Made by a program: the position numbers and the translations under genes | Assembly (NCBI GenBank): GCA_001566965.1 | Contig: LSNW01000036.1 | Location: forward strand, 1-52,978 | Source: Methylothermaceae bacteria B42 | Lineage (GTDB): Bacteria; Pseudomonadota; Gammaproteobacteria; Methylococcales; Methylothermaceae | Direction of reading: 5' to 3' | Length of the DNA: 52,978 nucleotides | Notes under the pieces: model-generated | Told to the model about the DNA's origin: nothing | Database searches by the model: none | Seen by the model: the letters and a program-made list of their open reading frames with translations, nothing else | Part shown: positions 1 to 52,978 of the stretch, piece by piece | Numbering within the stretch: the first letter of the stretch is position 1 | Layout of the letters: every line of letters starts with the position of its first letter

Positions 1-112
1 GATTCGCGCTCAGTCAACAAGCTCAATATCATTCATTAATTTTCAACTTTTGGCGACAGTTACTTTGACATTTACCGGTACTATGCGTGATAAGCCCTAA
101 GACACCAAATCA

Positions 113-925
113 TCATTCGCCTATGCCAAATTCTAAGGCCATCATTATCACAAGTCCTAAGGCAAAACCTATGTGGGCAAAATGGGGTGTTTGACTGCGT
201 TGCGTTTCAGGTAATATTTCTGAAATAACAACATAAATCATGGCGCCGGCCGCAAACCCCATTCCATAGGGAAGAATATGCTCAGTAATTCCCATGCTTA
301 GTGCGCCTATCACAGCAAAAATAGGATCAACCATGGCAGACATTTGACCGAAAAAGAAACTTTTCCCGGGTGAAAATCCTGCCCGTAATAGAGGCATAGC
401 AACGACTATTCCTTCTGGGAAATTATGGACGCCAAGCGCCAAGGTAAGAATTAGAGCATTGGTTAAATCAATGGAAGGCTCGCCATACGAAGCCCCTGCA
501 AAAGCGATTCCCATTCCTAATCCTTCAGGAATGTTGTGAAGGATCATTGCTAAAACTAAAAGTAATGTTCTTTTCCAGTATTGGCCAGGTACCGATATGG
601 CTTTAGCGGTATCGATGACCGGCAGTTCTGGAAGGACTTTGTCGCATATCTGAATCCCCACCCAGCCTGATAAGAAACCGCATGCTGCCGGAAACCACTG
701 AAAAGGAGGGGCTATTTTGCTGGCTTCTATTGCGGGTATCAATAATCCCCAGAAACTGGCAGCCAGCATCACGCCAGCGGTAACTCCTAACATGAGGTCT
801 AGGATTTGTTTGCGGGGGCTGGAGAATAAGAAAACGGTGGCAGCCCCGAGTGCCGTGGATGCCCAAGTAAAAATGCCAGCCAACAGAGCCTGAAAAACCG
901 GATGTATTTCAGTAAACCACGCCAT
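113..925 (-). CDS. zupT: ZIP-family divalent metal (zinc) transporter ZupT
   Basis: 270-aa polytopic membrane protein with the paired ZIP signature motifs HNIPEGLGMG and HNFPEGIVV; length and topology match ZupT. Confidence 0.85.
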   Translation of the reverse strand: MAWFTEIHPVFQALLAGIFTWASTALGAATVFLFSSPRKQILDLMLGVTAGVMLAASFWGLLIPAIEASKIAPPFQWFPAACGFLSGWVGIQICDKVLPELPVIDTAKAISVPGQYWKRTLLLVLAMILHNIPEGLGMGIAFAGASYGEPSIDLTNALILTLALGVHNFPEGIVVAMPLLRAGFSPGKSFFFGQMSAMVDPIFAVIGALSMGITEHILPYGMGFAAGAMIYVVISEILPETQRSQTPHFAHIGFALGLVIMMALEFGIGE

Positions 926-990
926 AGTATTAGTATCCTATGATGGATTTACTGACAGTGTCTCCCAAAAGAATAGGCGCGTCAAATAGG

Positions 991-1791
991 TCAGCTTTCT
1001 TCTAAACAGCGATAAAGTAACTCTTTTACATTTTGCGGTTCAAAGGGTTTATCGCAAATGGCCGATACCCCTGCTTGTTGCACGCTGCTCAGGCTGGCTG
1101 TATTTTGTTCGCTGGTGACCATGATGATGGGCAGAAAAGGGTTGTTCAGCTCACGGCGGATAAAACAGGTCAGTTCCCTACCGTCCATTTCCGGCATGTT
1201 GTAGTCGGTGATAATCAAGTCAAATTCTTGTTGACTCAATATTTCCGCGGCTTCTTTGCCATCTTTGGCTTCGGTGATATTTTCAATGCCCATATCGTTG
1301 AGCACCCGGTGAATGTGTTTGCGAGCCATGCGGCTATCATCCACCAGCAATATGCGTAGGTTTTCAATATCGTAAGTTTCTAGTTGAATCTCTTCGGGAT
1401 CTAAATACTGTAAAGTCGTTCTCAAGGCGCGAGTCAAGTCTTTACTATCGAAAGGCTTGGGTAGAATAGCAACAACTCCTGCTTGCCTAACAGGATCTAA
1501 GAGTTCAATATGAGATTCGCTGGAAACCAGCAAAAATGGCAGTTGATGCAGAGAGGGATCGTTGCGGATTTTAGTCAATAGTTGCACAGCAGTCATATCG
1601 GGCAGATACATGCTGCTAATCACTAGATCCGGGACAAAACTGCTCAGTAACTGAAGCGTTTCCTGGCCGCTTCTACTGATTTCTACTTTATCAACCCCCT
1701 GTTCATGCAGCCGATTGAGTATAATTTTGGCTTGCGAGGTGGAGGGTTCCACCAGCAGTAACGCTAAATCTTCAATAGCAAGCGATTCCAC
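991..1791 (-). CDS. Response regulator made only of two tandem CheY-like receiver (REC) domains; no output domain
   Basis: 266 aa. The second REC is canonical (LLVDDSRMARK ... DLIITDYNMPEMDG ... KPF). The first REC keeps the fold motifs (LPDMT, KPF) but has Ser where the phospho-acceptor Asp should be (DLVISSMYLP) and lacks the N-terminal acidic pair. Confidence 0.75.
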   Translation of the reverse strand: MESLAIEDLALLLVEPSTSQAKIILNRLHEQGVDKVEISRSGQETLQLLSSFVPDLVISSMYLPDMTAVQLLTKIRNDPSLHQLPFLLVSSESHIELLDPVRQAGVVAILPKPFDSKDLTRALRTTLQYLDPEEIQLETYDIENLRILLVDDSRMARKHIHRVLNDMGIENITEAKDGKEAAEILSQQEFDLIITDYNMPEMDGRELTCFIRRELNNPFLPIIMVTSEQNTASLSSVQQAGVSAICDKPFEPQNVKELLYRCLEES

Positions 1792-1862
1792 GAATTGCTC
1801 CTGAAAACAGTCATTTCATTAATTCAAGCATAGGCGATTTGCTTCCAAGCACAAGGGTTCCC

Positions 1863-2543
1863 ATGTCGATTGTTTCTTTAGTGGAAGTCAGCAAATCCTA
1901 TCTTGAAGGCGATGACAGACACTGGATATTTAAAAGCATCTCAATGGCAATTGAAGCCGGTGAATTTATTGTTTTACTGGGAAGGAGCGGTTCCGGGAAG
2001 TCCACTTTACTCAATTTGATAGCCGGTATTGATGCGCCCGATTCCGGCAAAATCACTGTCAGTGGCAACGAATTAAATCAGCTCTCAGAAACGAGTCGCA
2101 CGCTGTTTAGGCGCCGTCATATAGGTTTTGTTTTTCAGTCATTTAATTTGATTCCTACTTTAACGGTGAAAGAAAACATTCTTTTCCCCTTAGAACTTAA
2201 TAATCTGCTAGATAATATTTCGCAGGAAGAAACCGCAGAATTACTCAACCGCTTAAGGCTGCAAGGCCGCGAGAATACCTTCCCGGACCGGCTTTCAGGC
2301 GGGGAACAGCAACGGGTGGCGATTGCCCGGGCTTTGATCCATCAACCGGATATTGTGCTGGCGGACGAACCTACTGGCAATTTGGATCTGGAAACCGGCC
2401 GGGAAGTGCTGAATCTATTAGACGAGCTTGTTCGCGAACGGGGAAAAACCTTAATTATGGCAACCCACAGCCAGGAAGTGATTGGCATGGCTGACCGTAT
2501 CCTGACGCTTCGCCACGGCCAGTTAGAATCTGCTGGCCAATGA
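1863..2543 (+). CDS. ABC transporter ATP-binding protein (MacB/LolD/YbbA type)
   Basis: Walker A GRSGSGKST, Q-loop, ABC signature LSGGEQQRVAIARAL, Walker B IVLADEPT. The ORF-track start at 1839 is TTG; the first ATG (MSIVSLVEV) is at 1863. The 3' end overlaps the permease gene by 4 nt. Confidence 0.85.
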   Translation: MSIVSLVEVSKSYLEGDDRHWIFKSISMAIEAGEFIVLLGRSGSGKSTLLNLIAGIDAPDSGKITVSGNELNQLSETSRTLFRRRHIGFVFQSFNLIPTLTVKENILFPLELNNLLDNISQEETAELLNRLRLQGRENTFPDRLSGGEQQRVAIARALIHQPDIVLADEPTGNLDLETGREVLNLLDELVRERGKTLIMATHSQEVIGMADRILTLRHGQLESAGQ

Positions 2544-5059
2544 CTTCGCTTTCCTTTCTGGCAGGATTTCGTTTTCTCAAGCATCATCCATGGCAAATTT
2601 CGCTGACGCTTTTTGGCGTCGTACTGGGCGTGGCGGTAGTGATCGCCATAGATTTGGCGAAAACAAGCGCGTTGGTTTCATTCGATCGGGCCACTGCCGC
2701 GGTTCTAGGCAAAGCCACCCACAGAATCACTGCAACTGACGGCCTGGATGAGAACCTGTATCGAAAACTGTGCTTGGGGGGTATTCGCAAGATCAAGCCC
2801 GTGGTGGAAGGTTATATCCAGGCGCAAGGTGACTCACTCAAGTTGATTGGCATTGATGCCTTGGCGGAAGCCGGATTTGATTCTCTTTGGACGCAAACAT
2901 CGGGACAACAAGGATTCCAGTTGTGGCGGCGGATAATTACAGAGCCAGGCGCTGTGGCGATGGGGAAATCGCTCGCAGAAAAGTTGAACTTGAAATTGGG
3001 CGATACATTTAAAATCAAAGCCGGCGAAAAAGATCAGAAGCTGCATCTGGTTGGTATCCTTAATCCCAGCAATGCGCTTCAGCGTCAGGCACTGAAAAGT
3101 TCGGTAATTACCGATATTGCAACTGCCCAGGAGATCTTTGACAAAATTGGCCTGCTGACAGCCATTGATGTGATAGTGGATGAAAATCAGCCGGAAGCTG
3201 AAATATTAAAGTTGTTGCCGAAAAACGCCGATTGGATGACGCGGGAGGCCGGTAAAACCTCCGCACGGCAAATGACCCGGGCTTTCTATATCAATCTGAC
3301 GGCATTGAGCCTGCTTTCCTTATTGGTCGGCATGTTTTTGATATACAACAGCGTCAGTTTTCTTGCTGTTCAACGCCGCAAATTATTCGGTATCTTCCGG
3401 GTGTTGGGTCTCACCCACCAGCAAATTCTTTTAGGCGTACTGTTGGAAGCAGCTATGTTGGGTATGCTAGGAAGTTTTCTGGGCGTTTTGTCAGGGATTG
3501 GACTGGGCCGGGTCCTCTTGGATTTACTGGCCAAAACGCTCAATGACGTGTATTTCCCTATGCCGGGGGCTGAATTGTCGCTGCAACCATTTTCCCTGAT
3601 GAAAGGATTCGTTTTGGGATTGGGCGCCACGCTGCTGGCCGCGGCCAAACCGGCTCTGGAGTCCTCCCGGGTCAACCCGGTGACCGTGATGGCTCGTTCG
3701 GTACTGGAACATCAGGCCCGAAGGCGTGCGCGGGCTGCTTTTGTGGCTGGTATCGTTATGGTGGGTACTGGGTTGATGATGCTTGCCGCCACCTCTAAAC
3801 TCACGGCCGGTTTTGTTGCCCTGACTTTGGTCGTGCTCGGCTGTGCCCTATTTATTCCATTATTGACCTTGTTGCTTATGCAAGGCTTGCAAAACCTGGG
3901 TGGAAAGCTATTTGGCATTCTTGGGCGAATGCCGCCCCGCTCGGTTTCTGTTTCCCTCAGCAGAACGGGCGTGGCAACCGCGGCGTTGATGGTGGCAATG
4001 GCCACGACCATAGGAATGAGCTTGATGATCCACAGTTTCCGTCATTCGGTTGCCCTATGGTTGGAACGACGCCTGGATGCCGATTTCTATCTTTATACCT
4101 CTGGCCGCGATGTCACCCGGCGTCCGCAACTTCCCCTCGAATTTGCACGGGAAATCCTGAAAGTACCTGGCGTGGCGGGCATTGGCAGTGTCCGTTATTT
4201 ACGTCAACCCACGGATCATGGATTTTTACGGATCAACGCCTACCAAATTACTCCTCAATCCTTTGCTATCTTCCAATTCAAGAAAAAGGCAGTAGCGGAC
4301 GTATGGGCCGCCTTTCAAAATGGCTGGGTAATTGTTTCCGAGGCGTATGCTTCACTCCATGGCGTAGAAGCCGGCGATACCATCCAGTTGCCGACGGCCA
4401 ACGGCATGCAACCGTTTAAAGTGGCGGCTGTTTTCATCGATTACAATGCGGGCCGGGGGATTGTGGCGATGGATCGCAAGATTTACAACCAGTATTGGCA
4501 TGACGATCAAGTTTCCACCTATTGGATTTATTTGAAAGACGGCGCTGATTCGGACGCCGTTACTGATAATCTGCGTAACCTCAAGCCTGCGGGATATTTG
4601 CAGATCAGCGATAACCGGAGCTTGCTGCGCCTGTCTCTGCGGATTTTCGATCAAGCCTTTGCCGTGACGACATTATTGCGATGGTTGACCACTGGCGTGG
4701 CGTTTGTTGGTGTGTTCAGCGCGCTGCTTGCCTTGCAGCTGGAGCGAGTCCGGGAAATGGGAATCCTCCGGGCCTTGGGATTGACGCCGCGGCAACTGTG
4801 GGGACAAATTTTGGCGGAAACCGCCTGTTTGGGGATACTGGCTGGCGTACTGGCTATTCCGGTGGGTATCACCATGGGTTGGCTTTTGATTGAAGTAATC
4901 AATCACCGGGCCTTTGGCTGGACGTTGGAGATGACCATCGACGGTTCTATCCTTGTGGGCGGGGTAGCATTGGCGGTGACGGCCGCTGTGCTGGCAGGTT
5001 TGTATCCCGCCTGGAAGATGTCGCGGACTTCTCCCGCCGAGGCATTGCGATACGAGTGA
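2540..5059 (+). CDS. ABC transporter permease of the FtsX/MacB-like family (YbbP-like, duplicated FtsX modules)
   Basis: 839 aa. It has two blocks of 4 TM helices separated by a large soluble region, as in FtsX-domain permeases. It is translationally coupled to the upstream ATPase. Confidence 0.8.
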   Translation: MTSLSFLAGFRFLKHHPWQISLTLFGVVLGVAVVIAIDLAKTSALVSFDRATAAVLGKATHRITATDGLDENLYRKLCLGGIRKIKPVVEGYIQAQGDSLKLIGIDALAEAGFDSLWTQTSGQQGFQLWRRIITEPGAVAMGKSLAEKLNLKLGDTFKIKAGEKDQKLHLVGILNPSNALQRQALKSSVITDIATAQEIFDKIGLLTAIDVIVDENQPEAEILKLLPKNADWMTREAGKTSARQMTRAFYINLTALSLLSLLVGMFLIYNSVSFLAVQRRKLFGIFRVLGLTHQQILLGVLLEAAMLGMLGSFLGVLSGIGLGRVLLDLLAKTLNDVYFPMPGAELSLQPFSLMKGFVLGLGATLLAAAKPALESSRVNPVTVMARSVLEHQARRRARAAFVAGIVMVGTGLMMLAATSKLTAGFVALTLVVLGCALFIPLLTLLLMQGLQNLGGKLFGILGRMPPRSVSVSLSRTGVATAALMVAMATTIGMSLMIHSFRHSVALWLERRLDADFYLYTSGRDVTRRPQLPLEFAREILKVPGVAGIGSVRYLRQPTDHGFLRINAYQITPQSFAIFQFKKKAVADVWAAFQNGWVIVSEAYASLHGVEAGDTIQLPTANGMQPFKVAAVFIDYNAGRGIVAMDRKIYNQYWHDDQVSTYWIYLKDGADSDAVTDNLRNLKPAGYLQISDNRSLLRLSLRIFDQAFAVTTLLRWLTTGVAFVGVFSALLALQLERVREMGILRALGLTPRQLWGQILAETACLGILAGVLAIPVGITMGWLLIEVINHRAFGWTLEMTIDGSILVGGVALAVTAAVLAGLYPAWKMSRTSPAEALRYE

Positions 5060-5154
5060 AAAGCGTTTATCTTATGGCCCCAAGTACGTCTTGTCGTGCC
5101 GGGAGCGGCAATTAGTTTTACCGCGACATCTCACAATTCAAGTGACGCCAATCC

Positions 5155-6303
5155 ATGCCTAAAACACGATTATTTTCAACTGCCCTGTTTTTTTGGGCGA
5201 TAGCGCTTTTTGCTTCCCTAACGTTTGCGGTGGTTCCCACCCCGCCTAAACTGGCGGCCGAAAGCTATATCCTAACGGATTTTCACAGTGGCACGGTCCT
5301 GGCCGAACAGAATGCGGATGAAAAACTGCCGCCCGCCAGTTTGACCAAGATCATGACGGTCTATGTGGTGTTTAAAGAGTTGAAGCAAGGCAATTTAAAG
5401 CTGGATGAACTTGTCACCGTGAGTGAAAAAGCCTGGCGGGCGCCGGGTTCGCGGATGTTTATTGAAGTCAACAAGCAAGTTCCTGTCGAAGATTTACTCA
5501 AAGGGGTGATTATTCAATCGGGTAATGATGCCAGCATTGCCTTGGCGGAACATATCGCCGGCGATGAAAGCACCTTTGCCGAGCTGATGAACCATCACGC
5601 CAAAGTTCTGGGTCTAACCAATACCAACTATGTCAATAGTACCGGCCTTCCCGATGAAAATCATTACACAACCGCCAAGGATCTCGCTCGTCTAACCCGG
5701 GCGTTAATAGCAGAATTTCCTGAGTACTATGGCTGGTTTTCCATTAAGGAATTCACCTACAACGGGATTACCCAGAAAAACCGCAATCTTCTGCTATGGC
5801 GCGATCCCACTGTGGATGGCGTGAAAACCGGCCATACGGAGGAAGCAGGTTATTGTCTGGTGGCTTCGGCCAAGCGTGATGACATGCGCTTGATTTCCGC
5901 AGTGATGCGAACCGCCAGCGAGAATGCACGGGCTAGCGCCTCCCAAGCCCTCCTCAATTATGGTTTCCGTTTTTTTACCACGCAAAAGGTTCACGATAAC
6001 GGCAAACCTTTGACTGAAGTCAGGGTGTATAAAGGAAAAACGGAAACCCTGCCCCTCGGGGTGACAGAACCAGTATATGTTACATTGCCAAAAGGCCAAG
6101 AGAAAAATCTAGTGACCGAACTGGTGGTGGAACCCTGGCCAAGCGCGCCCGTGGAAAAAGGCCAAAATCTGGGTAAAGTGATATTGAAAGTTGAAGACAA
6201 GGTGATTGCTGAAAGGCCATTAATTGCCTTGGAATCCATCGAAGAAGGTGGTTTGATCCGCCAGTGGATGGACGAGGCCTGGCTGATGATCAAGCAGTGG
6301 TAA
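5155..6303 (+). CDS. dacA: D-alanyl-D-alanine carboxypeptidase (class A low-MW PBP, PBP5/6 family)
   Basis: Signal peptide, then the S11 motifs SLTK (SxxK), SGND (SxN) and KTGHT (KTG). 382 aa. It lies in the conserved dacA-ybeD-lipB-lipA context. Confidence 0.88.
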   Translation: MPKTRLFSTALFFWAIALFASLTFAVVPTPPKLAAESYILTDFHSGTVLAEQNADEKLPPASLTKIMTVYVVFKELKQGNLKLDELVTVSEKAWRAPGSRMFIEVNKQVPVEDLLKGVIIQSGNDASIALAEHIAGDESTFAELMNHHAKVLGLTNTNYVNSTGLPDENHYTTAKDLARLTRALIAEFPEYYGWFSIKEFTYNGITQKNRNLLLWRDPTVDGVKTGHTEEAGYCLVASAKRDDMRLISAVMRTASENARASASQALLNYGFRFFTTQKVHDNGKPLTEVRVYKGKTETLPLGVTEPVYVTLPKGQEKNLVTELVVEPWPSAPVEKGQNLGKVILKVEDKVIAERPLIALESIEEGGLIRQWMDEAWLMIKQW

Positions 6304-7154
6304 TGCCGATGCACGATCCACTGGTTTATTTAAATGGTGAGTTTATTCCTCTGAGCGAGGCCACGGTTTCCGTCCTTGACCGCGGTTTTCTGTTTGGCGA
6401 TGGGGTTTATGAAGTTATTCCGGTCTACGGCGGCAAGCCTTTTCGACTCGATGACCATTTGCGGCGCTTGGATAATAGCTTATCGGGCATTCGTCTGCCT
6501 CCTCCCCTGACCCATGCCCAGTGGCAAGAAATCATCCACGGACTGCTGCAAGGTCAGGGCGATCAATCGGTCTATCTGCAAGTCACCCGGGGCGTGGCCC
6601 CCAAACGGGATCATGCTTTTCCCAAAGACGGTCAGCCTACGGTACTGGTGATGGTCAATCCCATGGAAACGGGCGAACCGCAAGCGGTAAAAGCCATTCT
6701 GGTTGATGACATCCGCTGGCAGTGGTGTCATATCAAAGCCATTACCCTGCTGGCCAATGTGCTATTGCGCCAGCAGGCCATTGACCGAGGCTGTCATGAG
6801 GCCATATTGGTGCGCGATGGCAAGGTAACCGAGGGCGCTGCAAGTAATGTATTCGCGGTGATGGATGGGGTGCTGGTGACGCCCCCAAAAGGCCCCCACC
6901 TACTTCCGGGCATTACCCGTGACGTTGTGCTGGAGCTGGCGGGAGCGAACGGAATCGCATTTCGGGAAGAGGAAATCACGCCGGATGACCTTAAACAGGC
7001 TGAAGAAATTTGGCTCACCAGTTCCACCCGGGAACTGCTTCCCGTTATCGCTTTGGATGATCAACCCGTGGGCAAGGGAAGACCCGGGCCACTGTGGGAA
7101 AAAATGCTTGGCATTTTCCAGGGCTATAAGCAATCACTCCGCAGCGGATCATGA
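6303..7154 (+). CDS. Class IV (fold type IV) PLP-dependent aminotransferase; D-amino-acid aminotransferase or PabC-like
   Basis: About 284 aa with EGAASNVF (the E-x-x-x-S-N-hF class-IV motif), the catalytic Lys region and the typical length. The start was taken at ATG 6303 (MPMHDPLVYLNGEF), which overlaps the dacA stop, rather than the upstream alternative start. Confidence 0.7.
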   Translation: MPMHDPLVYLNGEFIPLSEATVSVLDRGFLFGDGVYEVIPVYGGKPFRLDDHLRRLDNSLSGIRLPPPLTHAQWQEIIHGLLQGQGDQSVYLQVTRGVAPKRDHAFPKDGQPTVLVMVNPMETGEPQAVKAILVDDIRWQWCHIKAITLLANVLLRQQAIDRGCHEAILVRDGKVTEGAASNVFAVMDGVLVTPPKGPHLLPGITRDVVLELAGANGIAFREEEITPDDLKQAEEIWLTSSTRELLPVIALDDQPVGKGRPGPLWEKMLGIFQGYKQSLRSGS

Positions 7155-7420
7155 AAGAAAACCAACAAGACATTCTGGAATTTCCCTGTGACTGGCCCGT
7201 CAAGGCGTTTGGGCCGGGAACGGAAGCATTTGAATTGGAAGTGGTCAGCATAGTTCGTCGCCATGCACAGGATCTCAAGGAAAATGCGGTCAGAACCCGT
7301 CCCAGTAAAGCTGGGAAGTATAGCGCCGTGACGGTGACCATCCGCGCCCAAAGCAGAGCGCAGCTGGAAGCTATCTACACCGATCTGCGCGCCCACCCAG
7401 ACGTTGTCATGGTGTTGTGA
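7151..7420 (+). CDS. ybeD: YbeD/UPF0250 (DUF493) family protein
   Basis: 89 aa beginning MKENQQDILEFPCDWPVKAFG, characteristic of YbeD. It sits immediately upstream of lipB as in enterobacteria. Confidence 0.85.
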   Translation: MKENQQDILEFPCDWPVKAFGPGTEAFELEVVSIVRRHAQDLKENAVRTRPSKAGKYSAVTVTIRAQSRAQLEAIYTDLRAHPDVVMVL

Positions 7421-8130
7421 ACCAGGTCCGGGTCCGCTGGCTGGGGCAAGTGGAATATCAACCGGTTTGGCGCGCCATGCAACATTACACCGCCCGCCGG
7501 AGAGAACAAACCCTGGATGAAATCTGGCTGCTGGAACATCCCCCCGTTTATACTCTGGGGGTACGGGGTTATTCCCACCGGCATGGCAAGGATGAAGGCA
7601 TATCCTACCCTGTCGCCGGACAAGGGGACGAGCATATTCCTGTCATCCAAACAGACCGGGGTGGCCTGATAACTTATCACGGCCCCGGACAACTCATTGC
7701 CTACGTTCTTGTGGATTTGGCCCGCAAGGCGCTCTCGGTTCGGGATTTGGTGACAATGCTTGAAAACGCCGTTATTTCGGTGTTGAAGCAATATGGGATT
7801 CATTCTAAGGCCAGGGCTGACGCGCCTGGTGTTTATGTGAATGAGGCCAAAATTGCCTCGATTGGCCTACGGGTCAAGAAATTCCGGAGTTATCATGGCC
7901 TGAGTTTGAATGTTGATATGGATCTGACCCCGTTTCAACGAATCAACCCCTGTGGTTATCAGGGGCTAAAAGTTACCCAATTGGCCGATTTGGAAGTACC
8001 CCTGAAAATCCACGAGGTTGCGGTTCCCTTGTTGGACAGTTTGCTGCAACAGTTGAATTTTGATGCTATAGAAAGGGTGGAACATCAACTGCCCCGTTTT
8101 GAGGAAAACCTGGATGACCAAATTGCTTGA
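7417..8130 (+). CDS. lipB: Octanoyltransferase (lipoyl(octanoyl) transferase) LipB
   Basis: 237 aa with [11 protein letters not shown] and the catalytic Cys region (NPCGY); overlaps ybeD and lipA. Confidence 0.9.
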
Positions 8131-9091
8131 CGATTTCCGCGCCCCCTCCCGGGCCCAGCCAGACACCCACCAGCGGGGCGCCGCCAAATTGTCCCGCATT
8201 CCAGTGAAAGTGGAGACTGTGGATCAGCCCTTGCCCAAGCCCAAGTGGCTGCGGGTCAAGCTCAGTGCCGATCCCAATGTTACCAGGGTTAAAGGTCTGC
8301 TGCGCCGCCATGGCTTATCCAGCGTTTGTGAGGAAGCCGCTTGTCCTAATCTGGGAGAATGCTTCGGACACGGCACAGCCACCTTCATGATTCTCGGCGA
8401 TCTCTGCACCCGCCGCTGTCCCTTTTGCGACGTTGCCCACGGCCGTCCAGCCCCTCCAGATCCTGAGGAACCCCTCAACCTAGCGCTGGCTGTGCGAGAG
8501 CTTAAGTTGAGATATGTGGTTGTCACTTCCGTCAATCGCGATGACTTGCGCGATGGCGGCGCCGCTCATTTTGCTGAATGCATAGCCGTGATTCGAGAGC
8601 ATGCGCCTGAAACTTTTGTGGAAATCCTGACCCCGGATTTCCGCAAGCAACAAACCAAGGCCCTGGAAATTCTGGCGCAACATCCGCCTGAAGTGTTTAA
8701 TCATAATCTGGAAACCATTCCCCGTCTTTACCGCCAGGCTCGCCCTGGCGCGGATTATCAGCTATCGCTGAACCTATTGCGAATGGCCAGGAAAACCATG
8801 CCCCAAGTGGCCACCAAATCTGGCTTGATGCTGGGGTTGGGAGAAACCAGAGACGAAGTCATCGCCGTCATGCATGACCTTCGCCGTCACCATTGCGAAA
8901 TGCTCACCCTCGGCCAATATCTGCAACCCACCCGTGACCACCTGCCAGTACAGCGATATATACCCCCAGAAGAATTTGATCAATTGGCTGAAATTGCCAA
9001 AGATCTGGGATTCAAACAAGTCGCCTCGGGGCCGCTGGTGCGTTCTTCTTATCATGCGGATCAGCAAGCCAGGGCATTACTTCAAACCTAA
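8114..9091 (+). CDS. lipA: Lipoyl synthase LipA (radical SAM)
   Basis: Two Cys clusters, [12 protein letters not shown] and CTRRCPFC (the radical-SAM CxxxCxxC). ATG 8114 (MTKLLDDF) is preferred over the track's alternative start at 8099. Confidence 0.9.
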
Positions 9092-9301
9092 TATTTGAAG
9101 GCCAGGAAAGCGGAGTCCTGCCTATTTGATTATAAAGTACTGGCGTTTCCCCATTTTTTTCAGGTATTTTTAACAAACAAAAGAGGAAGGCCAGTGAGGC
9201 GAAGGTATTAAAGTGGTCTTGGGGGCGCTGCTCAGTTTTATCGCTCAACTTTATGGCAACGTCCTTTTTTGTTTTTTGAGCAGCTGTCCATTATTGGGTG
9301 C

Positions 9302-10060
9302 TCAAAAGTGAGATCCGACAGTTATTCCTCCGTCCACAAAGAAAGTTTGGCCAGTCACAAATCGTCCGCCATCACTTGCCAAGTGCAACACCCAAGCCGT
9401 GATGTCATCTGTGGTTCCTAATCTATTAAGAGGGTGCAATGCAGCAAGTTTTTCTAGTTCATTAGGGGGCATCAAGTTGTCATACAGTGATGTACTAATT
9501 ACTGCGGGCGCAATTGTGTTGACTCGGATATTGTTCGCGGCAAATTCGATGGCCAAGTGTCGAGTTAATGTATGTACACCTCCTTTGGCAACCTGTGAAG
9601 CTGAACAAGGTGTCGTGGCAAGTGGGTGTTCAACCCACATAGAGCCTATATTTATGATTGCTCCATTATTGTTCCTAATCATCGATGGAATAACGGCCTG
9701 GGTTGTGAAGAACGTTCCTTTGACCGCCGTTGAAAGGTACATGTCAAGATCTTTTTCTGTTGCCTCCAAAAACGGCTTTGGTACGAAGATCCCGGCATTG
9801 TTGACTAGTACGTCAATGTTTCTGAACTCGCGTATCGCTGTTTCAGCCAACGCCTTACCTGTAGATTTATTCCCCACATCTCCTGGTACCATACATATAC
9901 GTGCTGCGTGATCTGGGTGCTCGTCAAAGAAACTCTCCAACCGGTCCTTACTGCGCGAATTAATCACTATATTGGCGCCCTTTCTAAGGAAAGCAGATGC
10001 CAATGCTCTGCCAATTCCTGATGATGCTCCTGTAATTACAGCCGTTTGATTTTCAAGCAT
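9302..10060 (-). CDS. SDR-family short-chain dehydrogenase/reductase
   Basis: 252 aa with TGASSGIGRA (the Rossmann TGxxxGIG motif), NNAG, and the catalytic S...Y...K region. The coding sequence is markedly AT-rich relative to its flanks. Confidence 0.85.
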   Translation of the reverse strand: MLENQTAVITGASSGIGRALASAFLRKGANIVINSRSKDRLESFFDEHPDHAARICMVPGDVGNKSTGKALAETAIREFRNIDVLVNNAGIFVPKPFLEATEKDLDMYLSTAVKGTFFTTQAVIPSMIRNNNGAIINIGSMWVEHPLATTPCSASQVAKGGVHTLTRHLAIEFAANNIRVNTIAPAVISTSLYDNLMPPNELEKLAALHPLNRLGTTDDITAWVLHLASDGGRFVTGQTFFVDGGITVGSHF

Positions 10061-10156
10061 ATTTGTCTCCGCTCGGTTAACTACGTGGCCATATTAACCA
10101 AAATTGTAGTATAGTTAAAACAGATGTTTTCTATAGAAAACATAGATGATATCTAT

Positions 10157-11008
10157 ATGAATTTGCAGCAAATTAAGTATTTCCTCGCAGTCATAGATGC
10201 TGGAACATTCTTAGCTGCATCCGAAATGGTGCATGTCAGCCAACCAACGCTTTCGGCGGGAATCAAAAAGCTAGAGGACTCACTAGGTGTGAAGCTATTT
10301 CATCGAGGTGGGAGAAAGGCTATCTTGACCCGAGAGGGCGAAATCTTTCATTCGCAGGCTCGTGACGCATATGCCAAGCTCATAAATGTCAAATCCCAGC
10401 TTTCCGGTGAGGTCAGTACAGTAAGAATTGGTGTGAGCAATTCCGTTCCCATGCCCAGTATCACAGAAATGATGAAGTCCTATGTCAGACTGCACCCCTC
10501 TTCAATCATTGAGATCACGGTGGGTAACAGCAACATTCTTAAAGATGAGTTGATGTTGGGGAAAATTAACTTGCTCTTTTCTGAACGTATACCTTGTGAG
10601 GCGGAATGCAAGGTATTGTTTACGGAATCTCTAGAGTTGGTAGTTTCAAAAGACAACCCTCTATCCACACTTGATGTCATCAATATACATGAAATTAACG
10701 GGTTCCGATTTGTAGATCGGCGACAATGCGACGTTTGGCACAAAGTACAATCACTTATTGAATCACGCGACATAGTATTACATAAAGTCTGTAGCGCGGA
10801 AGAAGATGAAACGGTATTGTCGCTAGTTTCATCGGATTTGGGGGTCTCAATAATGCCTCGTCGCAATACACCCTACCATGTAGCCTTCGTAAGGATTAAT
10901 GAGCTAAATGTGCTTCGCCCTATCTGCTTGTATCATGATGTGAGTGATAATCCACAAGCATCTGTTTTATTGGAGTGCGCAATGAAGTTCTGGGGACACA
11001 ATACTTAA
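10157..11008 (+). CDS. LysR-family transcriptional regulator, divergent from the SDR gene
   Basis: N-terminal wHTH (MNLQQIKYFLAVIDAGTFLAASEMVHVSQPTLSAGIKKLE) followed by a LysR substrate-binding domain. It is AT-rich like its SDR partner. The start was refined from 10124 to ATG 10157. Confidence 0.85.
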   Translation: MNLQQIKYFLAVIDAGTFLAASEMVHVSQPTLSAGIKKLEDSLGVKLFHRGGRKAILTREGEIFHSQARDAYAKLINVKSQLSGEVSTVRIGVSNSVPMPSITEMMKSYVRLHPSSIIEITVGNSNILKDELMLGKINLLFSERIPCEAECKVLFTESLELVVSKDNPLSTLDVINIHEINGFRFVDRRQCDVWHKVQSLIESRDIVLHKVCSAEEDETVLSLVSSDLGVSIMPRRNTPYHVAFVRINELNVLRPICLYHDVSDNPQASVLLECAMKFWGHNT

Positions 11009-11400
11009 CTACCCGCCTTTGGCCCAGGTTTCTTTTTCCGCAAGTCATCTCGCCCAAGCAGCTTTTCTGCCATTTGCACAAAACCAGCATCTCCCAATGG
11101 ACGCCCGGTTCGTTCGTGCCGCTCGAAATCTGGCAGATCCTTTAGCCGCATTGCTTCCAGATACCCATCCCAATCCCCGACCAAAGACAATAACGGCCCG
11201 GTTGCCACGATACCCTACCCGTCTCGACCCTTTAGATGCGCATGTACACTACTCCACGGGTAATCCCAAGCGTACCGCACCATGCCGGCCTTGACCGGGT
11301 TCAACTCAACATAAACCACCGCACTTAACAACCAGCCCTCATCCATCGGGTAGGAAGCAAATCGCCCCTGCCATAAATAACCGCGCTATTTTTCCCGAAA
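11005..11400 (-). pseudogene. Degenerate C-terminal remnant of a RAYT/IS200-like (COG1943, Y1 HUH) transposase
   Basis: The minus strand encodes ...VKAGMVRYAWDYPWSSVHAHL... (the YPWSS..AHL motif), then after an in-frame stop the ORF ...ERHERTGRPLGDAGFVQMAEKLLGRDDLRKKKPGPK. Both stretches are hallmark C-terminal segments of REP-associated tyrosine transposases. No N-terminal HUH or catalytic part is present. Confidence 0.6.
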
Positions 11401-11424
11401 ATTAATCATTTTATTGGGGGAAGC

Positions 11425-14400
11425 TTAAAGAGATTCTTTAATGAACATATCGTATAGTTTCATGGTTTCCGAAGAAGGTCTGGAATGTAACTTGGCGTCA
11501 AATAGCTGACAGAGCTGGCTGTATGTTGTTTCGATTTGATCGACCTGTCCGGTTTTTTCATAACAGCGCATTAAACCCTGATAAAATGCCTCGGGCAGTT
11601 CATCGATGCTCAACGCCCTAAGGTAGATATCAATCGCCTGTTGGCATTGATCAGCAACTTCATATCCTTCAGCCAAAAGGCAAGTGGCGCGAACAAACTG
11701 ATGATGCAACCGGTCGCGCATCGACAGTATCCAATGCTCGCTATGGTTTGCCAAAAATTTTCCAGCGTACAACTCATAGGCTTTTTCCAGTTGCGTGCTA
11801 TCATCATGCATATGCCGGCATATGCGGTCAAAGCAGCTAGCATCGACCCAGCAATAGTCAGGATTCAAACCCAGTTTGCCATCACTGTACAGAATAGCCT
11901 GCTTTTCTTTTAACAATTGACGCGCCCGTTTAACTGTTGTTCGAAGGCTGTTGCACGCAGCATCACCGTCCGCGTCAGGCCATAATGCTTCCATGATCAG
12001 CGCGTCGGAGACATTTTGACTTCCGAAAGCAACCAGCGCCTTGATCAACTCCAAAGGTTTTTTTGGGGCTTTTTTGTTAAAAACCACTTCCTTATTATTG
12101 ACCACCAACCGAAAGCCGCCCAATGTATAAATTTTTACGGGGTACGGCCACAGGTCTGTTTCATATCCAGGCTCCGGCAGTAATCGGTGGCGAGCTATCA
12201 TTTCCTTTACATAGTCTTTTTCAATACCATTCTGCAAGGCTAGTGAACAAAACTTTGAAAAATCCTGATCCCGCCACCAGAACGCACTGTAAATCCTGGC
12301 GCCGCCGAATAAATCAGCCAGGGCTGCGACACAGGCTTTCTGATTGTTATTGATTAAACAGTCTTCCGCATCGACAATACGGGACAAAAATATCAGCATA
12401 TTAGAGTGTGCAGTTGATGGGTCTTGGCGAATAGAGCGGGTCAATTCCCGCGCCTGGTGATGGTCCCCTCGTTTTAATAAATAACTTGCATAACAAACAT
12501 CAACAATTTTTTCCAGCATCACGGCGCCGACCATGCTGGCCAGTTTTTTTGCCTGTCCAATGTTTTCACCGGCGGCATGAATGTCGCCAGTATGTATTTC
12601 ATACCAGGCTCTCAAAACGTGATACATCGCATCATGAAACTCGCCTCCCAAGGCTTTGGTTTCATTCGCTCGCTCAATGTAGCGCGTTGACTGCTCGGTT
12701 TTGCCATGATGCAGATTCAAATAACATAGCTGGTCATAAAGACACGATTTCCACAGATAAATCCCTGTTTTATCCGAAAGTTCAACACCCTTGCGAATAT
12801 TGCCGAGGCATTCTTCCTGTTTGAAAACCGTGGCGTAATAATTGCCCAGCATGGTATGCCAGGTAATTTTTACCAAAGGAGAAGTCTGTTGCTGATTCAT
12901 AAGGGGTTGAACGGTCTGCACCAGCATTTTTGCTTTTTCAAACTCGCCGCACCACCAGGTCAGGTGAAACAAAAGTTGACCAGCCGCCTGCACCCGGGTT
13001 TCAAAATCCTTGCCGAGCATGACAATGTTCCATACTTTTTCCCTGTATTCCGGCATTTTTTCATGCCCGGGCTGGCGCCACATCAAAGCCAGAAATACCG
13101 CATAATCCACTTGCGCCTGAATCACAGGGTCGCCCTGTTCTCGCGCCAAAAGAACAATCGAGTCCAGGTCTTCAATCCAGTGATCCAGGGTTTTTACTTC
13201 ACTCCAGGCGCTTGCATAGGCATTGACAGCGGCGCACCAACTTGCAATTTGCGCCAGCGCATCCTTTTCTTGCTTGCTGGACTGGTATGCTTTTTGAAAA
13301 TAAGCAATGGCTGCGCGAGGAGTTTTGGATGTTTCTGTGATTCCGCGCCAATAGCAGAGCCAGTGATTCCGGGTTTGCATTGGTTCTGGCAGCGAGACAA
13401 TCCAGTGACGAAGGGTATTGTGCAAGCCTTTCTCAATCATTGTGTGCGCGTTATTCTCAATCACAGCGCATAATCGCCGCCATTGCCGGGCCTGGCGAAA
13501 TAACTCGGCGGCATGATCAATATTATTTTCACGCAATAAAATCTCGGCGGCCTGTACGCGGCACGCATTCAATTTGTCCCGCCCGAAAAGCTGCTCAGCT
13601 TGCGCCAGTAAAAATTCACGGAACAGGGGGTGATAGTGAAAGCTGTCAATGGCGCCTGAGCAGTGAAAAGTAAAATAATTGCGCTGCGCCATGTCCAGCA
13701 ATATGGCTTTGGCCTGAGAGTTAGCTGTTAATTGCTTGGCGACAGGGATGTCAATCTGTTGCAAAACAGCGGTTTTTAACAGAAACGCCTTGACCGTTTC
13801 GCTGGTGTGTTGAAAGATCTCGCTGGCAAAATAGTGAAATATCTTATAGTGAGTATATTCTGTTGTCGTTAGAGGCAACGCCTTGTCAGCAGACTGTTCC
13901 AGCATCAGAATGAGACCGGCGGCCCAGCCCCGGGTTGTGTGATGCAGGGCTGCAATTTTGTTGTGATCGAAAAGTTGTTCGATGTTGCGTAACCTAATCA
14001 AGCCGCCGATCTCGTCTTCAGTAAATTCCAGCGGTTGTCCGTCAAGCCATTGCATATCCCCGGTTGTCAGCATCCGCGTCAGATTTTCCGCAGGCGAAGA
14101 TCGGCTTATTATCACAATACGGATAGTCGATGGAATTTCTCCAAGGAGAATCGGTAATAAGGGTTCAAGCGGATGGTTGCCGCCGATATCCTGAAAATTG
14201 TCAAACACCAGAACGGTGTTTTCCGGAAGCCGAGAATAAAAATCACGGATGAAATTCCGGGCGAACACAGCAATGCCGTGCTCATATTCCGGTGTCAGCC
14301 GCGGCAGCAGACCTTTTGCCGGGGCGTCTTGCTCGGCCAATAGCGCAAGATAATAAAAGAAGGAGGCCAGATCGCTGTCACCCGCATCAATCCGAAACCA

Positions 14401-14679
14401 CAGCGGCGTTATGGCTTTGGCTTGAAAATAACTTAACACCAATGCCGTTTTACCCGCCCCGGCCGCCCCCGATATCCAGGCAACCGGGTGTTCCAGCATC
14501 GCATCCATTTGTAAAAAAAGCCTTTTTCTCTCAAATACACGACTGCAATGCGGAACACTTAGCTTGGCGAATGATCGTGCTTGATACATGGTCATGAGTT
14601 CGGGTTCGATCGCTCCTGTCAAGCAAATACTATCATACGTAACCATGTAAATTCCCCCCATCTGTTCCCAATCTGTCAC
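11425..14679 (-). CDS. Large signal-transduction NTPase regulator: N-terminal P-loop (AAA_16/STAND-like) ATPase, central TPR-like helical repeats, C-terminal OmpR-type winged helix plus BTAD (a permuted SARP/AfsR-like architecture)
   Basis: 1084 aa. Walker A GAAGAGKTAL near the N-terminus with hhhhD Walker B (VLVFDNFQD). There is a long alpha-helical repeat region. The C-terminal ~250 aa read IYTLGGFRLVVNNKEVVFNKKAPKKPLELIKALVAFGSQNVSDALIMEALWPD...VKRARQLL (an OmpR/PhoB-type wHTH) followed by BTAD-like helices. Confidence 0.8.
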   Translation of the reverse strand: MTDWEQMGGIYMVTYDSICLTGAIEPELMTMYQARSFAKLSVPHCSRVFERKRLFLQMDAMLEHPVAWISGAAGAGKTALVLSYFQAKAITPLWFRIDAGDSDLASFFYYLALLAEQDAPAKGLLPRLTPEYEHGIAVFARNFIRDFYSRLPENTVLVFDNFQDIGGNHPLEPLLPILLGEIPSTIRIVIISRSSPAENLTRMLTTGDMQWLDGQPLEFTEDEIGGLIRLRNIEQLFDHNKIAALHHTTRGWAAGLILMLEQSADKALPLTTTEYTHYKIFHYFASEIFQHTSETVKAFLLKTAVLQQIDIPVAKQLTANSQAKAILLDMAQRNYFTFHCSGAIDSFHYHPLFREFLLAQAEQLFGRDKLNACRVQAAEILLRENNIDHAAELFRQARQWRRLCAVIENNAHTMIEKGLHNTLRHWIVSLPEPMQTRNHWLCYWRGITETSKTPRAAIAYFQKAYQSSKQEKDALAQIASWCAAVNAYASAWSEVKTLDHWIEDLDSIVLLAREQGDPVIQAQVDYAVFLALMWRQPGHEKMPEYREKVWNIVMLGKDFETRVQAAGQLLFHLTWWCGEFEKAKMLVQTVQPLMNQQQTSPLVKITWHTMLGNYYATVFKQEECLGNIRKGVELSDKTGIYLWKSCLYDQLCYLNLHHGKTEQSTRYIERANETKALGGEFHDAMYHVLRAWYEIHTGDIHAAGENIGQAKKLASMVGAVMLEKIVDVCYASYLLKRGDHHQARELTRSIRQDPSTAHSNMLIFLSRIVDAEDCLINNNQKACVAALADLFGGARIYSAFWWRDQDFSKFCSLALQNGIEKDYVKEMIARHRLLPEPGYETDLWPYPVKIYTLGGFRLVVNNKEVVFNKKAPKKPLELIKALVAFGSQNVSDALIMEALWPDADGDAACNSLRTTVKRARQLLKEKQAILYSDGKLGLNPDYCWVDASCFDRICRHMHDDSTQLEKAYELYAGKFLANHSEHWILSMRDRLHHQFVRATCLLAEGYEVADQCQQAIDIYLRALSIDELPEAFYQGLMRCYEKTGQVDQIETTYSQLCQLFDAKLHSRPSSETMKLYDMFIKESL

Positions 14680-14740
14680 AGATGCCTTGTTACTATTGCA
14701 GCCGAGAAATACCTTAGGATTACGTTTAGAGGTAAATATT

Positions 14741-15736
14741 ATGAAACGACAACAAAGCTATCTTAACCACTCCAACCCATACCCCAGACAGAACCGCAGG
14801 CAACCGGCCGCCACACAAACTCAGCATCAATACCGGCGCATGTGCTGTAACCTTTTTGTTGCAGTGCTTGCTGTCTCAGGGTTGATTTCCACCCAGGTCG
14901 CGCAGGCGGTTTCGTTGCCTCGGAATATTGTCAGTACCATTGAATACACTAAACTTCATTCTTCAACGACGGCAGATTTCTTTGATACAAGAGCTTTCGA
15001 TGTTAATCCTGCTCCTCATGTGACCAATCAGGCTTTAGACAATAATTCCAAGTTGGTGGGCACCAGCTACGCAGATGCTCAAGGGCAATGGGGGAACTCA
15101 GCGAATGCCCGTTTTATTGATGCTGGTATTGAAGCAACCTCTGTTTATCAGGCCACTTTTACCAAGCATAGTGATCAGGATGTCTTAACGACCAGGATTA
15201 GCAATACCTTTTTATCTTTACGGGACTTTGGTAGCTCGGTGCAGGGTGATCTGGAAGCTAGGTTTAAATTTATTGTAAACATATCCCCTCGCCCGTCATT
15301 CACATATACTCCAATCATTGGTGAGGTTTCGCTACGGGGTCGAGCAGGCCGAGGTTTTTCATTATCTGGTGATACTGATCTTTTTACCGGCATCTATACG
15401 GAAGAGGTAAGTCCAGTTGGGACGCCTTTAGCAGCCGTTTATGATTTGGATACTTTTTCAGTCGAGATTCCTCTGTATCAACAATTCACTGAAATCGCTG
15501 TCGGTGATGAATTTATAGTTGAATGGGTTGCAATTTCTTCCGCAGTTGCACAAGGTGGAGAAACATTAGCTAAAACTCAGTTCTGGGACCCCATTGGTGG
15601 TACGCCAGGGCCATTTTTTAGTGTTGGCCCGAGTGTATCAACGGTGCCCGTACCCGCTGCAATCTGGCTATTTGGCTCAGGGTTTCTCGGTCTTGTCGGA
15701 ATAAGCGCCAGGAAGCGCAGACCGATTCAAGACTAA
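14741..15736 (+). CDS. PEP-CTERM sorting-domain protein (predicted exosortase substrate), secreted
   Basis: Signal peptide (…NLFVAVLAVSGLISTQVAQA). The C-terminus VPVPAAIWLFGSGFLGLVGISARKRRPIQD has a VPxP motif, a TM helix and an Arg-rich tail, which is the PEP-CTERM architecture. The start was set at ATG 14741 with a GAGGT RBS. Confidence 0.78.
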   Translation: MKRQQSYLNHSNPYPRQNRRQPAATQTQHQYRRMCCNLFVAVLAVSGLISTQVAQAVSLPRNIVSTIEYTKLHSSTTADFFDTRAFDVNPAPHVTNQALDNNSKLVGTSYADAQGQWGNSANARFIDAGIEATSVYQATFTKHSDQDVLTTRISNTFLSLRDFGSSVQGDLEARFKFIVNISPRPSFTYTPIIGEVSLRGRAGRGFSLSGDTDLFTGIYTEEVSPVGTPLAAVYDLDTFSVEIPLYQQFTEIAVGDEFIVEWVAISSAVAQGGETLAKTQFWDPIGGTPGPFFSVGPSVSTVPVPAAIWLFGSGFLGLVGISARKRRPIQD

Positions 15737-15900
15737 TCTGCTTTAAGGCGCAGGGATGCGCCTGCTGCTTCTGCCCGGTGGCTTCACCAAATCAAGAGGC
15801 GGCGCCGGTGACGGGAAACTGAAGGACACCCATGGATTTGATCCCCGGATTGCCCCATGCTAGTTTTTTTAACCTCCACAATCAACCCTGAACTTCCAAC

Positions 15901-17132
15901 ATGACCAAAGCCCGTTCTTCTCGCGTCTCTCTGCAGGACACCCCCAGGTACCACTGCGTCAGCCATTGTGTCCGTTGCGCCTTTTTGTGTGGCGAGGATA
16001 GCTATGCGGGGGAAAGTTTCGAGCACCGGCGGGACTGGATTGCCGAGCGGATCAAGCAACTGGCGGGAATCTTCGCCATCGACGTGGCCGCCTATGCGGT
16101 GATGAGCAATCACTGGTGGTGCGCATCGACCGGGAACGGGCCTTGGGCTGGTCGGTGGAGGAGGTGCTTCAGCGTTGGACGATGCTGTTTTCCGGCCCGC
16201 CTTTAGTGACGAAATATCTCTCAGAGGCCCGTGGTGAAATGAGCAAGGCGGAAATCGCCAAAGTGGAGGAGCTGGCGTCGATCTATCGGGGGCGGTTGTA
16301 CGATCTTTCCTGGTTAATGCGCACTTTGAACGAGTACATCGCACGCCGCGCCAATGCCGAGGATGGCGTGAAAGGCCGGTTCTGGGAAGGGCGTTTCAAG
16401 AGCCAGGCGTTGTTGGATGAGCCTACCCTGCTGGCGGCGATGGCCTATGTAGATTTCAACTTGGTGCGGGCCGGGATTGCCGAAACCCCGGAAACTTCGG
16501 ACTACACCTCGATTCAAGAACGGGCCGGCGGATTGCCGGAAAAGATGGAAACCGCAGAACCACCCCCGCCTGAAGTCCAATCCCGAGAGCCTAATGTTCC
16601 CTTGCCGGAAGCCTAGGTCCAAAGCCTGCCGCAGGCCCCCTTGATGCCCTTCGACGCCACCGGTCGCACCCCCTTTACGATTCCCTTCGCCTTCGAGGAT
16701 TATCTGGAACTGGTGGACTGGACTGGCCGGGCCATTCGGGATGACAAGCACAGGCATATTCCTGCTCATCAGCCCAAAATCCTGGCTCGATTGGGCATCG
16801 ATGCTGAAGTCTTCATCACCCACGCGGATCGGCTGTTGCAGCGCTTCGGCACGGCAGTGGGGGCGCCTTCGTCGCTGGTCAGCCTATGCGCCAGTCGGCA
16901 GAGCCGTTATCTGCGCGGTATTCGGACAGAGACGTTTGTTCCAGAATCAGCGGGCTGCTTGATGCCGGATGTGGTTTCGGCGGCACGTTGGCCGGCCTAT
17001 ATGAAAATAGAAATTGACAGGCTCAACATCGATCAGCGCCAATTGGCGCATGCCAGAATGCCGGAAAGCGTGTGTTCTCATGGCGGCTATGGACAAAAGG
17101 GACATTACTGCTTTGGAATAACACGATTGTAA
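15901..17132 (+). pseudogene. Frameshifted Y1 (HUH) IS200/RAYT-superfamily transposase gene
   Basis: Three consecutive ORFs in different frames (15901-16206, 16116-16616, 16641-17132). The N-terminus reads MTKARSSRVSLQDTPRYHCVSHCVRCAFLCGED...AYAVMSNHWW, where the expected HUH motif (SNHYHLVL) is broken by a frameshift. Downstream reads GRFWEGRFKSQALLDEPTLLAAMAYVDFNLVRAGIAETPETSDYTSIQ, the Y1 catalytic-Tyr region. At least two frameshifts are present. Confidence 0.7.
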
Positions 17133-17139
17133 GGCAACC

Positions 17140-17168
17140 TTGATTTTGGCAGTGGAGAACTATACAAT
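17140..17168 (+). promoter_or_regulatory. Predicted sigma70 promoter of the atp operon (TTGATT-N17-TACAAT)
   Basis: -35 TTGATT at 17140-17145, a 17-nt spacer, -10 TACAAT at 17163-17168, about 30 nt upstream of atpI. It starts 8 nt after the transposase pseudogene stop. Confidence 0.55.
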
Positions 17169-17197
17169 CCATCGCTTATTTGTGTGTGGTTGATAGA

Positions 17198-17563
17198 GTG
17201 GACAGTCTGGTTATCGAAGCTGTCAGGAGAATCCTCCACAGGCAAATAGTGGTATTGCTGTGTGTCGCCCTTGCAAGTTGGATAATTTTCGATTGGCAAG
17301 TAGCCCGCTCGATTTTACTGGGTGGGGCGATATCCTGGATACCAAACGCCTATTTGGCGATAAAAATAAGCCGCTCGAGCGGCAAAAAACCCGAACAGAT
17401 TGTGCGCGGGTTTTATATCGGGGAAACAGTGAAATTCATCTTAACGATGGTCTTGTTTGTTATGGTATTTCAAATGCCAAATATCCTGTTTTTGCCGTTA
17501 ATGATTGGATTTGCCGCAGTATTGAGCGTGCATTGGCTCGCGCTCCTGTTGGAAAAAAGCTAA
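17198..17563 (+). CDS. atpI: ATP synthase protein I (AtpI)
   Basis: Small hydrophobic protein preceding atpB. The track start at 17180 lies upstream of the likely transcription start, so the GTG at 17198 (VDSLVIEAVRRIL...) was taken; the start is uncertain. Confidence 0.7.
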   Translation: MDSLVIEAVRRILHRQIVVLLCVALASWIIFDWQVARSILLGGAISWIPNAYLAIKISRSSGKKPEQIVRGFYIGETVKFILTMVLFVMVFQMPNILFLPLMIGFAAVLSVHWLALLLEKS

Positions 17564-17579
17564 AAGTCTTGAGATTTAA

Positions 17580-18350
<771 letters not shown>

Positions 18351-18360
18351 TTTAAGTTAA

Positions 18361-18669
<309 letters not shown>

Positions 18670-18732
18670 GCATTATAAAGTCCTCGAAAGAAGGAATATC
18701 CCATTCACCTTGGAGATTAGAGGTCAGGTGTT

Positions 18733-19212
18733 GTGAGCATTAACATTACCCTCTTGGGGCAAATGATCACTTTTGCGCTTCTGGTGTGGTTCACCATGAA
18801 GTATGTGTGGCCGCCCCTAACAGAGGCGCTGGAAGAGCGCAAAAAGAAGATTGCCGAAGGTCTGGCTGCTGCGGAACGCGGCAAGCATGAAATGGAATTG
18901 GCGGAAAAACGGGCCAAGACCGTCATAAAAGAAGCCAAGGATCAGGCGAATGAAATCATTACCTTGGCGCAGAAGCGTGCCAATGAAATTGTTGACGAGG
19001 CCAAGGAAACCGCCCGGGAAGAAGGCAACCGGATAATCGCGGCAGCGCGTGCGGAAATTGAGCAAGAAGTTCACCGGGCAAAAGAAGATCTCAAAGAACA
19101 AGTCTCTCAGTTGGTAGTCACCGCAGCAGAACAAATCCTGCATAAGGAAATTGACAAAGCCAAGCACCAGGAAATTCTTGAAAATGTGACCAAGCAACTG
19201 GAGCAAGCGTAA
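18733..19212 (+). CDS. atpF: F0F1 ATP synthase subunit b
   Basis: GTG start, N-terminal TM helix, then a long charged coiled coil; 159 aa. Confidence 0.9.
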
Positions 19213-19748
19213 TGAGCGAATTGTCCACGCTTGCAAGACCCTATGCCGAGGCCGTCTTTAAACTGGCCTTGGAGAGCGGGAAACTGGATCATTGGTCTGA
19301 AATGCTGGAATTCTTGTCCCTGGCGATGCAGGACAAGGAGTTGGCTTGGGCGGCGGTCAACCCCAACGTCTCCAAGGAAGATCTATTGCGATTGATCTTG
19401 GATGTCGGCAAGGGGTACTTGGATAAAGAAGGTCAGAACTTCGTCAAACTTCTGGTTGAGAATGACAAGATTACTTTAATCGATCAGATACGAGAGCTTT
19501 ATGAACAATTTCGGGCGGAGCACGAAGGGTTGCTTGATGTCGAGGTCAGGACAGCTTATGCCTTGAGCAAGGAGAACGAGAAAAAACTCAGTGCCGCCTT
19601 GGAAAAGAAATTTGGCAAAAAGGTCCGCTTCCACGTTATCAAAGATAATAGTCTGATTGGTGGCGTTCAGATCAAAGCAGGCGATAAAGTCATTGACGGT
19701 TCAGTCCGTGGGCAATTAGAACGATTGGCAAAAAGACTCTTCAGCTAG
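19212..19748 (+). CDS. atpH: F0F1 ATP synthase subunit delta
   Basis: 178 aa beginning [16 protein letters not shown] (OSCP/delta signature); start overlaps the atpF stop. Confidence 0.9.
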   Translation: MSELSTLARPYAEAVFKLALESGKLDHWSEMLEFLSLAMQDKELAWAAVNPNVSKEDLLRLILDVGKGYLDKEGQNFVKLLVENDKITLIDQIRELYEQFRAEHEGLLDVEVRTAYALSKENEKKLSAALEKKFGKKVRFHVIKDNSLIGGVQIKAGDKVIDGSVRGQLERLAKRLFS

Positions 19749-19761
19749 AGCGAGATAAAAA

Positions 19762-21303
19762 ATGCAATTGAATCCAGCGGAAATCAGCGATCTTATCAAA
19801 GAGAAGATCAAGGAATTTGAAACGGGCGTGGAAGCCCGTACGGAAGGCACCATCGTCAGTTTGACCGATGGCATTGTGCGCATTCATGGATTGGAAGACG
19901 TCATGCACGGGGAAATGTTGGAATTTCCCGGCGACACATTTGGGATGGCGCTGAACTTGGAGCGTGATTCAGTGGGCGCCGTGGTCATGGGAGACTACCA
20001 ACACTTGGCCGAAGGCGACAGCGTGAAGTGTACCGGCCGGATTTTCCAGGTGCCAGTGGGAGAAGCTTTGTTGGGCCGGGTTGTCGATGCTTTGGGCCGT
20101 CCCATGGATGGTAAAGGACCGGTGGAAACCGATGTCTTTTCTCCCATTGAAAAAATCGCGCCTGGGGTAATTGCGCGCCAGTCCGTTGATCAGCCGCTGC
20201 AAACCGGATTGAAGGCGATTGACGCCATGATCCCCATTGGTCGTGGTCAGCGTGAGTTGATTATTGGTGACCGCCAGACCGGTAAAACCGCGATCGCCAT
20301 TGACACTATCATCAATCAAAAAGGGACCGGCGTTAAGTGTATCTATGTGGCGGTAGGGCAAAAACAATCCACGGTAGCCAACATCGTGCGCAAGCTGGAA
20401 GAGCACGGCGCCATGGAATTTACCACTGTGGTGGCGGCTACCGCTGCGGAAGCCGCGGCACTGCAGTTTATTGCGCCGTATGCCGGTTGCGCCATGGGCG
20501 AGTATTATCGTGACAAAGGCGAGGATGCGCTGATTATCTACGACGATTTAACCAAACAAGCCTGGGCCTACCGCCAAGTTTCCTTGTTGCTCCGACGGCC
20601 ACCAGGGCGAGAGGCGTACCCTGGGGATATTTTCTATCTCCACTCACGCTTGCTGGAACGGGCCGCCCGGATTAATGCCGAGGAAGTGGAGAAGCTCACC
20701 AACGGTAAAGTGAAAGGCCGTACTGGTTCCCTTACCGCGCTGCCAATCATTGAGACCCAGGCAGGCGATGTCTCGGCATTCGTGCCGACTAACGTGATTT
20801 CCATCACCGACGGCCAGATTTATCTGGAAACCGATCTGTTTAACGCCGGCATTCGGCCTGCGGTGAATCCGGGGATTTCCGTTTCCCGGGTAGGGGGCGC
20901 GGCCCAAACCAAGATCATCAAAAAATTGGGCGGCGGTATCCGCCTGGACTTGGCTCAATATCGGGAACTAGCTGCGTTTGCTCAATTTGCTTCGGACTTG
21001 GATGAAGCGACCCGCAAACAGATCGAACGCGGTCAGCGAGTAACCGAGCTCCTCAAGCAGCCTCAGTATTCCCCCATGTCCGTAGCGGAACAAGCGGTTT
21101 CCCTGTTTGCCGCCAATGAAGGCTATCTCGATGATATTCCAGTGAATAAGATCCGGGATTTCGAAGATGCGTTGCAGGATTTTATGCGCAGTGAATATGC
21201 GGATTTACTGGCCAAAATAAACGAGACCTGCGATTACAATGATGAAATCGCAGAAGCCTTGCATGAGGCCATCAAGAAATTCAAATCCACCCACACTTGG
21301 TAA
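19762..21303 (+). CDS. atpA: F0F1 ATP synthase subunit alpha
   Basis: 513 aa with P-loop GDRQTGKT and highly conserved alpha-subunit sequence throughout. Confidence 0.95.
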
Positions 21304-21309
21304 AAGCTA

Positions 21310-23597
<2,288 letters not shown>

Positions 23598-23610
23598 TAG
23601 GTAAACCACG

Positions 23611-24045
23611 ATGGCAATGATTATTCATGTGGATATCGTCAGCGCGGAGGAGGAAATCTACTCCGGCCAGGCGGAAATGGTTTTCGCCCCTGCCGAATTG
23701 GGAGAGGTGGGGATCGCGCCCCGCCACGCGCCTTTCCTGGCGCGCTTGCAATCCGGGGAAGTGCGCGTCAAGACTACCTCCGGAGAGGAGCTTCCGTTTT
23801 TTGTTTCCGGCGGTATGATTGAAGTCCAGCCGCATATTGTGACAGTGTTGGCTGATACCGCGGTTCGCGCGCGCGATATTGACGAAGCGGCAGCTTTGGA
23901 AGCCAAGCGCCGGGCCGAAGAGGCATTGAAGGATCGATCCGGGAAAATCGATTATGCCAAAGCACAAGCCGAATTGGCGGAAGCGGTCAAACAGCTTCAA
24001 GTGCTGGAGCGTTACAAGAAACACAAAGGCCGTTTCGAAAAATAA
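23611..24045 (+). CDS. atpC: F0F1 ATP synthase subunit epsilon
   Basis: 144 aa with the conserved epsilon N-terminal beta-sandwich sequence (HVDIVSAEEEIYSG). Confidence 0.9.
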   Translation: MAMIIHVDIVSAEEEIYSGQAEMVFAPAELGEVGIAPRHAPFLARLQSGEVRVKTTSGEELPFFVSGGMIEVQPHIVTVLADTAVRARDIDEAAALEAKRRAEEALKDRSGKIDYAKAQAELAEAVKQLQVLERYKKHKGRFEK

Positions 24046-24068
24046 CCGTTCTTCAATCAATTCAATTT

Positions 24069-24119
24069 AAGCCCGTTGAATCCTGATGAACCCGGATTCA
24101 ACGGGCTTTTTTGTTTTGA
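24069..24119 (+). terminator. Rho-independent terminator of the atp operon
   Basis: A perfect 15-bp stem, AAGCCCGTTGAATCC ... GGATTCAACGGGCTT, followed by TTTTTTGTTTT. Confidence 0.8.
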
Positions 24120-24229
24120 TGATTGCATGAATTTGGACTAATCTTTATATCATCAATTTTCTCTCCTTCACCTGATTTATTCGATGCCTGCTTGGTTGTG
24201 AAACGCTTTATAACAAGGAAAGAAGCATT

Positions 24230-25600
24230 ATGAAACTTCATGTCATTATCCTCGCTGCGGGACAGGGCACTCGCATGCGTTCAGATTTGCCAAAGGTATT
24301 ACACACAATTGGCGGTCGGCCATTACTGCAGCATGTAATAGAAACCGCCCAACAATTAGAGCCGGACAGTATCAACGTGGTTTACGGACATGGCGCCGAT
24401 CAAGTATTGGCAAGATTTTCCGGCTGGCCGGTGCAGTGGGTAGAGCAAGCGGAGCAGTTAGGCACGGGTCACGCAGTCCAGCAAGTGGCTCTGCCCGATG
24501 ATAATGGCATTGTTTTAATCTTTTATGGCGATGTTCCTTTATTGAGAGCACATACCTTGCAGCGCCTTCTGCAAACAGCGGAATCGGAGCGGTTGGCGCT
24601 GTTGACGGTGAAGCTGGACAATCCCACCGGCTATGGGCGGATTGTCCGGGATAGTCAGGGACAGGTTCAGCGGATAGTGGAAGAAAAAGATGCCAATGAG
24701 GCAGAGAAAGCGATTAACGAAGTCAATACCGGCATCATGGCTTTGCCGGTTTCTTATTTAAACAAGTGGCTGAACCGTCTGGAAAACAATAATGCCCAAG
24801 GGGAATACTATCTGACCGATGTGATTGCCATGGCGGTTGATGATGGGGTGGTGGTTGAAACCGTGCTGGCAGAGAACGAATGTGAAGTGCAAGGCATTAA
24901 CAATAAACGCCAACTGGCGGAACTGGAACGGGCGTATCAGGAATCCCAAGCAGAAAGGCTGATGGACCAAGGGGTGACTTTGCGCGATCCCAAGCGTTTT
25001 GACCTTCGGGGCGAAGTAGAAGTCGGCCGGGATGTAGAGATAGATGTTAATGTGGTGCTGGAGGGACAAGTCAAATTGGGCAATCGGGTCAAAATCGGCC
25101 CCAATGTGGTGATTTGCAATGCCATGGTTGACGACGATGTGGAAATATTGGCCAACAGCCACATCGACGATGCCTGGATTGGCGCGGGCAGCCGTATCGG
25201 CCCCTTTGCCCGATTGCGTCCTGGGACCCGCCTGGCGCGGGAGACCCATATTGGCAATTTTGTGGAGATCAAGAAATCCTCCGTCGGCGAAGGTTCGAAA
25301 ATCAATCACCTGAGCTATGTGGGTGATAGTGAGGTTGGCAATAGCGTTAATATTGGCGCGGGCACCATTACCTGTAATTACGATGGGGTCAATAAATTTA
25401 AGACTATTATTGAAGATGGGGCATTCATCGGTTCGGATACCCAATTAGTAGCGCCTGTGAAAGTGGGCAAGGATGCGACCATCGGCGCCGGTTCCACCAT
25501 TACCCGGGATGCGCCGGAAGGGAAATTGACGTTAAGCCGGAGTAAACAAATTACCGTGGATAATTGGCAGCGGCCTAAGAAATTGGAGCAAGAGAGGTAA
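24230..25600 (+). CDS. glmU: Bifunctional UDP-N-acetylglucosamine pyrophosphorylase / glucosamine-1-phosphate N-acetyltransferase GlmU
   Basis: N-terminus [18 protein letters not shown] (nucleotidyltransferase domain) and C-terminal left-handed beta-helix hexapeptide repeats; 456 aa. Confidence 0.95.
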
Positions 25601-25605
25601 CAGAT

Positions 25606-27435
25606 ATGTGTGGCATAGTTGGCGCAGTGGCGCAAAGAAATGTGGTACCAATTCTTTTGGAGGGGCTGCGGCGATTGGAATATCGCGGCTATGACTCTGC
25701 CGGGATAGCGGTGATTGACGAAGGGCAAATCAAAAGGAAACGCCGGCGTGGGAAAGTGGCGGAATTGGCGGAAGCGTTCAAGGATGACCCTTTTACTGGG
25801 CTGACCGGCATCGCCCATACCCGCTGGGCCACCCACGGCGTTCCCAGCGAACAAAATGCCCACCCCCATATCTGCCGGGATACCGTGGCCCTAGTTCATA
25901 ACGGCATCATCGAAAACCACGAGGCATTGCGCCGCGAGCAGAAAGATCAAGGATACGAGTTTACATCCCAAACCGATACCGAAGTCATCGTCCACGCGGT
26001 CTATGACCAAATGCGCTATACCGATTCGCTGCTGACTGCGGTTCAAGAAACAGTAAAACAGCTAGATGGCGCCTACGCTTTGGGCGTAATCAGTACATCG
26101 GAGCCAAACAAATTAGTGGCTTGCCGCAAAGGCAGTCCTTTGGTGATTGGCATCGGCATCGGCGAATATTTCATTGCCTCGGATATTTCCGCATTATTGC
26201 CGGTCACCCAGCGCTTCATTTTTCTGGAAGACGGGGATATTGCGGAGGTTACCCTCGACGGCGTGACTATTTTTAATGAACAAGGCGAGCAGGTCGAACG
26301 GCCGATCAAGGAAAGCGAAGTCAACCTGGATGCGGTGGAGCGCGGTGAATACCGCCACTACATGCTCAAGGAAATCTTCGAGCAGCCCCGTGCAATTTCG
26401 GAAACGCTGGAAGGCCGCTTCAGCGGTCTGAAATTGCTGGAACAGTCCTTTGGCAATCAAGCTTCAGAAGTGTTTGATAACGTCAAGGCGGTACAAATAC
26501 TGGCCTGTGGCACCAGCTACCACGCGGGACTGATAGCCAAATACTGGTTCGAATCCCTTGCTGGGATCCCGTGCAATGTGGAGATTGCCAGTGAGTATCG
26601 GTATCGCGAGCCGGTACTTCTGCCCAATACGTTGGTAGTGACCATTTCCCAATCCGGCGAGACCGCCGATACCTTGGCTGCTTTGGAAGAAGCAAAGCGC
26701 CTCGGCGCAATGCATTCCTTGTCCATTTGCAATGTGCAAGAAAGCTCCCTGGTGCGCGAATCTGATCTAGTGTTATTGACCCGCGCCGGTCCTGAAATTG
26801 GCGTGGCTTCCACCAAGGCTTTTACCACCCAATTGGTAGCGTTGATGATGTTGGTCATTGCTCTGGGGCGGCGATTCAAGCTGGATAAAGTGACGGAAAA
26901 GCGCATTGCTTCCCAGCTTTTTTCCTTGCCGGCACGGATTGAGGATGTACTGGGGTTGAATCAGGAAATCAAGGAATTCTCCGAGCATTTCGCCGATAAG
27001 CACCACGCTTTATTTCTTGGCCGGGGCAGTCATTATCCGGTCGCCATGGAGGGAGCCTTGAAGCTTAAGGAAATTTCCTATATCCACGCTGAGGCTTATC
27101 CAGCCGGGGAATTGAAACATGGCCCGCTGGCGCTGGTGGATGCGGAAATGCCCGTCATTGCCGTGGCCCCCAACAATAGCTTGCTGGAAAAGCTGAAATC
27201 CAATCTGCAAGAGGTGAAGGCCCGGGGCGGTGAGTTGATTGTATTTGCCGATGAAACCCTGGATGTCCACCCGGACGAAAACACCCACGTCATGCGGGTG
27301 ACGCCGGCGGAAAACGAAATGTCGCCAGTAATTTTCACCGTGCCCTTGCAACTGCTGGCCTATCATGTTGCGGTTATCAAAGGCACGGATGTGGATCAGC
27401 CGCGTAATTTGGCCAAGTCAGTAACAGTCGAATAA
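25606..27435 (+). CDS. glmS: Glutamine--fructose-6-phosphate aminotransferase GlmS
   Basis: N-terminal MCGIVGAV (Ntn amidotransferase Cys1), two SIS domains, C-terminal ...KSVTVE; 609 aa. Confidence 0.95.
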
Positions 27436-27445
27436 CTTCCAGGAA

Positions 27446-27490
27446 ACCCCTTGTCACGATAAGGTGGCAAGGGGGAATTTTCTTTCTCCT
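27446..27490 (+). terminator. Rho-independent terminator after glmS
   Basis: GC-rich imperfect hairpin CCCCTTGTCAC...GTGGCAAGGGGG followed by a T-rich run (AATTTTCTTTCTCC). Confidence 0.55.
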
Positions 27491-27549
27491 TTGGATTTTT
27501 CCGCTATCTAGTGCAAGATAAAGGTTCATTCAACAACAGGAGGTTGCTA

Positions 27550-27966
27550 ATGAACCGCAGAATTTTCCTTCAATTCACTGCAGCAAGTTCGGTTACAGGT
27601 CTAGTTTTGCCAAATGTTGCCCAGGCCAAGCCGCAATTGGCTGGGGGACTCTATTACACCCGCGAAGCGCCGGGAAGGTGGAAAGGCAAGGAAGGTGGGC
27701 ATGTGCCTAAAATCCAGATTTCCAAGGACAAAGGCACCGTTCGAGTCCAAGTGATAACCGCCCATGAGATGAACGGATGCGAGCATTACATCGTCAAGCA
27801 TATTGTCCTCGATGGAAAATACCGGTTTCTCGATGAGCATATGTTTGATCCAGAAAATGACCAGGAACCAGTTTCCCTGTTTTCATTGGGCCGCTATAGG
27901 GGCCAGATTTATGTCTTGAGTGTATGTAACAAGCACGACACCTGGCTCAACAGCACCTTGGTTTGA
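27550..27966 (+). CDS. Tat-signal desulfoferrodoxin/superoxide-reductase-like (Dfx domain II family) protein, predicted periplasmic
   Basis: Twin-arginine signal (MNRRIFLQFTAASSVTGLVLPNVAQA). Putative Fe ligands are in SOR-like spacing: GGHVPKI, HEMNGCEHYIVKH and CNKHDTW (compare CN-x-H-x-x-W of SORs). The start was refined to ATG 27550, which has an AGGAGG RBS. Confidence 0.65.
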   Translation: MNRRIFLQFTAASSVTGLVLPNVAQAKPQLAGGLYYTREAPGRWKGKEGGHVPKIQISKDKGTVRVQVITAHEMNGCEHYIVKHIVLDGKYRFLDEHMFDPENDQEPVSLFSLGRYRGQIYVLSVCNKHDTWLNSTLV

Positions 27967-28079
27967 TCTTTCCCACCACATTGGTAAGGCCTTACTTCTG
28001 ACTATACTTAAAGGGAAGCTGTAACCGGACCGCATCGGTTACAAATTATTCTTGAAATATAAGACAGCGTGGGTGAGGT

Positions 28080-28505
28080 ATGTATCAAACCGGTTGGTTC
28101 AAAACGGTTGCAAAGGTTTTCATCGTTTTTTTTGTTTGCGTATCTTTAAGCTGGGCGGGAGAAGATGAGGAAGAAGGCGCTTCTTCCGCCCCAGAAATTG
28201 AATATTTGCCTGTTAAACCCAAATTGATTGTGAATTTGGATGGGAGGCGCCATTATCTGAGGGCGGATATACAATTACTTGTGGAGGATAAAGAAAATCT
28301 CGAGCGAATACGTAAACATCTCCCCTTGATTCGCCATGCGTTGATCATGCACTTTAGTAATTTACCGATGCAGAAAGTGGCGGATATATCCCAGCGGGAG
28401 CAATTACGGGAAAGCGCGTTAAATGAGATTAGAAAGGTATTGGACCGTTATTCAGACAGCTATGGGCTCAAGGATGTTTTCTTTACTGAATTTTTGGTGC
28501 AATAG
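28080..28505 (+). CDS. FliL-family (flagellar basal-body-associated FliL-like) membrane protein
   Basis: N-terminal TM helix, then YLPVKPKLIVNL..GRRHYLRADIQLLVEDKENLE...IRHALIMHFSNLP...ISQREQLRESALNEIRKVL...DVFFTEFLVQ, matching the FliL domain consensus. No other flagellar genes are nearby. Confidence 0.7.
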   Translation: MYQTGWFKTVAKVFIVFFVCVSLSWAGEDEEEGASSAPEIEYLPVKPKLIVNLDGRRHYLRADIQLLVEDKENLERIRKHLPLIRHALIMHFSNLPMQKVADISQREQLRESALNEIRKVLDRYSDSYGLKDVFFTEFLVQ

Positions 28506-28546
28506 GGTATGATTTTCCTGTCTTAAGCAAGTCAAGGAGAATGATC

Positions 28547-28891
28547 ATGCCCTACTTTCATGTTCAGACCAATATTTCAATTCCAGAAGATCGAGCAGAT
28601 GGTTTTTTAACTGAAGCTTCCAAACGGCTTGCCAAAGAATTAGGCAAGCCGGAACGCTATGTCATGGTGGAATTGACCGCTGCCACCCATTTACGCTTTT
28701 CCGGGAATAAAGAACCGGCAGCCTATGTGGAATTAAAAAGCATTGGGCTATCCGAAGCCCAAACACAACCCCTGGCGAGCTTTGTCTGCAGCTTTCTTGA
28801 AGAACAACTGAATATTCCTGCTTCCAGGGTTTATATTGAATTTATTAACATCCCCGGCAAGTTCTGGGGGTGGAATGGCGGAACCTTTTAG
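28547..28891 (+). CDS. MIF/tautomerase-superfamily protein (Pro-1 tautomerase)
   Basis: ATG 28547 gives MPYFHVQTNISIPE..., the Met-Pro N-terminus and beta-alpha-beta fold length (~114 aa) of phenylpyruvate tautomerase/MIF homologs. RBS AAGGAGA. Confidence 0.7.
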   Translation: MPYFHVQTNISIPEDRADGFLTEASKRLAKELGKPERYVMVELTAATHLRFSGNKEPAAYVELKSIGLSEAQTQPLASFVCSFLEEQLNIPASRVYIEFINIPGKFWGWNGGTF

Positions 28892-28943
28892 GAGCAGAAA
28901 TCCTTTTAATAGCGGGGTCTAAAGCCCCGCTACTTCGCGAGAA

Positions 28944-29441
28944 TTAATGCCAGCCACTGTATTGTTTCGTGAGATCACCTTTAAATCCACTGGATGTGCG
29001 TTTGCCTCCTTGCGTCGGGCGCTGGTTAATAGCGGCGCCAGCCGCGCGGGCGATGTTTTCGGGGGTCAAACCGCCTTGACCGAGGGCGGATTTGACAACC
29101 AAATCCGTCATCGGACTGATGTCCTGTTCTTCCACTAAATCGCTGGTCACCACGGCTTGAAAGACTTTATTGCGTTCCTGAGGTAATGTGGCTTTGAGCA
29201 ACACCGGATAATTGGCATTGGCCGGCAGGGTGATCTGATAGCGACCTTCCCCTTTGACCTGCGCCTTGGCAATGATCTGACCGCGGCTGTCAACTGCCTC
29301 AATACGGGCCTTTTCGGCGGGTCCTTCTTCTCCGATGACCAATCCTTCGATGACGGTCGATTTAGCCGAACTGCTTTGTCCGCCGCTTTCGCAACCAACG
29401 GCAAGAAAGGCAAACAAAATGGGTAAAATGATCAAGCGCAT
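28944..29441 (-). CDS. Lipoprotein with carboxypeptidase-regulatory-like (Ig-like) fold; function unknown
   Basis: Lipobox LAVGC after an 11-residue h-region, Ser/Gly-rich linker, 165 aa; RBS AGGAGA. Confidence 0.6.
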   Translation of the reverse strand: MRLIILPILFAFLAVGCESGGQSSSAKSTVIEGLVIGEEGPAEKARIEAVDSRGQIIAKAQVKGEGRYQITLPANANYPVLLKATLPQERNKVFQAVVTSDLVEEQDISPMTDLVVKSALGQGGLTPENIARAAGAAINQRPTQGGKRTSSGFKGDLTKQYSGWH

Positions 29442-29474
29442 AACTGTCTCCTCTGGGTTGAAAATGAGTAATGA

Positions 29475-29786
29475 TTATGTTTCCGACTTTTGTTTCTGAC
29501 GTTGCCGCGCTTCGTAGGCCTTTAGCTGCTGCGGCGTGGCTTCCGTCTGAAACTGTTTTTTCCATTCAGAGTAAGGCATGCCATAAACTATTTCTTGAGC
29601 CTTTGGGTAGTCGATTTCAATGCCCCTGGCCTCCGCCTCTGCCTTAATCCATTTAGCCAGACAGTTCCGGCAAAAATCGGCGGTAATCATCAAATCGATA
29701 TTTTGTACTTCAGTGTGGGTTTGTAAATGCTGAATCAGCCTTCTGAAAACAGCAGCTTCAATTTCGGTTTGGCTTTGTTTGTCCAT
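29475..29786 (-). CDS. DUF1244 family protein
   Basis: 103 aa containing FCRNCLAKW and an overall match to DUF1244 small proteins. Confidence 0.65.
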   Translation of the reverse strand: MDKQSQTEIEAAVFRRLIQHLQTHTEVQNIDLMITADFCRNCLAKWIKAEAEARGIEIDYPKAQEIVYGMPYSEWKKQFQTEATPQQLKAYEARQRQKQKSET

Positions 29787-29879
29787 GGGTAATATTTACT
29801 TAATAGGTAATAAACTGGTGCTATACTTGCACTGCAAGCCATGACAGGATAGCATAGCCAAGCATATCTTGGGCCCGCT

Positions 29880-30173
29880 ATGAAGATTGTAAATCATATT
29901 ATAAAACCGCCGGTGAGGTTGCCAACCGAGGCGGCACGTAAGGAGAAACTAAATCCGGTAACTGCGGTCGAACCAACGCACAAACCGGAAAGGGATGGTA
30001 ATGGCGGTGGCTCTCTCACGCATTGGTTTGAAGCCGCGGCTAAACATGGCCTGCAATTGGATAAGAATTTAAACCTGCGGGCGCAAAAGGCGCTTTCAGT
30101 CTATGCTAGCTATCAATCCATACCGGCTGAAAATCCTTCTAATATCGTATATGGCATAGATCTTTACGTTTGA
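29880..30173 (+). CDS. Hypothetical small protein (97 aa)
   Basis: Intact ORF 25 nt upstream of yciB on the same strand, with no recognisable domain and a weak RBS. Confidence 0.3.
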   Translation: MKIVNHIIKPPVRLPTEAARKEKLNPVTAVEPTHKPERDGNGGGSLTHWFEAAAKHGLQLDKNLNLRAQKALSVYASYQSIPAENPSNIVYGIDLYV

Positions 30174-30197
30174 CACGTGCTTTGAATTTGGAATGTT

Positions 30198-30746
30198 ATG
30201 AAACTGCTGTTCGATTTCTTTCCCATCATCCTTTTCTTTGTCGCTTACAAGTTTCAAGGAATTTATGTTGCGACCATGGTGGCAATTGCAGCCACCTTCA
30301 TTCAAGTGGGGCTGGTGTGGATAAAACACCGCCGGGTGGAGCCGATGCATTTGGTTACCTTGGTTTTGATCGCCGTCTTCGGTGGCGCGACATTGTATCT
30401 CCACGACGAACAGTTCATAAAATGGAAGCCCACCGTCATCAACTGGTTGTTCGGAGTGGCTTTTCTTGCCAGTCAGTTTTTTGGCAAGGCCCCCTTCATT
30501 CAGCGAATGATGGGGGGGAATGTGGAATTGCCGCAACCGGTCTGGTACAAGCTTAACCTCAGTTGGGCGCTATTCTTTATTTTCCTGGGGGCAGTCAACT
30601 TATTTGTCATTTATAACTTTAATACGGATATTTGGGTTAATTTCAAACTGTTTGGCATGCTAGGGCTGACTTTCGCCTTTGTCCTGCTGCAGGCAGTTTT
30701 CTTGTCCCGCTACATGCCGGAGCCTGAATCCAGCACCAAGGAATGA
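30198..30746 (+). CDS. yciB: Intracellular septation protein A (YciB/IspZ)
   Basis: 182-aa 5-TM protein beginning [19 protein letters not shown], canonical YciB. Confidence 0.9.
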
Positions 30747-31051
30747 ATTTGCTGTATGCCATCATTTGTGAAGACGCCGACAACAGTCTGAATCTGCGCC
30801 GCGAAAATAGACCCGCTCACCTCCAGCGTTTGGAGAAATTACAGGACGATGGGCGTCTGGTTTTGGCAGGGCCTCATCCCGCTATTGATTCTCCCGATCC
30901 TGGCGAAGCCGGCTTCACGGGCAGCCTGATAGTCGCTGAATTTCCCAGTCTGGAAGCAGCTAAAAAATGGGTTGATGAAGATCCTTATCTTAAGGCGGGT
31001 GTCTATCAAAAAGTCATTATTAAACCCTTTCTCAAGGTATTCCCAAAATGA
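30743..31051 (+). CDS. YciI-family protein
   Basis: 102 aa with the YciI-like ferredoxin-fold sequence (LVLAGPHP...); overlaps its neighbours. Confidence 0.8.
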
Positions 31052-31326
31052 GTAATCGAGTTGCAATGATCCAGCAGCGGCTGGAAAAATTGTCTCCAAT
31101 CAAAATAGAGCTTGTGGACGCAAGCGCGGATCATGCTGGCCACGCCCAGGCGGGTGGCGCCGGGCACTTTTTTCTGACTATCGTCTCAGAGCATTTTGCA
31201 GGCAAAAACCCAGTACAGCGCCACCAACTGGTTTACCAAACACTGGGCGATTTGATGCAAAGTGAAATCCACGCCCTGAGCATTAAGGCTTTTACCCCCG
31301 ATGAATATCAAACTACTGAGGACTAA
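31048..31326 (+). CDS. BolA-family protein
   Basis: 92 aa with [10 protein letters not shown] ... [13 protein letters not shown] (BolA motifs). Confidence 0.85.
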
Positions 31327-31330
31327 TTGA

Positions 31331-32344
31331 ATGAAAAAAACGTTTGCTTTAACAACATTATCTTTCGCCATTTTGGCGGGCTGCAATGCCGGCAGTAACA
31401 AAAGCGGTGGCCTGACTTTAGCGCCTATCGACGAAAAAGATGCGGTAGCCATGGTCAATGGCCAGCCCATCAGTCGCCAGGCATTGGAATATGTGAAAGC
31501 GGATATCGCCCGTGGCAATCCCAATGCAAAAATTGACGTGCCTGAAGAAAAGCTGGTGGAAGAATTGATCAGCCATGAATTACTCAAACAAGAGGCAGTT
31601 CAGCAGCAACTTCCCAAGCAGCCAGAAGTGGCAGCAAAAGTGCGTTACGCTCAACGGGCGGTATTGTCTCGGGCAGATGTGCAAGAATACTTGAAAAATC
31701 ATCCCGTCACCGAGGAGCAACTGCGGGCAGAATACGACAAATTAGTGGGCGCGATGAAGCAGAAGGAATTCAAAGCCCGCCACATTTTGGTCAAAACCAA
31801 GGAAGAAGCCGAGTCTATTATTAAAAAGCTGGAAAAGGGCAAGGACTTTGCCGAGTTGGCAAAGAAATATTCCACCGGACCTTCCGCCGCAAGCGGTGGG
31901 GATCTGGGCTGGTTCGTGCCGCAGCGGATGGTGCCTGCCTTTTCTGAAGCCGTGGTTAAGTTGAAGGATGGCGAATACACCAAAGAACCAGTACAAACCC
32001 GCTTTGGCTGGCACGTCATTTTGCGGGAGGACTCCCGGGAAAAAACCCCACCGCCTTTTGAGCAGGTCAAGCCACAAGTGGAAAATATGCTCAAGCGCAA
32101 GCTCATCCAAGAACACATCAAAGAGCTACGGGAAAAAGCGGACGTTAAAATTCTGACAGCGACTGCTGCAGCACCTGAAGCGGCGCCTGCGGAAGAAAAG
32201 CCTGAAACTTCCGAGCAACCTGCACCAGATGCTTCGAAGGAACAGGTGCCAGCGCCAGCCCAGGCAACCCCGGCGCCGTCTGAATCCAAGGCGGAACCTG
32301 CAAAACCACAGGAAAAGGCAGCTCAAGCAGAGCCAAAGTCTTAA
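31331..32344 (+). CDS. Parvulin-type (PpiC) peptidyl-prolyl cis-trans isomerase lipoprotein with a C-terminal low-complexity tail
   Basis: Lipobox LAGC; PpiC domain (ARHILVKTKEEAESIIKKLEKGKDFAELAKKYSTGPSAASGGDLGWF...FGWHVI); the last ~60 aa are Ala/Pro/Glu/Lys-rich. Confidence 0.85.
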   Translation: MKKTFALTTLSFAILAGCNAGSNKSGGLTLAPIDEKDAVAMVNGQPISRQALEYVKADIARGNPNAKIDVPEEKLVEELISHELLKQEAVQQQLPKQPEVAAKVRYAQRAVLSRADVQEYLKNHPVTEEQLRAEYDKLVGAMKQKEFKARHILVKTKEEAESIIKKLEKGKDFAELAKKYSTGPSAASGGDLGWFVPQRMVPAFSEAVVKLKDGEYTKEPVQTRFGWHVILREDSREKTPPPFEQVKPQVENMLKRKLIQEHIKELREKADVKILTATAAAPEAAPAEEKPETSEQPAPDASKEQVPAPAQATPAPSESKAEPAKPQEKAAQAEPKS

Positions 32345-32552
32345 ATTCCACCTAACTTTGCAAGTGATTCGAGACCAAGGGTGTCAAGCAAGGCTTTGGG
32401 CAAGGCGGCAAGCCGCTTTTCGCACAGGCGTGGCAGCGCTACTTCGAGCATAAAATGAGTGCAGCCAACGCAGCATAAAGGCTTGATTTGGCAGCCGAAT
32501 GCCAAAACACTTGCAGAATTTAGGTTTTAGCTTAACCCAAGCTAATTTAAGC

Positions 32553-32582
32553 AAAGGCGCCTTAATGGCGCCTTTGTTGTTT
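32553..32582. terminator. Bidirectional rho-independent terminator between the PPIase gene and the convergent GGDEF gene
   Basis: AAAGGCGCC-TTAAT-GGCGCCTTT followed by GTTGTTT. The plus-strand U-tract is clear; minus-strand function is inferred. Confidence 0.75.
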
Positions 32583-32635
32583 AACCCGGATATTTCACCA
32601 GCATCCCGGATGGATGGTGAAATATCCGGGTTAAA
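32581..32635. repeat. REP-like palindromic element (20-bp perfect inverted arms, 15-nt spacer)
   Basis: TTAACCCGGATATTTCACCA / TGGTGAAATATCCGGGTTAA. It shares the core CCCGGATATTTCACCAGC with the repeat pair at 40101-40242 and overlaps the stop codon of the GGDEF gene. Confidence 0.75.
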
Positions 32636-33785
32636 CGCTGACTAAAACGGCTTTGGATGCTTGTCTTTGATAAACACCGCCGCTTTCGACCCGGTTGCGG
32701 CCACGGTGTTTGGCGGCATACAATGCTTGATCGGCCAGTTCGATGAAACGTTGTATATCCGCTGCCGAGACAGGAGAAACTTTCTCCGGATTATACTCAG
32801 CAACACCCACAGAAAGGGTGCAGGTAATGGTATTGTGATTATGATCAGTAATACTGTGATTGGCAATCCGCCGGCGGATACGCTCCGCGACTTCCATCGC
32901 CCGGTCTTCGTTGGCGCCTGAAAGCAGGGCGACAAACTCTTCCCCGCCGTAACGGGCCAAGACGTCATTGTTGCGTAGTTGCGAGCGGATTTGCGAGGCT
33001 ATTTCCGCCAGGACCAAGTCTCCCGTTTGGTGTCCATAAGTGTCGTTGACCTGTTTAAAGTGATCAATATCTAGGAATAAACATGACAAAGGTTCCCCAG
33101 ACCGTTGTGCCCGGTCGATTTCCTCTCCCAACCGTTGCTCAAAAAAACGCCGGTTATTGACGCCGGTCAACGTATCGTAAAGGCTGGTGCGGCGCAGCTG
33201 TTCGAAATTCTTGGTATTTTCCAGGCAGACCGATAGAATCGCGCGCAGCCTGTCAAGAAAGTCAGTGGCCATGGTTGGCGAATATCTTGATGGATCATGA
33301 CTGCCGAGGTTCAGGCAGCCTAGCAATTGCCCTCTTCTAACCAGTGGCAGCAGGGCGACACTCGAAGGAAAGTCGTTGCCAGGGAGTAAAAACCTGAATT
33401 TCGGTTTAAATTCTCCCAAGTGGAGGCGAAACGCCCGGCCAAAAATTTCTTTGAGAGGCTGGGGGGTTTGCAGCAGGATCAAACTGGGAACACTTTCCAG
33501 CTGTAGGCCGTCTTCCTTCATGAATTGAGCTAAATCTCCGTCTTCATCGACGAGAACCAGGGAGACTAAATCCAGATCGAAAGCAGCCTTGGTATCTTCA
33601 ATGACGTGTTCCACCAATTCCCGCAACGCATTGAGAGACAACAGAGTCGTTTCCAAAGCATGGAATTGACTCAGCTTGGCTTCGTTTTGGCGTATCCGTT
33701 CCAGCAGCTTTTCCTGATGGCTTTCCAGGATGCAAAGCTGGGTTTGGAGTTCATCAAGTTCTATAGTCAAATTTCGACTTTCCAA
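32631..33785 (-). CDS. GAF-domain diguanylate cyclase (GGDEF)
   Basis: N-terminal coiled coil, then a GAF-like domain, then a GGDEF domain with RYGGEEF, the GG(D/E)EF active-site motif with a conserved inhibitory-site RxxD upstream; 384 aa. Confidence 0.85.
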   Translation of the reverse strand: MESRNLTIELDELQTQLCILESHQEKLLERIRQNEAKLSQFHALETTLLSLNALRELVEHVIEDTKAAFDLDLVSLVLVDEDGDLAQFMKEDGLQLESVPSLILLQTPQPLKEIFGRAFRLHLGEFKPKFRFLLPGNDFPSSVALLPLVRRGQLLGCLNLGSHDPSRYSPTMATDFLDRLRAILSVCLENTKNFEQLRRTSLYDTLTGVNNRRFFEQRLGEEIDRAQRSGEPLSCLFLDIDHFKQVNDTYGHQTGDLVLAEIASQIRSQLRNNDVLARYGGEEFVALLSGANEDRAMEVAERIRRRIANHSITDHNHNTITCTLSVGVAEYNPEKVSPVSAADIQRFIELADQALYAAKHRGRNRVESGGVYQRQASKAVLVSV

Positions 33786-33806
33786 GGTTAATATTCCAAG
33801 CGTAGT

Positions 33807-35837
<2,031 letters not shown>

Positions 35838-36566
35838 TTACCGTGCTCCGCGCAATAGCCACCGCCAAGCGGATATTTTGGAGGCTGAAAGCGGCTGGCG
35901 CCGGTCATCCCATTCACTGCCGCCCAGTCGTTTGGCCAATGCGTGGCAAGTGTGCATCATGCGGTCAAAAGTGGCTTCTGGATCGTTGACCAAGGCAGGC
36001 TGGAAAAACAGGGTAATGCCGGGGGTGCTGAAATTCTCCATGTCCTCGGCTGGAAAAATTCCAGGTTTTACCAGGCTGGCGACGCTGAATTGAATATTTT
36101 CTCCTTGGTAAAAATGAAAAATATCCATTTCTCCATGTTTCAGCCCCAAATCCTGGAAGGCCTTGAGCAGGGCAATTCCTTGAAAAGTCTCGCCATCTGG
36201 CGCGGCAATACTGACTTGTATGACTTCTGGCAAAGCGGTTTTGCTTTCTTTTTTGGCTGGCGCAGGTTCAGGGGGCGGGGGAGCCGGTTCGGCAGGTTCT
36301 TCGGATGGGGGGGGTTCCTCTCCAGCAAGCTGTTGGTTTTCCAAAACCTCGGAATCGGGAGATGCGGATTCTTCCATGGGATTGAGGGAGATGGTATCGA
36401 CTTCTTCCGGCTCGAAGTCGTCTTCCCAGGTGATATCGGCATCAAGGTCGGCAAATTCCTGGTCCAACGCTTTTTTATGGCGCTTCCAGCGGTCCCAAAG
36501 ATAAATCCCCAGAATCAACAGGACCCCGGCGACAGCCAGGATGATGCGAAGTGTGGTCTTTTCCAT
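35838..36566 (-). CDS. zipA: Cell division protein ZipA
   Basis: N-terminal TM (LRIILAVAGVLLILGIYLW) followed by a charged region, a Pro/Glu-rich linker, and a C-terminal FtsZ-binding domain; conserved zipA-ligA adjacency. Confidence 0.85.
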   Translation of the reverse strand: MEKTTLRIILAVAGVLLILGIYLWDRWKRHKKALDQEFADLDADITWEDDFEPEEVDTISLNPMEESASPDSEVLENQQLAGEEPPPSEEPAEPAPPPPEPAPAKKESKTALPEVIQVSIAAPDGETFQGIALLKAFQDLGLKHGEMDIFHFYQGENIQFSVASLVKPGIFPAEDMENFSTPGITLFFQPALVNDPEATFDRMMHTCHALAKRLGGSEWDDRRQPLSASKISAWRWLLRGAR

Positions 36567-36581
36567 TGCAATCCTCTTCCT

Positions 36582-39500
36582 CTATGCGGCCGCCATTTCC
36601 GCGGCTTTTTCCAGATCCACGGCGACAATGCGGGAAACGCCGGGTTCGCGCATGGTCACGCCAATCAACTGCTCGGCGATTTCCATGGTGGTTTTATTGT
36701 GACTGATAAATATGAATTGTACCCGCTCTGACATGGATTGCAGAAGTTGGCAATAGCGTCCCACATTGGCCTCATCCAGTGGCGCGTCAACTTCGTCCAG
36801 CAGGCAAAAAGGCGCGGGGTTCAATTCAAAGAAGGAGAATACCAGCGCCACGGCGGTCAGCGCCTTTTCGCCGCCGGAGAGAAGATGAATGGAGCTGTTG
36901 CGCTTGCCGGGCGGGCGGGCGACAATTTTGACCCCGGCATCGAGCAGGTCTTCTCCCACCAGTTCCAGTTTGCCTTCGCCGCCGCCAAACAGGGTGGGGA
37001 AGCGTTGCTTGAAATGACCGTCGATGGTGTCAAAGGTTTCCTTGAAACGGGCCCGGCTTTCCCGGTCGATTTTGCGGATGGCTTTTTCCAGCATTTTCAG
37101 GGAAGCGTTTAAATCCTCGAATTGCTTGTCGAGAAAGCGCAGGCGTTCGCTGTGGAGGCGATGTTCCTCGATGGCGGTCAGGTTGACATCCCCCAGCCGG
37201 GCTTGCTCGGCCTTGGTTTGTTCCAGTTTGGCTTGCCATTGACTGGCGCTGGCGTCTTCGGGTAATTGACTCAACACCCCATCCAGCGGCGTTTGGGATT
37301 CCTGGGCTTGTTCTTGTACCGTAGTGAGTTTGACCCGTGCCGCTTCGGCATCGAGCCGGGCCTGTTCCAGGCGCTGGCGGGCTTGGTCCAGATCCGATTG
37401 GGCTTTATGATGGCGGGCGGTGAAATCCTGAAGCTGGTTTTCCGCCTGTTGCAACGCTTCCCTGGATTGCGTTAGCGCTTGTTCCAGCGGCGGGCGTTGT
37501 GCGAGGAGAGATTGGAGCTCTTGCTGCGCCTCCGCCAGAGGTTTTTTGCCCTCGCTTTGTTGGGACTGCGCGCCTTGTAAGCGTTCCCGCAGCGCTTGCT
37601 GATGCTGCGATGCCCGTTCCAACTGTTGGTGTAATAATTTGGCGGCGTTGTTGCAATGCTCCAGGGAAGATTCCAGTTTTTGCCGTTGTTCCCGCATGCG
37701 GCGGGCATGGGCGTCGGCTTGTTCAAAATCGGAGCGGGCCTGATGGGATTGGTTTTGCAGTGTATTCAAGTGCTGGCTGTATTGCTGTTCTTCTTGTTCC
37801 AGGTAGTGTAACTGCGCTTGTTGCCGGGAGAGATTTTCCTCAAATTCCGCCAGCTGACCTTCAAGCGTGGCTTGTTCCTCGGCCATTCTTGTCAGACGCC
37901 GCTGAATTTCCCCGACCCTGGCGCGGGTGGCGCTCAATTCGGCCTGAATCTTGCCGGCCTGCTGGGTGTGTTCTTTTTCCTGCTGGCGCAAGGATTCCTG
38001 CCGTTTTTCCAGTGCTTCCAGTTTCGTTTGGTACTGGTGGAGCATAGTCTGGGTTTGGGTTTGGCGGTTTTCTATTTCAACTAATTGGGCCTTGAGTTCC
38101 CGCAAGGCCTTTTCCCGTTCGAGAACACCGTGAGTGTTATCCTCGCCACGTTGAAATCGCAGCCAGTCGCGGCCAATCCGGTCACCCTCCGGCGTAACCC
38201 AGAAGTCTCCGGGGTTTAATTGATGACGCTGACGCAATCCCTTTTCCAGGGAATCACAACAGCGGGCGCCTTTCAGCAGGGAATCGAGATTCCACGGGCT
38301 TTGGATTTTGGCCGCCAGGGTCTCGGAATCTGGGGAAGACGCCATGGATTGGCCATGAAAAAACGCGGCATTTTCCTGATCCAGTTGACTGGCCAGTTGG
38401 TGGCAAAGATCCAGGTCTTCAATGCAAACCGCTTCCAGGAATTCCGCCAACACGGTTTCCACGGCATTGCTCCAGCCTTCGGCGGTTTCCAGCCGTTCCG
38501 CCAGGCGGGGAGCGTTGTCCCAGCCATGTTGCGCCAACAACGCATGCAGCTTGGGTTTGTCCTTGCCCAGTGCGTGGCGCTGCAGGGTTTCCATGGCGCG
38601 GATTTCTCCCTGAACCTGGCTGTGCTGACTGTGCAGGGATTGCAGTTGTTTCTGGGTTTCCGTGAGCGATTGGCGCAGGGCTTGAATTTGCTCCTTGACG
38701 GACTGGAGCGATTCGGCGTGTTGGGCGCGGGCGGTTTCGGTTTCTGCCAGTGCCTGTTCCAATCGGGATAAATTGGCTTGTTCGGCATTTTGATCCAGCT
38801 GGCTATGTTCTTCCCGCAGGCGGCTGAGGCGGTTTTGGGCTTCTTCCCGGCGCTGCTTGAGGTGGCGGATTTCCAGGCGCAACAATTCCAGTTGTTCTTT
38901 TTTTTGGTTCAATTCATCCCGCTTTTGGGCAAATTCCCGGCGCAGTTGATGCCACCGGGTTTCGGTGTCTTCACGCTGCTTCCAGGCTGCTTGTTCGTCA
39001 GCCCGGGCTTGTTCCAGAGCTTTTTCCAACTGTTGGCCTTGGGCTTGGTACGTTTCCTGTTGCCTGCGGTCCTGCTGGCTGGCGGCTTCAATGCGTTGCA
39101 ATTCATCCCGCCAGGCTTTGAGGCTTTTCTCCCGTTCTTCCAGGGTTTTTTGGGCGTGTTGGATGGTCTGATCGCAACGGCTGATGGCGCTGTTTAATTC
39201 ATAAAGCCGGGCCTGTAAGTCGTGGAGCTGGGTTTGGGTTTCCTCCACGCTTTGTTGCTGGCGGGATAAAGCCTGCCCCAGTTCGTGCAGGGCAGTGGTT
39301 TTGCTGTCTACTTCTTGTTGAAGCGTCTGGATCTTTTCTTGATGGGTTTGATGGGCGGCATTGGCTTCGCGCCATTTGATGGCCAGTAACTCTTGTTGTT
39401 GTTGCTGAATGGTCTGCTGCAACTCCCGGTACTTTGCCGCCTTTTTGGCTTGGCGTTCCAAGCGTTTGACCTGGGTTTGCAGCTCACTGCGAATATCTTC

Positions 39501-40082
39501 CAACCGTTCCAGATTGGTCCGGGTGTGCTGGATTTTCAGTTCGGTCTCGTGGCGGCGTTCCTTATATTTGGACAGGCCCGCAGCTTCCTCAATGAACAGC
39601 CGCAATTCTTCCGGCTTGGCCTCCACAAAACGGGACACCATGCCCTGTTCGATAATGGCGTAGCTTCTTGGCCCCAAGCCGGTTCCCAGAAACACGTCCA
39701 TAATATCGCGGCGGCGGCAGCGGGTACCATTGAGAAAATATTGGGATTGCCCGTCCCGACTGACCTGGCGTTTGAGCGCGATTTGGGCGTAGCGGGCGTA
39801 TTCTCCGCCCAGCCGGCCTTCGCTGTTGTCAAATATTAGTTCCACACTGGCCAAGCCCACCGGTTTGCGGCTGCTGGAACCATTGAAAATCACATCCGCC
39901 ATGGCGCTGCCACGCAGATGTTTGGCGGAACTTTCCCCCATCACCCAACGTACCGCGTCGATAATGTTGGACTTGCCGCAACCATTGGGGCCGACAATGC
40001 CAATCAACCGTTTGGGGAAAACGATGGTGGTGGGTTCGACAAAGGATTTGAAGCCGGCGAGTTTGATTTTTTCCAGACGCAT
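36582..40082 (-). CDS. smc: Chromosome segregation protein SMC
   Basis: 1166 aa with N-terminal Walker A GPNGCGKSN, long coiled coils, a hinge, and C-terminal LSGGEKALTAVAL ... LLDEVDAPLD (signature and Walker B). Confidence 0.95.
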   Translation of the reverse strand: MRLEKIKLAGFKSFVEPTTIVFPKRLIGIVGPNGCGKSNIIDAVRWVMGESSAKHLRGSAMADVIFNGSSSRKPVGLASVELIFDNSEGRLGGEYARYAQIALKRQVSRDGQSQYFLNGTRCRRRDIMDVFLGTGLGPRSYAIIEQGMVSRFVEAKPEELRLFIEEAAGLSKYKERRHETELKIQHTRTNLERLEDIRSELQTQVKRLERQAKKAAKYRELQQTIQQQQQELLAIKWREANAAHQTHQEKIQTLQQEVDSKTTALHELGQALSRQQQSVEETQTQLHDLQARLYELNSAISRCDQTIQHAQKTLEEREKSLKAWRDELQRIEAASQQDRRQQETYQAQGQQLEKALEQARADEQAAWKQREDTETRWHQLRREFAQKRDELNQKKEQLELLRLEIRHLKQRREEAQNRLSRLREEHSQLDQNAEQANLSRLEQALAETETARAQHAESLQSVKEQIQALRQSLTETQKQLQSLHSQHSQVQGEIRAMETLQRHALGKDKPKLHALLAQHGWDNAPRLAERLETAEGWSNAVETVLAEFLEAVCIEDLDLCHQLASQLDQENAAFFHGQSMASSPDSETLAAKIQSPWNLDSLLKGARCCDSLEKGLRQRHQLNPGDFWVTPEGDRIGRDWLRFQRGEDNTHGVLEREKALRELKAQLVEIENRQTQTQTMLHQYQTKLEALEKRQESLRQQEKEHTQQAGKIQAELSATRARVGEIQRRLTRMAEEQATLEGQLAEFEENLSRQQAQLHYLEQEEQQYSQHLNTLQNQSHQARSDFEQADAHARRMREQRQKLESSLEHCNNAAKLLHQQLERASQHQQALRERLQGAQSQQSEGKKPLAEAQQELQSLLAQRPPLEQALTQSREALQQAENQLQDFTARHHKAQSDLDQARQRLEQARLDAEAARVKLTTVQEQAQESQTPLDGVLSQLPEDASASQWQAKLEQTKAEQARLGDVNLTAIEEHRLHSERLRFLDKQFEDLNASLKMLEKAIRKIDRESRARFKETFDTIDGHFKQRFPTLFGGGEGKLELVGEDLLDAGVKIVARPPGKRNSSIHLLSGGEKALTAVALVFSFFELNPAPFCLLDEVDAPLDEANVGRYCQLLQSMSERVQFIFISHNKTTMEIAEQLIGVTMREPGVSRIVAVDLEKAAEMAAA

Positions 40083-40100
40083 GAATAATCAGAGAGTTTT

Positions 40101-40242
40101 GCTAGCCCGGATATTTCACCAGCCGGATTCGGGCTGAATCCAAATTGGATTTCGTAGAAATCATCAAACCTGAGCACTTTATGTTTAAGAATCAGTTGAT
40201 TACAAAAAAGCCCGAATCCGGCTGGTGAAATATCCGGGCTAG
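40101..40242. repeat. REPIN-like element: two 34-bp perfect inverted repeats flanking a 74-bp AT-rich spacer
   Basis: GCTAGCCCGGATATTTCACCAGCCGGATTCGGGCT at 40101-40134 and its exact reverse complement at 40209-40242. Same core as the REP at 32581. Confidence 0.75.
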
Positions 40243-40354
40243 AGCCGGGCGCTGACGAAAGTTGTGAAAACCCGTATTATACGCAAGGAGCCAGGAAAAA
40301 ACCTGTTTCCTGTTCGAACACCCAACCGTTAATCTCACACCCGTATTTAGAACT

Positions 40355-40711
40355 ATGTCGACAAAACCCAGCAGAGAACTTGAAACCTTCCCCAACCCTA
40401 ACCCGGATCGTGATTACACTATCCGTATCGAGACCCCGGAATTTACCTGCTTGTGTCCTAAAACCGGGCAGCCGGATTTCGCCCACATCACCGTGGAATA
40501 TATTCCCGATAAATTATGCGTGGAACTCAAATCCTACAAGCTTTATATCTGGTCCTACCGCGATCTGGGCGCCTTTCACGAGGCGGTCACCAACCAGATT
40601 CTGGATGATTTGGTAGGGGCGTGCCAACCCCGCTGGATGAAGGTGGAAGCCAAATTCAACGTCCGCGGCGGGATTTACACCACCGTGATGGCGGAATACG
40701 AAAGAAACTGA
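40355..40711 (+). CDS. queF: NADPH-dependent 7-cyano-7-deazaguanine reductase QueF (unimodular type)
   Basis: 118 aa with [17 protein letters not shown] (the QueF catalytic Cys motif, E(F/S)K..S.CP.TGQPD) and the QueF E...E-type C-terminus. Confidence 0.9.
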
Positions 40712-40854
40712 AGCACGGCGGTTGCTATTTCCAGAACGCAAGGGAATAGTGTTGCTGAATAGTGGCATTCTTGGTCATCAGGATGGCTCATATTACATGC
40801 TGTTCCGTTGGAGCAGATATCGGTTAACGCTTGGACCCGATCATAGGAAATAAA

Positions 40855-42657
40855 ACGATGGAGATGAATACAGCGCCAGAAATCTCCCAACTGGTCTGGC
40901 AGACCAAGTACCGGGCCGAGGGCGAGACAAGTATTCGCGATACCTGGCAGCGGGTGGCCAACGCGGTGGCGTCGGTGGAAGCGGATGCCGATGAGTGGAG
41001 CGGCCGGTTTTACGCCATTTTGAAGGATTTTAAATTCCTTCCCGGCGGGCGAATCCTTGCCGGTGCCGGCACCCGCAAACAAGTCACCTTGTTCAACTGC
41101 TTTGCAATGGGGTTGATAGAAGATTCCCTGGACGGAATCTTCGAATCCCTAAAGGAAGGGGCCTTGACCATGCAGCACGGTGGCGGCGTCGGTTATGATT
41201 TTTCCACCCTCCGCCCCAAGGGTACCCCGGCCCGCAGCGTGGGCGGCATCGCTTCGGGCCCGGTGTCCTTTATGCATATTTGGGATGTGACCTGTGCCAT
41301 TCTCCTGTCCACCGGCAGCCGCCGGGGTGCCATGATGGCGACTTTGCGCTGCGATCATCCCGATGTCGAAGACTTTATCGAAGCCAAGCGCGATCCCAAT
41401 GTCTTGCGTAATTTCAACCTCTCGGTCAAGGTCACGGATGATTTCTTGAAGGCCGTGGAAAAGGACGAGGAATGGCTGCTGGTGTTTCCTCAAGCCGCGT
41501 TGGCTGATGGGGTGGGAGAGGGGGCCGTGCTTCGCGAGTGGCCCGGCTACCCGGGACCGGTACCATGTAAGATACTGAAGCGTCTCCCGGCCCGGGATTT
41601 ATGGCACAGGTTGATGCAAGCGACTTATGATGTGGCGGAACCTGGGGTGCTGTTCATTGACCGCATCAACCACCTCAACAATCTGTACTATTGCGAAAAG
41701 ATCCATATCACCAACCCCTGCTCGGAAATTCCATTGCCGCCTTACGGGGCTTGCGATTTGGGGTCAATTAATCTGGTCCGCTTTGTCCGTGATCCTTTCA
41801 CCCCAGAAGCCCGCCTAGATTTCCAGGCCATTGAAGCATTGGTGCCCGTGGCGGTGCGTTTTCTCGATAATGTGATTGACTTATCCCGGTTTCCCCTCAC
41901 CCGGCAAAAGGCGCAGGCCCATAAGACCCGGCGGATCGGACTGGGACTGACAGGATTGGCGGATGTGCTGATTATGCTGGGACTTCACTATGACAGTGAC
42001 GCCGCCAGGGAATTGGCCGAAAAAATCATGGCCACCATCTGCCATGCCGCTTACCGGGCATCGGTGGCTTTGGCGAAGGAAAAGGGTGCTTTTCCCGCTT
42101 TTGAAGCGGAGCCCTATTTGGATGGCGCTTTCGTTACCGGGTTGCCAAATGACATTCGCGATGCCATCGCCAAGCATGGACTCCGTAATAGCCACTTGAC
42201 CGCCATCGCGCCCACCGGTTCTATCAGCCTGCTGGCGGGCAACGTCTCCAGCGGTTTGGAACCGGTTTTTTCCTTCCGGTATCAACGCCGCATCCAACTG
42301 GCTGGCACTGAGTGCCGGATGGTGGATGTGGAAGACGCCGCTTACCGCTTATGGCGGAAAATATATTCAGACAAGCCCTTGCCTTCCACCTTTGTCACCG
42401 CCACCGAACTTTCCCCAAACGCCCATTTGGTCATGCAGGCAGTTCTGCAAAAGCATGTGGACAATGCCATTTCCAAAACCATTCATATTCCAGAAGACTA
42501 CCCCTTTGAGGATTTCCAGAATGTGTATCTGCGCGCCTACCAACTGGGGCTCAAAGGCTGCACCACCTACCGCCCCAGCCCTGTTCGCGGCACCGTCATC
42601 CTGCCGCAAACCGTGCCGGACCGGCATTGCTGTGATATTGATCGGGAGGGGGATTAG
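40855..42657 (+). CDS. nrdJ: Adenosylcobalamin-dependent (class II) ribonucleoside-diphosphate reductase NrdJ
   Basis: Class-II RNR motifs including NPCSEIPLPPYGACDLGSINL and a C-terminal Cys pair. The start was refined to ATG 40855 (MEMNTAPEIS). The last 18 codons lie inside a 54-bp sequence that recurs at 49451. Confidence 0.85.
   Translation, partial: TMEMNTAPEISQLVWQTKYRAEGETSIRDTWQRVANAVASVEADADEWSGRFYAILKDFKFLPGGRILAGAGTRKQVTLFNCFAMGLIEDSLDGIFESLKEGALTMQHGGGVGYDFSTLRPKGTPARSVGGIASGPVSFMHIWDVTCAILLSTGSRRGAMMATLRCDHPDVEDFIEAKRDPNVLRNFNLSVKVTDDFLKAVEKDEEWLLVFPQAALADGVGEGAVLREWPGYPGPVPCKILKRLPARDLWHRLMQATYDVAEPGVLFIDRINHLNNLYYCEKIHITNPCSEIPLPPYGACDLGSINLVRFVRDPFTPEARLDFQAIEALVPVAVRFLDNVIDLSRFPLTRQKAQAHKTRRIGLGLTGLADVLIMLGLHYDSDAARELAEKIMATICHAAYRASVALAKEKGAFPAFEAEPYLDGAFVTGLPNDIRDAIAKHGLRNSHLTAIAPTGSISLLAGNVSSGLEPVFSFRYQRRIQLAGTECRMVDVEDAAYRLWRKIYSDKPLPSTFVTATELSPNAHLVMQAVLQKHVDNAISKTIHIPEDYPFEDFQNVYLRAYQLGLKGCTTYRPSPVRGTVILPQTVPDRHCCDIDREGD
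42603..42656 (+). repeat. 54-bp direct repeat, copy 1 (encodes the NrdJ C-terminus)
   Basis: GCCGCAAACC-GTGC-CGGACCGGCATTGCTGTGATATTGATCGGGAGGGGGATTA. The 40-bp core is identical to 49465-49504. Confidence 0.85.
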
Positions 42658-42844
42658 TTCAAGAGGTCATATCACATTAAAATTCAGGTAAAACTTGCCT
42701 TTGAGAGAAAGTGGTTTCTGCTAAACGAATTTGCCGCTCAGTTTGAGAACGAATAATGGGATTACCGTTGCATTTGCAAACTCAATGACTGTCACGCGCC
42801 GAAATCACTTGTGCGCCGATAAAGCGGAGTTTGCTTCAGTCAAG

Positions 42845-42867
42845 GTTGGGGCAATATCGCCCCAACC
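42845..42867. terminator. Strong 9-bp GC hairpin immediately after the SPFH gene stop, convergent with nrdJ
   Basis: GGTTGGGGC-aatatc-GCCCCAACC, with a weak U-tract on the plus strand only. Confidence 0.45.
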
Positions 42868-44040
42868 TCATCCATTCGCGGTTTTCCCCAAAGCTGCGGG
42901 AATGCGCACCATATCATTAAGAATGCCGTCCAATCCGCCATAGACGTTCAAGGTGCTGATTTGGCTGGTGATTTTCTCCAGCACTTCCAGTTCCTTCAAG
43001 CGCAATAGCGTTGGGTTGCCTTCCATGACTTTGGCGGTATTGTGCAGTGACCGGGTCGCCTGGGTTTCTTCCCGGCGCTTGATCAGATTGGCTTCAGCCC
43101 GTTTTTGCGCTTCCACCACCTGGGCCAGGATAGTTTTCATTTCCCCGGGCAGGACAATATCCCGGGCTCCCACGCTGACGACGGTGATGCCGTATTCAGC
43201 GGCTTTTTTGGCAGCGATTTTCTTGACCTCCTGGTTCAACTGGTTTTTGTCCTCCAGCAGTTCATCCAGGGTTTGGGTGGAAACCACCGCCCGCAATGCC
43301 AGTTGCAATTCCCGATAGAGGAAGTCGTCCGGACTGGCGAGGGATTCACATACCTTGAGCGCATCGGCAACTTGCCAGGTTGCCGATAGATTGATGCGCA
43401 GGCTGACCCGGTCCTTGGTGAGGATTTCTTGGCCATTGACTTCCATGTTTTGCAACCGGCAGTCAATCTGACGGATTTTCAGATTGCGGTTGAATTTCCA
43501 CCAGGCGTGAATACCCGGCTCTAATGCAATAGGTTGTTCACCGTCGATTTCCAGAAACCCCACATGTTGTTGAGGGATGGTTGCGGTGATGACGGCATCC
43601 ACGGCGGAAGCTCTCAATTGCGGGGCTTTGGATGCCAGCACGATTCTGGCCAGGGTTTTGTCCAGTTTGAACTCCCGTAAAATGTTCAGCTTACGCACTT
43701 CGATATCGCCAAATCCACGCCAATACGCGCCTTCCCGGGCGGGTGGCTTGATTTCCCGCAGGGCGCCGTTGTTATAGACCAGCCCCACTTCCTGCTCGCC
43801 GGTTTGCCAGGATTGCAAATGTCGCCCCAAAATTTCGGGGTGCAATTTCAAAACCTTTAGAACTTCATCGCTGACACCGTTTTCCAGGGTGGTGCTAATG
43901 TCTTCCAGCAAAACCCGGTATTTCCTGTTCCAATTTAATAGTCTGTAAACGCCGGGCATTAAAACCTTTTGAAATTGTTCGTTCCTGAACAACAGACCCC
44001 GATGGGTTTCGGGAACGATGATTTTTTTAAAAAACAACAT
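42868..44040 (-). CDS. SPFH/band-7 (stomatin/flotillin-like) domain protein, apparently soluble, co-directional with and downstream of rtcB
   Basis: ~390 aa from ATG 44040 (MLFFKKIIVPETHRGLLFRNEQF...LMPGVY...), a typical SPFH N-terminal strand pattern. Band-7 core ...ILTKDRVSLRINLSATWQV... and a long C-terminal coiled coil (EAQKRAEANLIKRREETQATR). No TM segment is seen. RBS AAGGAG. Confidence 0.75.
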   Translation of the reverse strand: MLFFKKIIVPETHRGLLFRNEQFQKVLMPGVYRLLNWNRKYRVLLEDISTTLENGVSDEVLKVLKLHPEILGRHLQSWQTGEQEVGLVYNNGALREIKPPAREGAYWRGFGDIEVRKLNILREFKLDKTLARIVLASKAPQLRASAVDAVITATIPQQHVGFLEIDGEQPIALEPGIHAWWKFNRNLKIRQIDCRLQNMEVNGQEILTKDRVSLRINLSATWQVADALKVCESLASPDDFLYRELQLALRAVVSTQTLDELLEDKNQLNQEVKKIAAKKAAEYGITVVSVGARDIVLPGEMKTILAQVVEAQKRAEANLIKRREETQATRSLHNTAKVMEGNPTLLRLKELEVLEKITSQISTLNVYGGLDGILNDMVRIPAALGKTANG

Positions 44041-44354
44041 AGTCTTCTCCTTGCTTGAAACAAAATTCAAATGGCAAAAGCCCCACGCTCAGCCCGGCCC
44101 AATGGTTTGTGAAACCCAGGAGGATCAAGGGTGGGAGGGATATTGTCCCTCCGGGCCATGAACCCGCTGGAATCAAACCCGCCACCGGGGCGGTCTGGAC
44201 GCTGATTCTTGCCATGGTTTGGCAGTCTCCGGCTTCCGCGGTGTGGGGCTTCCGTTTGGCTGCCCCGCGCCGGGAAACTTGAAGGCTTCCATTCCACGGC
44301 GCGAATCCGGGGTTTTTACCGTATGCCCTTGCGGGAGGAAAGAACGCCTTTCGG

Positions 44355-44431
44355 CTGGTAACGCTAGCCGGATTCGAACCGGCTACCCATCGATTACAGA
44401 TCGATTGCTCTACCAGAATGAGCTATAGCGT
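44355..44431 (-). tRNA. tRNA gene with encoded CCA and non-canonical features: A1-U72 and A2-U71 in the acceptor, and anticodon loop UCUGUAA (anticodon UGU, Thr-like, with C at position 33)
   Basis: 77-nt perfect cloverleaf on the minus strand: acceptor AACGCTA/TAGCGTT, D-stem GCTC/GAGC, anticodon stem ATCGA/TCGAT, T-stem GCCGG/CCGGC with T-loop TTCGAAT, discriminator A, then CCA. Isotype is uncertain because U33 is replaced by C. The palindromic ATCGAT makes the loop register the only ambiguity. Confidence 0.8.
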
Positions 44432-44457
44432 TGGTCATGAGATGGATTCGAACCATC
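44432..44457 (-). ncRNA. tRNA 3'-half-like fragment (T-arm plus 3' acceptor strand) abutting the 5' end of the tRNA gene
   Basis: The minus strand reads GATGG-TTCGAAT-CCATC-TCATGAC-C, a consensus T-arm followed by a 7-nt acceptor strand and discriminator. No complementary 5' acceptor strand exists upstream, so it is not a complete tRNA. Confidence 0.5.
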
Positions 44458-44633
44458 GTAACCACGTCGGGAAGACGCTATCCATTCCGTTCTGCCAGAT
44501 ACGCCCAGACTCAGTGAGTCCGGCGTCAGGCTGGTATCCAGAACCAGCACCGCAAGACAGCCCGGAAATGAATTCCTGGGGGGTATCCCCCCACCAGCAG
44601 GCGGCACTGGCATTCGGCCGCCACCGGTATGTT

Positions 44634-45863
44634 TTATCCTTTGACACAAACCACCTGTTTCAGTGTGTGGACAATTTCCACCAAGTCCCGCTGGGCGGCC
44701 ATCACTTGTTCAATGGGTTTGTAAGCCGCTGGGGTTTCATCAATGACGCCCTCGTCCTTGCGGCATTCCACGCCGTCGGTGGCCAGCAGGTGCTGTTCCA
44801 GGGTGATTGCCTTTTTGGCCTCGGTGCGGGACATGACCCGGCCCGCGCCGTGACTGCAGCTGCAAAAGCTTTCCTCATTGCCCAGGCCCCGGACGATAAA
44901 AGATTTGGCTCCCATGCTGCCGGGGATGATGCCCATTTCTCCCTTTCTGGCGCTGACCGCGCCCTTGCGGGTTACCCAGACCCCCTGGCCATAATGCTGC
45001 TCCTTGCGGATGTAGTTGTGGTGGCAGTTCACCGCTTCCAGCGCCGATTCGAAAGTTCGTCCCAAGGCTTTGGCGATGACTTGCAGGGTTCTTCTCATCA
45101 TGACCTCCCGGTTGACCCGGGCGAAATCCTGTGCCCAGGCCACCGCGGCTACATAGTCAGTGAAGTGTTCGCTGCCTTCGGGCAAATAAGCCAGATCCTG
45201 GGCGGGAAGGTGAATGAACCAGCGCTCCATTTCTTTCTTCGCCTTTTCAATGAAATGGTTGCCTATGGCATTACCAACCCCTCTTGAACCACTGTGCAGC
45301 ATTACCCAAACTTGCTGGTTTTCATCCAGACACACTTCGATAAAATGATTGCCGGTACCTAGTGTTCCCAGATGTTTGATATTATTGGTGTTTTTTATGA
45401 ATCCATGCTTTTCCGTCAGGCGATTGAATCCCTCGGCCAATGGTTGCCAGGCGTCGGCTACATCCTCTGGCACCTCGCCCCAACTTCCCTTGTCCCGTGC
45501 GCCGCGCCGTAATTTTTTGGAGCGGCCGTGGGGGACCGCCTTTTCAATGGCGCTGCGCATGTTACCCAGATGATCTGGCAGATCACTGGTGGTAAGGGAA
45601 GTTTTTACCGCCATCATCCCGCATCCCAAGTCAACGCCAACCGCAGCGGGAATCACCGCGCCCACCGTGGGAATCACGCTTCCGATAGTCGCGCCTTTGC
45701 CGACGTGGACATCAGGCATGGCCGCCACCCAGCGGTGGATAAAAGGCATCCGGGTAAGATTCAACAGCTGTTGTCTGGTTTTATCGTCGCATGGCACGCC
45801 CCGGGTCCAGGATTTCACCGGAACCTGGGAATAGGCTTCATGCATTACTTCGTAACTGACCAT
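44634..45863 (-). CDS. rtcB: RNA-splicing ligase RtcB (3'-phosphate/5'-hydroxyl RNA ligase)
   Basis: 409 aa with RtcB-family His/Cys metal-ligand motifs (...DVHVGKGATIGSV..., CHHNY, GTGNHFIEV, and the SCSHGAGR region around the nucleophilic His). RBS AGGAGA. No rtcA is adjacent. Confidence 0.92.
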   Translation of the reverse strand: MVSYEVMHEAYSQVPVKSWTRGVPCDDKTRQQLLNLTRMPFIHRWVAAMPDVHVGKGATIGSVIPTVGAVIPAAVGVDLGCGMMAVKTSLTTSDLPDHLGNMRSAIEKAVPHGRSKKLRRGARDKGSWGEVPEDVADAWQPLAEGFNRLTEKHGFIKNTNNIKHLGTLGTGNHFIEVCLDENQQVWVMLHSGSRGVGNAIGNHFIEKAKKEMERWFIHLPAQDLAYLPEGSEHFTDYVAAVAWAQDFARVNREVMMRRTLQVIAKALGRTFESALEAVNCHHNYIRKEQHYGQGVWVTRKGAVSARKGEMGIIPGSMGAKSFIVRGLGNEESFCSCSHGAGRVMSRTEAKKAITLEQHLLATDGVECRKDEGVIDETPAAYKPIEQVMAAQRDLVEIVHTLKQVVCVKG

Positions 45864-45903
45864 GTGATTTTCTCCTGTAAAAAAAATCTCTCATGAGGGT
45901 AAC

Positions 45904-45919
45904 AGCATGGAGCGTGCCA
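45904..45919 (-). promoter_or_regulatory. Sigma54 (-24/-12) promoter upstream of rtcB
   Basis: The minus strand reads TGGCACGCTCCATGCT, with the GG and GC dinucleotides spaced exactly as in the consensus TGGCACG-N4-TTGCW. It lies ~40 nt upstream of the rtcB start and is divergent from rtcR. Confidence 0.7.
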
Positions 45920-46054
45920 AAAATTATTCAGGACCTATATTTCTTGTATGTTATTGAAACTGCGTTATTTTCTCCTGAAAAAGAAATTATGCTGGCAACC
46001 TGGATTCCAAACAGATAACATTTTCTGTATATAATTTTATAAATAGTTATAAAA

Positions 46055-47644
46055 ATGAATAATACCGTTGTAAGTATTTTGGGCCAGCGTCTGGATAATG
46101 CTGGATACGGCCAAAAACGCTGGTTGCGTTGGCGTCCTACTTTATCGCTACTCATGCACCATGAGTTTCCCGTGGACGAACTGGTCTTGATCCACCATCG
46201 GGAGGAACAACGCCTGGCGGATCTCACCATGAATGATGTCTTGCACATCTGTCCCGGCTTGAAGGTGACACCCTATGTTACCGACTTTCATGATCCCTGG
46301 GATTTTGAGCAGGTCTATGGCCAGCTCCATGATTTTGCCCACGACTATCCTTTCGATCCTGAGCGCCGCCAATATTATTTCCATATCACTACTGGCACCC
46401 ATGTTGCCCAGATATGTGTGTATTTGCTGACCGAGGCGAATTATTTCCCGGGCAAATTAATTCAAACCGCCCCGAGTAAAACCGGCCCTGACGGCGTTTA
46501 TCAGATTATCGACCTGGATTTATCCCGTTATGACAAGATCGCTTCCCGTTTCCGCCGGGAAGAACAGGAGGCTATTCGCCATCTCAAAAGCGGAATCGAG
46601 ACCCGCAACCGTGGATATAACCAGATGATTACGGAAATAGAGCAGGTGGCGGTACGGTCCACGGCGCCGATTTTCCTGACCGGTCCCACTGGCGTTGGCA
46701 AATCCCACCTGGCCAGGAAAATCTATGAATTAAAGCGGCAACGGGGCCAACTCACGGGACGTTTTGTGGAAGTTAATTGCGCCACCTTGCGCGGCGATAA
46801 TGCCATGTCTACTTTGTTTGGCCATGTGAAGGGCGCTTATACCGGGGCCGCCCGAGACCGGGCCGGATTGTTAATGGAAGCAGACGGCGGTTTGCTGTTT
46901 TTGGACGAAATCGGCGAGCTGGGGCTGGACGAGCAAGCCATGTTGTTGCGCGCCATTGAGGACCGGGTATTTACACCCCTCGGTTCGGATCGTGAGGTCA
47001 GCAGTCATTTTCAGTTGATTGCGGGCACCAACCGGGATTTGCAAGAGCGGATAAGCCAGGGACTGTTTCGGGAGGATTTGTTGGCCCGGATAAACTTGTG
47101 GCGCTACAGTTTGCCCAGCCTGCGGGAAAGATCAGAAGATATCGAACCCAATATTGAGTTTGAATTGCAACGCTTTGCCCGGGAACGGAACCAGAAGGTC
47201 AGCTTCAACCGCGCCGCCAAAGCCAAATATCTCGCCTTTGCCTTAAGCAACGAGGCCTTGTGGCGGGCTAACTTCCGGGATTTGAACGCCAGCATCACTC
47301 GCATGGCCACCCTGGCCACCAGTGGCAGAATCAGCGAGGAAATTGTGGAAAACGAACTTGCCCGCTTGCGGGCGGATTGGCAGGGTGGCGTCAGGCTTGA
47401 TGAAGACTTTGATTCCCTCGGGGCGTTGTTAAAAAAGGATGTTTATGAGCAGCTTGATCTGTTCGAGCGGCTTCAACTTGCCCAGGTTATCCGTATCTGC
47501 CAGCAAAGCCACAGCCTGGCCGACGCCGGCCGGAAATTGTTTGACAAAAGCCGCTTGCGCAGAAAAGCTGGTAATGATTCACAGCGTCTTCGGGCGTATC
47601 TCCAAAAATACGGTTTAGTATTTAAAGACTTGCAGCTAAGCTAG
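46055..47644 (+). CDS. rtcR: Sigma54-dependent transcriptional activator RtcR (N-terminal CARF domain, AAA+ sigma54-interaction domain, C-terminal HTH)
   Basis: 529 aa. The N-terminal ~190 aa resemble the RtcR CARF domain. AAA+ Walker A GPTGVGKS, GAFTGA-like loop GAYTGA, and ESELFGH-type region (STLFGH) are present. C-terminal HTH. Divergent from sigma54-promoted rtcB. Confidence 0.92.
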   Translation: MNNTVVSILGQRLDNAGYGQKRWLRWRPTLSLLMHHEFPVDELVLIHHREEQRLADLTMNDVLHICPGLKVTPYVTDFHDPWDFEQVYGQLHDFAHDYPFDPERRQYYFHITTGTHVAQICVYLLTEANYFPGKLIQTAPSKTGPDGVYQIIDLDLSRYDKIASRFRREEQEAIRHLKSGIETRNRGYNQMITEIEQVAVRSTAPIFLTGPTGVGKSHLARKIYELKRQRGQLTGRFVEVNCATLRGDNAMSTLFGHVKGAYTGAARDRAGLLMEADGGLLFLDEIGELGLDEQAMLLRAIEDRVFTPLGSDREVSSHFQLIAGTNRDLQERISQGLFREDLLARINLWRYSLPSLRERSEDIEPNIEFELQRFARERNQKVSFNRAAKAKYLAFALSNEALWRANFRDLNASITRMATLATSGRISEEIVENELARLRADWQGGVRLDEDFDSLGALLKKDVYEQLDLFERLQLAQVIRICQQSHSLADAGRKLFDKSRLRRKAGNDSQRLRAYLQKYGLVFKDLQLS

Positions 47645-47716
47645 GTAAGCTCTGACGGAGCGGTTAGGGGCAGCTTTAAATCTGATGTTACGCAATTTAC
47701 GGCAAAGACCGCGCTG

Positions 47717-47830
47717 TCACCCCCTCTCCCAGAGGGAGAGGGGGTTCAAGGCAGGGTTCGTCGCTCCCTCCACCGCTTGCGGGGGAGGGCCGGGGAGGGG
47801 GCTTTGTTTTGCCTGCGAGCCAATGAAAGG
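47717..47830. terminator. Bidirectional terminator region between convergent rtcR and M48 peptidase genes (two G/C-rich palindromes; the second is followed by a U-tract)
   Basis: CCCCCTCTCCC-aga-GGGAGAGGGGG (perfect 11-bp stem) and CCCTCC...GGGGGAGGG...GGGGAGGGGGCTTTGTTTT. Confidence 0.6.
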
Positions 47831-47894
47831 ATTCCTTGTCTGGTCATGTACTGTGTTTGAGCCTGACTGTGCGTAACCTCAGTATAAAGGCTTT

Positions 47895-49334
47895 TTAACG
47901 GGCGATACGCGCCGAAATCACCTGGGTTCTGACAGTACGCAGCCTTTTTGCGGGCAGGTTGCGTAGGCCCAGGTTGATATATCTTGTTCTGCCGGCCAGC
48001 AAAACGCCGAATAAACGGCGCTTGAATTGCCGACTGTGTCCTCTGGCGTCCTGGTATTGAACGGCAATGACGACGCCTCTCATATCATGCTGGGTTGGAT
48101 TGCTTATCTCGGCTTTCAAGCGCCCAAACAAATCCACGCCGGTTCTGAGGCGCAGGTATTGCCCGGGATTACCGCCGCGAGGATTAACCAGCGATTTGCG
48201 GGAAGATTTGCCGCGCCCAACAATACTACGCCAAGGCAAAAGGCAGTATCGGTGGGCGGCCAGGGTATTGTCCAGGTATTTGTTGAGCAGGGCGCGTTTC
48301 AGATAGTAATAGAAAAAATCGCCATTCAGGCGGATGGCTTTGTCGAAGTGTCTTTTGGCGGCACGGAAATTTTGTCTTTTCCCTTCGATATCTCCGAGCA
48401 GCGCGCAAAAATGGCCTTCCTTGGGTTCGATCTGGATGGCCTTATTGGCCAGCCTGAGCGCCTGGCTGAGATCGCCTTCCGCCAGAGCCTTCCGCCCCTT
48501 GCCATAGGCATCGTAAGCTGGTTTGACCCGTTTGAGATGGGCCAGTTTTTGTCGAAAGCGCTTAACCCCTATAATGCCGCCCTTGGGTAATGTCGCCGCG
48601 GTTCGCATGTTATTTTCCACCCGTTCCTGTGACGGCGGGTGGCTGGCAAGCAAGCCAGTCAACCAGTTCCGCCGGCGTCCCTTGGCCAGCTCGACAAAGG
48701 TTTTTTGCAAGGTGACCGCCCCCTGCGGGTCATAACCCGCCCTAGACATATATTTCATGCCGTAGAGGTCTGCTTCCCGTTCCGCGTCCCGGCCATATTC
48801 TGGGTTAGAAGCGCCGAGCCTAACTGGGCGCCCAAGGTTGCCAGCTGGGCATAATTGGAACCCTGGGTGCCGATGGCGGTCGCCAAAATCGCGCCTTTTA
48901 ACAACATGCCACGGGATAATTTGCGGGCGGTGTGTTTTGCTGCCGCATGCACGATTTCATGACCAAGCACGGCCGCCAGCTCGGCTTCGTTATTGAGTTC
49001 CGTCAGCAGGCCCCGGTTAATTGAAATCTTCCCGCCAGGCAGCGCCCAGGCGTTGGGAACGGAATTGTTGATAACCTTGAATTCATATGGTAAGCGGCGG
49101 TCGCTGACAGCCGCCAGCTTTTGGCCGATTTCGTTTACATAGGCGGTCAATTCTGGATCGGCCACATAATCCCCTCCCTGGATTTGCCGCATGGGGGCGT
49201 AATTTTTTTGCCCGATTTGCAGTTCAATGGATTCGGGAACCAACATTAGCTCTCTGTGACCTGTGACAGGATTGACCGCGCAGCCACCCAGGCAAATGGC
49301 AAGCAGAAGCAGGGAAAAAAGCAGATTTTTTCAT
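47895..49334 (-). pseudogene. M48-family Zn metallopeptidase lipoprotein (BepA/YcaL-like, HExxH plus C-terminal TPR) interrupted by two frameshifts
   Basis: HEIVHAAAKH (HExxH) lies in ORF 48755-49246. The conserved EYGRDAEREADLYGMKYMSRAGYDP continues in another frame (ORF 47895-48758), with the shift near 48795. A perfect lipoprotein signal (MKN)LLFSLLLLAICLGGCAVNPVTGHREL is only in frame with an ATG at 49332-49334 if a T6/A6 homopolymer (49326-49331) is one nt shorter. Confidence 0.7.
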
Positions 49335-49450
49335 TTTCGCAAGTCCAAGCAGTTATATTACCGAGCCGCTGTAGTTGAATGCGGTTAGCAGTCCGTTGAT
49401 TTTAGATGTATTTTTGAGTTACGTTGTGTTGATGTCAATACAGTCAGAAT

Positions 49451-49504
49451 GCCGCAAACCTTGTCGGACCGGCATTGCTGTGATATTGATCGGGAGGGGG
49501 ATTA
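49451..49504 (+). repeat. 54-bp direct repeat, copy 2 (degenerate copy of the nrdJ 3' end, intergenic)
   Basis: GCCGCAAACC-TTGT-CGGACCGGCATTGCTGTGATATTGATCGGGAGGGGGATTA. The 40-bp core is identical to 42617-42656; the 5' part differs by the substitution GTGC to TTGT. Confidence 0.85.
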
Positions 49505-49580
49505 AGGGCCTATTATGCGTTTGCCATTAAAAAGAGAGAAGCCGGCGCATCCTGCGCCGGCGGGAAGTTGAAGCGATTTT

Positions 49581-50258
49581 TTAATTACGGGGTTTTTTCC
49601 TCCATGACATTCCCGCAATGAGTCCGTAGGCGGGCAGCGCCATCACAAGGGCGGGCGGCAAGGGAACCGCCTGGGGGATGACAAAGTTATCCAATGAGGT
49701 TTCTTCGCAGCAACTTTTGGAAATAGGGTCAAACGGCTCGTTCCAGGTGATTTTGGTGATGGGGGTATCGCTAAGCACACCAATGAAAACCGGCGTTTGT
49801 TCCGTGGCCCCGGGAGGCACCGGGAATGGCCCCAAGGAATCCCCGTCTTTGAATTCTATGCTCAGCAGCCCGGGATTGGCGTCCGGGTCAAATGCCTCTA
49901 TATCAAAGCCAACGGCTTTGTGGGGCAGGGAAAAATGGATGTCATAGGCGGAAAAGGCCCCGTTATCTCCCCGTCCCTGGTTATCAATGGAGAATAGCTC
50001 TTTATCGCCGGTGCCTTGGAAAATTTCCAGGCGGTCCAGGTTGGTGGTGACAGAAATCCCCGGCAAGAATTCCACGCCCATCATATCGGTCCCGTTGGGA
50101 AAACTCTCGAAATCCTGGGTGTCTGTCGGTCCGCCCAAATCCGCCAGGAAAGAGGCGCGGTTTCCGTAAACGGTATAGGTTGCGGCATTTACCAAGGCAG
50201 GTAAGGTCATGGCGATCCCAAGACACGTAATCACTAAAAGATTTGCTGGTTTCTTCAT
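49581..50258 (-). CDS. PEP-CTERM-like sorting-domain protein, secreted
   Basis: Signal peptide MKKPANLLVITCLGIAMTLPALVNA. C-terminus AVPLPPALVMALPAYGLIAGMSWRKKPRN has a VPxP-like motif, a TM helix and a basic tail. Confidence 0.7.
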   Translation of the reverse strand: MKKPANLLVITCLGIAMTLPALVNAATYTVYGNRASFLADLGGPTDTQDFESFPNGTDMMGVEFLPGISVTTNLDRLEIFQGTGDKELFSIDNQGRGDNGAFSAYDIHFSLPHKAVGFDIEAFDPDANPGLLSIEFKDGDSLGPFPVPPGATEQTPVFIGVLSDTPITKITWNEPFDPISKSCCEETSLDNFVIPQAVPLPPALVMALPAYGLIAGMSWRKKPRN

Positions 50259-50289
50259 GATGATCTCCTGTGGTTAATTGGTTATGGTG

Positions 50290-50940
50290 TTATTCAGTAA
50301 ATTTTTTCAACTGACAACCTTCCGACATTTCCACCACCAGGCTCCAGTCATCCAGCCAGAAATTAGGGTTGGCGCCTGTGGAAAAATTGGTTACTTTCCA
50401 CTCAACGGTAACTTCGACGGTTTTGAAGTTATCGCTGTTGTTTTTTACGCACTGATGCCGGCTCATGGCGTGGCCTTCCCAAGATCCATCGCCTTCCGTT
50501 CCACCGTCGGTGCTATCAAAGGCAAAGGTATCTGGAGGAAACACCGAAGCTTTCGGCGCGCCTTCGCTGCCATCTATGAGAATCCTCACTTCGCACCAGC
50601 CGAAATCGGTTTTCCCGGCCAAATCTTTACAGCGCGATTCCGCGTCAAAACTGGCATTGACCAGTACCGTGCTGCGGGGTGGAATTGTCACTTTTGTCCT
50701 GGCGTGTTTTAAGGGAACGAACTTCCGGGAAGAGGTGGTCTGCGGCTTGGTGCTGCTGATGACCTGTTTAAAAAAATGCGCACCGGAAGTGCGGACTTCA
50801 TAATCCGATTCTTTCACCGGGGGCAAAATGATGACCGGAGGATCAAGCGGGTTTAATTGTGGTTCGTCAATCAGATTGACCAGGTTATCCCTGAGATCAG
50901 CCGAAGCAGGTTGGCCCAGGGCGGAAGAAAGCACGAACAA
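50290..50940 (-). CDS. Secreted hypothetical protein (possible N-terminal frameshift)
   Basis: 216-aa ORF whose N-terminus (L)FVLSSALGQPASA is the h/c-region of a signal peptide lacking an n-region. An out-of-frame ATG (MNREAF*) 28 nt upstream would give MNREAxLTTLFVLSSALGQPASA if one nt were added in a T4 run. Confidence 0.55.
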   Translation of the reverse strand: MFVLSSALGQPASADLRDNLVNLIDEPQLNPLDPPVIILPPVKESDYEVRTSGAHFFKQVISSTKPQTTSSRKFVPLKHARTKVTIPPRSTVLVNASFDAESRCKDLAGKTDFGWCEVRILIDGSEGAPKASVFPPDTFAFDSTDGGTEGDGSWEGHAMSRHQCVKNNSDNFKTVEVTVEWKVTNFSTGANPNFWLDDWSLVVEMSEGCQLKKFTE

Positions 50941-51324
50941 TGTGGTTAAAAGGCTTCTCTATTCATAACAGTCTCCTTTTTCATTGAGGTTGATGGTTCA
51001 ACTTCAGTCCTTTGCGGAATTAACGCATCCTTTCGTTAACTCAAGATAAGAAGACGTTGAAAACTATGAGTAATAAAAATTTTACAAAAATTCTGTGAGA
51101 TATTTGCTTGACAATCCTGGGCTTTCATGTTCTAGGGACTCACTTGGCTTTAATTGGCCATTACAAAAACGGTGCTCGAAGTTGGCGGGATTTATTCTCC
51201 TTGAACGGACCAAATTTTTTACGAGACTCTTATGCCTTAGGTTTCATGGCAAAAGGGATTGGCTTTTTTTACCTAGGGGCGGCTACACTACCATAAACAG
51301 GCAATCGGGGAAGGAAGGGGAATC

Positions 51325-51921
51325 ATGTCCAACAATTGTGAAGACTTCATCATCGCCGTGATGGCGAAAGACCGGCCTGGCATTATTGCCGCCATCGCCC
51401 AAACGGTGTTCGAGCTTGGCGGGAATGTGACCGAGTTGAGTCAAACCGTGATGGGCGGTTATTTTACTTTGATTCTTAGGGCCACATTGCCGGCGGAGCG
51501 GGAGGAAAACGTTATAAAGCAACGTCTGGAAGGGGACTGGCCCCAGTTAGGGCTGGCGGCGTGCGTGAGGCGTTACACGCCCGAGCGGTTGTTTGAGCCG
51601 GAATTGGATACCGCTGCGTATTTTCTGACCATGCAGGGCGGGGACCGCCCCGGCTTGATTGCCCGCATAACCCGTTATCTTGCCGGGCGGCAAATCAATA
51701 TAGAAGACCTTTACACCCGTACTGAAGGCGACGCCATTACCTTGATCTTGCAAATCCGTCCCCAAAACCGGCGGAGCGCGGAGCAATTGCGGGAGGATCT
51801 GGACAAGCTGGGCGAAGAACTGGGCATTCAAATTCATCTGCTCCACCAGGATATCCTCCGCGCCACCAGTGAAGTGGGTGCGATTCGCCGGATGGTGCGA
51901 CAAGGAGAGTGTCTGTCATGA
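51325..51921 (+). CDS. ACT-domain protein (tandem ACT, UPF0237/GcvR-like)
   Basis: 198 aa with two ACT-like repeats (IIAVMAKDRPGIIAAIAQTVFELGGNV and FLTMQGGDRPGLIARITRYLAGRQINI); translationally coupled to the downstream UPF0210 gene. Confidence 0.75.
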   Translation: MSNNCEDFIIAVMAKDRPGIIAAIAQTVFELGGNVTELSQTVMGGYFTLILRATLPAEREENVIKQRLEGDWPQLGLAACVRRYTPERLFEPELDTAAYFLTMQGGDRPGLIARITRYLAGRQINIEDLYTRTEGDAITLILQIRPQNRRSAEQLREDLDKLGEELGIQIHLLHQDILRATSEVGAIRRMVRQGECLS

Positions 51922-52978
51922 TGCGGATTGAAGATATCTTGATGACGCTGCGCATGTTCCAGGACGAGAACTGCGATGTGCGCACCGTGACGCTGGGCAT
52001 CAATCTGATGGATTGTGCTGATTCTGATATAGCAGTCACATGCCGCAAGCTTCAGAAAAAAATCCGCCGCCTTGCGGGCAATTTGGTCCAGGAAGGTACT
52101 CGGGTGGCCGAAGATTATGGCATTCCCATTGTCAATTTCCGCATTGCCATTACTCCGGTGGCGTGGTGGGCGGCGGAGCACGACGTGGATGGTGTGGCGC
52201 GGGTGGCCAGGGCGCTCGATGAAGTGGCGAAAGAAGTGGGCGTGGATTTTGTCGGCGGCTTTTCCGCGCGGGTGGAAAAGGGCGCCACCCGGTCCGATAA
52301 TGCATTGATTGCCGCCATTCCCCAGGCACTGGCATCCACCGAACGGGTCTGCGGTTCGGTCAATGTGGCTTCCACCCGGTCCGGCATCAATATGGATGCT
52401 TTGCTGGCGGTGAGCCGGTCGATTCTCGATCTGGCCAGGCGCACTGCCGATGCCGACGGGTTTGGTTGCGCCAAACTGGTGATTTTCGCCAACATGCCTG
52501 ACGACAATCCCTTCATGGCCGGCGCGGTGCACGGCGCGGGCGAGCCAGAATGCGTGATCAATGTGGGGGTAAGCGGCCCTGGCGTGGTCAAGCGGGCAGT
52601 GGAACGGCTGCGGGCCGGTTGCGGTGACCTGAATTTGGGGGATTTGGCCGAGGAGATCAAATGCACTGCCTACCGCGTCACCCGCATCGGCGAGTTGATT
52701 GGCACCGCCTTGGCGCAGCGGTTGGGGGTTCCCTTTGGCATTGTGGATTTGTCCCTGGCCCCGACGCCGCGGATTGGCGATTCAGTGGGCGAAATTTTGC
52801 AGATGATGGGGATTGAGCGCGTTGGCGCTGCCGGTTCCACCGCCGCCCTGGCTTTGTTGACCGATGCCGTCAAGAAAGGTGGCGCGTTTGCTTCTTCCTC
52901 GGTGGGTGGATTATCGGGGGCGTTTATCCCGGTGAGTGAAGACGCGGTTCTGGCGGAAGCCGCCGCCCGGGGCGATTT
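51918..52978 (+). CDS. UPF0210/DUF711 family protein, partial (runs off the 3' end of the window)
   Basis: Open frame from ATG 51918 (MMRIEDILMTLRMFQDENCDVRTVTLGINLMDCA...) to the window end without a stop; the conserved ACT-UPF0210 gene pair. Confidence 0.7.
   Translation, partial: MMRIEDILMTLRMFQDENCDVRTVTLGINLMDCADSDIAVTCRKLQKKIRRLAGNLVQEGTRVAEDYGIPIVNFRIAITPVAWWAAEHDVDGVARVARALDEVAKEVGVDFVGGFSARVEKGATRSDNALIAAIPQALASTERVCGSVNVASTRSGINMDALLAVSRSILDLARRTADADGFGCAKLVIFANMPDDNPFMAGAVHGAGEPECVINVGVSGPGVVKRAVERLRAGCGDLNLGDLAEEIKCTAYRVTRIGELIGTALAQRLGVPFGIVDLSLAPTPRIGDSVGEILQMMGIERVGAAGSTAALALLTDAVKKGGAFASSSVGGLSGAFIPVSEDAVLAEAAARGD

Follow-up and report, generated by a model that had tools for sequence, protein, structure and literature searches.

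Gene content of the nrdJ locus

The window is a 52,978-nt stretch of contig LSNW01000036.1 from the Methylothermaceae bacterium B42, an uncultured methanotroph of hydrothermal vents. In its right part the 3′ end of nrdJ is present twice, and an RNA-repair (rtc) module and a split peptidase gene lie between the copies. The features of the locus, in window coordinates, are as follows.

40858..42657, plus strand: nrdJ, an intact gene for a class II (B12-dependent) ribonucleotide reductase (Pfam lgN and, with 443 bits, Ribonuc_red_lgC)
42592..42656, plus strand: copy 1 of the direct repeat, forming the functional end of nrdJ (robust part 42602-42656; core 42617-42656)
42656..51250, no strand: block of 8.6 kb present in B42 and absent from L177/L178 (blastn map)
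42868..44040, minus strand: SPFH/Band-7 "slipin" gene, the last of the rtc module (Pfam Band_7 118.8 bits)
44330..44545, minus strand: conserved region of non-coding RNA in the interval from rtcB to the SPFH gene (ARAGORN; Rfam tRNA 64 bits)
44432-44356, minus strand: tRNA-like gene, "Thr TGT" (ARAGORN; Rfam tRNA)
44634..45863, minus strand: rtcB, RNA ligase (Pfam RtcB 438.6 bits)
45905..45919, minus strand: putative promoter of the sigma-54 type (TGGCAC-N5-ATGC), upstream of rtcB by some 40 nt (read from the sequence)
46055..47644, plus strand: rtcR, oriented divergently to rtcB; its product is a sigma-54 activator whose RtcR domain is of the CARF type (NCBIfam, Pfam)
47895..49246, minus strand: gene for an M48 peptidase of BepA-like architecture, ending in a TPR part, in two frames (48755-49246 and 47895-48758; Pfam, BepA profile)
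49440..49504, plus strand: copy 2 of the direct repeat, a displaced nrdJ end that is non-coding (core 49465-49504; in frame, TAA stop)
49541..49561, no strand: GC-rich hairpin separating copy 2 from the convergent orf225; no other site in the region is as terminator-like
49581..50940, minus strand: orf225 and orf216, "PEP-CTERM-like" genes outside the repeats (translations)
51078..51190, plus strand: diverged remnant of the 5′ end of an ACT-domain gene (repeat search; alignment score 55 versus a shuffle maximum of 39)

An earlier note on this DNA had named an SPFH gene, a tRNA and tRNA-half, rtcB, rtcR and a frameshifted M48 peptidase as the bracketed content. This was confirmed: between the repeats lie an SPFH/slipin gene, a tRNA-Thr(TGT) with an adjoining tRNA 3′-half-like piece, rtcB, rtcR and an M48/TPR gene in two frames. 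RtcR belongs to the NCBIfam equivalog RNA_repair_RtcR (NF038308, 776 bits against a cut-off of 650) and carries the Pfam domains RtcR and Sigma54_activat. As in RtcR-regulated systems, this activator stands beside a divergent rtcB with a candidate sigma-54 promoter, whose function is predicted from the known sigma-54 consensus only. The E. coli rtc operon includes the RtcA cyclase. No RtcA gene is present between the repeats; here the SPFH gene and the tRNA-like RNA stand 3′ of rtcB, and the same layout without RtcA occurs in three further loci (L173-L175). The rtc module is complete.

The non-coding RNA region (fold z = -2.6) consists of a 5′ hairpin, a tRNA 3′-half-like piece with a CCA end (about 44466-44433) and the tRNA-like gene. 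It aligns with and is conserved in four other loci (L172-L175), where the anticodons vary, and tandem tRNA-likes occupy the equivalent position in Photobacterium. The "tRNA-half" thus belongs to the conserved RNA of the module and is not a scar. The match of this RNA to YrlA is sub-threshold (24 bits versus 69). Homologues of the SPFH gene with 70-77% identity bear the name slipin family and adjoin rtcB/rtcR in other genomes.

In the M48 gene, ORF 1 matches positions 3-114 of 186 of Pfam M48 and ORF 2 contains the TPR part, while the BepA profile runs on across both. The M48 motif EREADLYGMKYMSRAGYDP is encoded in the frame of ORF 2, upstream of its ATG. The split is identical in other strains, NCBI annotates no CDS there, and the gene is probably a pseudogene. 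Of the sigma-70-like promoters in this region the best one (TTGACA-17-AAAAAT) lies on the minus strand at 49438-49410, at the left edge of copy 2.

Outside the repeats, orf225 encodes a signal peptide and a C-terminal VPLPPAL-TM-RKK tail resembling a sorting signal; neither orf225 nor orf216 has a Pfam or NCBIfam match. Both genes are missing at the locus of the closest relative, and their homologues in relatives lie beside other genes. In L177 a hairpin likewise follows soon after the nrdJ stop. By its placement, the hairpin at 49541..49561 looks like the native terminator shared by nrdJ and orf225.

The repeated nrdJ terminus

A repeat search of the window found the second copy of the nrdJ 3′ end 6848 nt downstream of the first. 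In its longer form the repeat has 65 nt (42592-42656 versus 49440-49504, 91% identity), and strict local alignment gives a robust form of 55 nt with two mismatches (42602-42656 versus 49450-49504), so that copy 1 corresponds to the last 55-65 nt of nrdJ. The 40-mer core is identical throughout (42617-42656 = 49465-49504), and identity stops at the second base of the nrdJ stop codon (TAG). The repeat proposed earlier at 42603-42656/49451-49504 with an identical 40-bp core was thus confirmed, as 55 nt with two substitutions and an extension to 65 nt.

The core has only two matches in the window, even when three mismatches are allowed, and none in 100 shuffles, so that the similarity is far above chance. 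No third copy was detected in the next 10 kb or in the other fetched loci, and the core had no match among viral contigs. In about 63 kb the repeat has only these two copies. The 65-mer has six mismatches, all of them confined to its left 25 nt (p about 0.002-0.003). This clustering leans on the marginal leftward extension of 10 nt, whose 6 matches out of 10 are barely over chance (about 0.02 by our binomial arithmetic), and is weaker with the robust 55-mer alone, where both mismatches lie in the first 15 nt (p about 0.07, our arithmetic).

Translated in the nrdJ frame, copy 1 gives TVILPQTVPDRHCCDIDREGD followed by TAG, and copy 2 gives TVRMPQTLSDRHCCDIDREGD followed by TAA. The GTGC to TTGT difference, earlier called frame-breaking, consists of two substitutions without an indel, and copy 2 stays in frame up to its TAA. 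That identity ends within the stop codon and that both copies retain an in-frame stop is in favour of insertion. The data support the proposal of an insertion at the end of nrdJ that restored the reading frame and moved a copy of the gene's 3′ end away. The C-terminal HCCDIDREGD of NrdJ is kept in relatives, and of the two differences in the 55-mer at least one (C to T) is, by comparison with L177, a derived state of copy 2. Between B42 and L177 the nrdJ genes have four synonymous differences within the 40-nt core stretch and about 63% identical third codon positions; their divergence is even along the gene, with no foreign 3′ tract visible.

The source contig was assembled from a metagenome, which might suggest an assembly artefact or a chance similarity. 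However, the shuffles gave no match, and other samples, assembled independently and differing by SNPs, have the same junctions. One contig from another sample (L181; 99.84% identical, 18 SNPs) runs through both copies, and two Logan k=31 contigs from a third sample both end exactly 30 nt inside the core. A break at k-1 = 30 nt is the pattern expected of a true two-copy repeat. The repeat junctions are real, and an artefact or chance similarity is effectively refuted.

Comparison with related genomes

Close syntenic relatives are represented by one species (L177/L178, with L001 of the same species at 94-97% nucleotide identity). In L177/L178 (NrdJ 88% identical) nrdJ is followed directly by the ACT-domain gene, with 69 nt between nrdJ and the ACT promoter. 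In the blastn map, window positions 30621-42655 correspond to L177 1-11756 and positions 51251-52978 to L177 11826-13553. The predicted empty site, nrdJ next to the PEP-CTERM gene, was not found: the relative has nrdJ|ACT and lacks 8.6 kb rather than 6.85 kb, and no strain among the contigs with an identical orf225 has an nrdJ|orf225 junction. Both PEP-CTERM-like genes therefore belong themselves to the lineage-specific 8.6-kb block, and the repeats enclose only the inner 6.85 kb of a variable region with several layers.

The ACT remnant marks the right edge of this block. It lies 234 nt upstream of the matching part of the intact ACT gene (51325-51921), and its peptide AITKTVLEVGG corresponds to AIAQTVFELGG in that gene; a longer allele is present in L181-L183. 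Among strain variants, identity drops abruptly at 51114 from 99.6% to about 65-70%. The remnant and this breakpoint together indicate that general recombination is active at the locus.

The cassette is present in all of the approximately eight B42-like strain contigs. More distant Methylothermaceae have progressively shorter intervals (nrdJ|hpf-dsbD, nrdJ|Hydrolase_4-hpf, nrdJ|ApbE-Hydrolase_4), and in outgroups with 71-75% NrdJ identity the intervals 3′ of nrdJ are even shorter and hold none of the B42-specific genes. This gradation shows new genes accumulating directly 3′ of nrdJ. The insertion is the innermost layer of the region just downstream of nrdJ, where genes have been gained repeatedly in the family.

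In other genomes the rtcR/rtcB/tRNA-like/SPFH module is found as a self-contained unit at unrelated chromosomal sites. Flanking repeats were absent around it in the other genomes examined, and the surroundings of its closest relatives are ordinary chromosome, free of mobility genes. A recombinase adjoining the SPFH gene in one locus (L176) was rejected as a mobility gene, being the housekeeping XerD. Since L177/L178 lack the 42656-51250 block, the Rtc module is lineage-specific cargo.

Mobility genes and composition

Over 42 kb on the left side of the segment and 13 kb on its right side, no recombinase was found among the sizeable ORFs of the window and 10 kb beyond it. Integrase, excisionase and relaxase genes or their remnants were likewise absent in and near the segment, all ORFs of the cassette being otherwise assigned; these domain assignments agree with the earlier statement that no integrase or recombinase lies inside it. 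Among approximately 143 nrdJ loci with a screenable gene end, none has an integrase-bearing element at nrdJ, and a comparable short duplicate of the locus's own nrdJ end, at a distance of up to 10 kb, is confined to the B42 lineage. The sole exception is an unrelated, 100% identical duplication of about 500 nt in a Burkholderiaceae genome. A crude XerD tblastn search of all fetched loci revealed no tyrosine recombinase beside nrdJ. No ICE/IME using nrdJ was recognised within 10 kb by the 143-locus repeat screen, the XerD tblastn and Pfam analysis of the first downstream genes at nine loci, and the cassette contains no remnants of ICE/IME deletion.

The cassette has a GC content of 53%, a tetranucleotide distance of 0.152 versus 0.160 +/- 0.029, and GC3 of 0.60-0.64 versus 0.60-0.66 in the host. 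It is indistinguishable from the host by all three measures. On the reading that we prefer, its source was DNA of similar composition, from a relative or from another place in the same genome, and not a distant donor. Of the earlier proposal that the Rtc module is accessory and horizontally acquired, the accessory nature holds, given its absence from L177/L178 and its unrelated sites elsewhere, whereas composition gives no sign of foreign origin.

Origin of the cassette

How did the nrdJ terminus come to flank this cassette on both sides? In our opinion there is about an even chance that the segment 42657-49504 (6.85 kb) goes back to a single recombinational insertion, whose target was the terminal 40 bp of nrdJ, and that the resulting scar is now a CIME-like islet without an integrase. 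A circular DNA would have borne the rtc module (rtcR, sigma-54-driven rtcB, tRNA-like RNA and slipin gene) and the M48/TPR gene, together with a short look-alike of the nrdJ end composed of a diverged left arm and a 40-bp stretch identical to the chromosome. A single crossover between this putative circle and the chromosomal nrdJ terminus, probably within the core, would have integrated it in the Campbell manner. The nrdJ gene would have remained intact, its sequence being chromosomal as far as the core and its TAG stop being that of the incoming DNA, while the original core, its TAA stop and the terminator would have been shifted by 6.85 kb to a place beside the convergent orf225. The confinement of the mismatches to the left 25 nt is the mosaic expected if two diverged nrdJ ends crossed over within an identical stretch, and copy 2 followed by a terminator shared with orf225 looks like a native gene end. 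The enzyme may have been a site-specific recombinase, lost or acting in trans, or RecA using the 40 bp of identity; we make no choice between them. The classic attL/attR interpretation of the earlier note is compatible with these data and is unproven, with no integrase-bearing element in the approximately 143 nrdJ loci. The mirrored ACT remnant points at least equally to general recombination, which that note had given as its own alternative.

A serious rival, to which we assign a distinctly lower probability, is homology-facilitated illegitimate recombination with linear DNA from a related methanotroph whose native gene order was nrdJ-SPFH...M48. Its left end would have recombined inside nrdJ and its right end joined 55-65 nt before the nrdJ stop of the recipient, making copy 1 the gene end of the donor and copy 2 the original one of the recipient, without need of an integrase or a circle. 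The lack of a nearby recombinase agrees with this, as do the different stop codons (TAG/TAA), which are as between alleles, and the native composition, which suits the closely related donor that the mechanism requires. At the opposite edge of the block, as in a mirror, lies a remnant of the core gene on that flank (the ACT 5′ end), and the identity switch at 51114 indicates that diverged alleles do recombine here. Yet a divergence of about 24% in the 25-nt arm predicts synonymous differences in the core, such as the four between B42 and L177, and the core is identical. Moreover, the uniform divergence of nrdJ from L177 leaves no foreign 3′ tract visible, a donor-type arrangement was not found among the loci compared, and natural transformation is not known for the uncultured lineage of B42.

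It is improbable that the arrangement in B42 is old, that L177/L178 deleted 8.6 kb and that the repeat is an ancient leftover, silent on recent Rtc acquisition. The single syntenic relative species, the fully host-like composition and the occurrence of the cassette in all B42-like strain contigs would suit such a history. However, the shorter outgroup intervals without B42-specific genes make gain in B42 more parsimonious, and a non-coding 40-mer still equal to its coding twin, when third positions of B42 and L177 are only about 63% identical, speaks for a recent event or ongoing conversion. Very doubtful, finally, is a local duplication of the nrdJ end unrelated to the arrival of the cassette, by replication slippage or as a by-product of break repair, with copy 2 slightly decayed or kept because it adjoins the M48 promoter. 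It would account for the few differences in the 55-mer, at least one of them derived in copy 2, for the rise in A+T in five of the six changes of the 65-mer, as in neutral decay, and for the promoter that begins directly at the left boundary of copy 2. But the copies bracket the inserted DNA exactly, no simple mechanism would place a duplicate at 6.8 kb distance in the absence of an insertion, and the target duplications of transposons are far shorter than 55 nt.

By the recombinational insertion that we prefer, the cassette is an ordinary integrase-less insertion scar in a genome stretch that is highly variable among relatives. A more far-reaching reading, which we regard as unlikely, is that an unrecognised trans-acting recombination system uses the nrdJ terminus for attachment, moves integrase-less cargo between hydrothermal-vent methanotrophs and stacks it directly 3′ of nrdJ. 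If true, its cargo would include a complete RtcR/RtcB/tRNA-like/slipin RNA-repair module, and the nested gene gains 3′ of nrdJ in the family would have arisen by one integration after another at a single site.

Comparison with known systems

Among RtcR-regulated loci, that of P. aeruginosa has an embedded SPFH gene, PaFlo8 (PMC13086221), and Salmonella has the operon rsr-yrlBA-rtcBA (PMC7790460). The B42 cassette shares with them the RtcR equivalog, RtcB, a divergent sigma-54 promoter (a candidate here), an SPFH gene inside the locus and a tRNA-like non-coding RNA adjoining rtcB. It differs by the absence of rtcA and rsr (Ro), by an RNA of tandem tRNA-like units with a sub-threshold YrlA match, and by its location inside a repeat-bounded insertion.

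Integrase-borne islands and prophages at tRNA, tmRNA and gene 3′ ends resemble the cassette in the regenerated gene end, the displaced copy and a core of tens of bp; here too direct repeats duplicate the end of an intact target. In contrast to them, the cassette encodes no recombinase, the empty site of the relative is not exact and exceeds the repeat-bounded segment, and the composition is typical, atypical composition being usual in such islands but not obligatory. Scars of homology-facilitated illegitimate recombination and hot spots flanked by core genes likewise show insertions beside conserved core genes without mobility genes, partial duplicates of flanking gene ends on both edges and alleles mosaic between strains. 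An identical 40-bp core beside a diverged arm is unlike two diverged alleles, and no donor arrangement was found among the loci compared.

CIMEs are a described class of att-flanked, integrase-less cargo at the 3′ ends of housekeeping protein genes, defined as devoid of recombination, mobilization and conjugation genes; in streptococci such CIMEs and decayed integrative elements are found at the 3′ ends of fda, rpsI, rpmG and rplL (PMC7563491). The cassette has the att-like flanks and lacks all three kinds of genes. Derivation from an ICE/IME by deletion has no counterpart in it: remnants are absent, and the closest relatives of its rtc module have neither mobility genes nor repeats around them. 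It further differs in that nrdJ has no known cognate ICE/IME, integrase or related att site, that no remnants of conjugation or recombination genes are present, and that the host is a gammaproteobacterial methanotroph, an ICE/IME origin being only hypothetical. In other respects it is like the streptococcal CIMEs: a cargo-only segment of a few kb without recombination or transfer genes, direct repeats that copy the 3′ end of a housekeeping gene, a target gene left intact, and a locus of the kind where elements stack in tandem beside the target.

Insertion at the nrdJ Terminus

The data fix the topology of this locus: 6.85 kb entered at the terminus of nrdJ in a single event, which duplicated 55–65 nt of the gene's end. 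The host, Methylothermaceae bacterium B42, is an uncultured hydrothermal-vent methanotroph, and the window represents the first 53 kb of its 207-kb contig (ENA ERZ940665 k127_465147; NCBI DROA01000014.1). The genes concerned are as follows.

36582–40082, minus strand, SMC gene
40355–40711, queF
40858–42657, nrdJ
42868–44040, minus strand, SPFH/slipin gene
44356–44432, minus strand, tRNA-like gene, called Thr-TGT
44634–45863, minus strand, rtcB
46055–47644, rtcR (NCBIfam equivalog, 776 bits versus a cut-off of 650)
47895–49246, minus strand, M48/TPR peptidase gene in two frames
49581–50940, minus strand, orf225 and orf216, secreted-protein genes with no family match
51325–51921, ACT-domain gene

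The end of nrdJ recurs 6848 nt downstream. The robust repeat (42602–42656 versus 49450–49504) is 55 nt long with two substitutions and extends to 42592/49440 (65 nt, 91%); its rightmost 40 nt, the core, are identical in both copies, as the earlier note had described. Identity ends at the second base of the nrdJ stop codon, which is TAG in the functional copy and TAA, in frame, in copy 2. The difference once read as frame-breaking (GTGC to TTGT) amounts to two substitutions.

Even with up to three mismatches allowed, the core occurs only twice in the window (0 occurrences in 100 shuffles), and no third copy was found in the next 10 kb, in 190 other fetched loci or in viral contigs. The B42 sequence covered, about 63 kb with just two copies, gave no sign of a dispersed repeat. 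Other module junctions gave no further nrdJ-end remnants above shuffle scores. The duplication is a real structure and not an assembly artefact, because L181, a contig of another sample (99.84% identical, 18 SNPs), spans both copies, and Logan contigs (k = 31) of a third sample stop on both sides exactly 30 nt into the core. Among about 143 testable nrdJ loci, a duplicated end was detected only in an unrelated Burkholderiaceae case (L077, likewise L155). There, the 3′ end of nrdJ is duplicated over about 500 nt (2709–3203 and, 3.69 kb downstream, 6400–6887); the copies are 100% identical and surround a BNR/Ig-domain gene with no recombinase. Either a different phenomenon, perhaps a recent duplication, or a fault of assembly, it was rejected as a parallel case.

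Several smaller elements were noticed in the region. The best sigma-70-like promoter match (TTGACA-17-AAAAAT, 49410–49438, minus strand) begins one base to the left of copy 2 and reads into the frameshifted M48 gene. A 24-nt stretch with the rtcB ribosome-binding region (45864–45887) recurs 100 nt upstream in the rtcB–rtcR intergenic region, at 45964–45987, with 88% identity. Between SMC and queF lies a perfect 34-nt inverted repeat pair (40102–40135 and 40209–40242). Since its arm sequence is also present elsewhere on the contig (fetched locus L169, 14623–14652) and at the end of the Logan contig L184, the pair is a small palindromic element of dispersed type; Rfam gives a weak match to WsnRNA46, below threshold. 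The hairpin CCCCCTCTCCC-aga-GGGAGAGGGGG (47720–47750), between rtcR and the M48/TPR gene, is a dispersed terminator-like repeat, also intergenic in a relative (L177, 16742–16774), and L182 and L183, contigs of other strains, terminate within it.

Comparison with Relatives

The closest fully syntenic relative is L177 (GCA_054017895.1), together with L178, with 88% identity of NrdJ and about 82% at the nucleotide level. L177 is collinear with the window from ispA via ligA, zipA, SMC and queF to nrdJ, and its ACT gene follows nrdJ after 141 nt. Window positions 30621–42655 correspond to L177 1–11756 and positions 51251–52978 to L177 11826–13553, which means that B42 carries 8.6 kb (42656–51250) missing in the relative: the repeat-bounded 6.85 kb, orf225, orf216 and about 310 nt. 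The empty site predicted earlier, with nrdJ next to the "PEP-CTERM" gene (orf225/orf216), is absent from the data; the relative's site joins nrdJ to ACT. Of about 10 contigs with an identical orf225, all those extending leftwards have copy 2 and the M48 gene.

Two other routes to an empty site were followed and abandoned. In GTDB genomes and JGI metagenomes, the surroundings of nrdJ are syntenic in a single match (L001/L082), which ends inside nrdJ, and other relatives are non-syntenic; homologues of the orf225 pair adjoin Macro/M18 or M4 peptidase genes in relatives and are uninformative for polarity.

Gene order after nrdJ in Methylothermaceae loci
L002, L005, L083: nrdJ, then hpf-dsbD
L084: nrdJ, then Hydrolase_4-hpf
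L003: nrdJ, then ApbE-Hydrolase_4-hpf
L177: nrdJ, then ACT-DUF711-o114-o179-Hydrolase_4-hpf

Synteny in the family is nested. The interval from nrdJ to hpf (S30AE)-dsbD lengthens stepwise, from nothing to Hydrolase_4, ApbE, ACT-DUF711-o114-o179 and then the 8.6 kb of B42, and new genes always join on the nrdJ side (tabulated loci and B42). The stepwise shorter intervals in more distant family members indicate repeated gene addition right after nrdJ, where the B42 block is the newest layer. This short interval is thus a gene-gain hot spot in Methylothermaceae.

Right Edge of the Variable Block

Where the B42-specific block ends on the right, a short way upstream of the intact ACT gene, we detected a diverged fragment of that gene's 5′ end (51078–51190 versus 51321–51424; repeat D3 of the repeat search). 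Its nucleotide alignment scores 55, while shuffles reach 39 at most, and its peptide reads AITKTVLEVGG versus AIAQTVFELGG. Variant strains (L181 1–122, L182 1–4203 and L183) are 99.6–99.8% identical to the window as far as 51114 and then carry a different, longer ACT remnant, about 65–70% identical (L182 ~4070–4150). Past this breakpoint the place of ACT is taken in them by MoxR-type AAA, DUF2201/VWA-metallopeptidase and LRV-repeat genes. An independent Logan contig (L171/L184) confirms the window's own arrangement. The block therefore holds remnants of both flanking core genes, which together with the allele mosaicism clearly shows general recombination at work. What the repeats enclose is just the inner layer of a variable region that is larger and prone to recombination.

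The Rtc Module and Its RNA

The genes rtcR, rtcB and SPFH and the spacer RNA form one unit that recurs at 70–76% protein identity in other genomes. It lies at unrelated chromosomal places in four fetched loci (L172–L175) and also in Photobacterium pGJ3-1, in all of which no flanking repeats or mobility genes were found. A putative sigma-54-type promoter (TGGCAC-N5-ATGC) is located about 40 nt upstream of rtcB.

The rtcB–SPFH spacer (44330–44545, minus strand) comprises a conserved 5′ hairpin, a tRNA 3′-half-like unit ending in CCA and the tRNA-like gene. Counterparts are present in L172 (1100–1380), L173 (9560–9840), L174 (9460–9740) and another fetched locus, L187 (5680–5821), and the "anticodon" varies among the genomes (Thr, Leu, Leu, a 4-nt loop, Met). 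Because of this conservation the "tRNA-half" belongs to the module and was rejected as an integration scar. The match of the RNA to YrlA is only sub-threshold (24 bits), and a Ro/Rsr gene is lacking. In rtc modules of the slipin type, this RNA may act as a tRNA mimic that partners RtcB/RtcR. An SPFH gene within the rtc locus has already been described in P. aeruginosa (PMC13086221).

The M48 gene is indeed frameshifted, as had been claimed: its motif runs on in the frame of the second ORF upstream of that ORF's ATG, and other strains share the two-frame split.

Recombinases and Composition

No recombinase domain was found in the cassette ORFs, elsewhere among the sizeable ORFs of the 53-kb window or over the 10 kb on its right-hand side, which agrees with the earlier note as to the segment itself; the contig begins about 48 nt before the window, with no further sequence to the left. 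In L176, which has the closest SPFH homologue, a tyrosine recombinase lies next to that gene by coincidence: it is an XerD equivalog. Xer/dif-type (IMEX) integration was also rejected: the locus lies beside atp and glmUS genes, GC skew is monotonic, and no dif-like 28-mer was seen in the core, by inspection only. Known plasmids and phages resemble the cassette at gene level only (rtcB/rtcR), and in viral contigs neither the SPFH gene nor rtcR has a close relative.

Composition gave no evidence for foreign origin: the tetranucleotide distance of the cassette is 0.152 versus 0.160 ± 0.029 for equal-sized windows, and its GC3 is 0.60–0.64 versus 0.60–0.66 in core genes. The nearest module homologues sit in loci of 40–47% GC. 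With such native composition, the cargo has long resided in a genome like that of B42, though the non-coding 40-nt copy is still perfect. A move inside the lineage, or from one close relative to another, is thereby indicated rather than a distant donor.

Origin of the Insertion

The explanation we favour, at about even confidence, is a single crossover: circular DNA bearing an nrdJ-end look-alike would have recombined with the chromosome within the identical 40 bp. This would account for the identical core beside a diverged arm, for the regenerated reading frame and for the terminator context of copy 2, which looks native. All six mismatches of the 65-mer lie in its left 25 nt (p ~0.003), a significance that hangs on the marginal 10-nt extension, as by our own arithmetic the 55-mer alone gives p ~0.07. 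The agent may have been a site-specific recombinase, either since lost or supplied in trans, or equally RecA.

The main rival, which we consider rather doubtful, has linear DNA from a relative joined at one end by homologous and at the other by illegitimate recombination. No integrase is required, the native composition is in keeping with it, and the ACT remnant would also be explained. Under this rival, however, the core should show synonymous differences, where none are seen, and nrdJ should contain a tract of donor type, of which there is no sign (no foreign 3′ tract is visible). Loss of the block in the relative, a local duplication unrelated to the cassette and an artefact are all less likely. 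As for the insertion proposed in the earlier note, the accessory Rtc module, its placement at the nrdJ end and the lack of an integrase stand; the repeats bound the inner layer only, the composition gives no sign of a foreign origin and site-specific integration is one possible mechanism.

The empty-site comparison documents that in this uncultured vent methanotroph a full Rtc module, with activator, ligase, slipin and tRNA-like RNA, behaves as portable cargo. A useful caution is that an acquired block may extend beyond its repeat-bounded stretch, and that cases with "no integrase" can equally be recombination scars. No report of nrdJ as an insertion target was found in the literature searched; otherwise the cassette is an ordinary insertion scar, which opens no new mechanism or long-standing question. 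If a site-specific recombinase, lost or in trans, made the insertion, the cassette would be comparable to a cis-mobilizable element, CIME (PMC7563491).

Follow-up and report, generated by a model that had tools for sequence, protein, structure and literature searches.

In this study, we found that the gene for a 390-aa SPFH/band-7 protein in the analysed stretch of DNA (the window, 52,978 nt) is, very probably, part of the predicted RtcB/Band-7/b7a-tRNA RNA-repair system. On the minus strand, rtcB, which encodes an RNA ligase, comes first; it is followed by a structured non-coding RNA of about 590 nt and then by the SPFH gene. The best explanation of the locus as a whole, which we hold with reasonable though not strong confidence, is that it belongs to this predicted repair system and that an SPFH ring and a tRNA-like RNA act together in it as a cofactor resembling Ro60 and its Y RNA.

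Gene order and operon structure

An earlier note on this DNA had identified the neighbours of the SPFH gene as rtcB and a divergently oriented rtcR, with which the Pfam matches agree. The genes and signals outside the structured RNA are as follows.

46055–47644, plus strand: rtcR, encoding a CARF-type sensor domain and a sigma-54 activator AAA+ domain (Pfam RtcR 5.8e-73, Sigma54_activat 3.7e-48)
45904–45919, minus strand: sigma-54 promoter motif TGGCACGCTCCATGCT (GG-N10-GC; regex scan)
44634–45863, minus strand: rtcB RNA ligase gene, 409 aa (Pfam RtcB 4.1e-131, full length)
44578–44628, minus strand: two G+C-rich hairpins immediately 3′ of the rtcB stop codon, without a U tract (MFE fold)
44047–44052, minus strand: ribosome-binding site AAGGAG, 6 nt before the SPFH start codon (sequence)
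42868–44040, minus strand: SPFH/band-7 protein gene, 390 aa (ORF from ATG, Pfam Band_7)
42842–42869, minus strand: 12-bp hairpin overlapping the SPFH stop codon, without a U tract (fold −24 kcal/mol, z −4.3)

The rtcR product also matches the PADLOC model RtcR--CARF_AAA_HTH (3.7e-242), and its gene diverges from the minus-strand rtcB-RNA-SPFH operon. The motif TGGCACGCTCCATGCT lies 41 nt 5′ of the rtcB start codon; a divergent rtcR together with a GG-N10-GC promoter ahead of the operon is the layout of an RtcR/sigma-54 regulon. The genes rtcB and SPFH are on the same strand, separated by 593 nt (44041–44633), and neither a sigma-70-like site on the minus strand nor, by regex scan, a sigma-54 motif was found in this interval. 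The description of the SPFH gene as having a good ribosome-binding site and no obvious promoter of its own thus stands. Very probably, it is co-transcribed with rtcB from the RtcR/sigma-54 promoter. The two hairpins behind rtcB are missing from the alignment of close relatives and hence are not conserved there. Downstream, the SPFH gene faces a convergent class II ribonucleotide reductase gene. The strong hairpin reported after the SPFH gene is present, but at 42842–42869 it has no U tract and there was no intrinsic-terminator call, so that it does not define the 3′ end of the operon.

The SPFH gene had also been seen as occupying the position of rtcA, which is absent from the whole 53-kb window. 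However, rtcA and the SPFH gene co-occur in two related loci (L089 and L008), which argues against functional replacement and indicates that the SPFH gene is an add-on rather than a positional substitute.

The SPFH protein

The ATG was taken as the start codon in preference to an upstream TTG at 44070 because the homologues start at the same Met. Pfam Band_7 (PF01145) covers residues 154–325 (E 2.9e-34; 119.1 bits against a gathering cut-off of 23.6). The protein comprises an N-terminal beta domain (1–150), which is a second, divergent SPFH-like domain, a canonical SPFH domain (about 150–296), helices (299–359) and a conserved VYGGLDG tail at the C-terminus. In the AF2 monomer model (pLDDT 82.7), the N-terminus forms a beta-rich soluble fold. 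Foldseek matched this model to stomatin, HflK/C, prohibitin and QmcA (best E 7e-15 to 1e-10; stomatin, HflK/C and prohibitin at 7e-15 to 1e-11), as well as to erlin, flotillin and the vault shoulder, and the protein has the alpha/beta SPFH fold followed by long helices that characterizes the superfamily. The C-terminal part, previously described as a long coiled coil, is in fact two helices of ordinary length (299–339 and 343–359), the same helical segment that Foldseek aligned with stomatin and HflK/C over 240–280 columns.

No transmembrane helix was found in the protein (the highest 19-residue Kyte-Doolittle mean is 1.03), and the N-terminal hydrophobic hairpin or membrane anchor of stomatin-type slipins was not found either. 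The structure search that the earlier note had called for returned SPFH ring proteins; the claim that the protein lacks a membrane anchor is upheld. An NfeD partner gene was not found beside the SPFH gene, nor an FtsH partner near it, and the N-terminal MVP repeat domains are absent from the protein. The median pI is 7.9 for the N-domain and 5.8 for the SPFH domain, neither being markedly basic. Since the protein has no membrane anchor but has all the elements that other SPFH proteins use to form closed rings, its assembly into a soluble ring or cage is probable, judging by homology.

The structured RNA between rtcB and the SPFH gene

The tRNA element noted earlier behind rtcB is present as a tRNA-like gene, but it is merely one part of a conserved structured RNA of about 590 nt, with the following components.

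44501–44552, minus strand: conserved 5′ RNA domain, consisting of hairpin H1 (GCUGG...CCAGC, T-arm-like) and hairpin H2 (ACGCC...GGCGU) (RNAalifold)
44433–44478, minus strand: remnant of tRNA-like unit 1, a small hairpin and an acceptor/T-arm minihelix (GGUUCGAAUCC loop), ending in ..GACC (fold, alignment)
44356–44432, minus strand: tRNA-like unit 2 (‘b7a-tRNA’), a full cloverleaf with anticodon UGU, C33 for U33 and an encoded ACCA (ARAGORN, Rfam)
44053–44355, minus strand: conserved structured 3′ leader (alignments; MFE −146 kcal/mol, z −4.7 against shuffles)

RNAalifold on 36 loci gave 18 pairs in the 5′ domain, nine of them with compensatory changes, and its CCTGAC and GTATC motifs are invariant. 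The unit 1 remnant abuts unit 2 and was identified by alignment to relatives with a full unit 1. The RNA is a composite, in which the 5′ hairpin domain is followed by one tRNA-like unit or, often, by two that abut, and then by the conserved 3′ leader. In relatives with a full unit 1, the CCA encoded by this unit falls exactly at the unit 2 boundary. The 3′ leader, which has no match in Rfam 15, contains GNRA hairpins at 44346–44355 and 44326–44335, and its conserved blocks reach the ribosome-binding site. Both flanking parts, 5′ and 3′, are conserved, covary, and are better folded than shuffles (z −4.1 and −4.7).

Unit 2 was the sole tRNA called by ARAGORN (Thr-UGU) and scored 64.1 bits with the Rfam tRNA model, with a cloverleaf complete in its T and D loops. 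The orthologous cloverleaf was found in 57 loci, where 15 of its 19 pairs covary through compensatory changes and the T-loop and D-loop elbow sequences are invariant. Across the same loci 27 different anticodons occur, the base at the wobble position is close to random (T15, C13, A17, G12), the anticodon loop has 5, 7 or 9 nt, and pair 1-72 is canonical in only 20. Position 33 is U in 45 of the 57 and A38 is kept in 54, the window copy having C33. Where the bodies of two RNAs are 93–97% identical, the anticodon is shared in only 39% of pairs. The anticodon is changing freely while the tRNA body is conserved, and the RNA is under structural rather than decoding selection.

The ThrRS identity pairs of E. 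coli tRNA-Thr are G1-C72 and C2-G71; unlike these, unit 2 in the window has A1-U72 and A2-U71. A genuine decoding tRNA-Thr(UGU) was rejected in view of C33, the 27 orthologue anticodons (including A34 in 17/57) and the 5- and 9-nt loops. The model for YrlA/bacterial Y RNA (RF02553) gave 24 bits across the junction of units 1 and 2, against a gathering score of 69, and there is no Ro60/TROVE (rsr) gene beside the RNA, whose flanking genes are rtcB and SPFH. In one relative (L011) a unit is circularly permuted, so that the T arm, the closed acceptor and the D arm follow one another as in YrlA; the Rfam YrlA model does not match it.

Conservation of the module among relatives

We compared 80 orthologous loci, of which 68 have enough flanking sequence to be informative for rtcB; a distant clade of four loci (L086–L089) was treated separately. 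In 78 of the 80 loci the SPFH start is preceded, at a distance of 230–490 nt, by at least one tRNA-like element in the same orientation, a synteny that spans Methylococcales, Thiotrichales, Cellvibrionales, Gallionellaceae and Methylophilaceae, and the tRNA-like RNA precedes the SPFH gene in all four distant loci. Of the 68 informative loci, 57 (84%) have rtcB upstream in the same orientation: it directly adjoins the RNA in 46, usually with a divergent rtcR, and lies within 4.4 kb in 11 more. No rtc gene was present within 5 kb in the remaining 11 of 68 or in three of the four distant loci; the fourth, L089, has the order rtcR/rtcB-rtcA-RNA-SPFH. Variable genes are inserted between rtcB and the RNA-SPFH module in some loci.

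These data agree with the earlier proposal that the SPFH orthologues are persistently linked to rtcB and rtcR. The pairing of rtcB with the SPFH gene is frequent, but the SPFH gene is linked most closely to the tRNA-like RNA. These two, without rtcB, make up the invariant core, and the fact that rtcB can be missing indicates that the module is able to function where no ligase gene is linked to it.

The promoter motifs follow the gene order. Most of the 46 loci in which rtcB and the RNA adjoin have a sigma-54 motif 60–120 nt 5′ of rtcB, and none was found between the two in these loci. Where rtcB is absent or separated (22 loci), 14 have a perfect or one-mismatch sigma-54 motif before the first tRNA-like unit, 90–250 nt (mostly 115–130 nt) upstream of it.

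Proposed function and alternatives

An accessory role in RNA repair or in the response to RNA damage, which the earlier note had suggested, is the best reading of the predicted function and is also a published hypothesis. We propose that tRNA damage yields fragments with 2′,3′-cyclic phosphate ends that would activate RtcR through its CARF domain, as demonstrated for Salmonella RtcR, which is activated by damaged tRNA (PMC7790460). Activated RtcR would then fire the sigma-54 promoter at 45904–45919 to give a single transcript of rtcB, the ~590 nt structured RNA and the SPFH gene. The RNA, with its 5′ hairpin domain, reduced and full tRNA-like units and long leader, would probably be processed by tRNA-processing enzymes to one or more stable tRNA-like RNAs, while the SPFH protein, to judge from its homologues, probably assembles as a soluble ring or cage that would bind its cognate tRNA-like RNA. 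The particle may have a role like that proposed for Ro60 and YrlA in the Salmonella rsr-yrlBA-rtcBA operon, and would act in one of two ways, by handing broken tRNAs to RtcB or by protecting tRNA-like targets against anticodon-loop nucleases. We regard this ribonucleoprotein-cofactor mechanism as possible rather than probable. Conjecturally, the SPFH protein might sequester damaged RNA or a nuclease.

Unlikely, though worth weighing, is a stand-alone bait or decoy independent of RtcB, in which the tRNA-like units, with canonical anticodon loops whose triplets change freely, bait anticodon-loop nucleases (toxins, colicins, phage-triggered systems). Bait, cleaved RNA or nuclease would be kept in the soluble SPFH cage, and rtcB would be a frequent but optional neighbour in the regulon. 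The invariance of the RNA-SPFH pair in loci that lack rtcB, the sigma-54 motifs that separated modules have of their own and the variable genes inserted behind rtcB are consistent with it, as is an anticodon that evolves faster than the body while U33 and A38 are largely kept. However, the fast change of the anticodon fits relaxed constraint equally well as diversifying selection, rtcB is still linked in most of the informative loci, the SPFH protein has no PADLOC defence-system match, and YrlA, itself tRNA-like, escapes cutting by the Salmonella nuclease (Hughes 2020).

A distinctly unlikely variant would be a self-contained soluble ribonucleoprotein, in which double-SPFH-domain proteins form a cage that carries a composite RNA of ~350–600 nt with two tRNA mimics. 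Switched by RtcR/sigma-54, this particle would resemble a vault and serve anticodon-loop nucleases as bait or detect them as a sensor, and RtcB would be an optional repair arm. Unit 1 would here contribute a shortened anticodon loop and an encoded CCA exposed by RNase P cleavage at unit 2, and unit 2 a normal U-turn loop with a diversifying triplet.

It is improbable that the RNA works mainly in cis on the SPFH mRNA, with the tRNA-like units and the 300-nt leader as an operator to which the SPFH protein itself or a tRNA-binding factor binds to set translation or stability of the message, and with no separate functional RNA. The constant strand and constrained distance of the RNA before the SPFH start and the conservation up to the ribosome-binding site would suit such a leader, and the MFE fold of the window has the ribosome-binding site region paired to the leader's 5′ end; this pairing, however, is not visibly conserved in the family alignment. 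Nor would a leader need two complete cloverleaves with invariant elbows or a unit 1 CCA at the unit 2 boundary, and in Pelobacter the tRNA-like gene precedes stomatin-rtcA-rtcB. Chance adjacency of an ordinary tRNA-Thr(UGU) gene and an ordinary membrane slipin downstream of rtcB, although suggested by the Rfam score (64 bits), 7-bp acceptor stem and encoded CCA of the window copy and by the NCBI name of the orthologues (‘slipin family protein’), is effectively refuted by the synteny across five groups, the many anticodons, C33 in place of the near-universal U33, and the lack of both a transmembrane segment and an adjoining NfeD gene.

Solving the function of the module would clarify what the widespread RtcR regulon defends against, why ring-shaped proteins are paired with tRNA mimics (Ro60/Y RNA, possibly vault/vtRNA), and what job an SPFH ring does off the membrane. 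The RNA-SPFH core, the often-tandem tRNA-like units with free anticodons and the sigma-54 promoters frequent among separated modules offer experimental handles.

Comparison with known systems

Stomatin, HflK/C, QmcA and prohibitin, which form membrane rings, share with the window protein the SPFH fold, the long helices and a conserved C-terminal segment, whereas the window protein has no N-terminal hairpin or transmembrane helix and has an extra N-terminal SPFH-like domain. The eukaryotic vault (major vault protein and vault RNA) is a soluble cage with an SPFH-like shoulder domain that carries a small non-coding RNA, and MVP chains were among the Foldseek matches (E about 2e-10). By gene neighbourhood, the locus also resembles that of PaFlo8 (PA14_60630) of P. 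aeruginosa, an SPFH gene within an rtcR/rtcB/rtcA locus; in a 2026 study, a paFlo8 deletion was without phenotype in assays of growth, virulence, motility, biofilm and oxidative stress, a set that did not include RNA-damage conditions.

The Salmonella rsr-yrlBA-rtcBA operon, like that in the window, combines RtcR/sigma-54 control of rtcB with a ring-forming protein and a tRNA-mimicking RNA, YrlA having a tRNA-like domain. Its protein is a TROVE/Ro60 ring with Y RNAs rather than an SPFH protein, and the window RNA is a poor match to the Rfam YrlA model.

The arrangement itself is already in the literature and is not outside the known RtcR regulons, as the earlier note had supposed. It was published in 2012 for Pelobacter carbinolicus, with the order rtcR / ‘mutant tRNA’ Pcar_R0061 / stomatin-like Pcar_2837 / rtcA1 / rtcB (Aklujkar et al. 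2012, PMC3543383). As in the window, rtcR is divergent and the tRNA-like gene is directly ahead of the stomatin-like gene in an rtc operon, and Pcar_R0061 keeps its cloverleaf by reciprocal mutations while its anticodon and position 33 are altered. The two loci differ in gene order (RNA-SPFH-rtcA-rtcB in Pelobacter, rtcB-RNA-SPFH without rtcA in the window) and in the 3′ end of the RNA, an exposed ACCA in the window and a buried end in Pelobacter. The tandem, composite architecture of the RNA and the diversification of its anticodon may be previously undescribed.

The pattern was generalized in 2016: as related by Wang et al. (2018, bioRxiv 10.1101/312249), Burroughs and Aravind (NAR 2016) named a system of Band-7, ‘b7a-tRNA’ and RtcB. 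In that account the b7a-tRNA is a predicted, strongly tRNA-like non-coding RNA, a prediction without validation, and Band-7 and b7a-tRNA are suggested to act as the scaffold and the RNA of a cofactor comparable to Ro60/Y RNA. The window has a Band-7 gene next to rtcB, with the tRNA-like RNA beside it, and thus all three parts together with RtcR; from the system as outlined there it shows no essential difference. The locus adds a further instance of this predicted accessory module of RNA repair, which was named ten years ago.

Organization of the operon in the window

In the window, the SPFH gene lies in an operon on the minus strand whose gene order, rtcB, a tRNA element and the SPFH gene, is as the earlier note described it. 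The features are:

46055-47644, plus strand: rtcR, with RtcR/CARF domain and sigma-54 activator domain, facing the sigma-54 promoter motif
45904-45919, minus strand: sigma-54 promoter motif TGGCACGCTCCATGCT, from a motif scan
44634-45863, minus strand: rtcB (Pfam RtcB, 4e-131)
44356-44432, minus strand: tRNA call (ARAGORN, Thr-UGU; Rfam tRNA, 64 bits)
42868-44040, minus strand: SPFH gene, 390 aa, with an AAGGAG ribosome-binding site ahead (Pfam Band_7 at residues 154-325, 2.9e-34)
Across the SPFH stop codon: 12-bp hairpin (-24 kcal/mol, z -4.3)

The rtcB-to-SPFH gap of 593 nt holds no convincing ORF and a single tRNA call. A Pfam search identified the downstream neighbour of the SPFH gene, which is convergent with it, as a class II ribonucleotide reductase gene. 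A hypothetical protein of 'Methylothermaceae bacteria B42' matches the SPFH protein at 100% identity. The strong hairpin noted earlier at the end of the gene is present, but the terminator role proposed for it is not supported: a U tract is lacking, and terminator prediction did not call it.

Several other features of the window were recorded. Two G+C-rich hairpins without a U tract (44578-44628, minus strand), absent in close relatives, stand right behind the rtcB stop codon and may be a genome-specific RNA stabiliser or partial terminator. A 65-nt direct repeat (42592-42656 and 49440-49504, 91% identical) flanks a 6.8-kb segment containing the SPFH gene, the RNA, rtcB, rtcR and a split M48 peptidase gene; the first copy is the 3′ end of the ribonucleotide reductase ORF, and the repeat resembles the target-site duplication that an insertion at this gene's end would leave. 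Neither an integrase inside the segment nor a GC shift was found. The Peptidase_M48 gene appears as ORFs 47895-48758 and 48755-49246 (minus strand, 4-nt overlap), the upstream one matching positions 3-114 of the 186-position profile, with the HExxH motif, and the downstream one the remainder plus TPR repeats; the gene may be frameshifted or a pseudogene, or the MAG may be misassembled here. Housekeeping neighbours unrelated to the SPFH finding are the genes for ZipA (35838-36566, minus strand; Pfam ZipA_C, 1.8e-37), a 1166-aa SMC-like protein named from its sequence (36582-40082, minus strand) and QueF (40355-40711, plus strand).

The RNA and the SPFH gene form an invariant pair

Scanning one genome per species gave 80 loci from Methylococcales, Thiotrichales, Cellvibrionales, Gallionellaceae and Methylophilaceae, with proteins 55-72% identical. 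ARAGORN placed one or more same-strand tRNA-like genes 230-490 nt upstream of the SPFH start in 78 of the 80, and 45 loci have two, directly abutting. Among the 68 loci with enough upstream DNA, rtcB is immediately upstream of the RNA in 46, usually with a divergent rtcR, lies 1.5-4.4 kb upstream beyond unrelated genes in 11, and is missing within 5 kb in the remaining 11. A more distant clade emerged from a second homologue search together with a profile-free one that used the N-terminal domain. In each of the four loci examined there, a tRNA-like gene precedes the SPFH gene by 340-480 nt; one of them (L089) reads rtcR/rtcB-rtcA-RNA-SPFH, and the other three have no rtc gene nearby. The linkage is thereby conserved: the RNA and the SPFH gene are an invariant pair, and rtcB and rtcR are common, sometimes absent partners, which bears out the association with rtcB looked for among orthologues. 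The unrelated genes between rtcB and the RNA-SPFH module are variable (L019 1849-4384, L042 2982-4460 and L062 3258-4219).

The earlier note placed the SPFH gene in the position of rtcA, a gene that the window and nearly all close relatives lack. A role as an rtcA stand-in was rejected; both genes co-occur in L089 and in another related locus, L008.

Sigma-54 motifs accompany the module

Sigma-54 control motifs are common across the loci. Where rtcB adjoins the RNA, a GG-N10-GC motif is found 60-120 nt upstream of rtcB, and the motif scan found none between rtcB and the RNA. Where rtcB is apart or missing, the first tRNA-like unit is preceded in 14 of 22 loci, at 90-250 nt (mostly 115-130 nt), by a TGGCAC-N5-TTGCW motif that is perfect or has one mismatch; in L019 and L062, with genes inserted after rtcB, the RNA-SPFH module has such a promoter motif of its own. 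The detached module is therefore still in a sigma-54 regulon, presumably that of RtcR. In the window, the good ribosome-binding site and lack of an obvious promoter reported earlier were both confirmed, promoter prediction and motif scan finding no sigma-70-like or sigma-54 site in the rtcB-SPFH interval; the simplest reading is co-transcription of the RNA and the SPFH gene from the rtcB promoter. Among orthologues, absence of a separate sigma-54 motif holds where rtcB adjoins the RNA but not for most detached loci.

The tRNA call is part of a composite RNA

Family alignments revealed that the tRNA call belongs to a larger conserved RNA comprising, 5′ to 3′, a 5′ domain, unit 1, unit 2, two small hairpins and a leader. 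The 5′ domain (44501-44552 in the window) consists of two hairpins with compensatory changes in 9 of 18 pairs. In the family, the acceptor stem of unit 1 is complete at 7 bp, its anticodon loop is short and varies, and it encodes an N-CCA ending exactly where unit 2 starts; a unit 1 with a CCA end would thus be set free if RNase P cut at unit 2. After unit 2 come the two small hairpins, of which the second mostly has a GNRA loop, and a 200-300 nt leader whose conserved blocks reach up to the ribosome-binding site. In the window (44433-44478) and in the related locus L017, unit 1 has shrunk to a hairpin and an acceptor/T-arm minihelix. Compared with shuffled controls, the two halves of the intergenic region in the window fold much more stably (z -4.1 and -4.7). 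Rfam 15 found nothing there beyond the tRNA model; the YrlA model reached 24 bits where units 1 and 2 join, far short of its gathering score of 69.

In locus L011 (4462-4546), unit 1 seems circularly permuted, running from T arm through a 7-bp acceptor-like hairpin with a UCAC closing loop to D arm, the whole enclosed by a new stem. [quoted passage not shown] Next to the main tRNA-like gene, both distant and close relatives (L086 ~4552, L089 ~4666, L017 ~4508) have additional T-arm-like hairpins that stand alone (GGTTCGAnTCC loops), and several T-loop elbows may be a general feature of the RNA.

Alignment indicates that unit 2 is a single orthologous RNA across loci. Covariation is seen at 15 of 19 pairs of its cloverleaf, and the sequences of the D and T arms hardly vary. 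The anticodon takes 27 different values with a near-random wobble base, and is shared by only 39% of unit pairs whose bodies are 93-97% identical. Of 57 copies, 17 have A34 and just 20 a canonical pair 1-72; some loops have 5 or 9 nt. The window's unit 2 appears to be the most tRNA-like copy, with a 7-bp acceptor stem and ACCA, and has C33 in place of U33 and A-U pairs at 1-72 and 2-71. These sequence patterns indicate structural selection on the RNA without decoding selection.

The SPFH protein retains ring-forming elements

No membrane anchor was found in the SPFH protein, as stated earlier: no 19-residue window has a Kyte-Doolittle mean above 1.03. The AlphaFold2 model (57 homologues; pLDDT 82.7) comprises a beta-rich N-terminal domain (1-150), the SPFH domain, helices 299-339 and 343-359, and a low-confidence tail whose VYGGLDG motif is invariant among homologues. 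The best Foldseek matches were the ring-forming stomatin, HflK/C, prohibitin, QmcA, erlin and flotillin, plus the vault shoulder; a membrane slipin with a missed transmembrane segment is not supported. The protein retains ring-forming elements, and its N-terminal domain is a divergent extra copy of the SPFH beta part, in a modest family of 285 clusters (50% identity, E up to 1e-3). PADLOC gave no defence match and NCBIfam only sub-threshold HflK/C. The homologues P0123 (551 aa) and P0125 (529 aa) have one or two further N-terminal SPFH-like domains ahead of the canonical one, as if a ring or cage wall were lengthened by repeats; P0020 (530 aa), of similar length, may be a variant of the same kind.

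Discussion

The earlier observation is right in outline and in all main points. We adopt an explanation of the published type, an SPFH ring with a tRNA-like RNA cofactor: an anchor-less ring would bind the tRNA-like RNA encoded just upstream, and the pair would act as a Ro60/Y-RNA-like cofactor in an RtcR-controlled tRNA-damage response. We infer that the RNA is transcribed and processed and that the protein forms rings and binds it; any effect on RtcB is likewise inferred. The main rival is a bait or decoy particle independent of RtcB, which draws support from an RNA-SPFH core more constant than its link to rtcB and from an anticodon changing fast inside an otherwise canonical loop, although such change fits diversifying selection and relaxed constraint alike. 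Two further readings, chance adjacency and a leader that acts only as a cis regulator, are much less likely.

The finding is real but not new; earlier papers have described this arrangement. The Pelobacter carbinolicus locus has rtcR divergent, then a gene for a 'mutant tRNA', one for a stomatin-like protein, and lastly rtcA and rtcB; the tRNA's cloverleaf is kept by reciprocal mutations, the anticodon and position 33 are altered, and a role as substrate or guide for RNA enzymes was suggested (Aklujkar et al. 2012, PMC3543383). The system of Burroughs & Aravind 2016 is described by Wang et al. 2018 (bioRxiv 10.1101/312249) as a proposed functional analogue of Ro60 and YrlA, at that time without experimental validation. 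The P. aeruginosa SPFH protein PaFlo8 is encoded within the rtc locus, and deleting it caused no phenotype when general assays were used (2026 study of SPFH proteins in that species). For Salmonella, damaged tRNAs were shown to activate RtcR (Hughes et al. 2020). The window locus thus adds one more member to a known system that was defined computationally, and the comparative details make the function of that system testable.

Follow-up and report, generated by a model that had tools for sequence, protein, structure and literature searches.

RtcB/RtcR operons are widespread, but which substrates and cofactors they naturally use in bacteria is poorly defined. The 52,978-nt stretch of DNA analysed here (the window), from Methylothermaceae bacteria B42, carries a complete tRNA-like cloverleaf 202 nt downstream of rtcB and co-directional with it. 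Is this cloverleaf a tRNA for decoding, or does it serve the RNA-repair operon in which it lies? The features of the locus are collected in Table 1.

Table 1. Genes, RNA elements and predicted signals around the cloverleaf, in order of window position
Feature	Position	Strand	Basis
Band-7/SPFH ("slipin") protein, 390 aa	42868–44040	minus	Pfam Band_7, 118.8 bits
Conserved 3′ structured domain	44073–44320	minus	model R2, RNAalifold, minimum-free-energy fold
Tetraloop hairpin CCC-GCAA-GGG	44326–44335	minus	equivalent in relatives
Tetraloop hairpin GCC-GAAA-GGC	44346–44355	minus	directly after CCA
b7a-tRNA, unit 2, complete cloverleaf	44356–44432	minus	ARAGORN, Rfam tRNA, family model R1, covariation
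Decayed first tRNA-like unit (unit 1)	44433–44478	minus	T-arm match to R1, alignment to unit 1 of relatives
Acceptor 3′ strand of decayed unit 1, UCAUGAC plus C	44433–44440	minus	
T-arm of decayed unit 1, GAUGG-UUCGAAU-CCAUC	44441–44457	minus	
Small hairpin of decayed unit 1	44464–44478	minus	
Conserved 5′ element	44498–44556	minus	alignment and covariation in relatives
Hairpin 2 of 5′ element, invariant UA bulge	44498–44527	minus	
Hairpin 1 of 5′ element, GCUGGU..ACCAGC	44530–44548	minus	
rtcB, RNA 3′-phosphate/2′,3′-cyclic phosphate ligase	44634–45863	minus	Pfam RtcB, 438.6 bits, full profile
Predicted sigma-54 promoter TGGCACgctccaTGCT (TGGCAC-gctcc-ATGCT, GG-N10-GC)	45904–45919	minus	pattern search and sequence reading
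rtcR, CARF plus sigma-54 AAA+ activator	46055–47644	plus, divergent from operon	Pfam, NCBIfam

The rtcR product matches Pfam RtcR (244.7 bits) and Sigma54_activat (163.8 bits), and scores 776 bits with the NCBIfam RNA_repair_RtcR equivalog, whose cut-off is 650. The predicted sigma-54 promoter precedes the rtcB ATG by ~40 nt, and we infer its function from the consensus. Simple minus-strand scans between rtcB and the tRNA revealed no convincing sigma-70-like promoter, terminator or sigma-54-like site. The preliminary description of this locus had placed the tRNA in an RtcR/sigma-54 operon with neither promoter nor terminator between it and rtcB, and the divergent rtcR, the promoter upstream of rtcB and the scans all agree with it.

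Read on the minus strand, the cloverleaf is 77 nt long, with anticodon UGU, C33, the acceptor pairs A1-U72 and A2-U71, discriminator A73 and an encoded CCA. The 5′ part reads AACGCUA UA GCUC AUUCUGGUA GAGC A AUCGA UCUGUAA UCGAU GGGUA, followed by GCCGG UUCGAAU CCGGC UAGCGUU A CCA; the anticodon loop is the seven-base UCUGUAA, which includes C33. ARAGORN called one tRNA in the whole window (44356–44432, minus strand, anticodon TGT). The Rfam tRNA model gave 64.1 bits (E 1e-11), a score as high as those of real tRNAs and the sole gathering-score Rfam match in the 53-kb window. The anatomy given in the preliminary description, namely a 77-nt cloverleaf with encoded CCA running in the direction of rtcB, an A1-U72/A2-U71 acceptor lacking the ThrRS pairs G1-C72/C2-G71, and a UCUGUAA loop with C33 and anticodon UGU, is borne out by these programs and by the sequence.

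The comparison set consisted of 80 rtcB relatives, 47 of which were tabulated as Band-7-positive. R1 is the family model of the tRNA-like unit, and gives 86.9 bits for unit 2 of the window; covariation in the cloverleaf was counted over 37 orthologous units. Pairing is retained in 95% of cells, versus 26–38% with a slid partner, and 15 of the 21 pairs show compensatory changes, with the acceptor, anticodon and T stems covarying. The D-stem, U8, A9, A14, G18, GGUUC, A58 and C61-C62 are invariant. This pattern indicates that the fold is under selection: the tRNA core and elbow, formed by the invariant D-arm/T-loop and the covarying stems, are preserved, while the anticodon and the G1 end are not. 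Selection of this kind argues that the RNA is likely a tRNA mimic read by its shape, and tRNA-processing or modification enzymes, the Band-7 protein or RtcB are the candidate readers.

Drift in the anticodon loop is concentrated at positions 33–35. U33 is present in 25 of 37 units, and position 34 has an entropy of 1.95 bits; U36, A37 and A38 are fairly conserved (31, 27 and 31 of 37), so the loop is under some constraint. ARAGORN read over a dozen anticodons from the orthologous units; some loops have six bases, and one locus (L022) carries a 15-nt expansion. CAU, GUU, UUU, AAG, ACU, ACG, AAU, AUU, UUG and others occur at the orthologous position. The closest relatives have the loop CUCAUAA; the window loop differs from it at four of seven positions, with the anticodon stem and T-arm identical. 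At the acceptor end, G1 is found in 2 of 37 units, 1-72 is unpaired in 19 of 36, and CCA is encoded in 6 of 37. The element most likely plays no part in decoding, and would presumably not be aminoacylated.

All 47 tabulated Band-7-positive loci carry at least one same-strand R1 match upstream of Band-7. The matches are 200–460 nt upstream of the first-estimate Band-7 start, and about 800 nt in two loci. The linkage is kept where rtcA or unrelated genes part the module from rtcB, and also where Band-7 flanks rtcB on the opposite side (L044, L078). Band-7-negative loci among the rtcB relatives have no comparable R1 match, save for an ordinary tRNA array in L063. The tRNA-like element is strictly linked to Band-7. 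The preliminary description had proposed a comparison of rtcB neighbourhoods to see whether the tRNA travels with rtcB; in the relatives it tracks the downstream Band-7 gene rather than rtcB as such.

The sequence abutting the cloverleaf at 44433–44457, GAUGG UUCGAAU CCAUC UCAUGAC C, is part of a unit whose 5′ acceptor strand and D-arm are absent. When model R1 was run against it, the T-arm alone matched (12.8 bits, E 7e-4 in 701 nt), and no 7/7 complement to UCAUGAC, with G-U allowed, was found anywhere in the spacer between rtcB and Band-7. Two abutting complete tRNA-like units are present in 25 related loci, and the position of the fragment corresponds to the first unit there. In alignments the fragment corresponds to unit 1, degraded or complete, in L002, L022, L027 and L007, and unit 1 is variously degraded in the closest relatives of the window. 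Because 25 loci hold two abutting units, the fragment is the decayed first tRNA-like unit of a tandem. The preliminary description had taken it for a tRNA 3′-half without a 5′ partner; the anatomy, a T-arm plus an unpaired acceptor 3′ strand, was right, yet the piece is not a designed half, as those loci have a full second unit at the same site.

Two conserved structured RNA domains flank the tRNA-like units. The 5′ element, ordered (A/U)GCGG, hairpin 1, CUGAC, hairpin 2, is present at the equivalent position in 46 of 47 aligned Band-7-positive related loci, plus the window. In a 29-sequence subset its pairing holds in 93.5% of cells versus 22–44% with a slid partner, and compensatory change is seen in 13 of 16 pairs; one pair is GC in 15 and AU in 14 sequences with zero exceptions. 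A perfect TGGCAC-N5-TTGC is located directly upstream of the 5′ element in the three loci that have the module apart from rtcB.

On the other side, the two tetraloop hairpins (44326–44355) have counterparts after unit 2 in relatives, and more distant loci contain an extra T-arm-like hairpin after the second of them. The 3′ domain is closed by helix P1, in which GGUAAAAACCCC (44309–44320) pairs with GGGGCUUUUGCC (44073–44084); P1 is supported by RNAalifold on nine spacers and by the minimum-free-energy fold of the window. In the interior, one side branch accompanies a long irregular rod that runs from P3-P4 through a GGGUYUG/CAYAAA internal loop to P5. R2, the core model of this domain, matches 44069–44208 with 85.2 bits; its seed alignment is 88.5% paired versus 35–38% when slid, with compensatory changes in 24 of 29 pairs. 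R2 matches were found only between the tRNA-like units and Band-7, nine non-seed loci included. A "terminator-like" hairpin at 44179–44193 was rejected, as it is really one strand of a covarying long-range helix. Rfam at gathering score, applied to the whole window, 13 Band-7-positive and 13 Band-7-negative loci, returned tRNA only, and the flanking domains match no family there. The two domains and the sigma-54 start point define the likely transcript.

The Band-7 gene is 315 nt downstream of the cloverleaf on the same strand; the preliminary description made no mention of it. Its start is ATG 44040, with AAGGAG at 44047–44052. The conserved N-terminus and the in-frame stops that precede it in relatives establish this start, as does a database protein of 390 aa with identical sequence. 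The protein consists of a beta-rich N-terminal region (about residues 1–125), the SPFH domain and a long C-terminal helix, and no membrane anchor is predicted from its sequence. With the AlphaFold2 model (pLDDT 83), stomatin, HflK/C and prohibitin were the top fold matches by score, and the longest alignments were with major vault protein. An SPFH domain followed by a long helix is the layout of cage- or ring-forming scaffolds (stomatin, HflK/C, flotillin, major vault protein), and the protein is predicted to be a soluble one of this type. NCBIfam and PADLOC assigned no specific family to it, and over 6000 Band-7 homologues score E ≤ 1e-10.

A tRNA-like RNA tied to a Band-7 gene has been predicted before. 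The b7a-tRNA (band 7-associated tRNA) class was reportedly put forward by Burroughs & Aravind, in Nucleic Acids Res 2016;44:8525. Our literature search for other descriptions of the element gave a 2018 preprint as the sole mention. As summarised there, b7a-tRNA is a predicted tRNA-like ncRNA beside a Band-7 gene in the RtcB neighbourhood, proposed as a tRNA-like aid to RNA ligation and unvalidated as of 2018 (bioRxiv 10.1101/312249). The window element matches this secondary summary of the definition: it resembles a tRNA by ARAGORN and Rfam, adjoins Band-7, and lies in an RtcB neighbourhood with rtcR and a sigma-54 promoter. No tested feature of the window conflicts with the summarised description. 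The arrangement, which had at first been thought undescribed, belongs by that summary to a class already predicted, and the earlier option of a Yrl-like scaffold is the putative role published for the class.

The preliminary description likened the element to the tRNA-like Y RNAs found in rtc operons of Salmonella, and the comparison is a good one. In Salmonella, YrlA and Rsr/Ro60 share the rsr-yrlBA-rtcBA operon (Chen et al. 2014, PMC4201824; Hughes et al. 2020, PMC7790460). Like YrlA, the window element is a tRNA mimic within an RtcR/sigma-54 rtcB operon, paired with a gene for a putative scaffold protein, and its conserved parts are the D-arm (UAGCUCA..GGUAGAGC) and the T-loop. The two differ in that YrlA is a permuted module (T-arm, closed acceptor hairpin, D-arm) on a Ro-binding stem, whereas the window has a normal complete cloverleaf, and in that the partner of YrlA is Ro (Rsr/Ro60), whereas the partner gene here is Band-7.

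The covariance searches suggested in the preliminary description leave YrlA well below its gathering threshold. The Rfam model (RF02553) scored 24.0 bits (E 0.016, 44376–44485) against a threshold of 69 bits, and the other matches of a permissive-E-value Rfam scan around the element were at chance level. The YrlA match was rejected because it is under threshold and driven by two pieces, the fragment's T-arm and the tRNA's D-arm, with the acceptor-like hairpin flagged as non-pairing. Chen et al. (2014, PMC4201824) took an Rsr/Ro60 (TROVE) gene within about 4 kb as a criterion for YrlA and discarded tandem tRNAs as false positives. The relatives of the window show just this tandem pattern, and no TROVE/Ro domain was found among the neighbouring genes or the scanned ORFs of at least 330 aa (16 of the window's 17). 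The upstream piece in L022 has a permuted, YrlA-type look (T-arm, closed acceptor hairpin, D-arm-like hairpin), and the YrlA model did not recognise it.

The eukaryotic vault (major vault protein, vault RNA, TEP1) offers a putative parallel, since its protein, which has an SPFH-like shoulder domain and a long helix, goes together with a small structured ncRNA. Unlike in the vault, the top structural scores go to stomatin, HflK/C and prohibitin, TEP1/PARP partners are absent, and vault RNAs have no tRNA-shaped cloverleaf.

We favour, at a probability of roughly 0.7, the reading that the element is a member of the b7a-tRNA class: an RtcR-induced, non-decoding tRNA mimic that would work with a Band-7 scaffold, by analogy to Y RNA with Ro. 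RtcR would activate the sigma-54 promoter upstream of rtcB, and a single transcript would probably run through rtcB, the two-hairpin 5′ element, the unit-1 remnant, the complete unit, the ~250-nt 3′ domain and Band-7. RNase P and 3′ processing may release or expose the tRNA-like module, which, alone or with the flanking domains, could assemble with an oligomeric Band-7 scaffold; we infer this binding from the linkage of the genes. Damaged tRNA-like substrates might then be handled by RtcB with this complex as cofactor or platform, and the complex would parallel that of YrlA/Y RNA and Ro60 (Rsr) in rtc operons of the Salmonella type.

A bolder version, which we put forward tentatively and hold to be unlikely, regards b7a-tRNA as the recognisable module of a ~0.5–0.6 kb multidomain RNA, undescribed as such, that would be made from the RtcR/sigma-54 promoter. 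The domains of this proposed RNA are the 5′ element, one or two tRNA-like units, the extra hairpin/T-arm modules and the rod-like 3′ domain. A soluble, vault-like SPFH cage and the RNA would then make a bacterial RNA-repair particle, with the drifting loop as a toxin-facing bait and the tandem units as a possible source of the permuted YrlA fold.

It is unlikely that the element acts as bait or sentinel for anticodon nucleases. The mimic would in that case be cut or bound by anticodon-loop ribotoxins, either shielding tRNAs or yielding 2′,3′-cyclic-phosphate fragments that feed the CARF domain of RtcR, and its fast loop would track the toxin repertoire. The variation at positions 33–35 with identical stems between close relatives (L005/L015, L033/L037, window/L002) is consistent with this, although relaxed constraint explains it equally. 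Common loops of the family look like the anticodon loops of known nuclease targets, presumably Met/fMet for CUCAUAA, Asn for CUGUUAA and Lys for xUUUUAx; others, however, are six-base or largely expanded, unlike any tRNA. A sensor role would need basal expression because the mimic sits inside an induced operon, and the strict Band-7 linkage and the two flanking domains are left unexplained.

More doubtful still is a mainly cis-acting processing and expression signal, by which the units would be RNase P/3′-processing punctuation between the rtcB and Band-7 messages and the flanking domains a long leader that controls how stable the Band-7 mRNA is or how it is translated. The element keeps a fixed place just upstream of Band-7, the 200–460 nt structured spacer ends about 30–45 nt before the Band-7 ribosome-binding site, and standalone modules begin at a sigma-54 promoter and continue into Band-7. 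The tandem abutting units with shared CCA/A1 junctions also resemble polycistronic tRNA precursors. Punctuation, however, has no need for an invariant D-arm/T-loop and a conserved U36-A37-A38 over such divergence. Sequestration of the Band-7 Shine-Dalgarno sequence by P1 was rejected because the conserved N-terminus fixes the start at ATG 44040; with AAGGAG further downstream, P1 leaves the ribosome-binding site free. A cis effect could also coexist with a trans-acting role.

A functional, chargeable tRNA, be it the housekeeping tRNA-Thr(UGU) or a replacement that is induced by stress and resists toxins, is highly improbable. The window copy is among the most tRNA-like of the family, a complete cloverleaf with 7/7 acceptor pairs, A73, encoded CCA, a seven-base loop and G35-U36, and its score with the general tRNA model equals the level of real tRNAs; judged by sequence, charging of this copy by ThrRS or another synthetase is conceivable. 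In these scores, in the abutting units and in the encoded CCA, the element is like polycistronic tRNA genes or a tRNA-Thr(UGU). The acceptor identity pairs of E. coli ThrRS are G1-C72 and C2-G71. The element departs from a canonical tRNA-Thr(UGU): C33 replaces the near-universal U33, both ThrRS pairs of these textbook rules are absent, and the anticodon is not kept in relatives, where many different or impossible anticodons stand at the same position. Unlike ordinary tRNA genes, the family rarely has G1, often has a mismatched 1-72, and is tied to one protein gene, Band-7, not to the tRNA set of the genome. The earlier suspicion that this is no ordinary tRNA-Thr is upheld by C33, A1-U72 and the drifting anticodon, and the replacement tRNA that it offered as an option is disfavoured because the anticodon is unconserved among orthologous elements.

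The reading as integration debris, in which a mobile element would have left the fragment as the remnant of a duplicated attachment site and regenerated its target as the full tRNA, is already contradicted by the tested features: a tRNA gene with a 3′ fragment of a tRNA beside it is the classic footprint of integrase-mediated insertion, but the fragment (GAUGG..CCAUC UCAUGAC) is no copy of the GCCGG..CCGGC UAGCGUU of the full unit, an integrase is absent nearby and the neighbours are housekeeping genes, and the T-arm of the fragment is kept at the same site in relatives with RtcB 73–76% identical.

The window and 47 related loci form a concrete, alignable b7a-tRNA family with strong covariation, whose members automatic annotation will mislabel as tRNA-Thr, tRNA-Met, tRNA-Asn and the like. 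RNA repair in its Band-7 branch is now directly testable in cultivable carriers, the candidates being Methylomicrobium, Cellvibrio, Thiothrix and possibly Pseudomonas aeruginosa, the rtc locus of which contains an SPFH gene (PMC13086221).

Across the 52,978 bases of the window ARAGORN found a single tRNA, which lies on the minus strand and has anticodon TGT. The Rfam tRNA model matched nt 44359-44432 (64.1 bits, E 1e-11), and tRNA was the sole Rfam family at gathering score across the window. The RNA reads AACGCUA-UA-GCUC-AUUCUGGUA-GAGC-A-AUCGA-UCUGUAA-UCGAU-GGGUA-GCCGG-UUCGAAU-CCGGC-UAGCGUU-A-CCA. Both programs thus call the perfect cloverleaf with encoded CCA that the preliminary description had placed 3′ of rtcB, and the unusual acceptor pairs, C33 and anticodon UGU reported there are each present in the minus-strand sequence. 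Simple scans of the rtcB-tRNA interval on this strand also agree with it, finding no sigma-70-like promoter, sigma-54-like site or terminator. Two GC-rich hairpins lie just past the rtcB stop codon (44578-44628, minus strand), one of them GGGGGG-AUA-CCCCCC; they lack a following U-tract and are not kept in relatives. They may act as a stabiliser or a weak attenuator.

Features of the rtcR-rtcB-Band-7 region
Feature	Coordinates	Strand	Basis
rtcR, divergent	46055-47644	+	
Sigma-54 promoter TGGCACgctccaTGCT, upstream of rtcB, consensus match	45904-45919	-	
rtcB	44634-45863	-	
5′ element, two hairpins	44498-44556	-	
Fragment GAUGG-UUCGAAU-CCAUC-UCAUGAC-C, directly 5′ of unit 2	44433-44457	-	sequence
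Unit 2 (b7a-tRNA), perfect cloverleaf	44356-44432	-	ARAGORN, Rfam tRNA
Unit 2 acceptor pairs A1-U72, A2-U71	44356-44432	-	sequence
Unit 2 anticodon loop UCUGUAA (C33, anticodon UGU)	44356-44432	-	sequence
Unit 2 3′ end: A73, CCA encoded	44356-44432	-	sequence
Two tetraloop hairpins, then 3′ domain of ~250 nt	44073-44320 (domain)	-	
Band-7/SPFH protein gene, next same-strand gene downstream	42868-44040	-	Pfam Band_7 118.8 bits

The Band-7 gene was absent from the preliminary account. It starts at ATG 44040 behind AAGGAG and encodes 390 residues. The TTG at 44070 (mechanical ORF 42868-44070) was ruled out as the start, because all relatives share the N-terminus from the ATG-encoded Met, in-frame stops occur just upstream in many of them, and an identical 390-residue database protein exists, entered under "Methylothermaceae bacteria B42" as hypothetical. 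NCBIfam and PADLOC gave no specific family for the protein; its relatives are named "slipin family protein" by NCBI. The AlphaFold2 model (pLDDT 83) has three parts: a beta-rich region that takes up about residues 1-125 at the N-terminus, then the SPFH domain and a 40-residue helix. In structural comparison the longest alignments were with major vault protein, and by our own reading of the sequence the N-terminus carries no hydrophobic anchor.

To compare neighbourhoods, 80 loci (designated L and a number) encoding RtcB relatives of 65-76% identity were fetched. All are from Pseudomonadota, mostly Gammaproteobacteria (e.g. Thiothrix, Methylococcales, Cellvibrio, Kangiellaceae). Band-7 homologues were sought by tblastn, and tRNA-like genes with ARAGORN and R1, a covariance model derived from 37 such genes. 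At least one R1 match lies on the Band-7 strand in 47 of the 47 tabulated Band-7-positive loci, 200-460 nt upstream of the first-estimate Band-7 start (about 800 nt in two loci), which is itself about 30 nt upstream of the true ATG; a further locus outside this table, L064, also has both. The linkage is kept when rtcA stands between rtcB and the module (L009, L032, L043, L059, L076), when unrelated genes intervene (L004, L011, L042), and when Band-7 lies across rtcB on its other side (L044, L078). Band-7-negative loci, several of them truncated contigs that are not informative on absence, gave no comparable R1 match except L063. There, an rtcB relative sits within an array of 18 apparently ordinary tRNA genes (1125-4864) with no Band-7 gene, a different arrangement that is possibly phage-like. 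Therefore the element is tied to Band-7, and not to rtcB as such.

This is what the name b7a-tRNA (band-7-associated tRNA) implies, and the window element belongs to that class, predicted in 2016. In the discussion of Wang et al. (bioRxiv 10.1101/312249) b7a-tRNA is treated as a predicted class, possibly functionally redundant with YrlA, whose existence had no experimental validation at that time. No other description of the element was found in the literature searched. The arrangement, though not recognised as such at first, is thus a described one, and the earlier interpretation was partly right. Novelty may lie in the anatomy, namely the tandem units, the decaying unit 1, the two covarying flanks and the sigma-54 start; we give this a modest probability, since the class was compared as summarised by Wang et al.

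The cloverleaf has good support. In the alignment of 37 units, pairing holds in 95.0% of its cells, whereas sliding the 3′ partner by 1-3 columns lowers the figure to 26-38%. Compensatory changes occur in 15 of 21 pairs; all four D-stem pairs are unvarying. U8, A9, the D-stem, A14, G18, the UAGAGC side of the D-arm, G46, GGUUC, A58 and C61-C62 are invariant. The ends and the anticodon loop behave differently. G1 occurs in 2 of the 37 and A72 in 29, the 1-72 pair is unpaired in 19 of 36, and CCA is encoded in 6 of 37. U33 is present in 25 units, position 34 has near-maximal entropy (1.95 bits), and position 35 is A or U in 32. ARAGORN called over a dozen anticodons and several six-base loops, and unit 2 of L022 has a 15-nt expansion in the loop. 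Close relatives differ mainly there: the window has UCUGUAA and L002 has CUCAUAA, with identical anticodon stems and T-arms. U36, A37 and A38 are kept in most units (31, 27 and 31 of 37) while positions 33-35 drift. In tRNAs reading ANN codons, U36-A37 is the context of t6A modification. The conservation of U36-A38 may stem from ancestry, or a modification enzyme may recognise these positions.

Judged by this pattern, the RNA fits one that is read via its L-shape and elbow, not its anticodon. A mimic serving as bait for anticodon nucleases agrees with the drift of the loop, yet it leaves the Band-7 linkage unaccounted for. The element could instead be a cis-acting processing signal or leader, and this may coexist with a role in trans. 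A real chargeable tRNA is disfavoured since the anticodon is unconserved across the family, although charging of the window copy is compatible with its sequence. The same pattern speaks against a housekeeping tRNA-Thr and against the toxin-resistant replacement tRNA formerly proposed.

In the fragment abutting unit 2, R1 matched the T-arm alone (12.8 bits, E 7e-4 in a 701-nt search), and the whole spacer holds no 7/7 pairing partner for UCAUGAC, even with G-U pairs allowed. Two abutting R1 matches were found in 25 loci. In full tandem pairs the first unit (unit 1) typically ends in ..CC, the A of its CCA doubling as nucleotide 1 of unit 2. In the window's nearest relatives unit 1 is degraded, differently in each: L002 (20.7 bits) keeps a GUCAUUA/UAAUGAC acceptor, L027 (33.7 bits) has a four-pair stem and tetraloop in place of the anticodon arm, L007 scores 35.8 bits, and L022 retains a T-arm match alone. 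The T-arm and 3′ strand (GAUGGUUCGAAUCCAUC-UaAUGAC) are common to the window, L002 and L022, with a slightly diverged 3′ strand, UAACGAU, in L027, although RtcB of these three loci is only 73-76% identical to that of the window. Relatives carry tandem units, and in the window the 5′ acceptor strand and D-arm are gone, so the fragment is a decayed unit 1 whose T-arm seems still maintained. It is a partnerless T-arm and acceptor 3′ strand, as first described, but a tandem unit rather than a tRNA half in origin. Integration debris, with the fragment as an attachment-site duplicate, is rejected: its sequence is unlike the 3′ half of unit 2 and no integrase is nearby.

The fragment T-arm and unit 2 D-arm together gave a weak YrlA match (24 bits, threshold 69). 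This is the false-positive pattern of tandem tRNAs, described and filtered out for YrlA by Chen et al. (2014). Upstream of the full unit in L022 (6293-6356), a T-arm, a closed seven-pair hairpin UAAUGAC-UCAC-GUCAUUA and a D-arm-like hairpin follow the permuted order of YrlA; the Rfam YrlA model does not recognise them. A partial third module, a small hairpin and a perfect T-arm (GGGGUUCGAAUCCCC), lies 20-60 nt past unit 2, before the 3′ domain, in L041, L043, L046, L059, L067 and others, and is absent from the window.

The folding of the 593-nt rtcB-Band-7 spacer is much stronger than that of shuffled sequences, with z of -3.8 and -4.8 in its two flanks. The 5′ element is kept in the window and in 46 of 47 aligned related Band-7-positive loci, in the order (A/U)GCGG, hairpin 1 (its loop starting with a GGUUC-type sequence), CUGAC, and hairpin 2, whose UA bulge is invariant. 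Over a subset of 29 sequences, pairing holds in 93.5% of its cells (22-44% when slid) and compensatory change is seen at 13 of 16 pairs; a single pair is always either GC (15 sequences) or AU (14). The 3′ domain lies after the tRNA-like unit and before the Band-7 ribosome-binding site. Its closing helix, GGUAAAAACCCC/GGGGCUUUUGCC, is backed by RNAalifold on nine spacers and by the window's minimum-free-energy fold. This helix encloses a side branch and a long, irregular rod in which a GGGUYUG/CAYAAA internal loop is conserved. Its core is paired in 88.5% of cells (35-38% when slid), 24 of 29 pairs being compensatory. R2, the covariance model of this core, matched the 18 seed loci and 9 more, and every match falls between the tRNA-like units and Band-7. 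More distant loci have an extra hairpin and T-arm module after unit 2. The 5′ element, 3′ domain and hairpins match no family in Rfam 15. A T-arm-like stretch, GGCGGGUUUGAUUCCAGC (44166-44185, minus strand), hit by our tRNA model and weakly by tmRNA models, is not a T-arm, because covariation puts it in long-range helices of the 3′ domain.

Unrelated genes part the module from rtcB in three loci. All three have a perfect TGGCAC-N5-TTGC, 118-175 nt before unit 1, and by our reading of the alignments the transcription start inferred in L004 and L011 is no more than about 15 nt from the 5′ element. Hence the RNA module seems to form a sigma-54 transcription unit running from the 5′ element into Band-7. 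In the window, a 106-residue ORF (45928-46248, minus strand) spans the rtcR-rtcB intergenic region and overlaps the rtcR start; Pfam gave no match for it, and it is unlikely to be a gene.

tRNA fragments whose ends carry a cyclic phosphate activate RtcR (Hughes et al. 2020). As the most likely mechanism, we infer that RtcR would drive a single transcript, that tRNA-processing enzymes would recognise the tRNA-like units, and that the resulting RNA with an oligomeric Band-7 scaffold would be a cofactor for RtcB-linked repair, a parallel to YrlA with Ro. Two reports may offer indirect leads toward this element. In Acinetobacter baumannii under tigecycline, rtcB and the hypothetical gene directly downstream rose 252-fold together (PMC7652931), and the rtc locus of Pseudomonas aeruginosa has an SPFH gene embedded within it (PMC13086221, PMC8619066).
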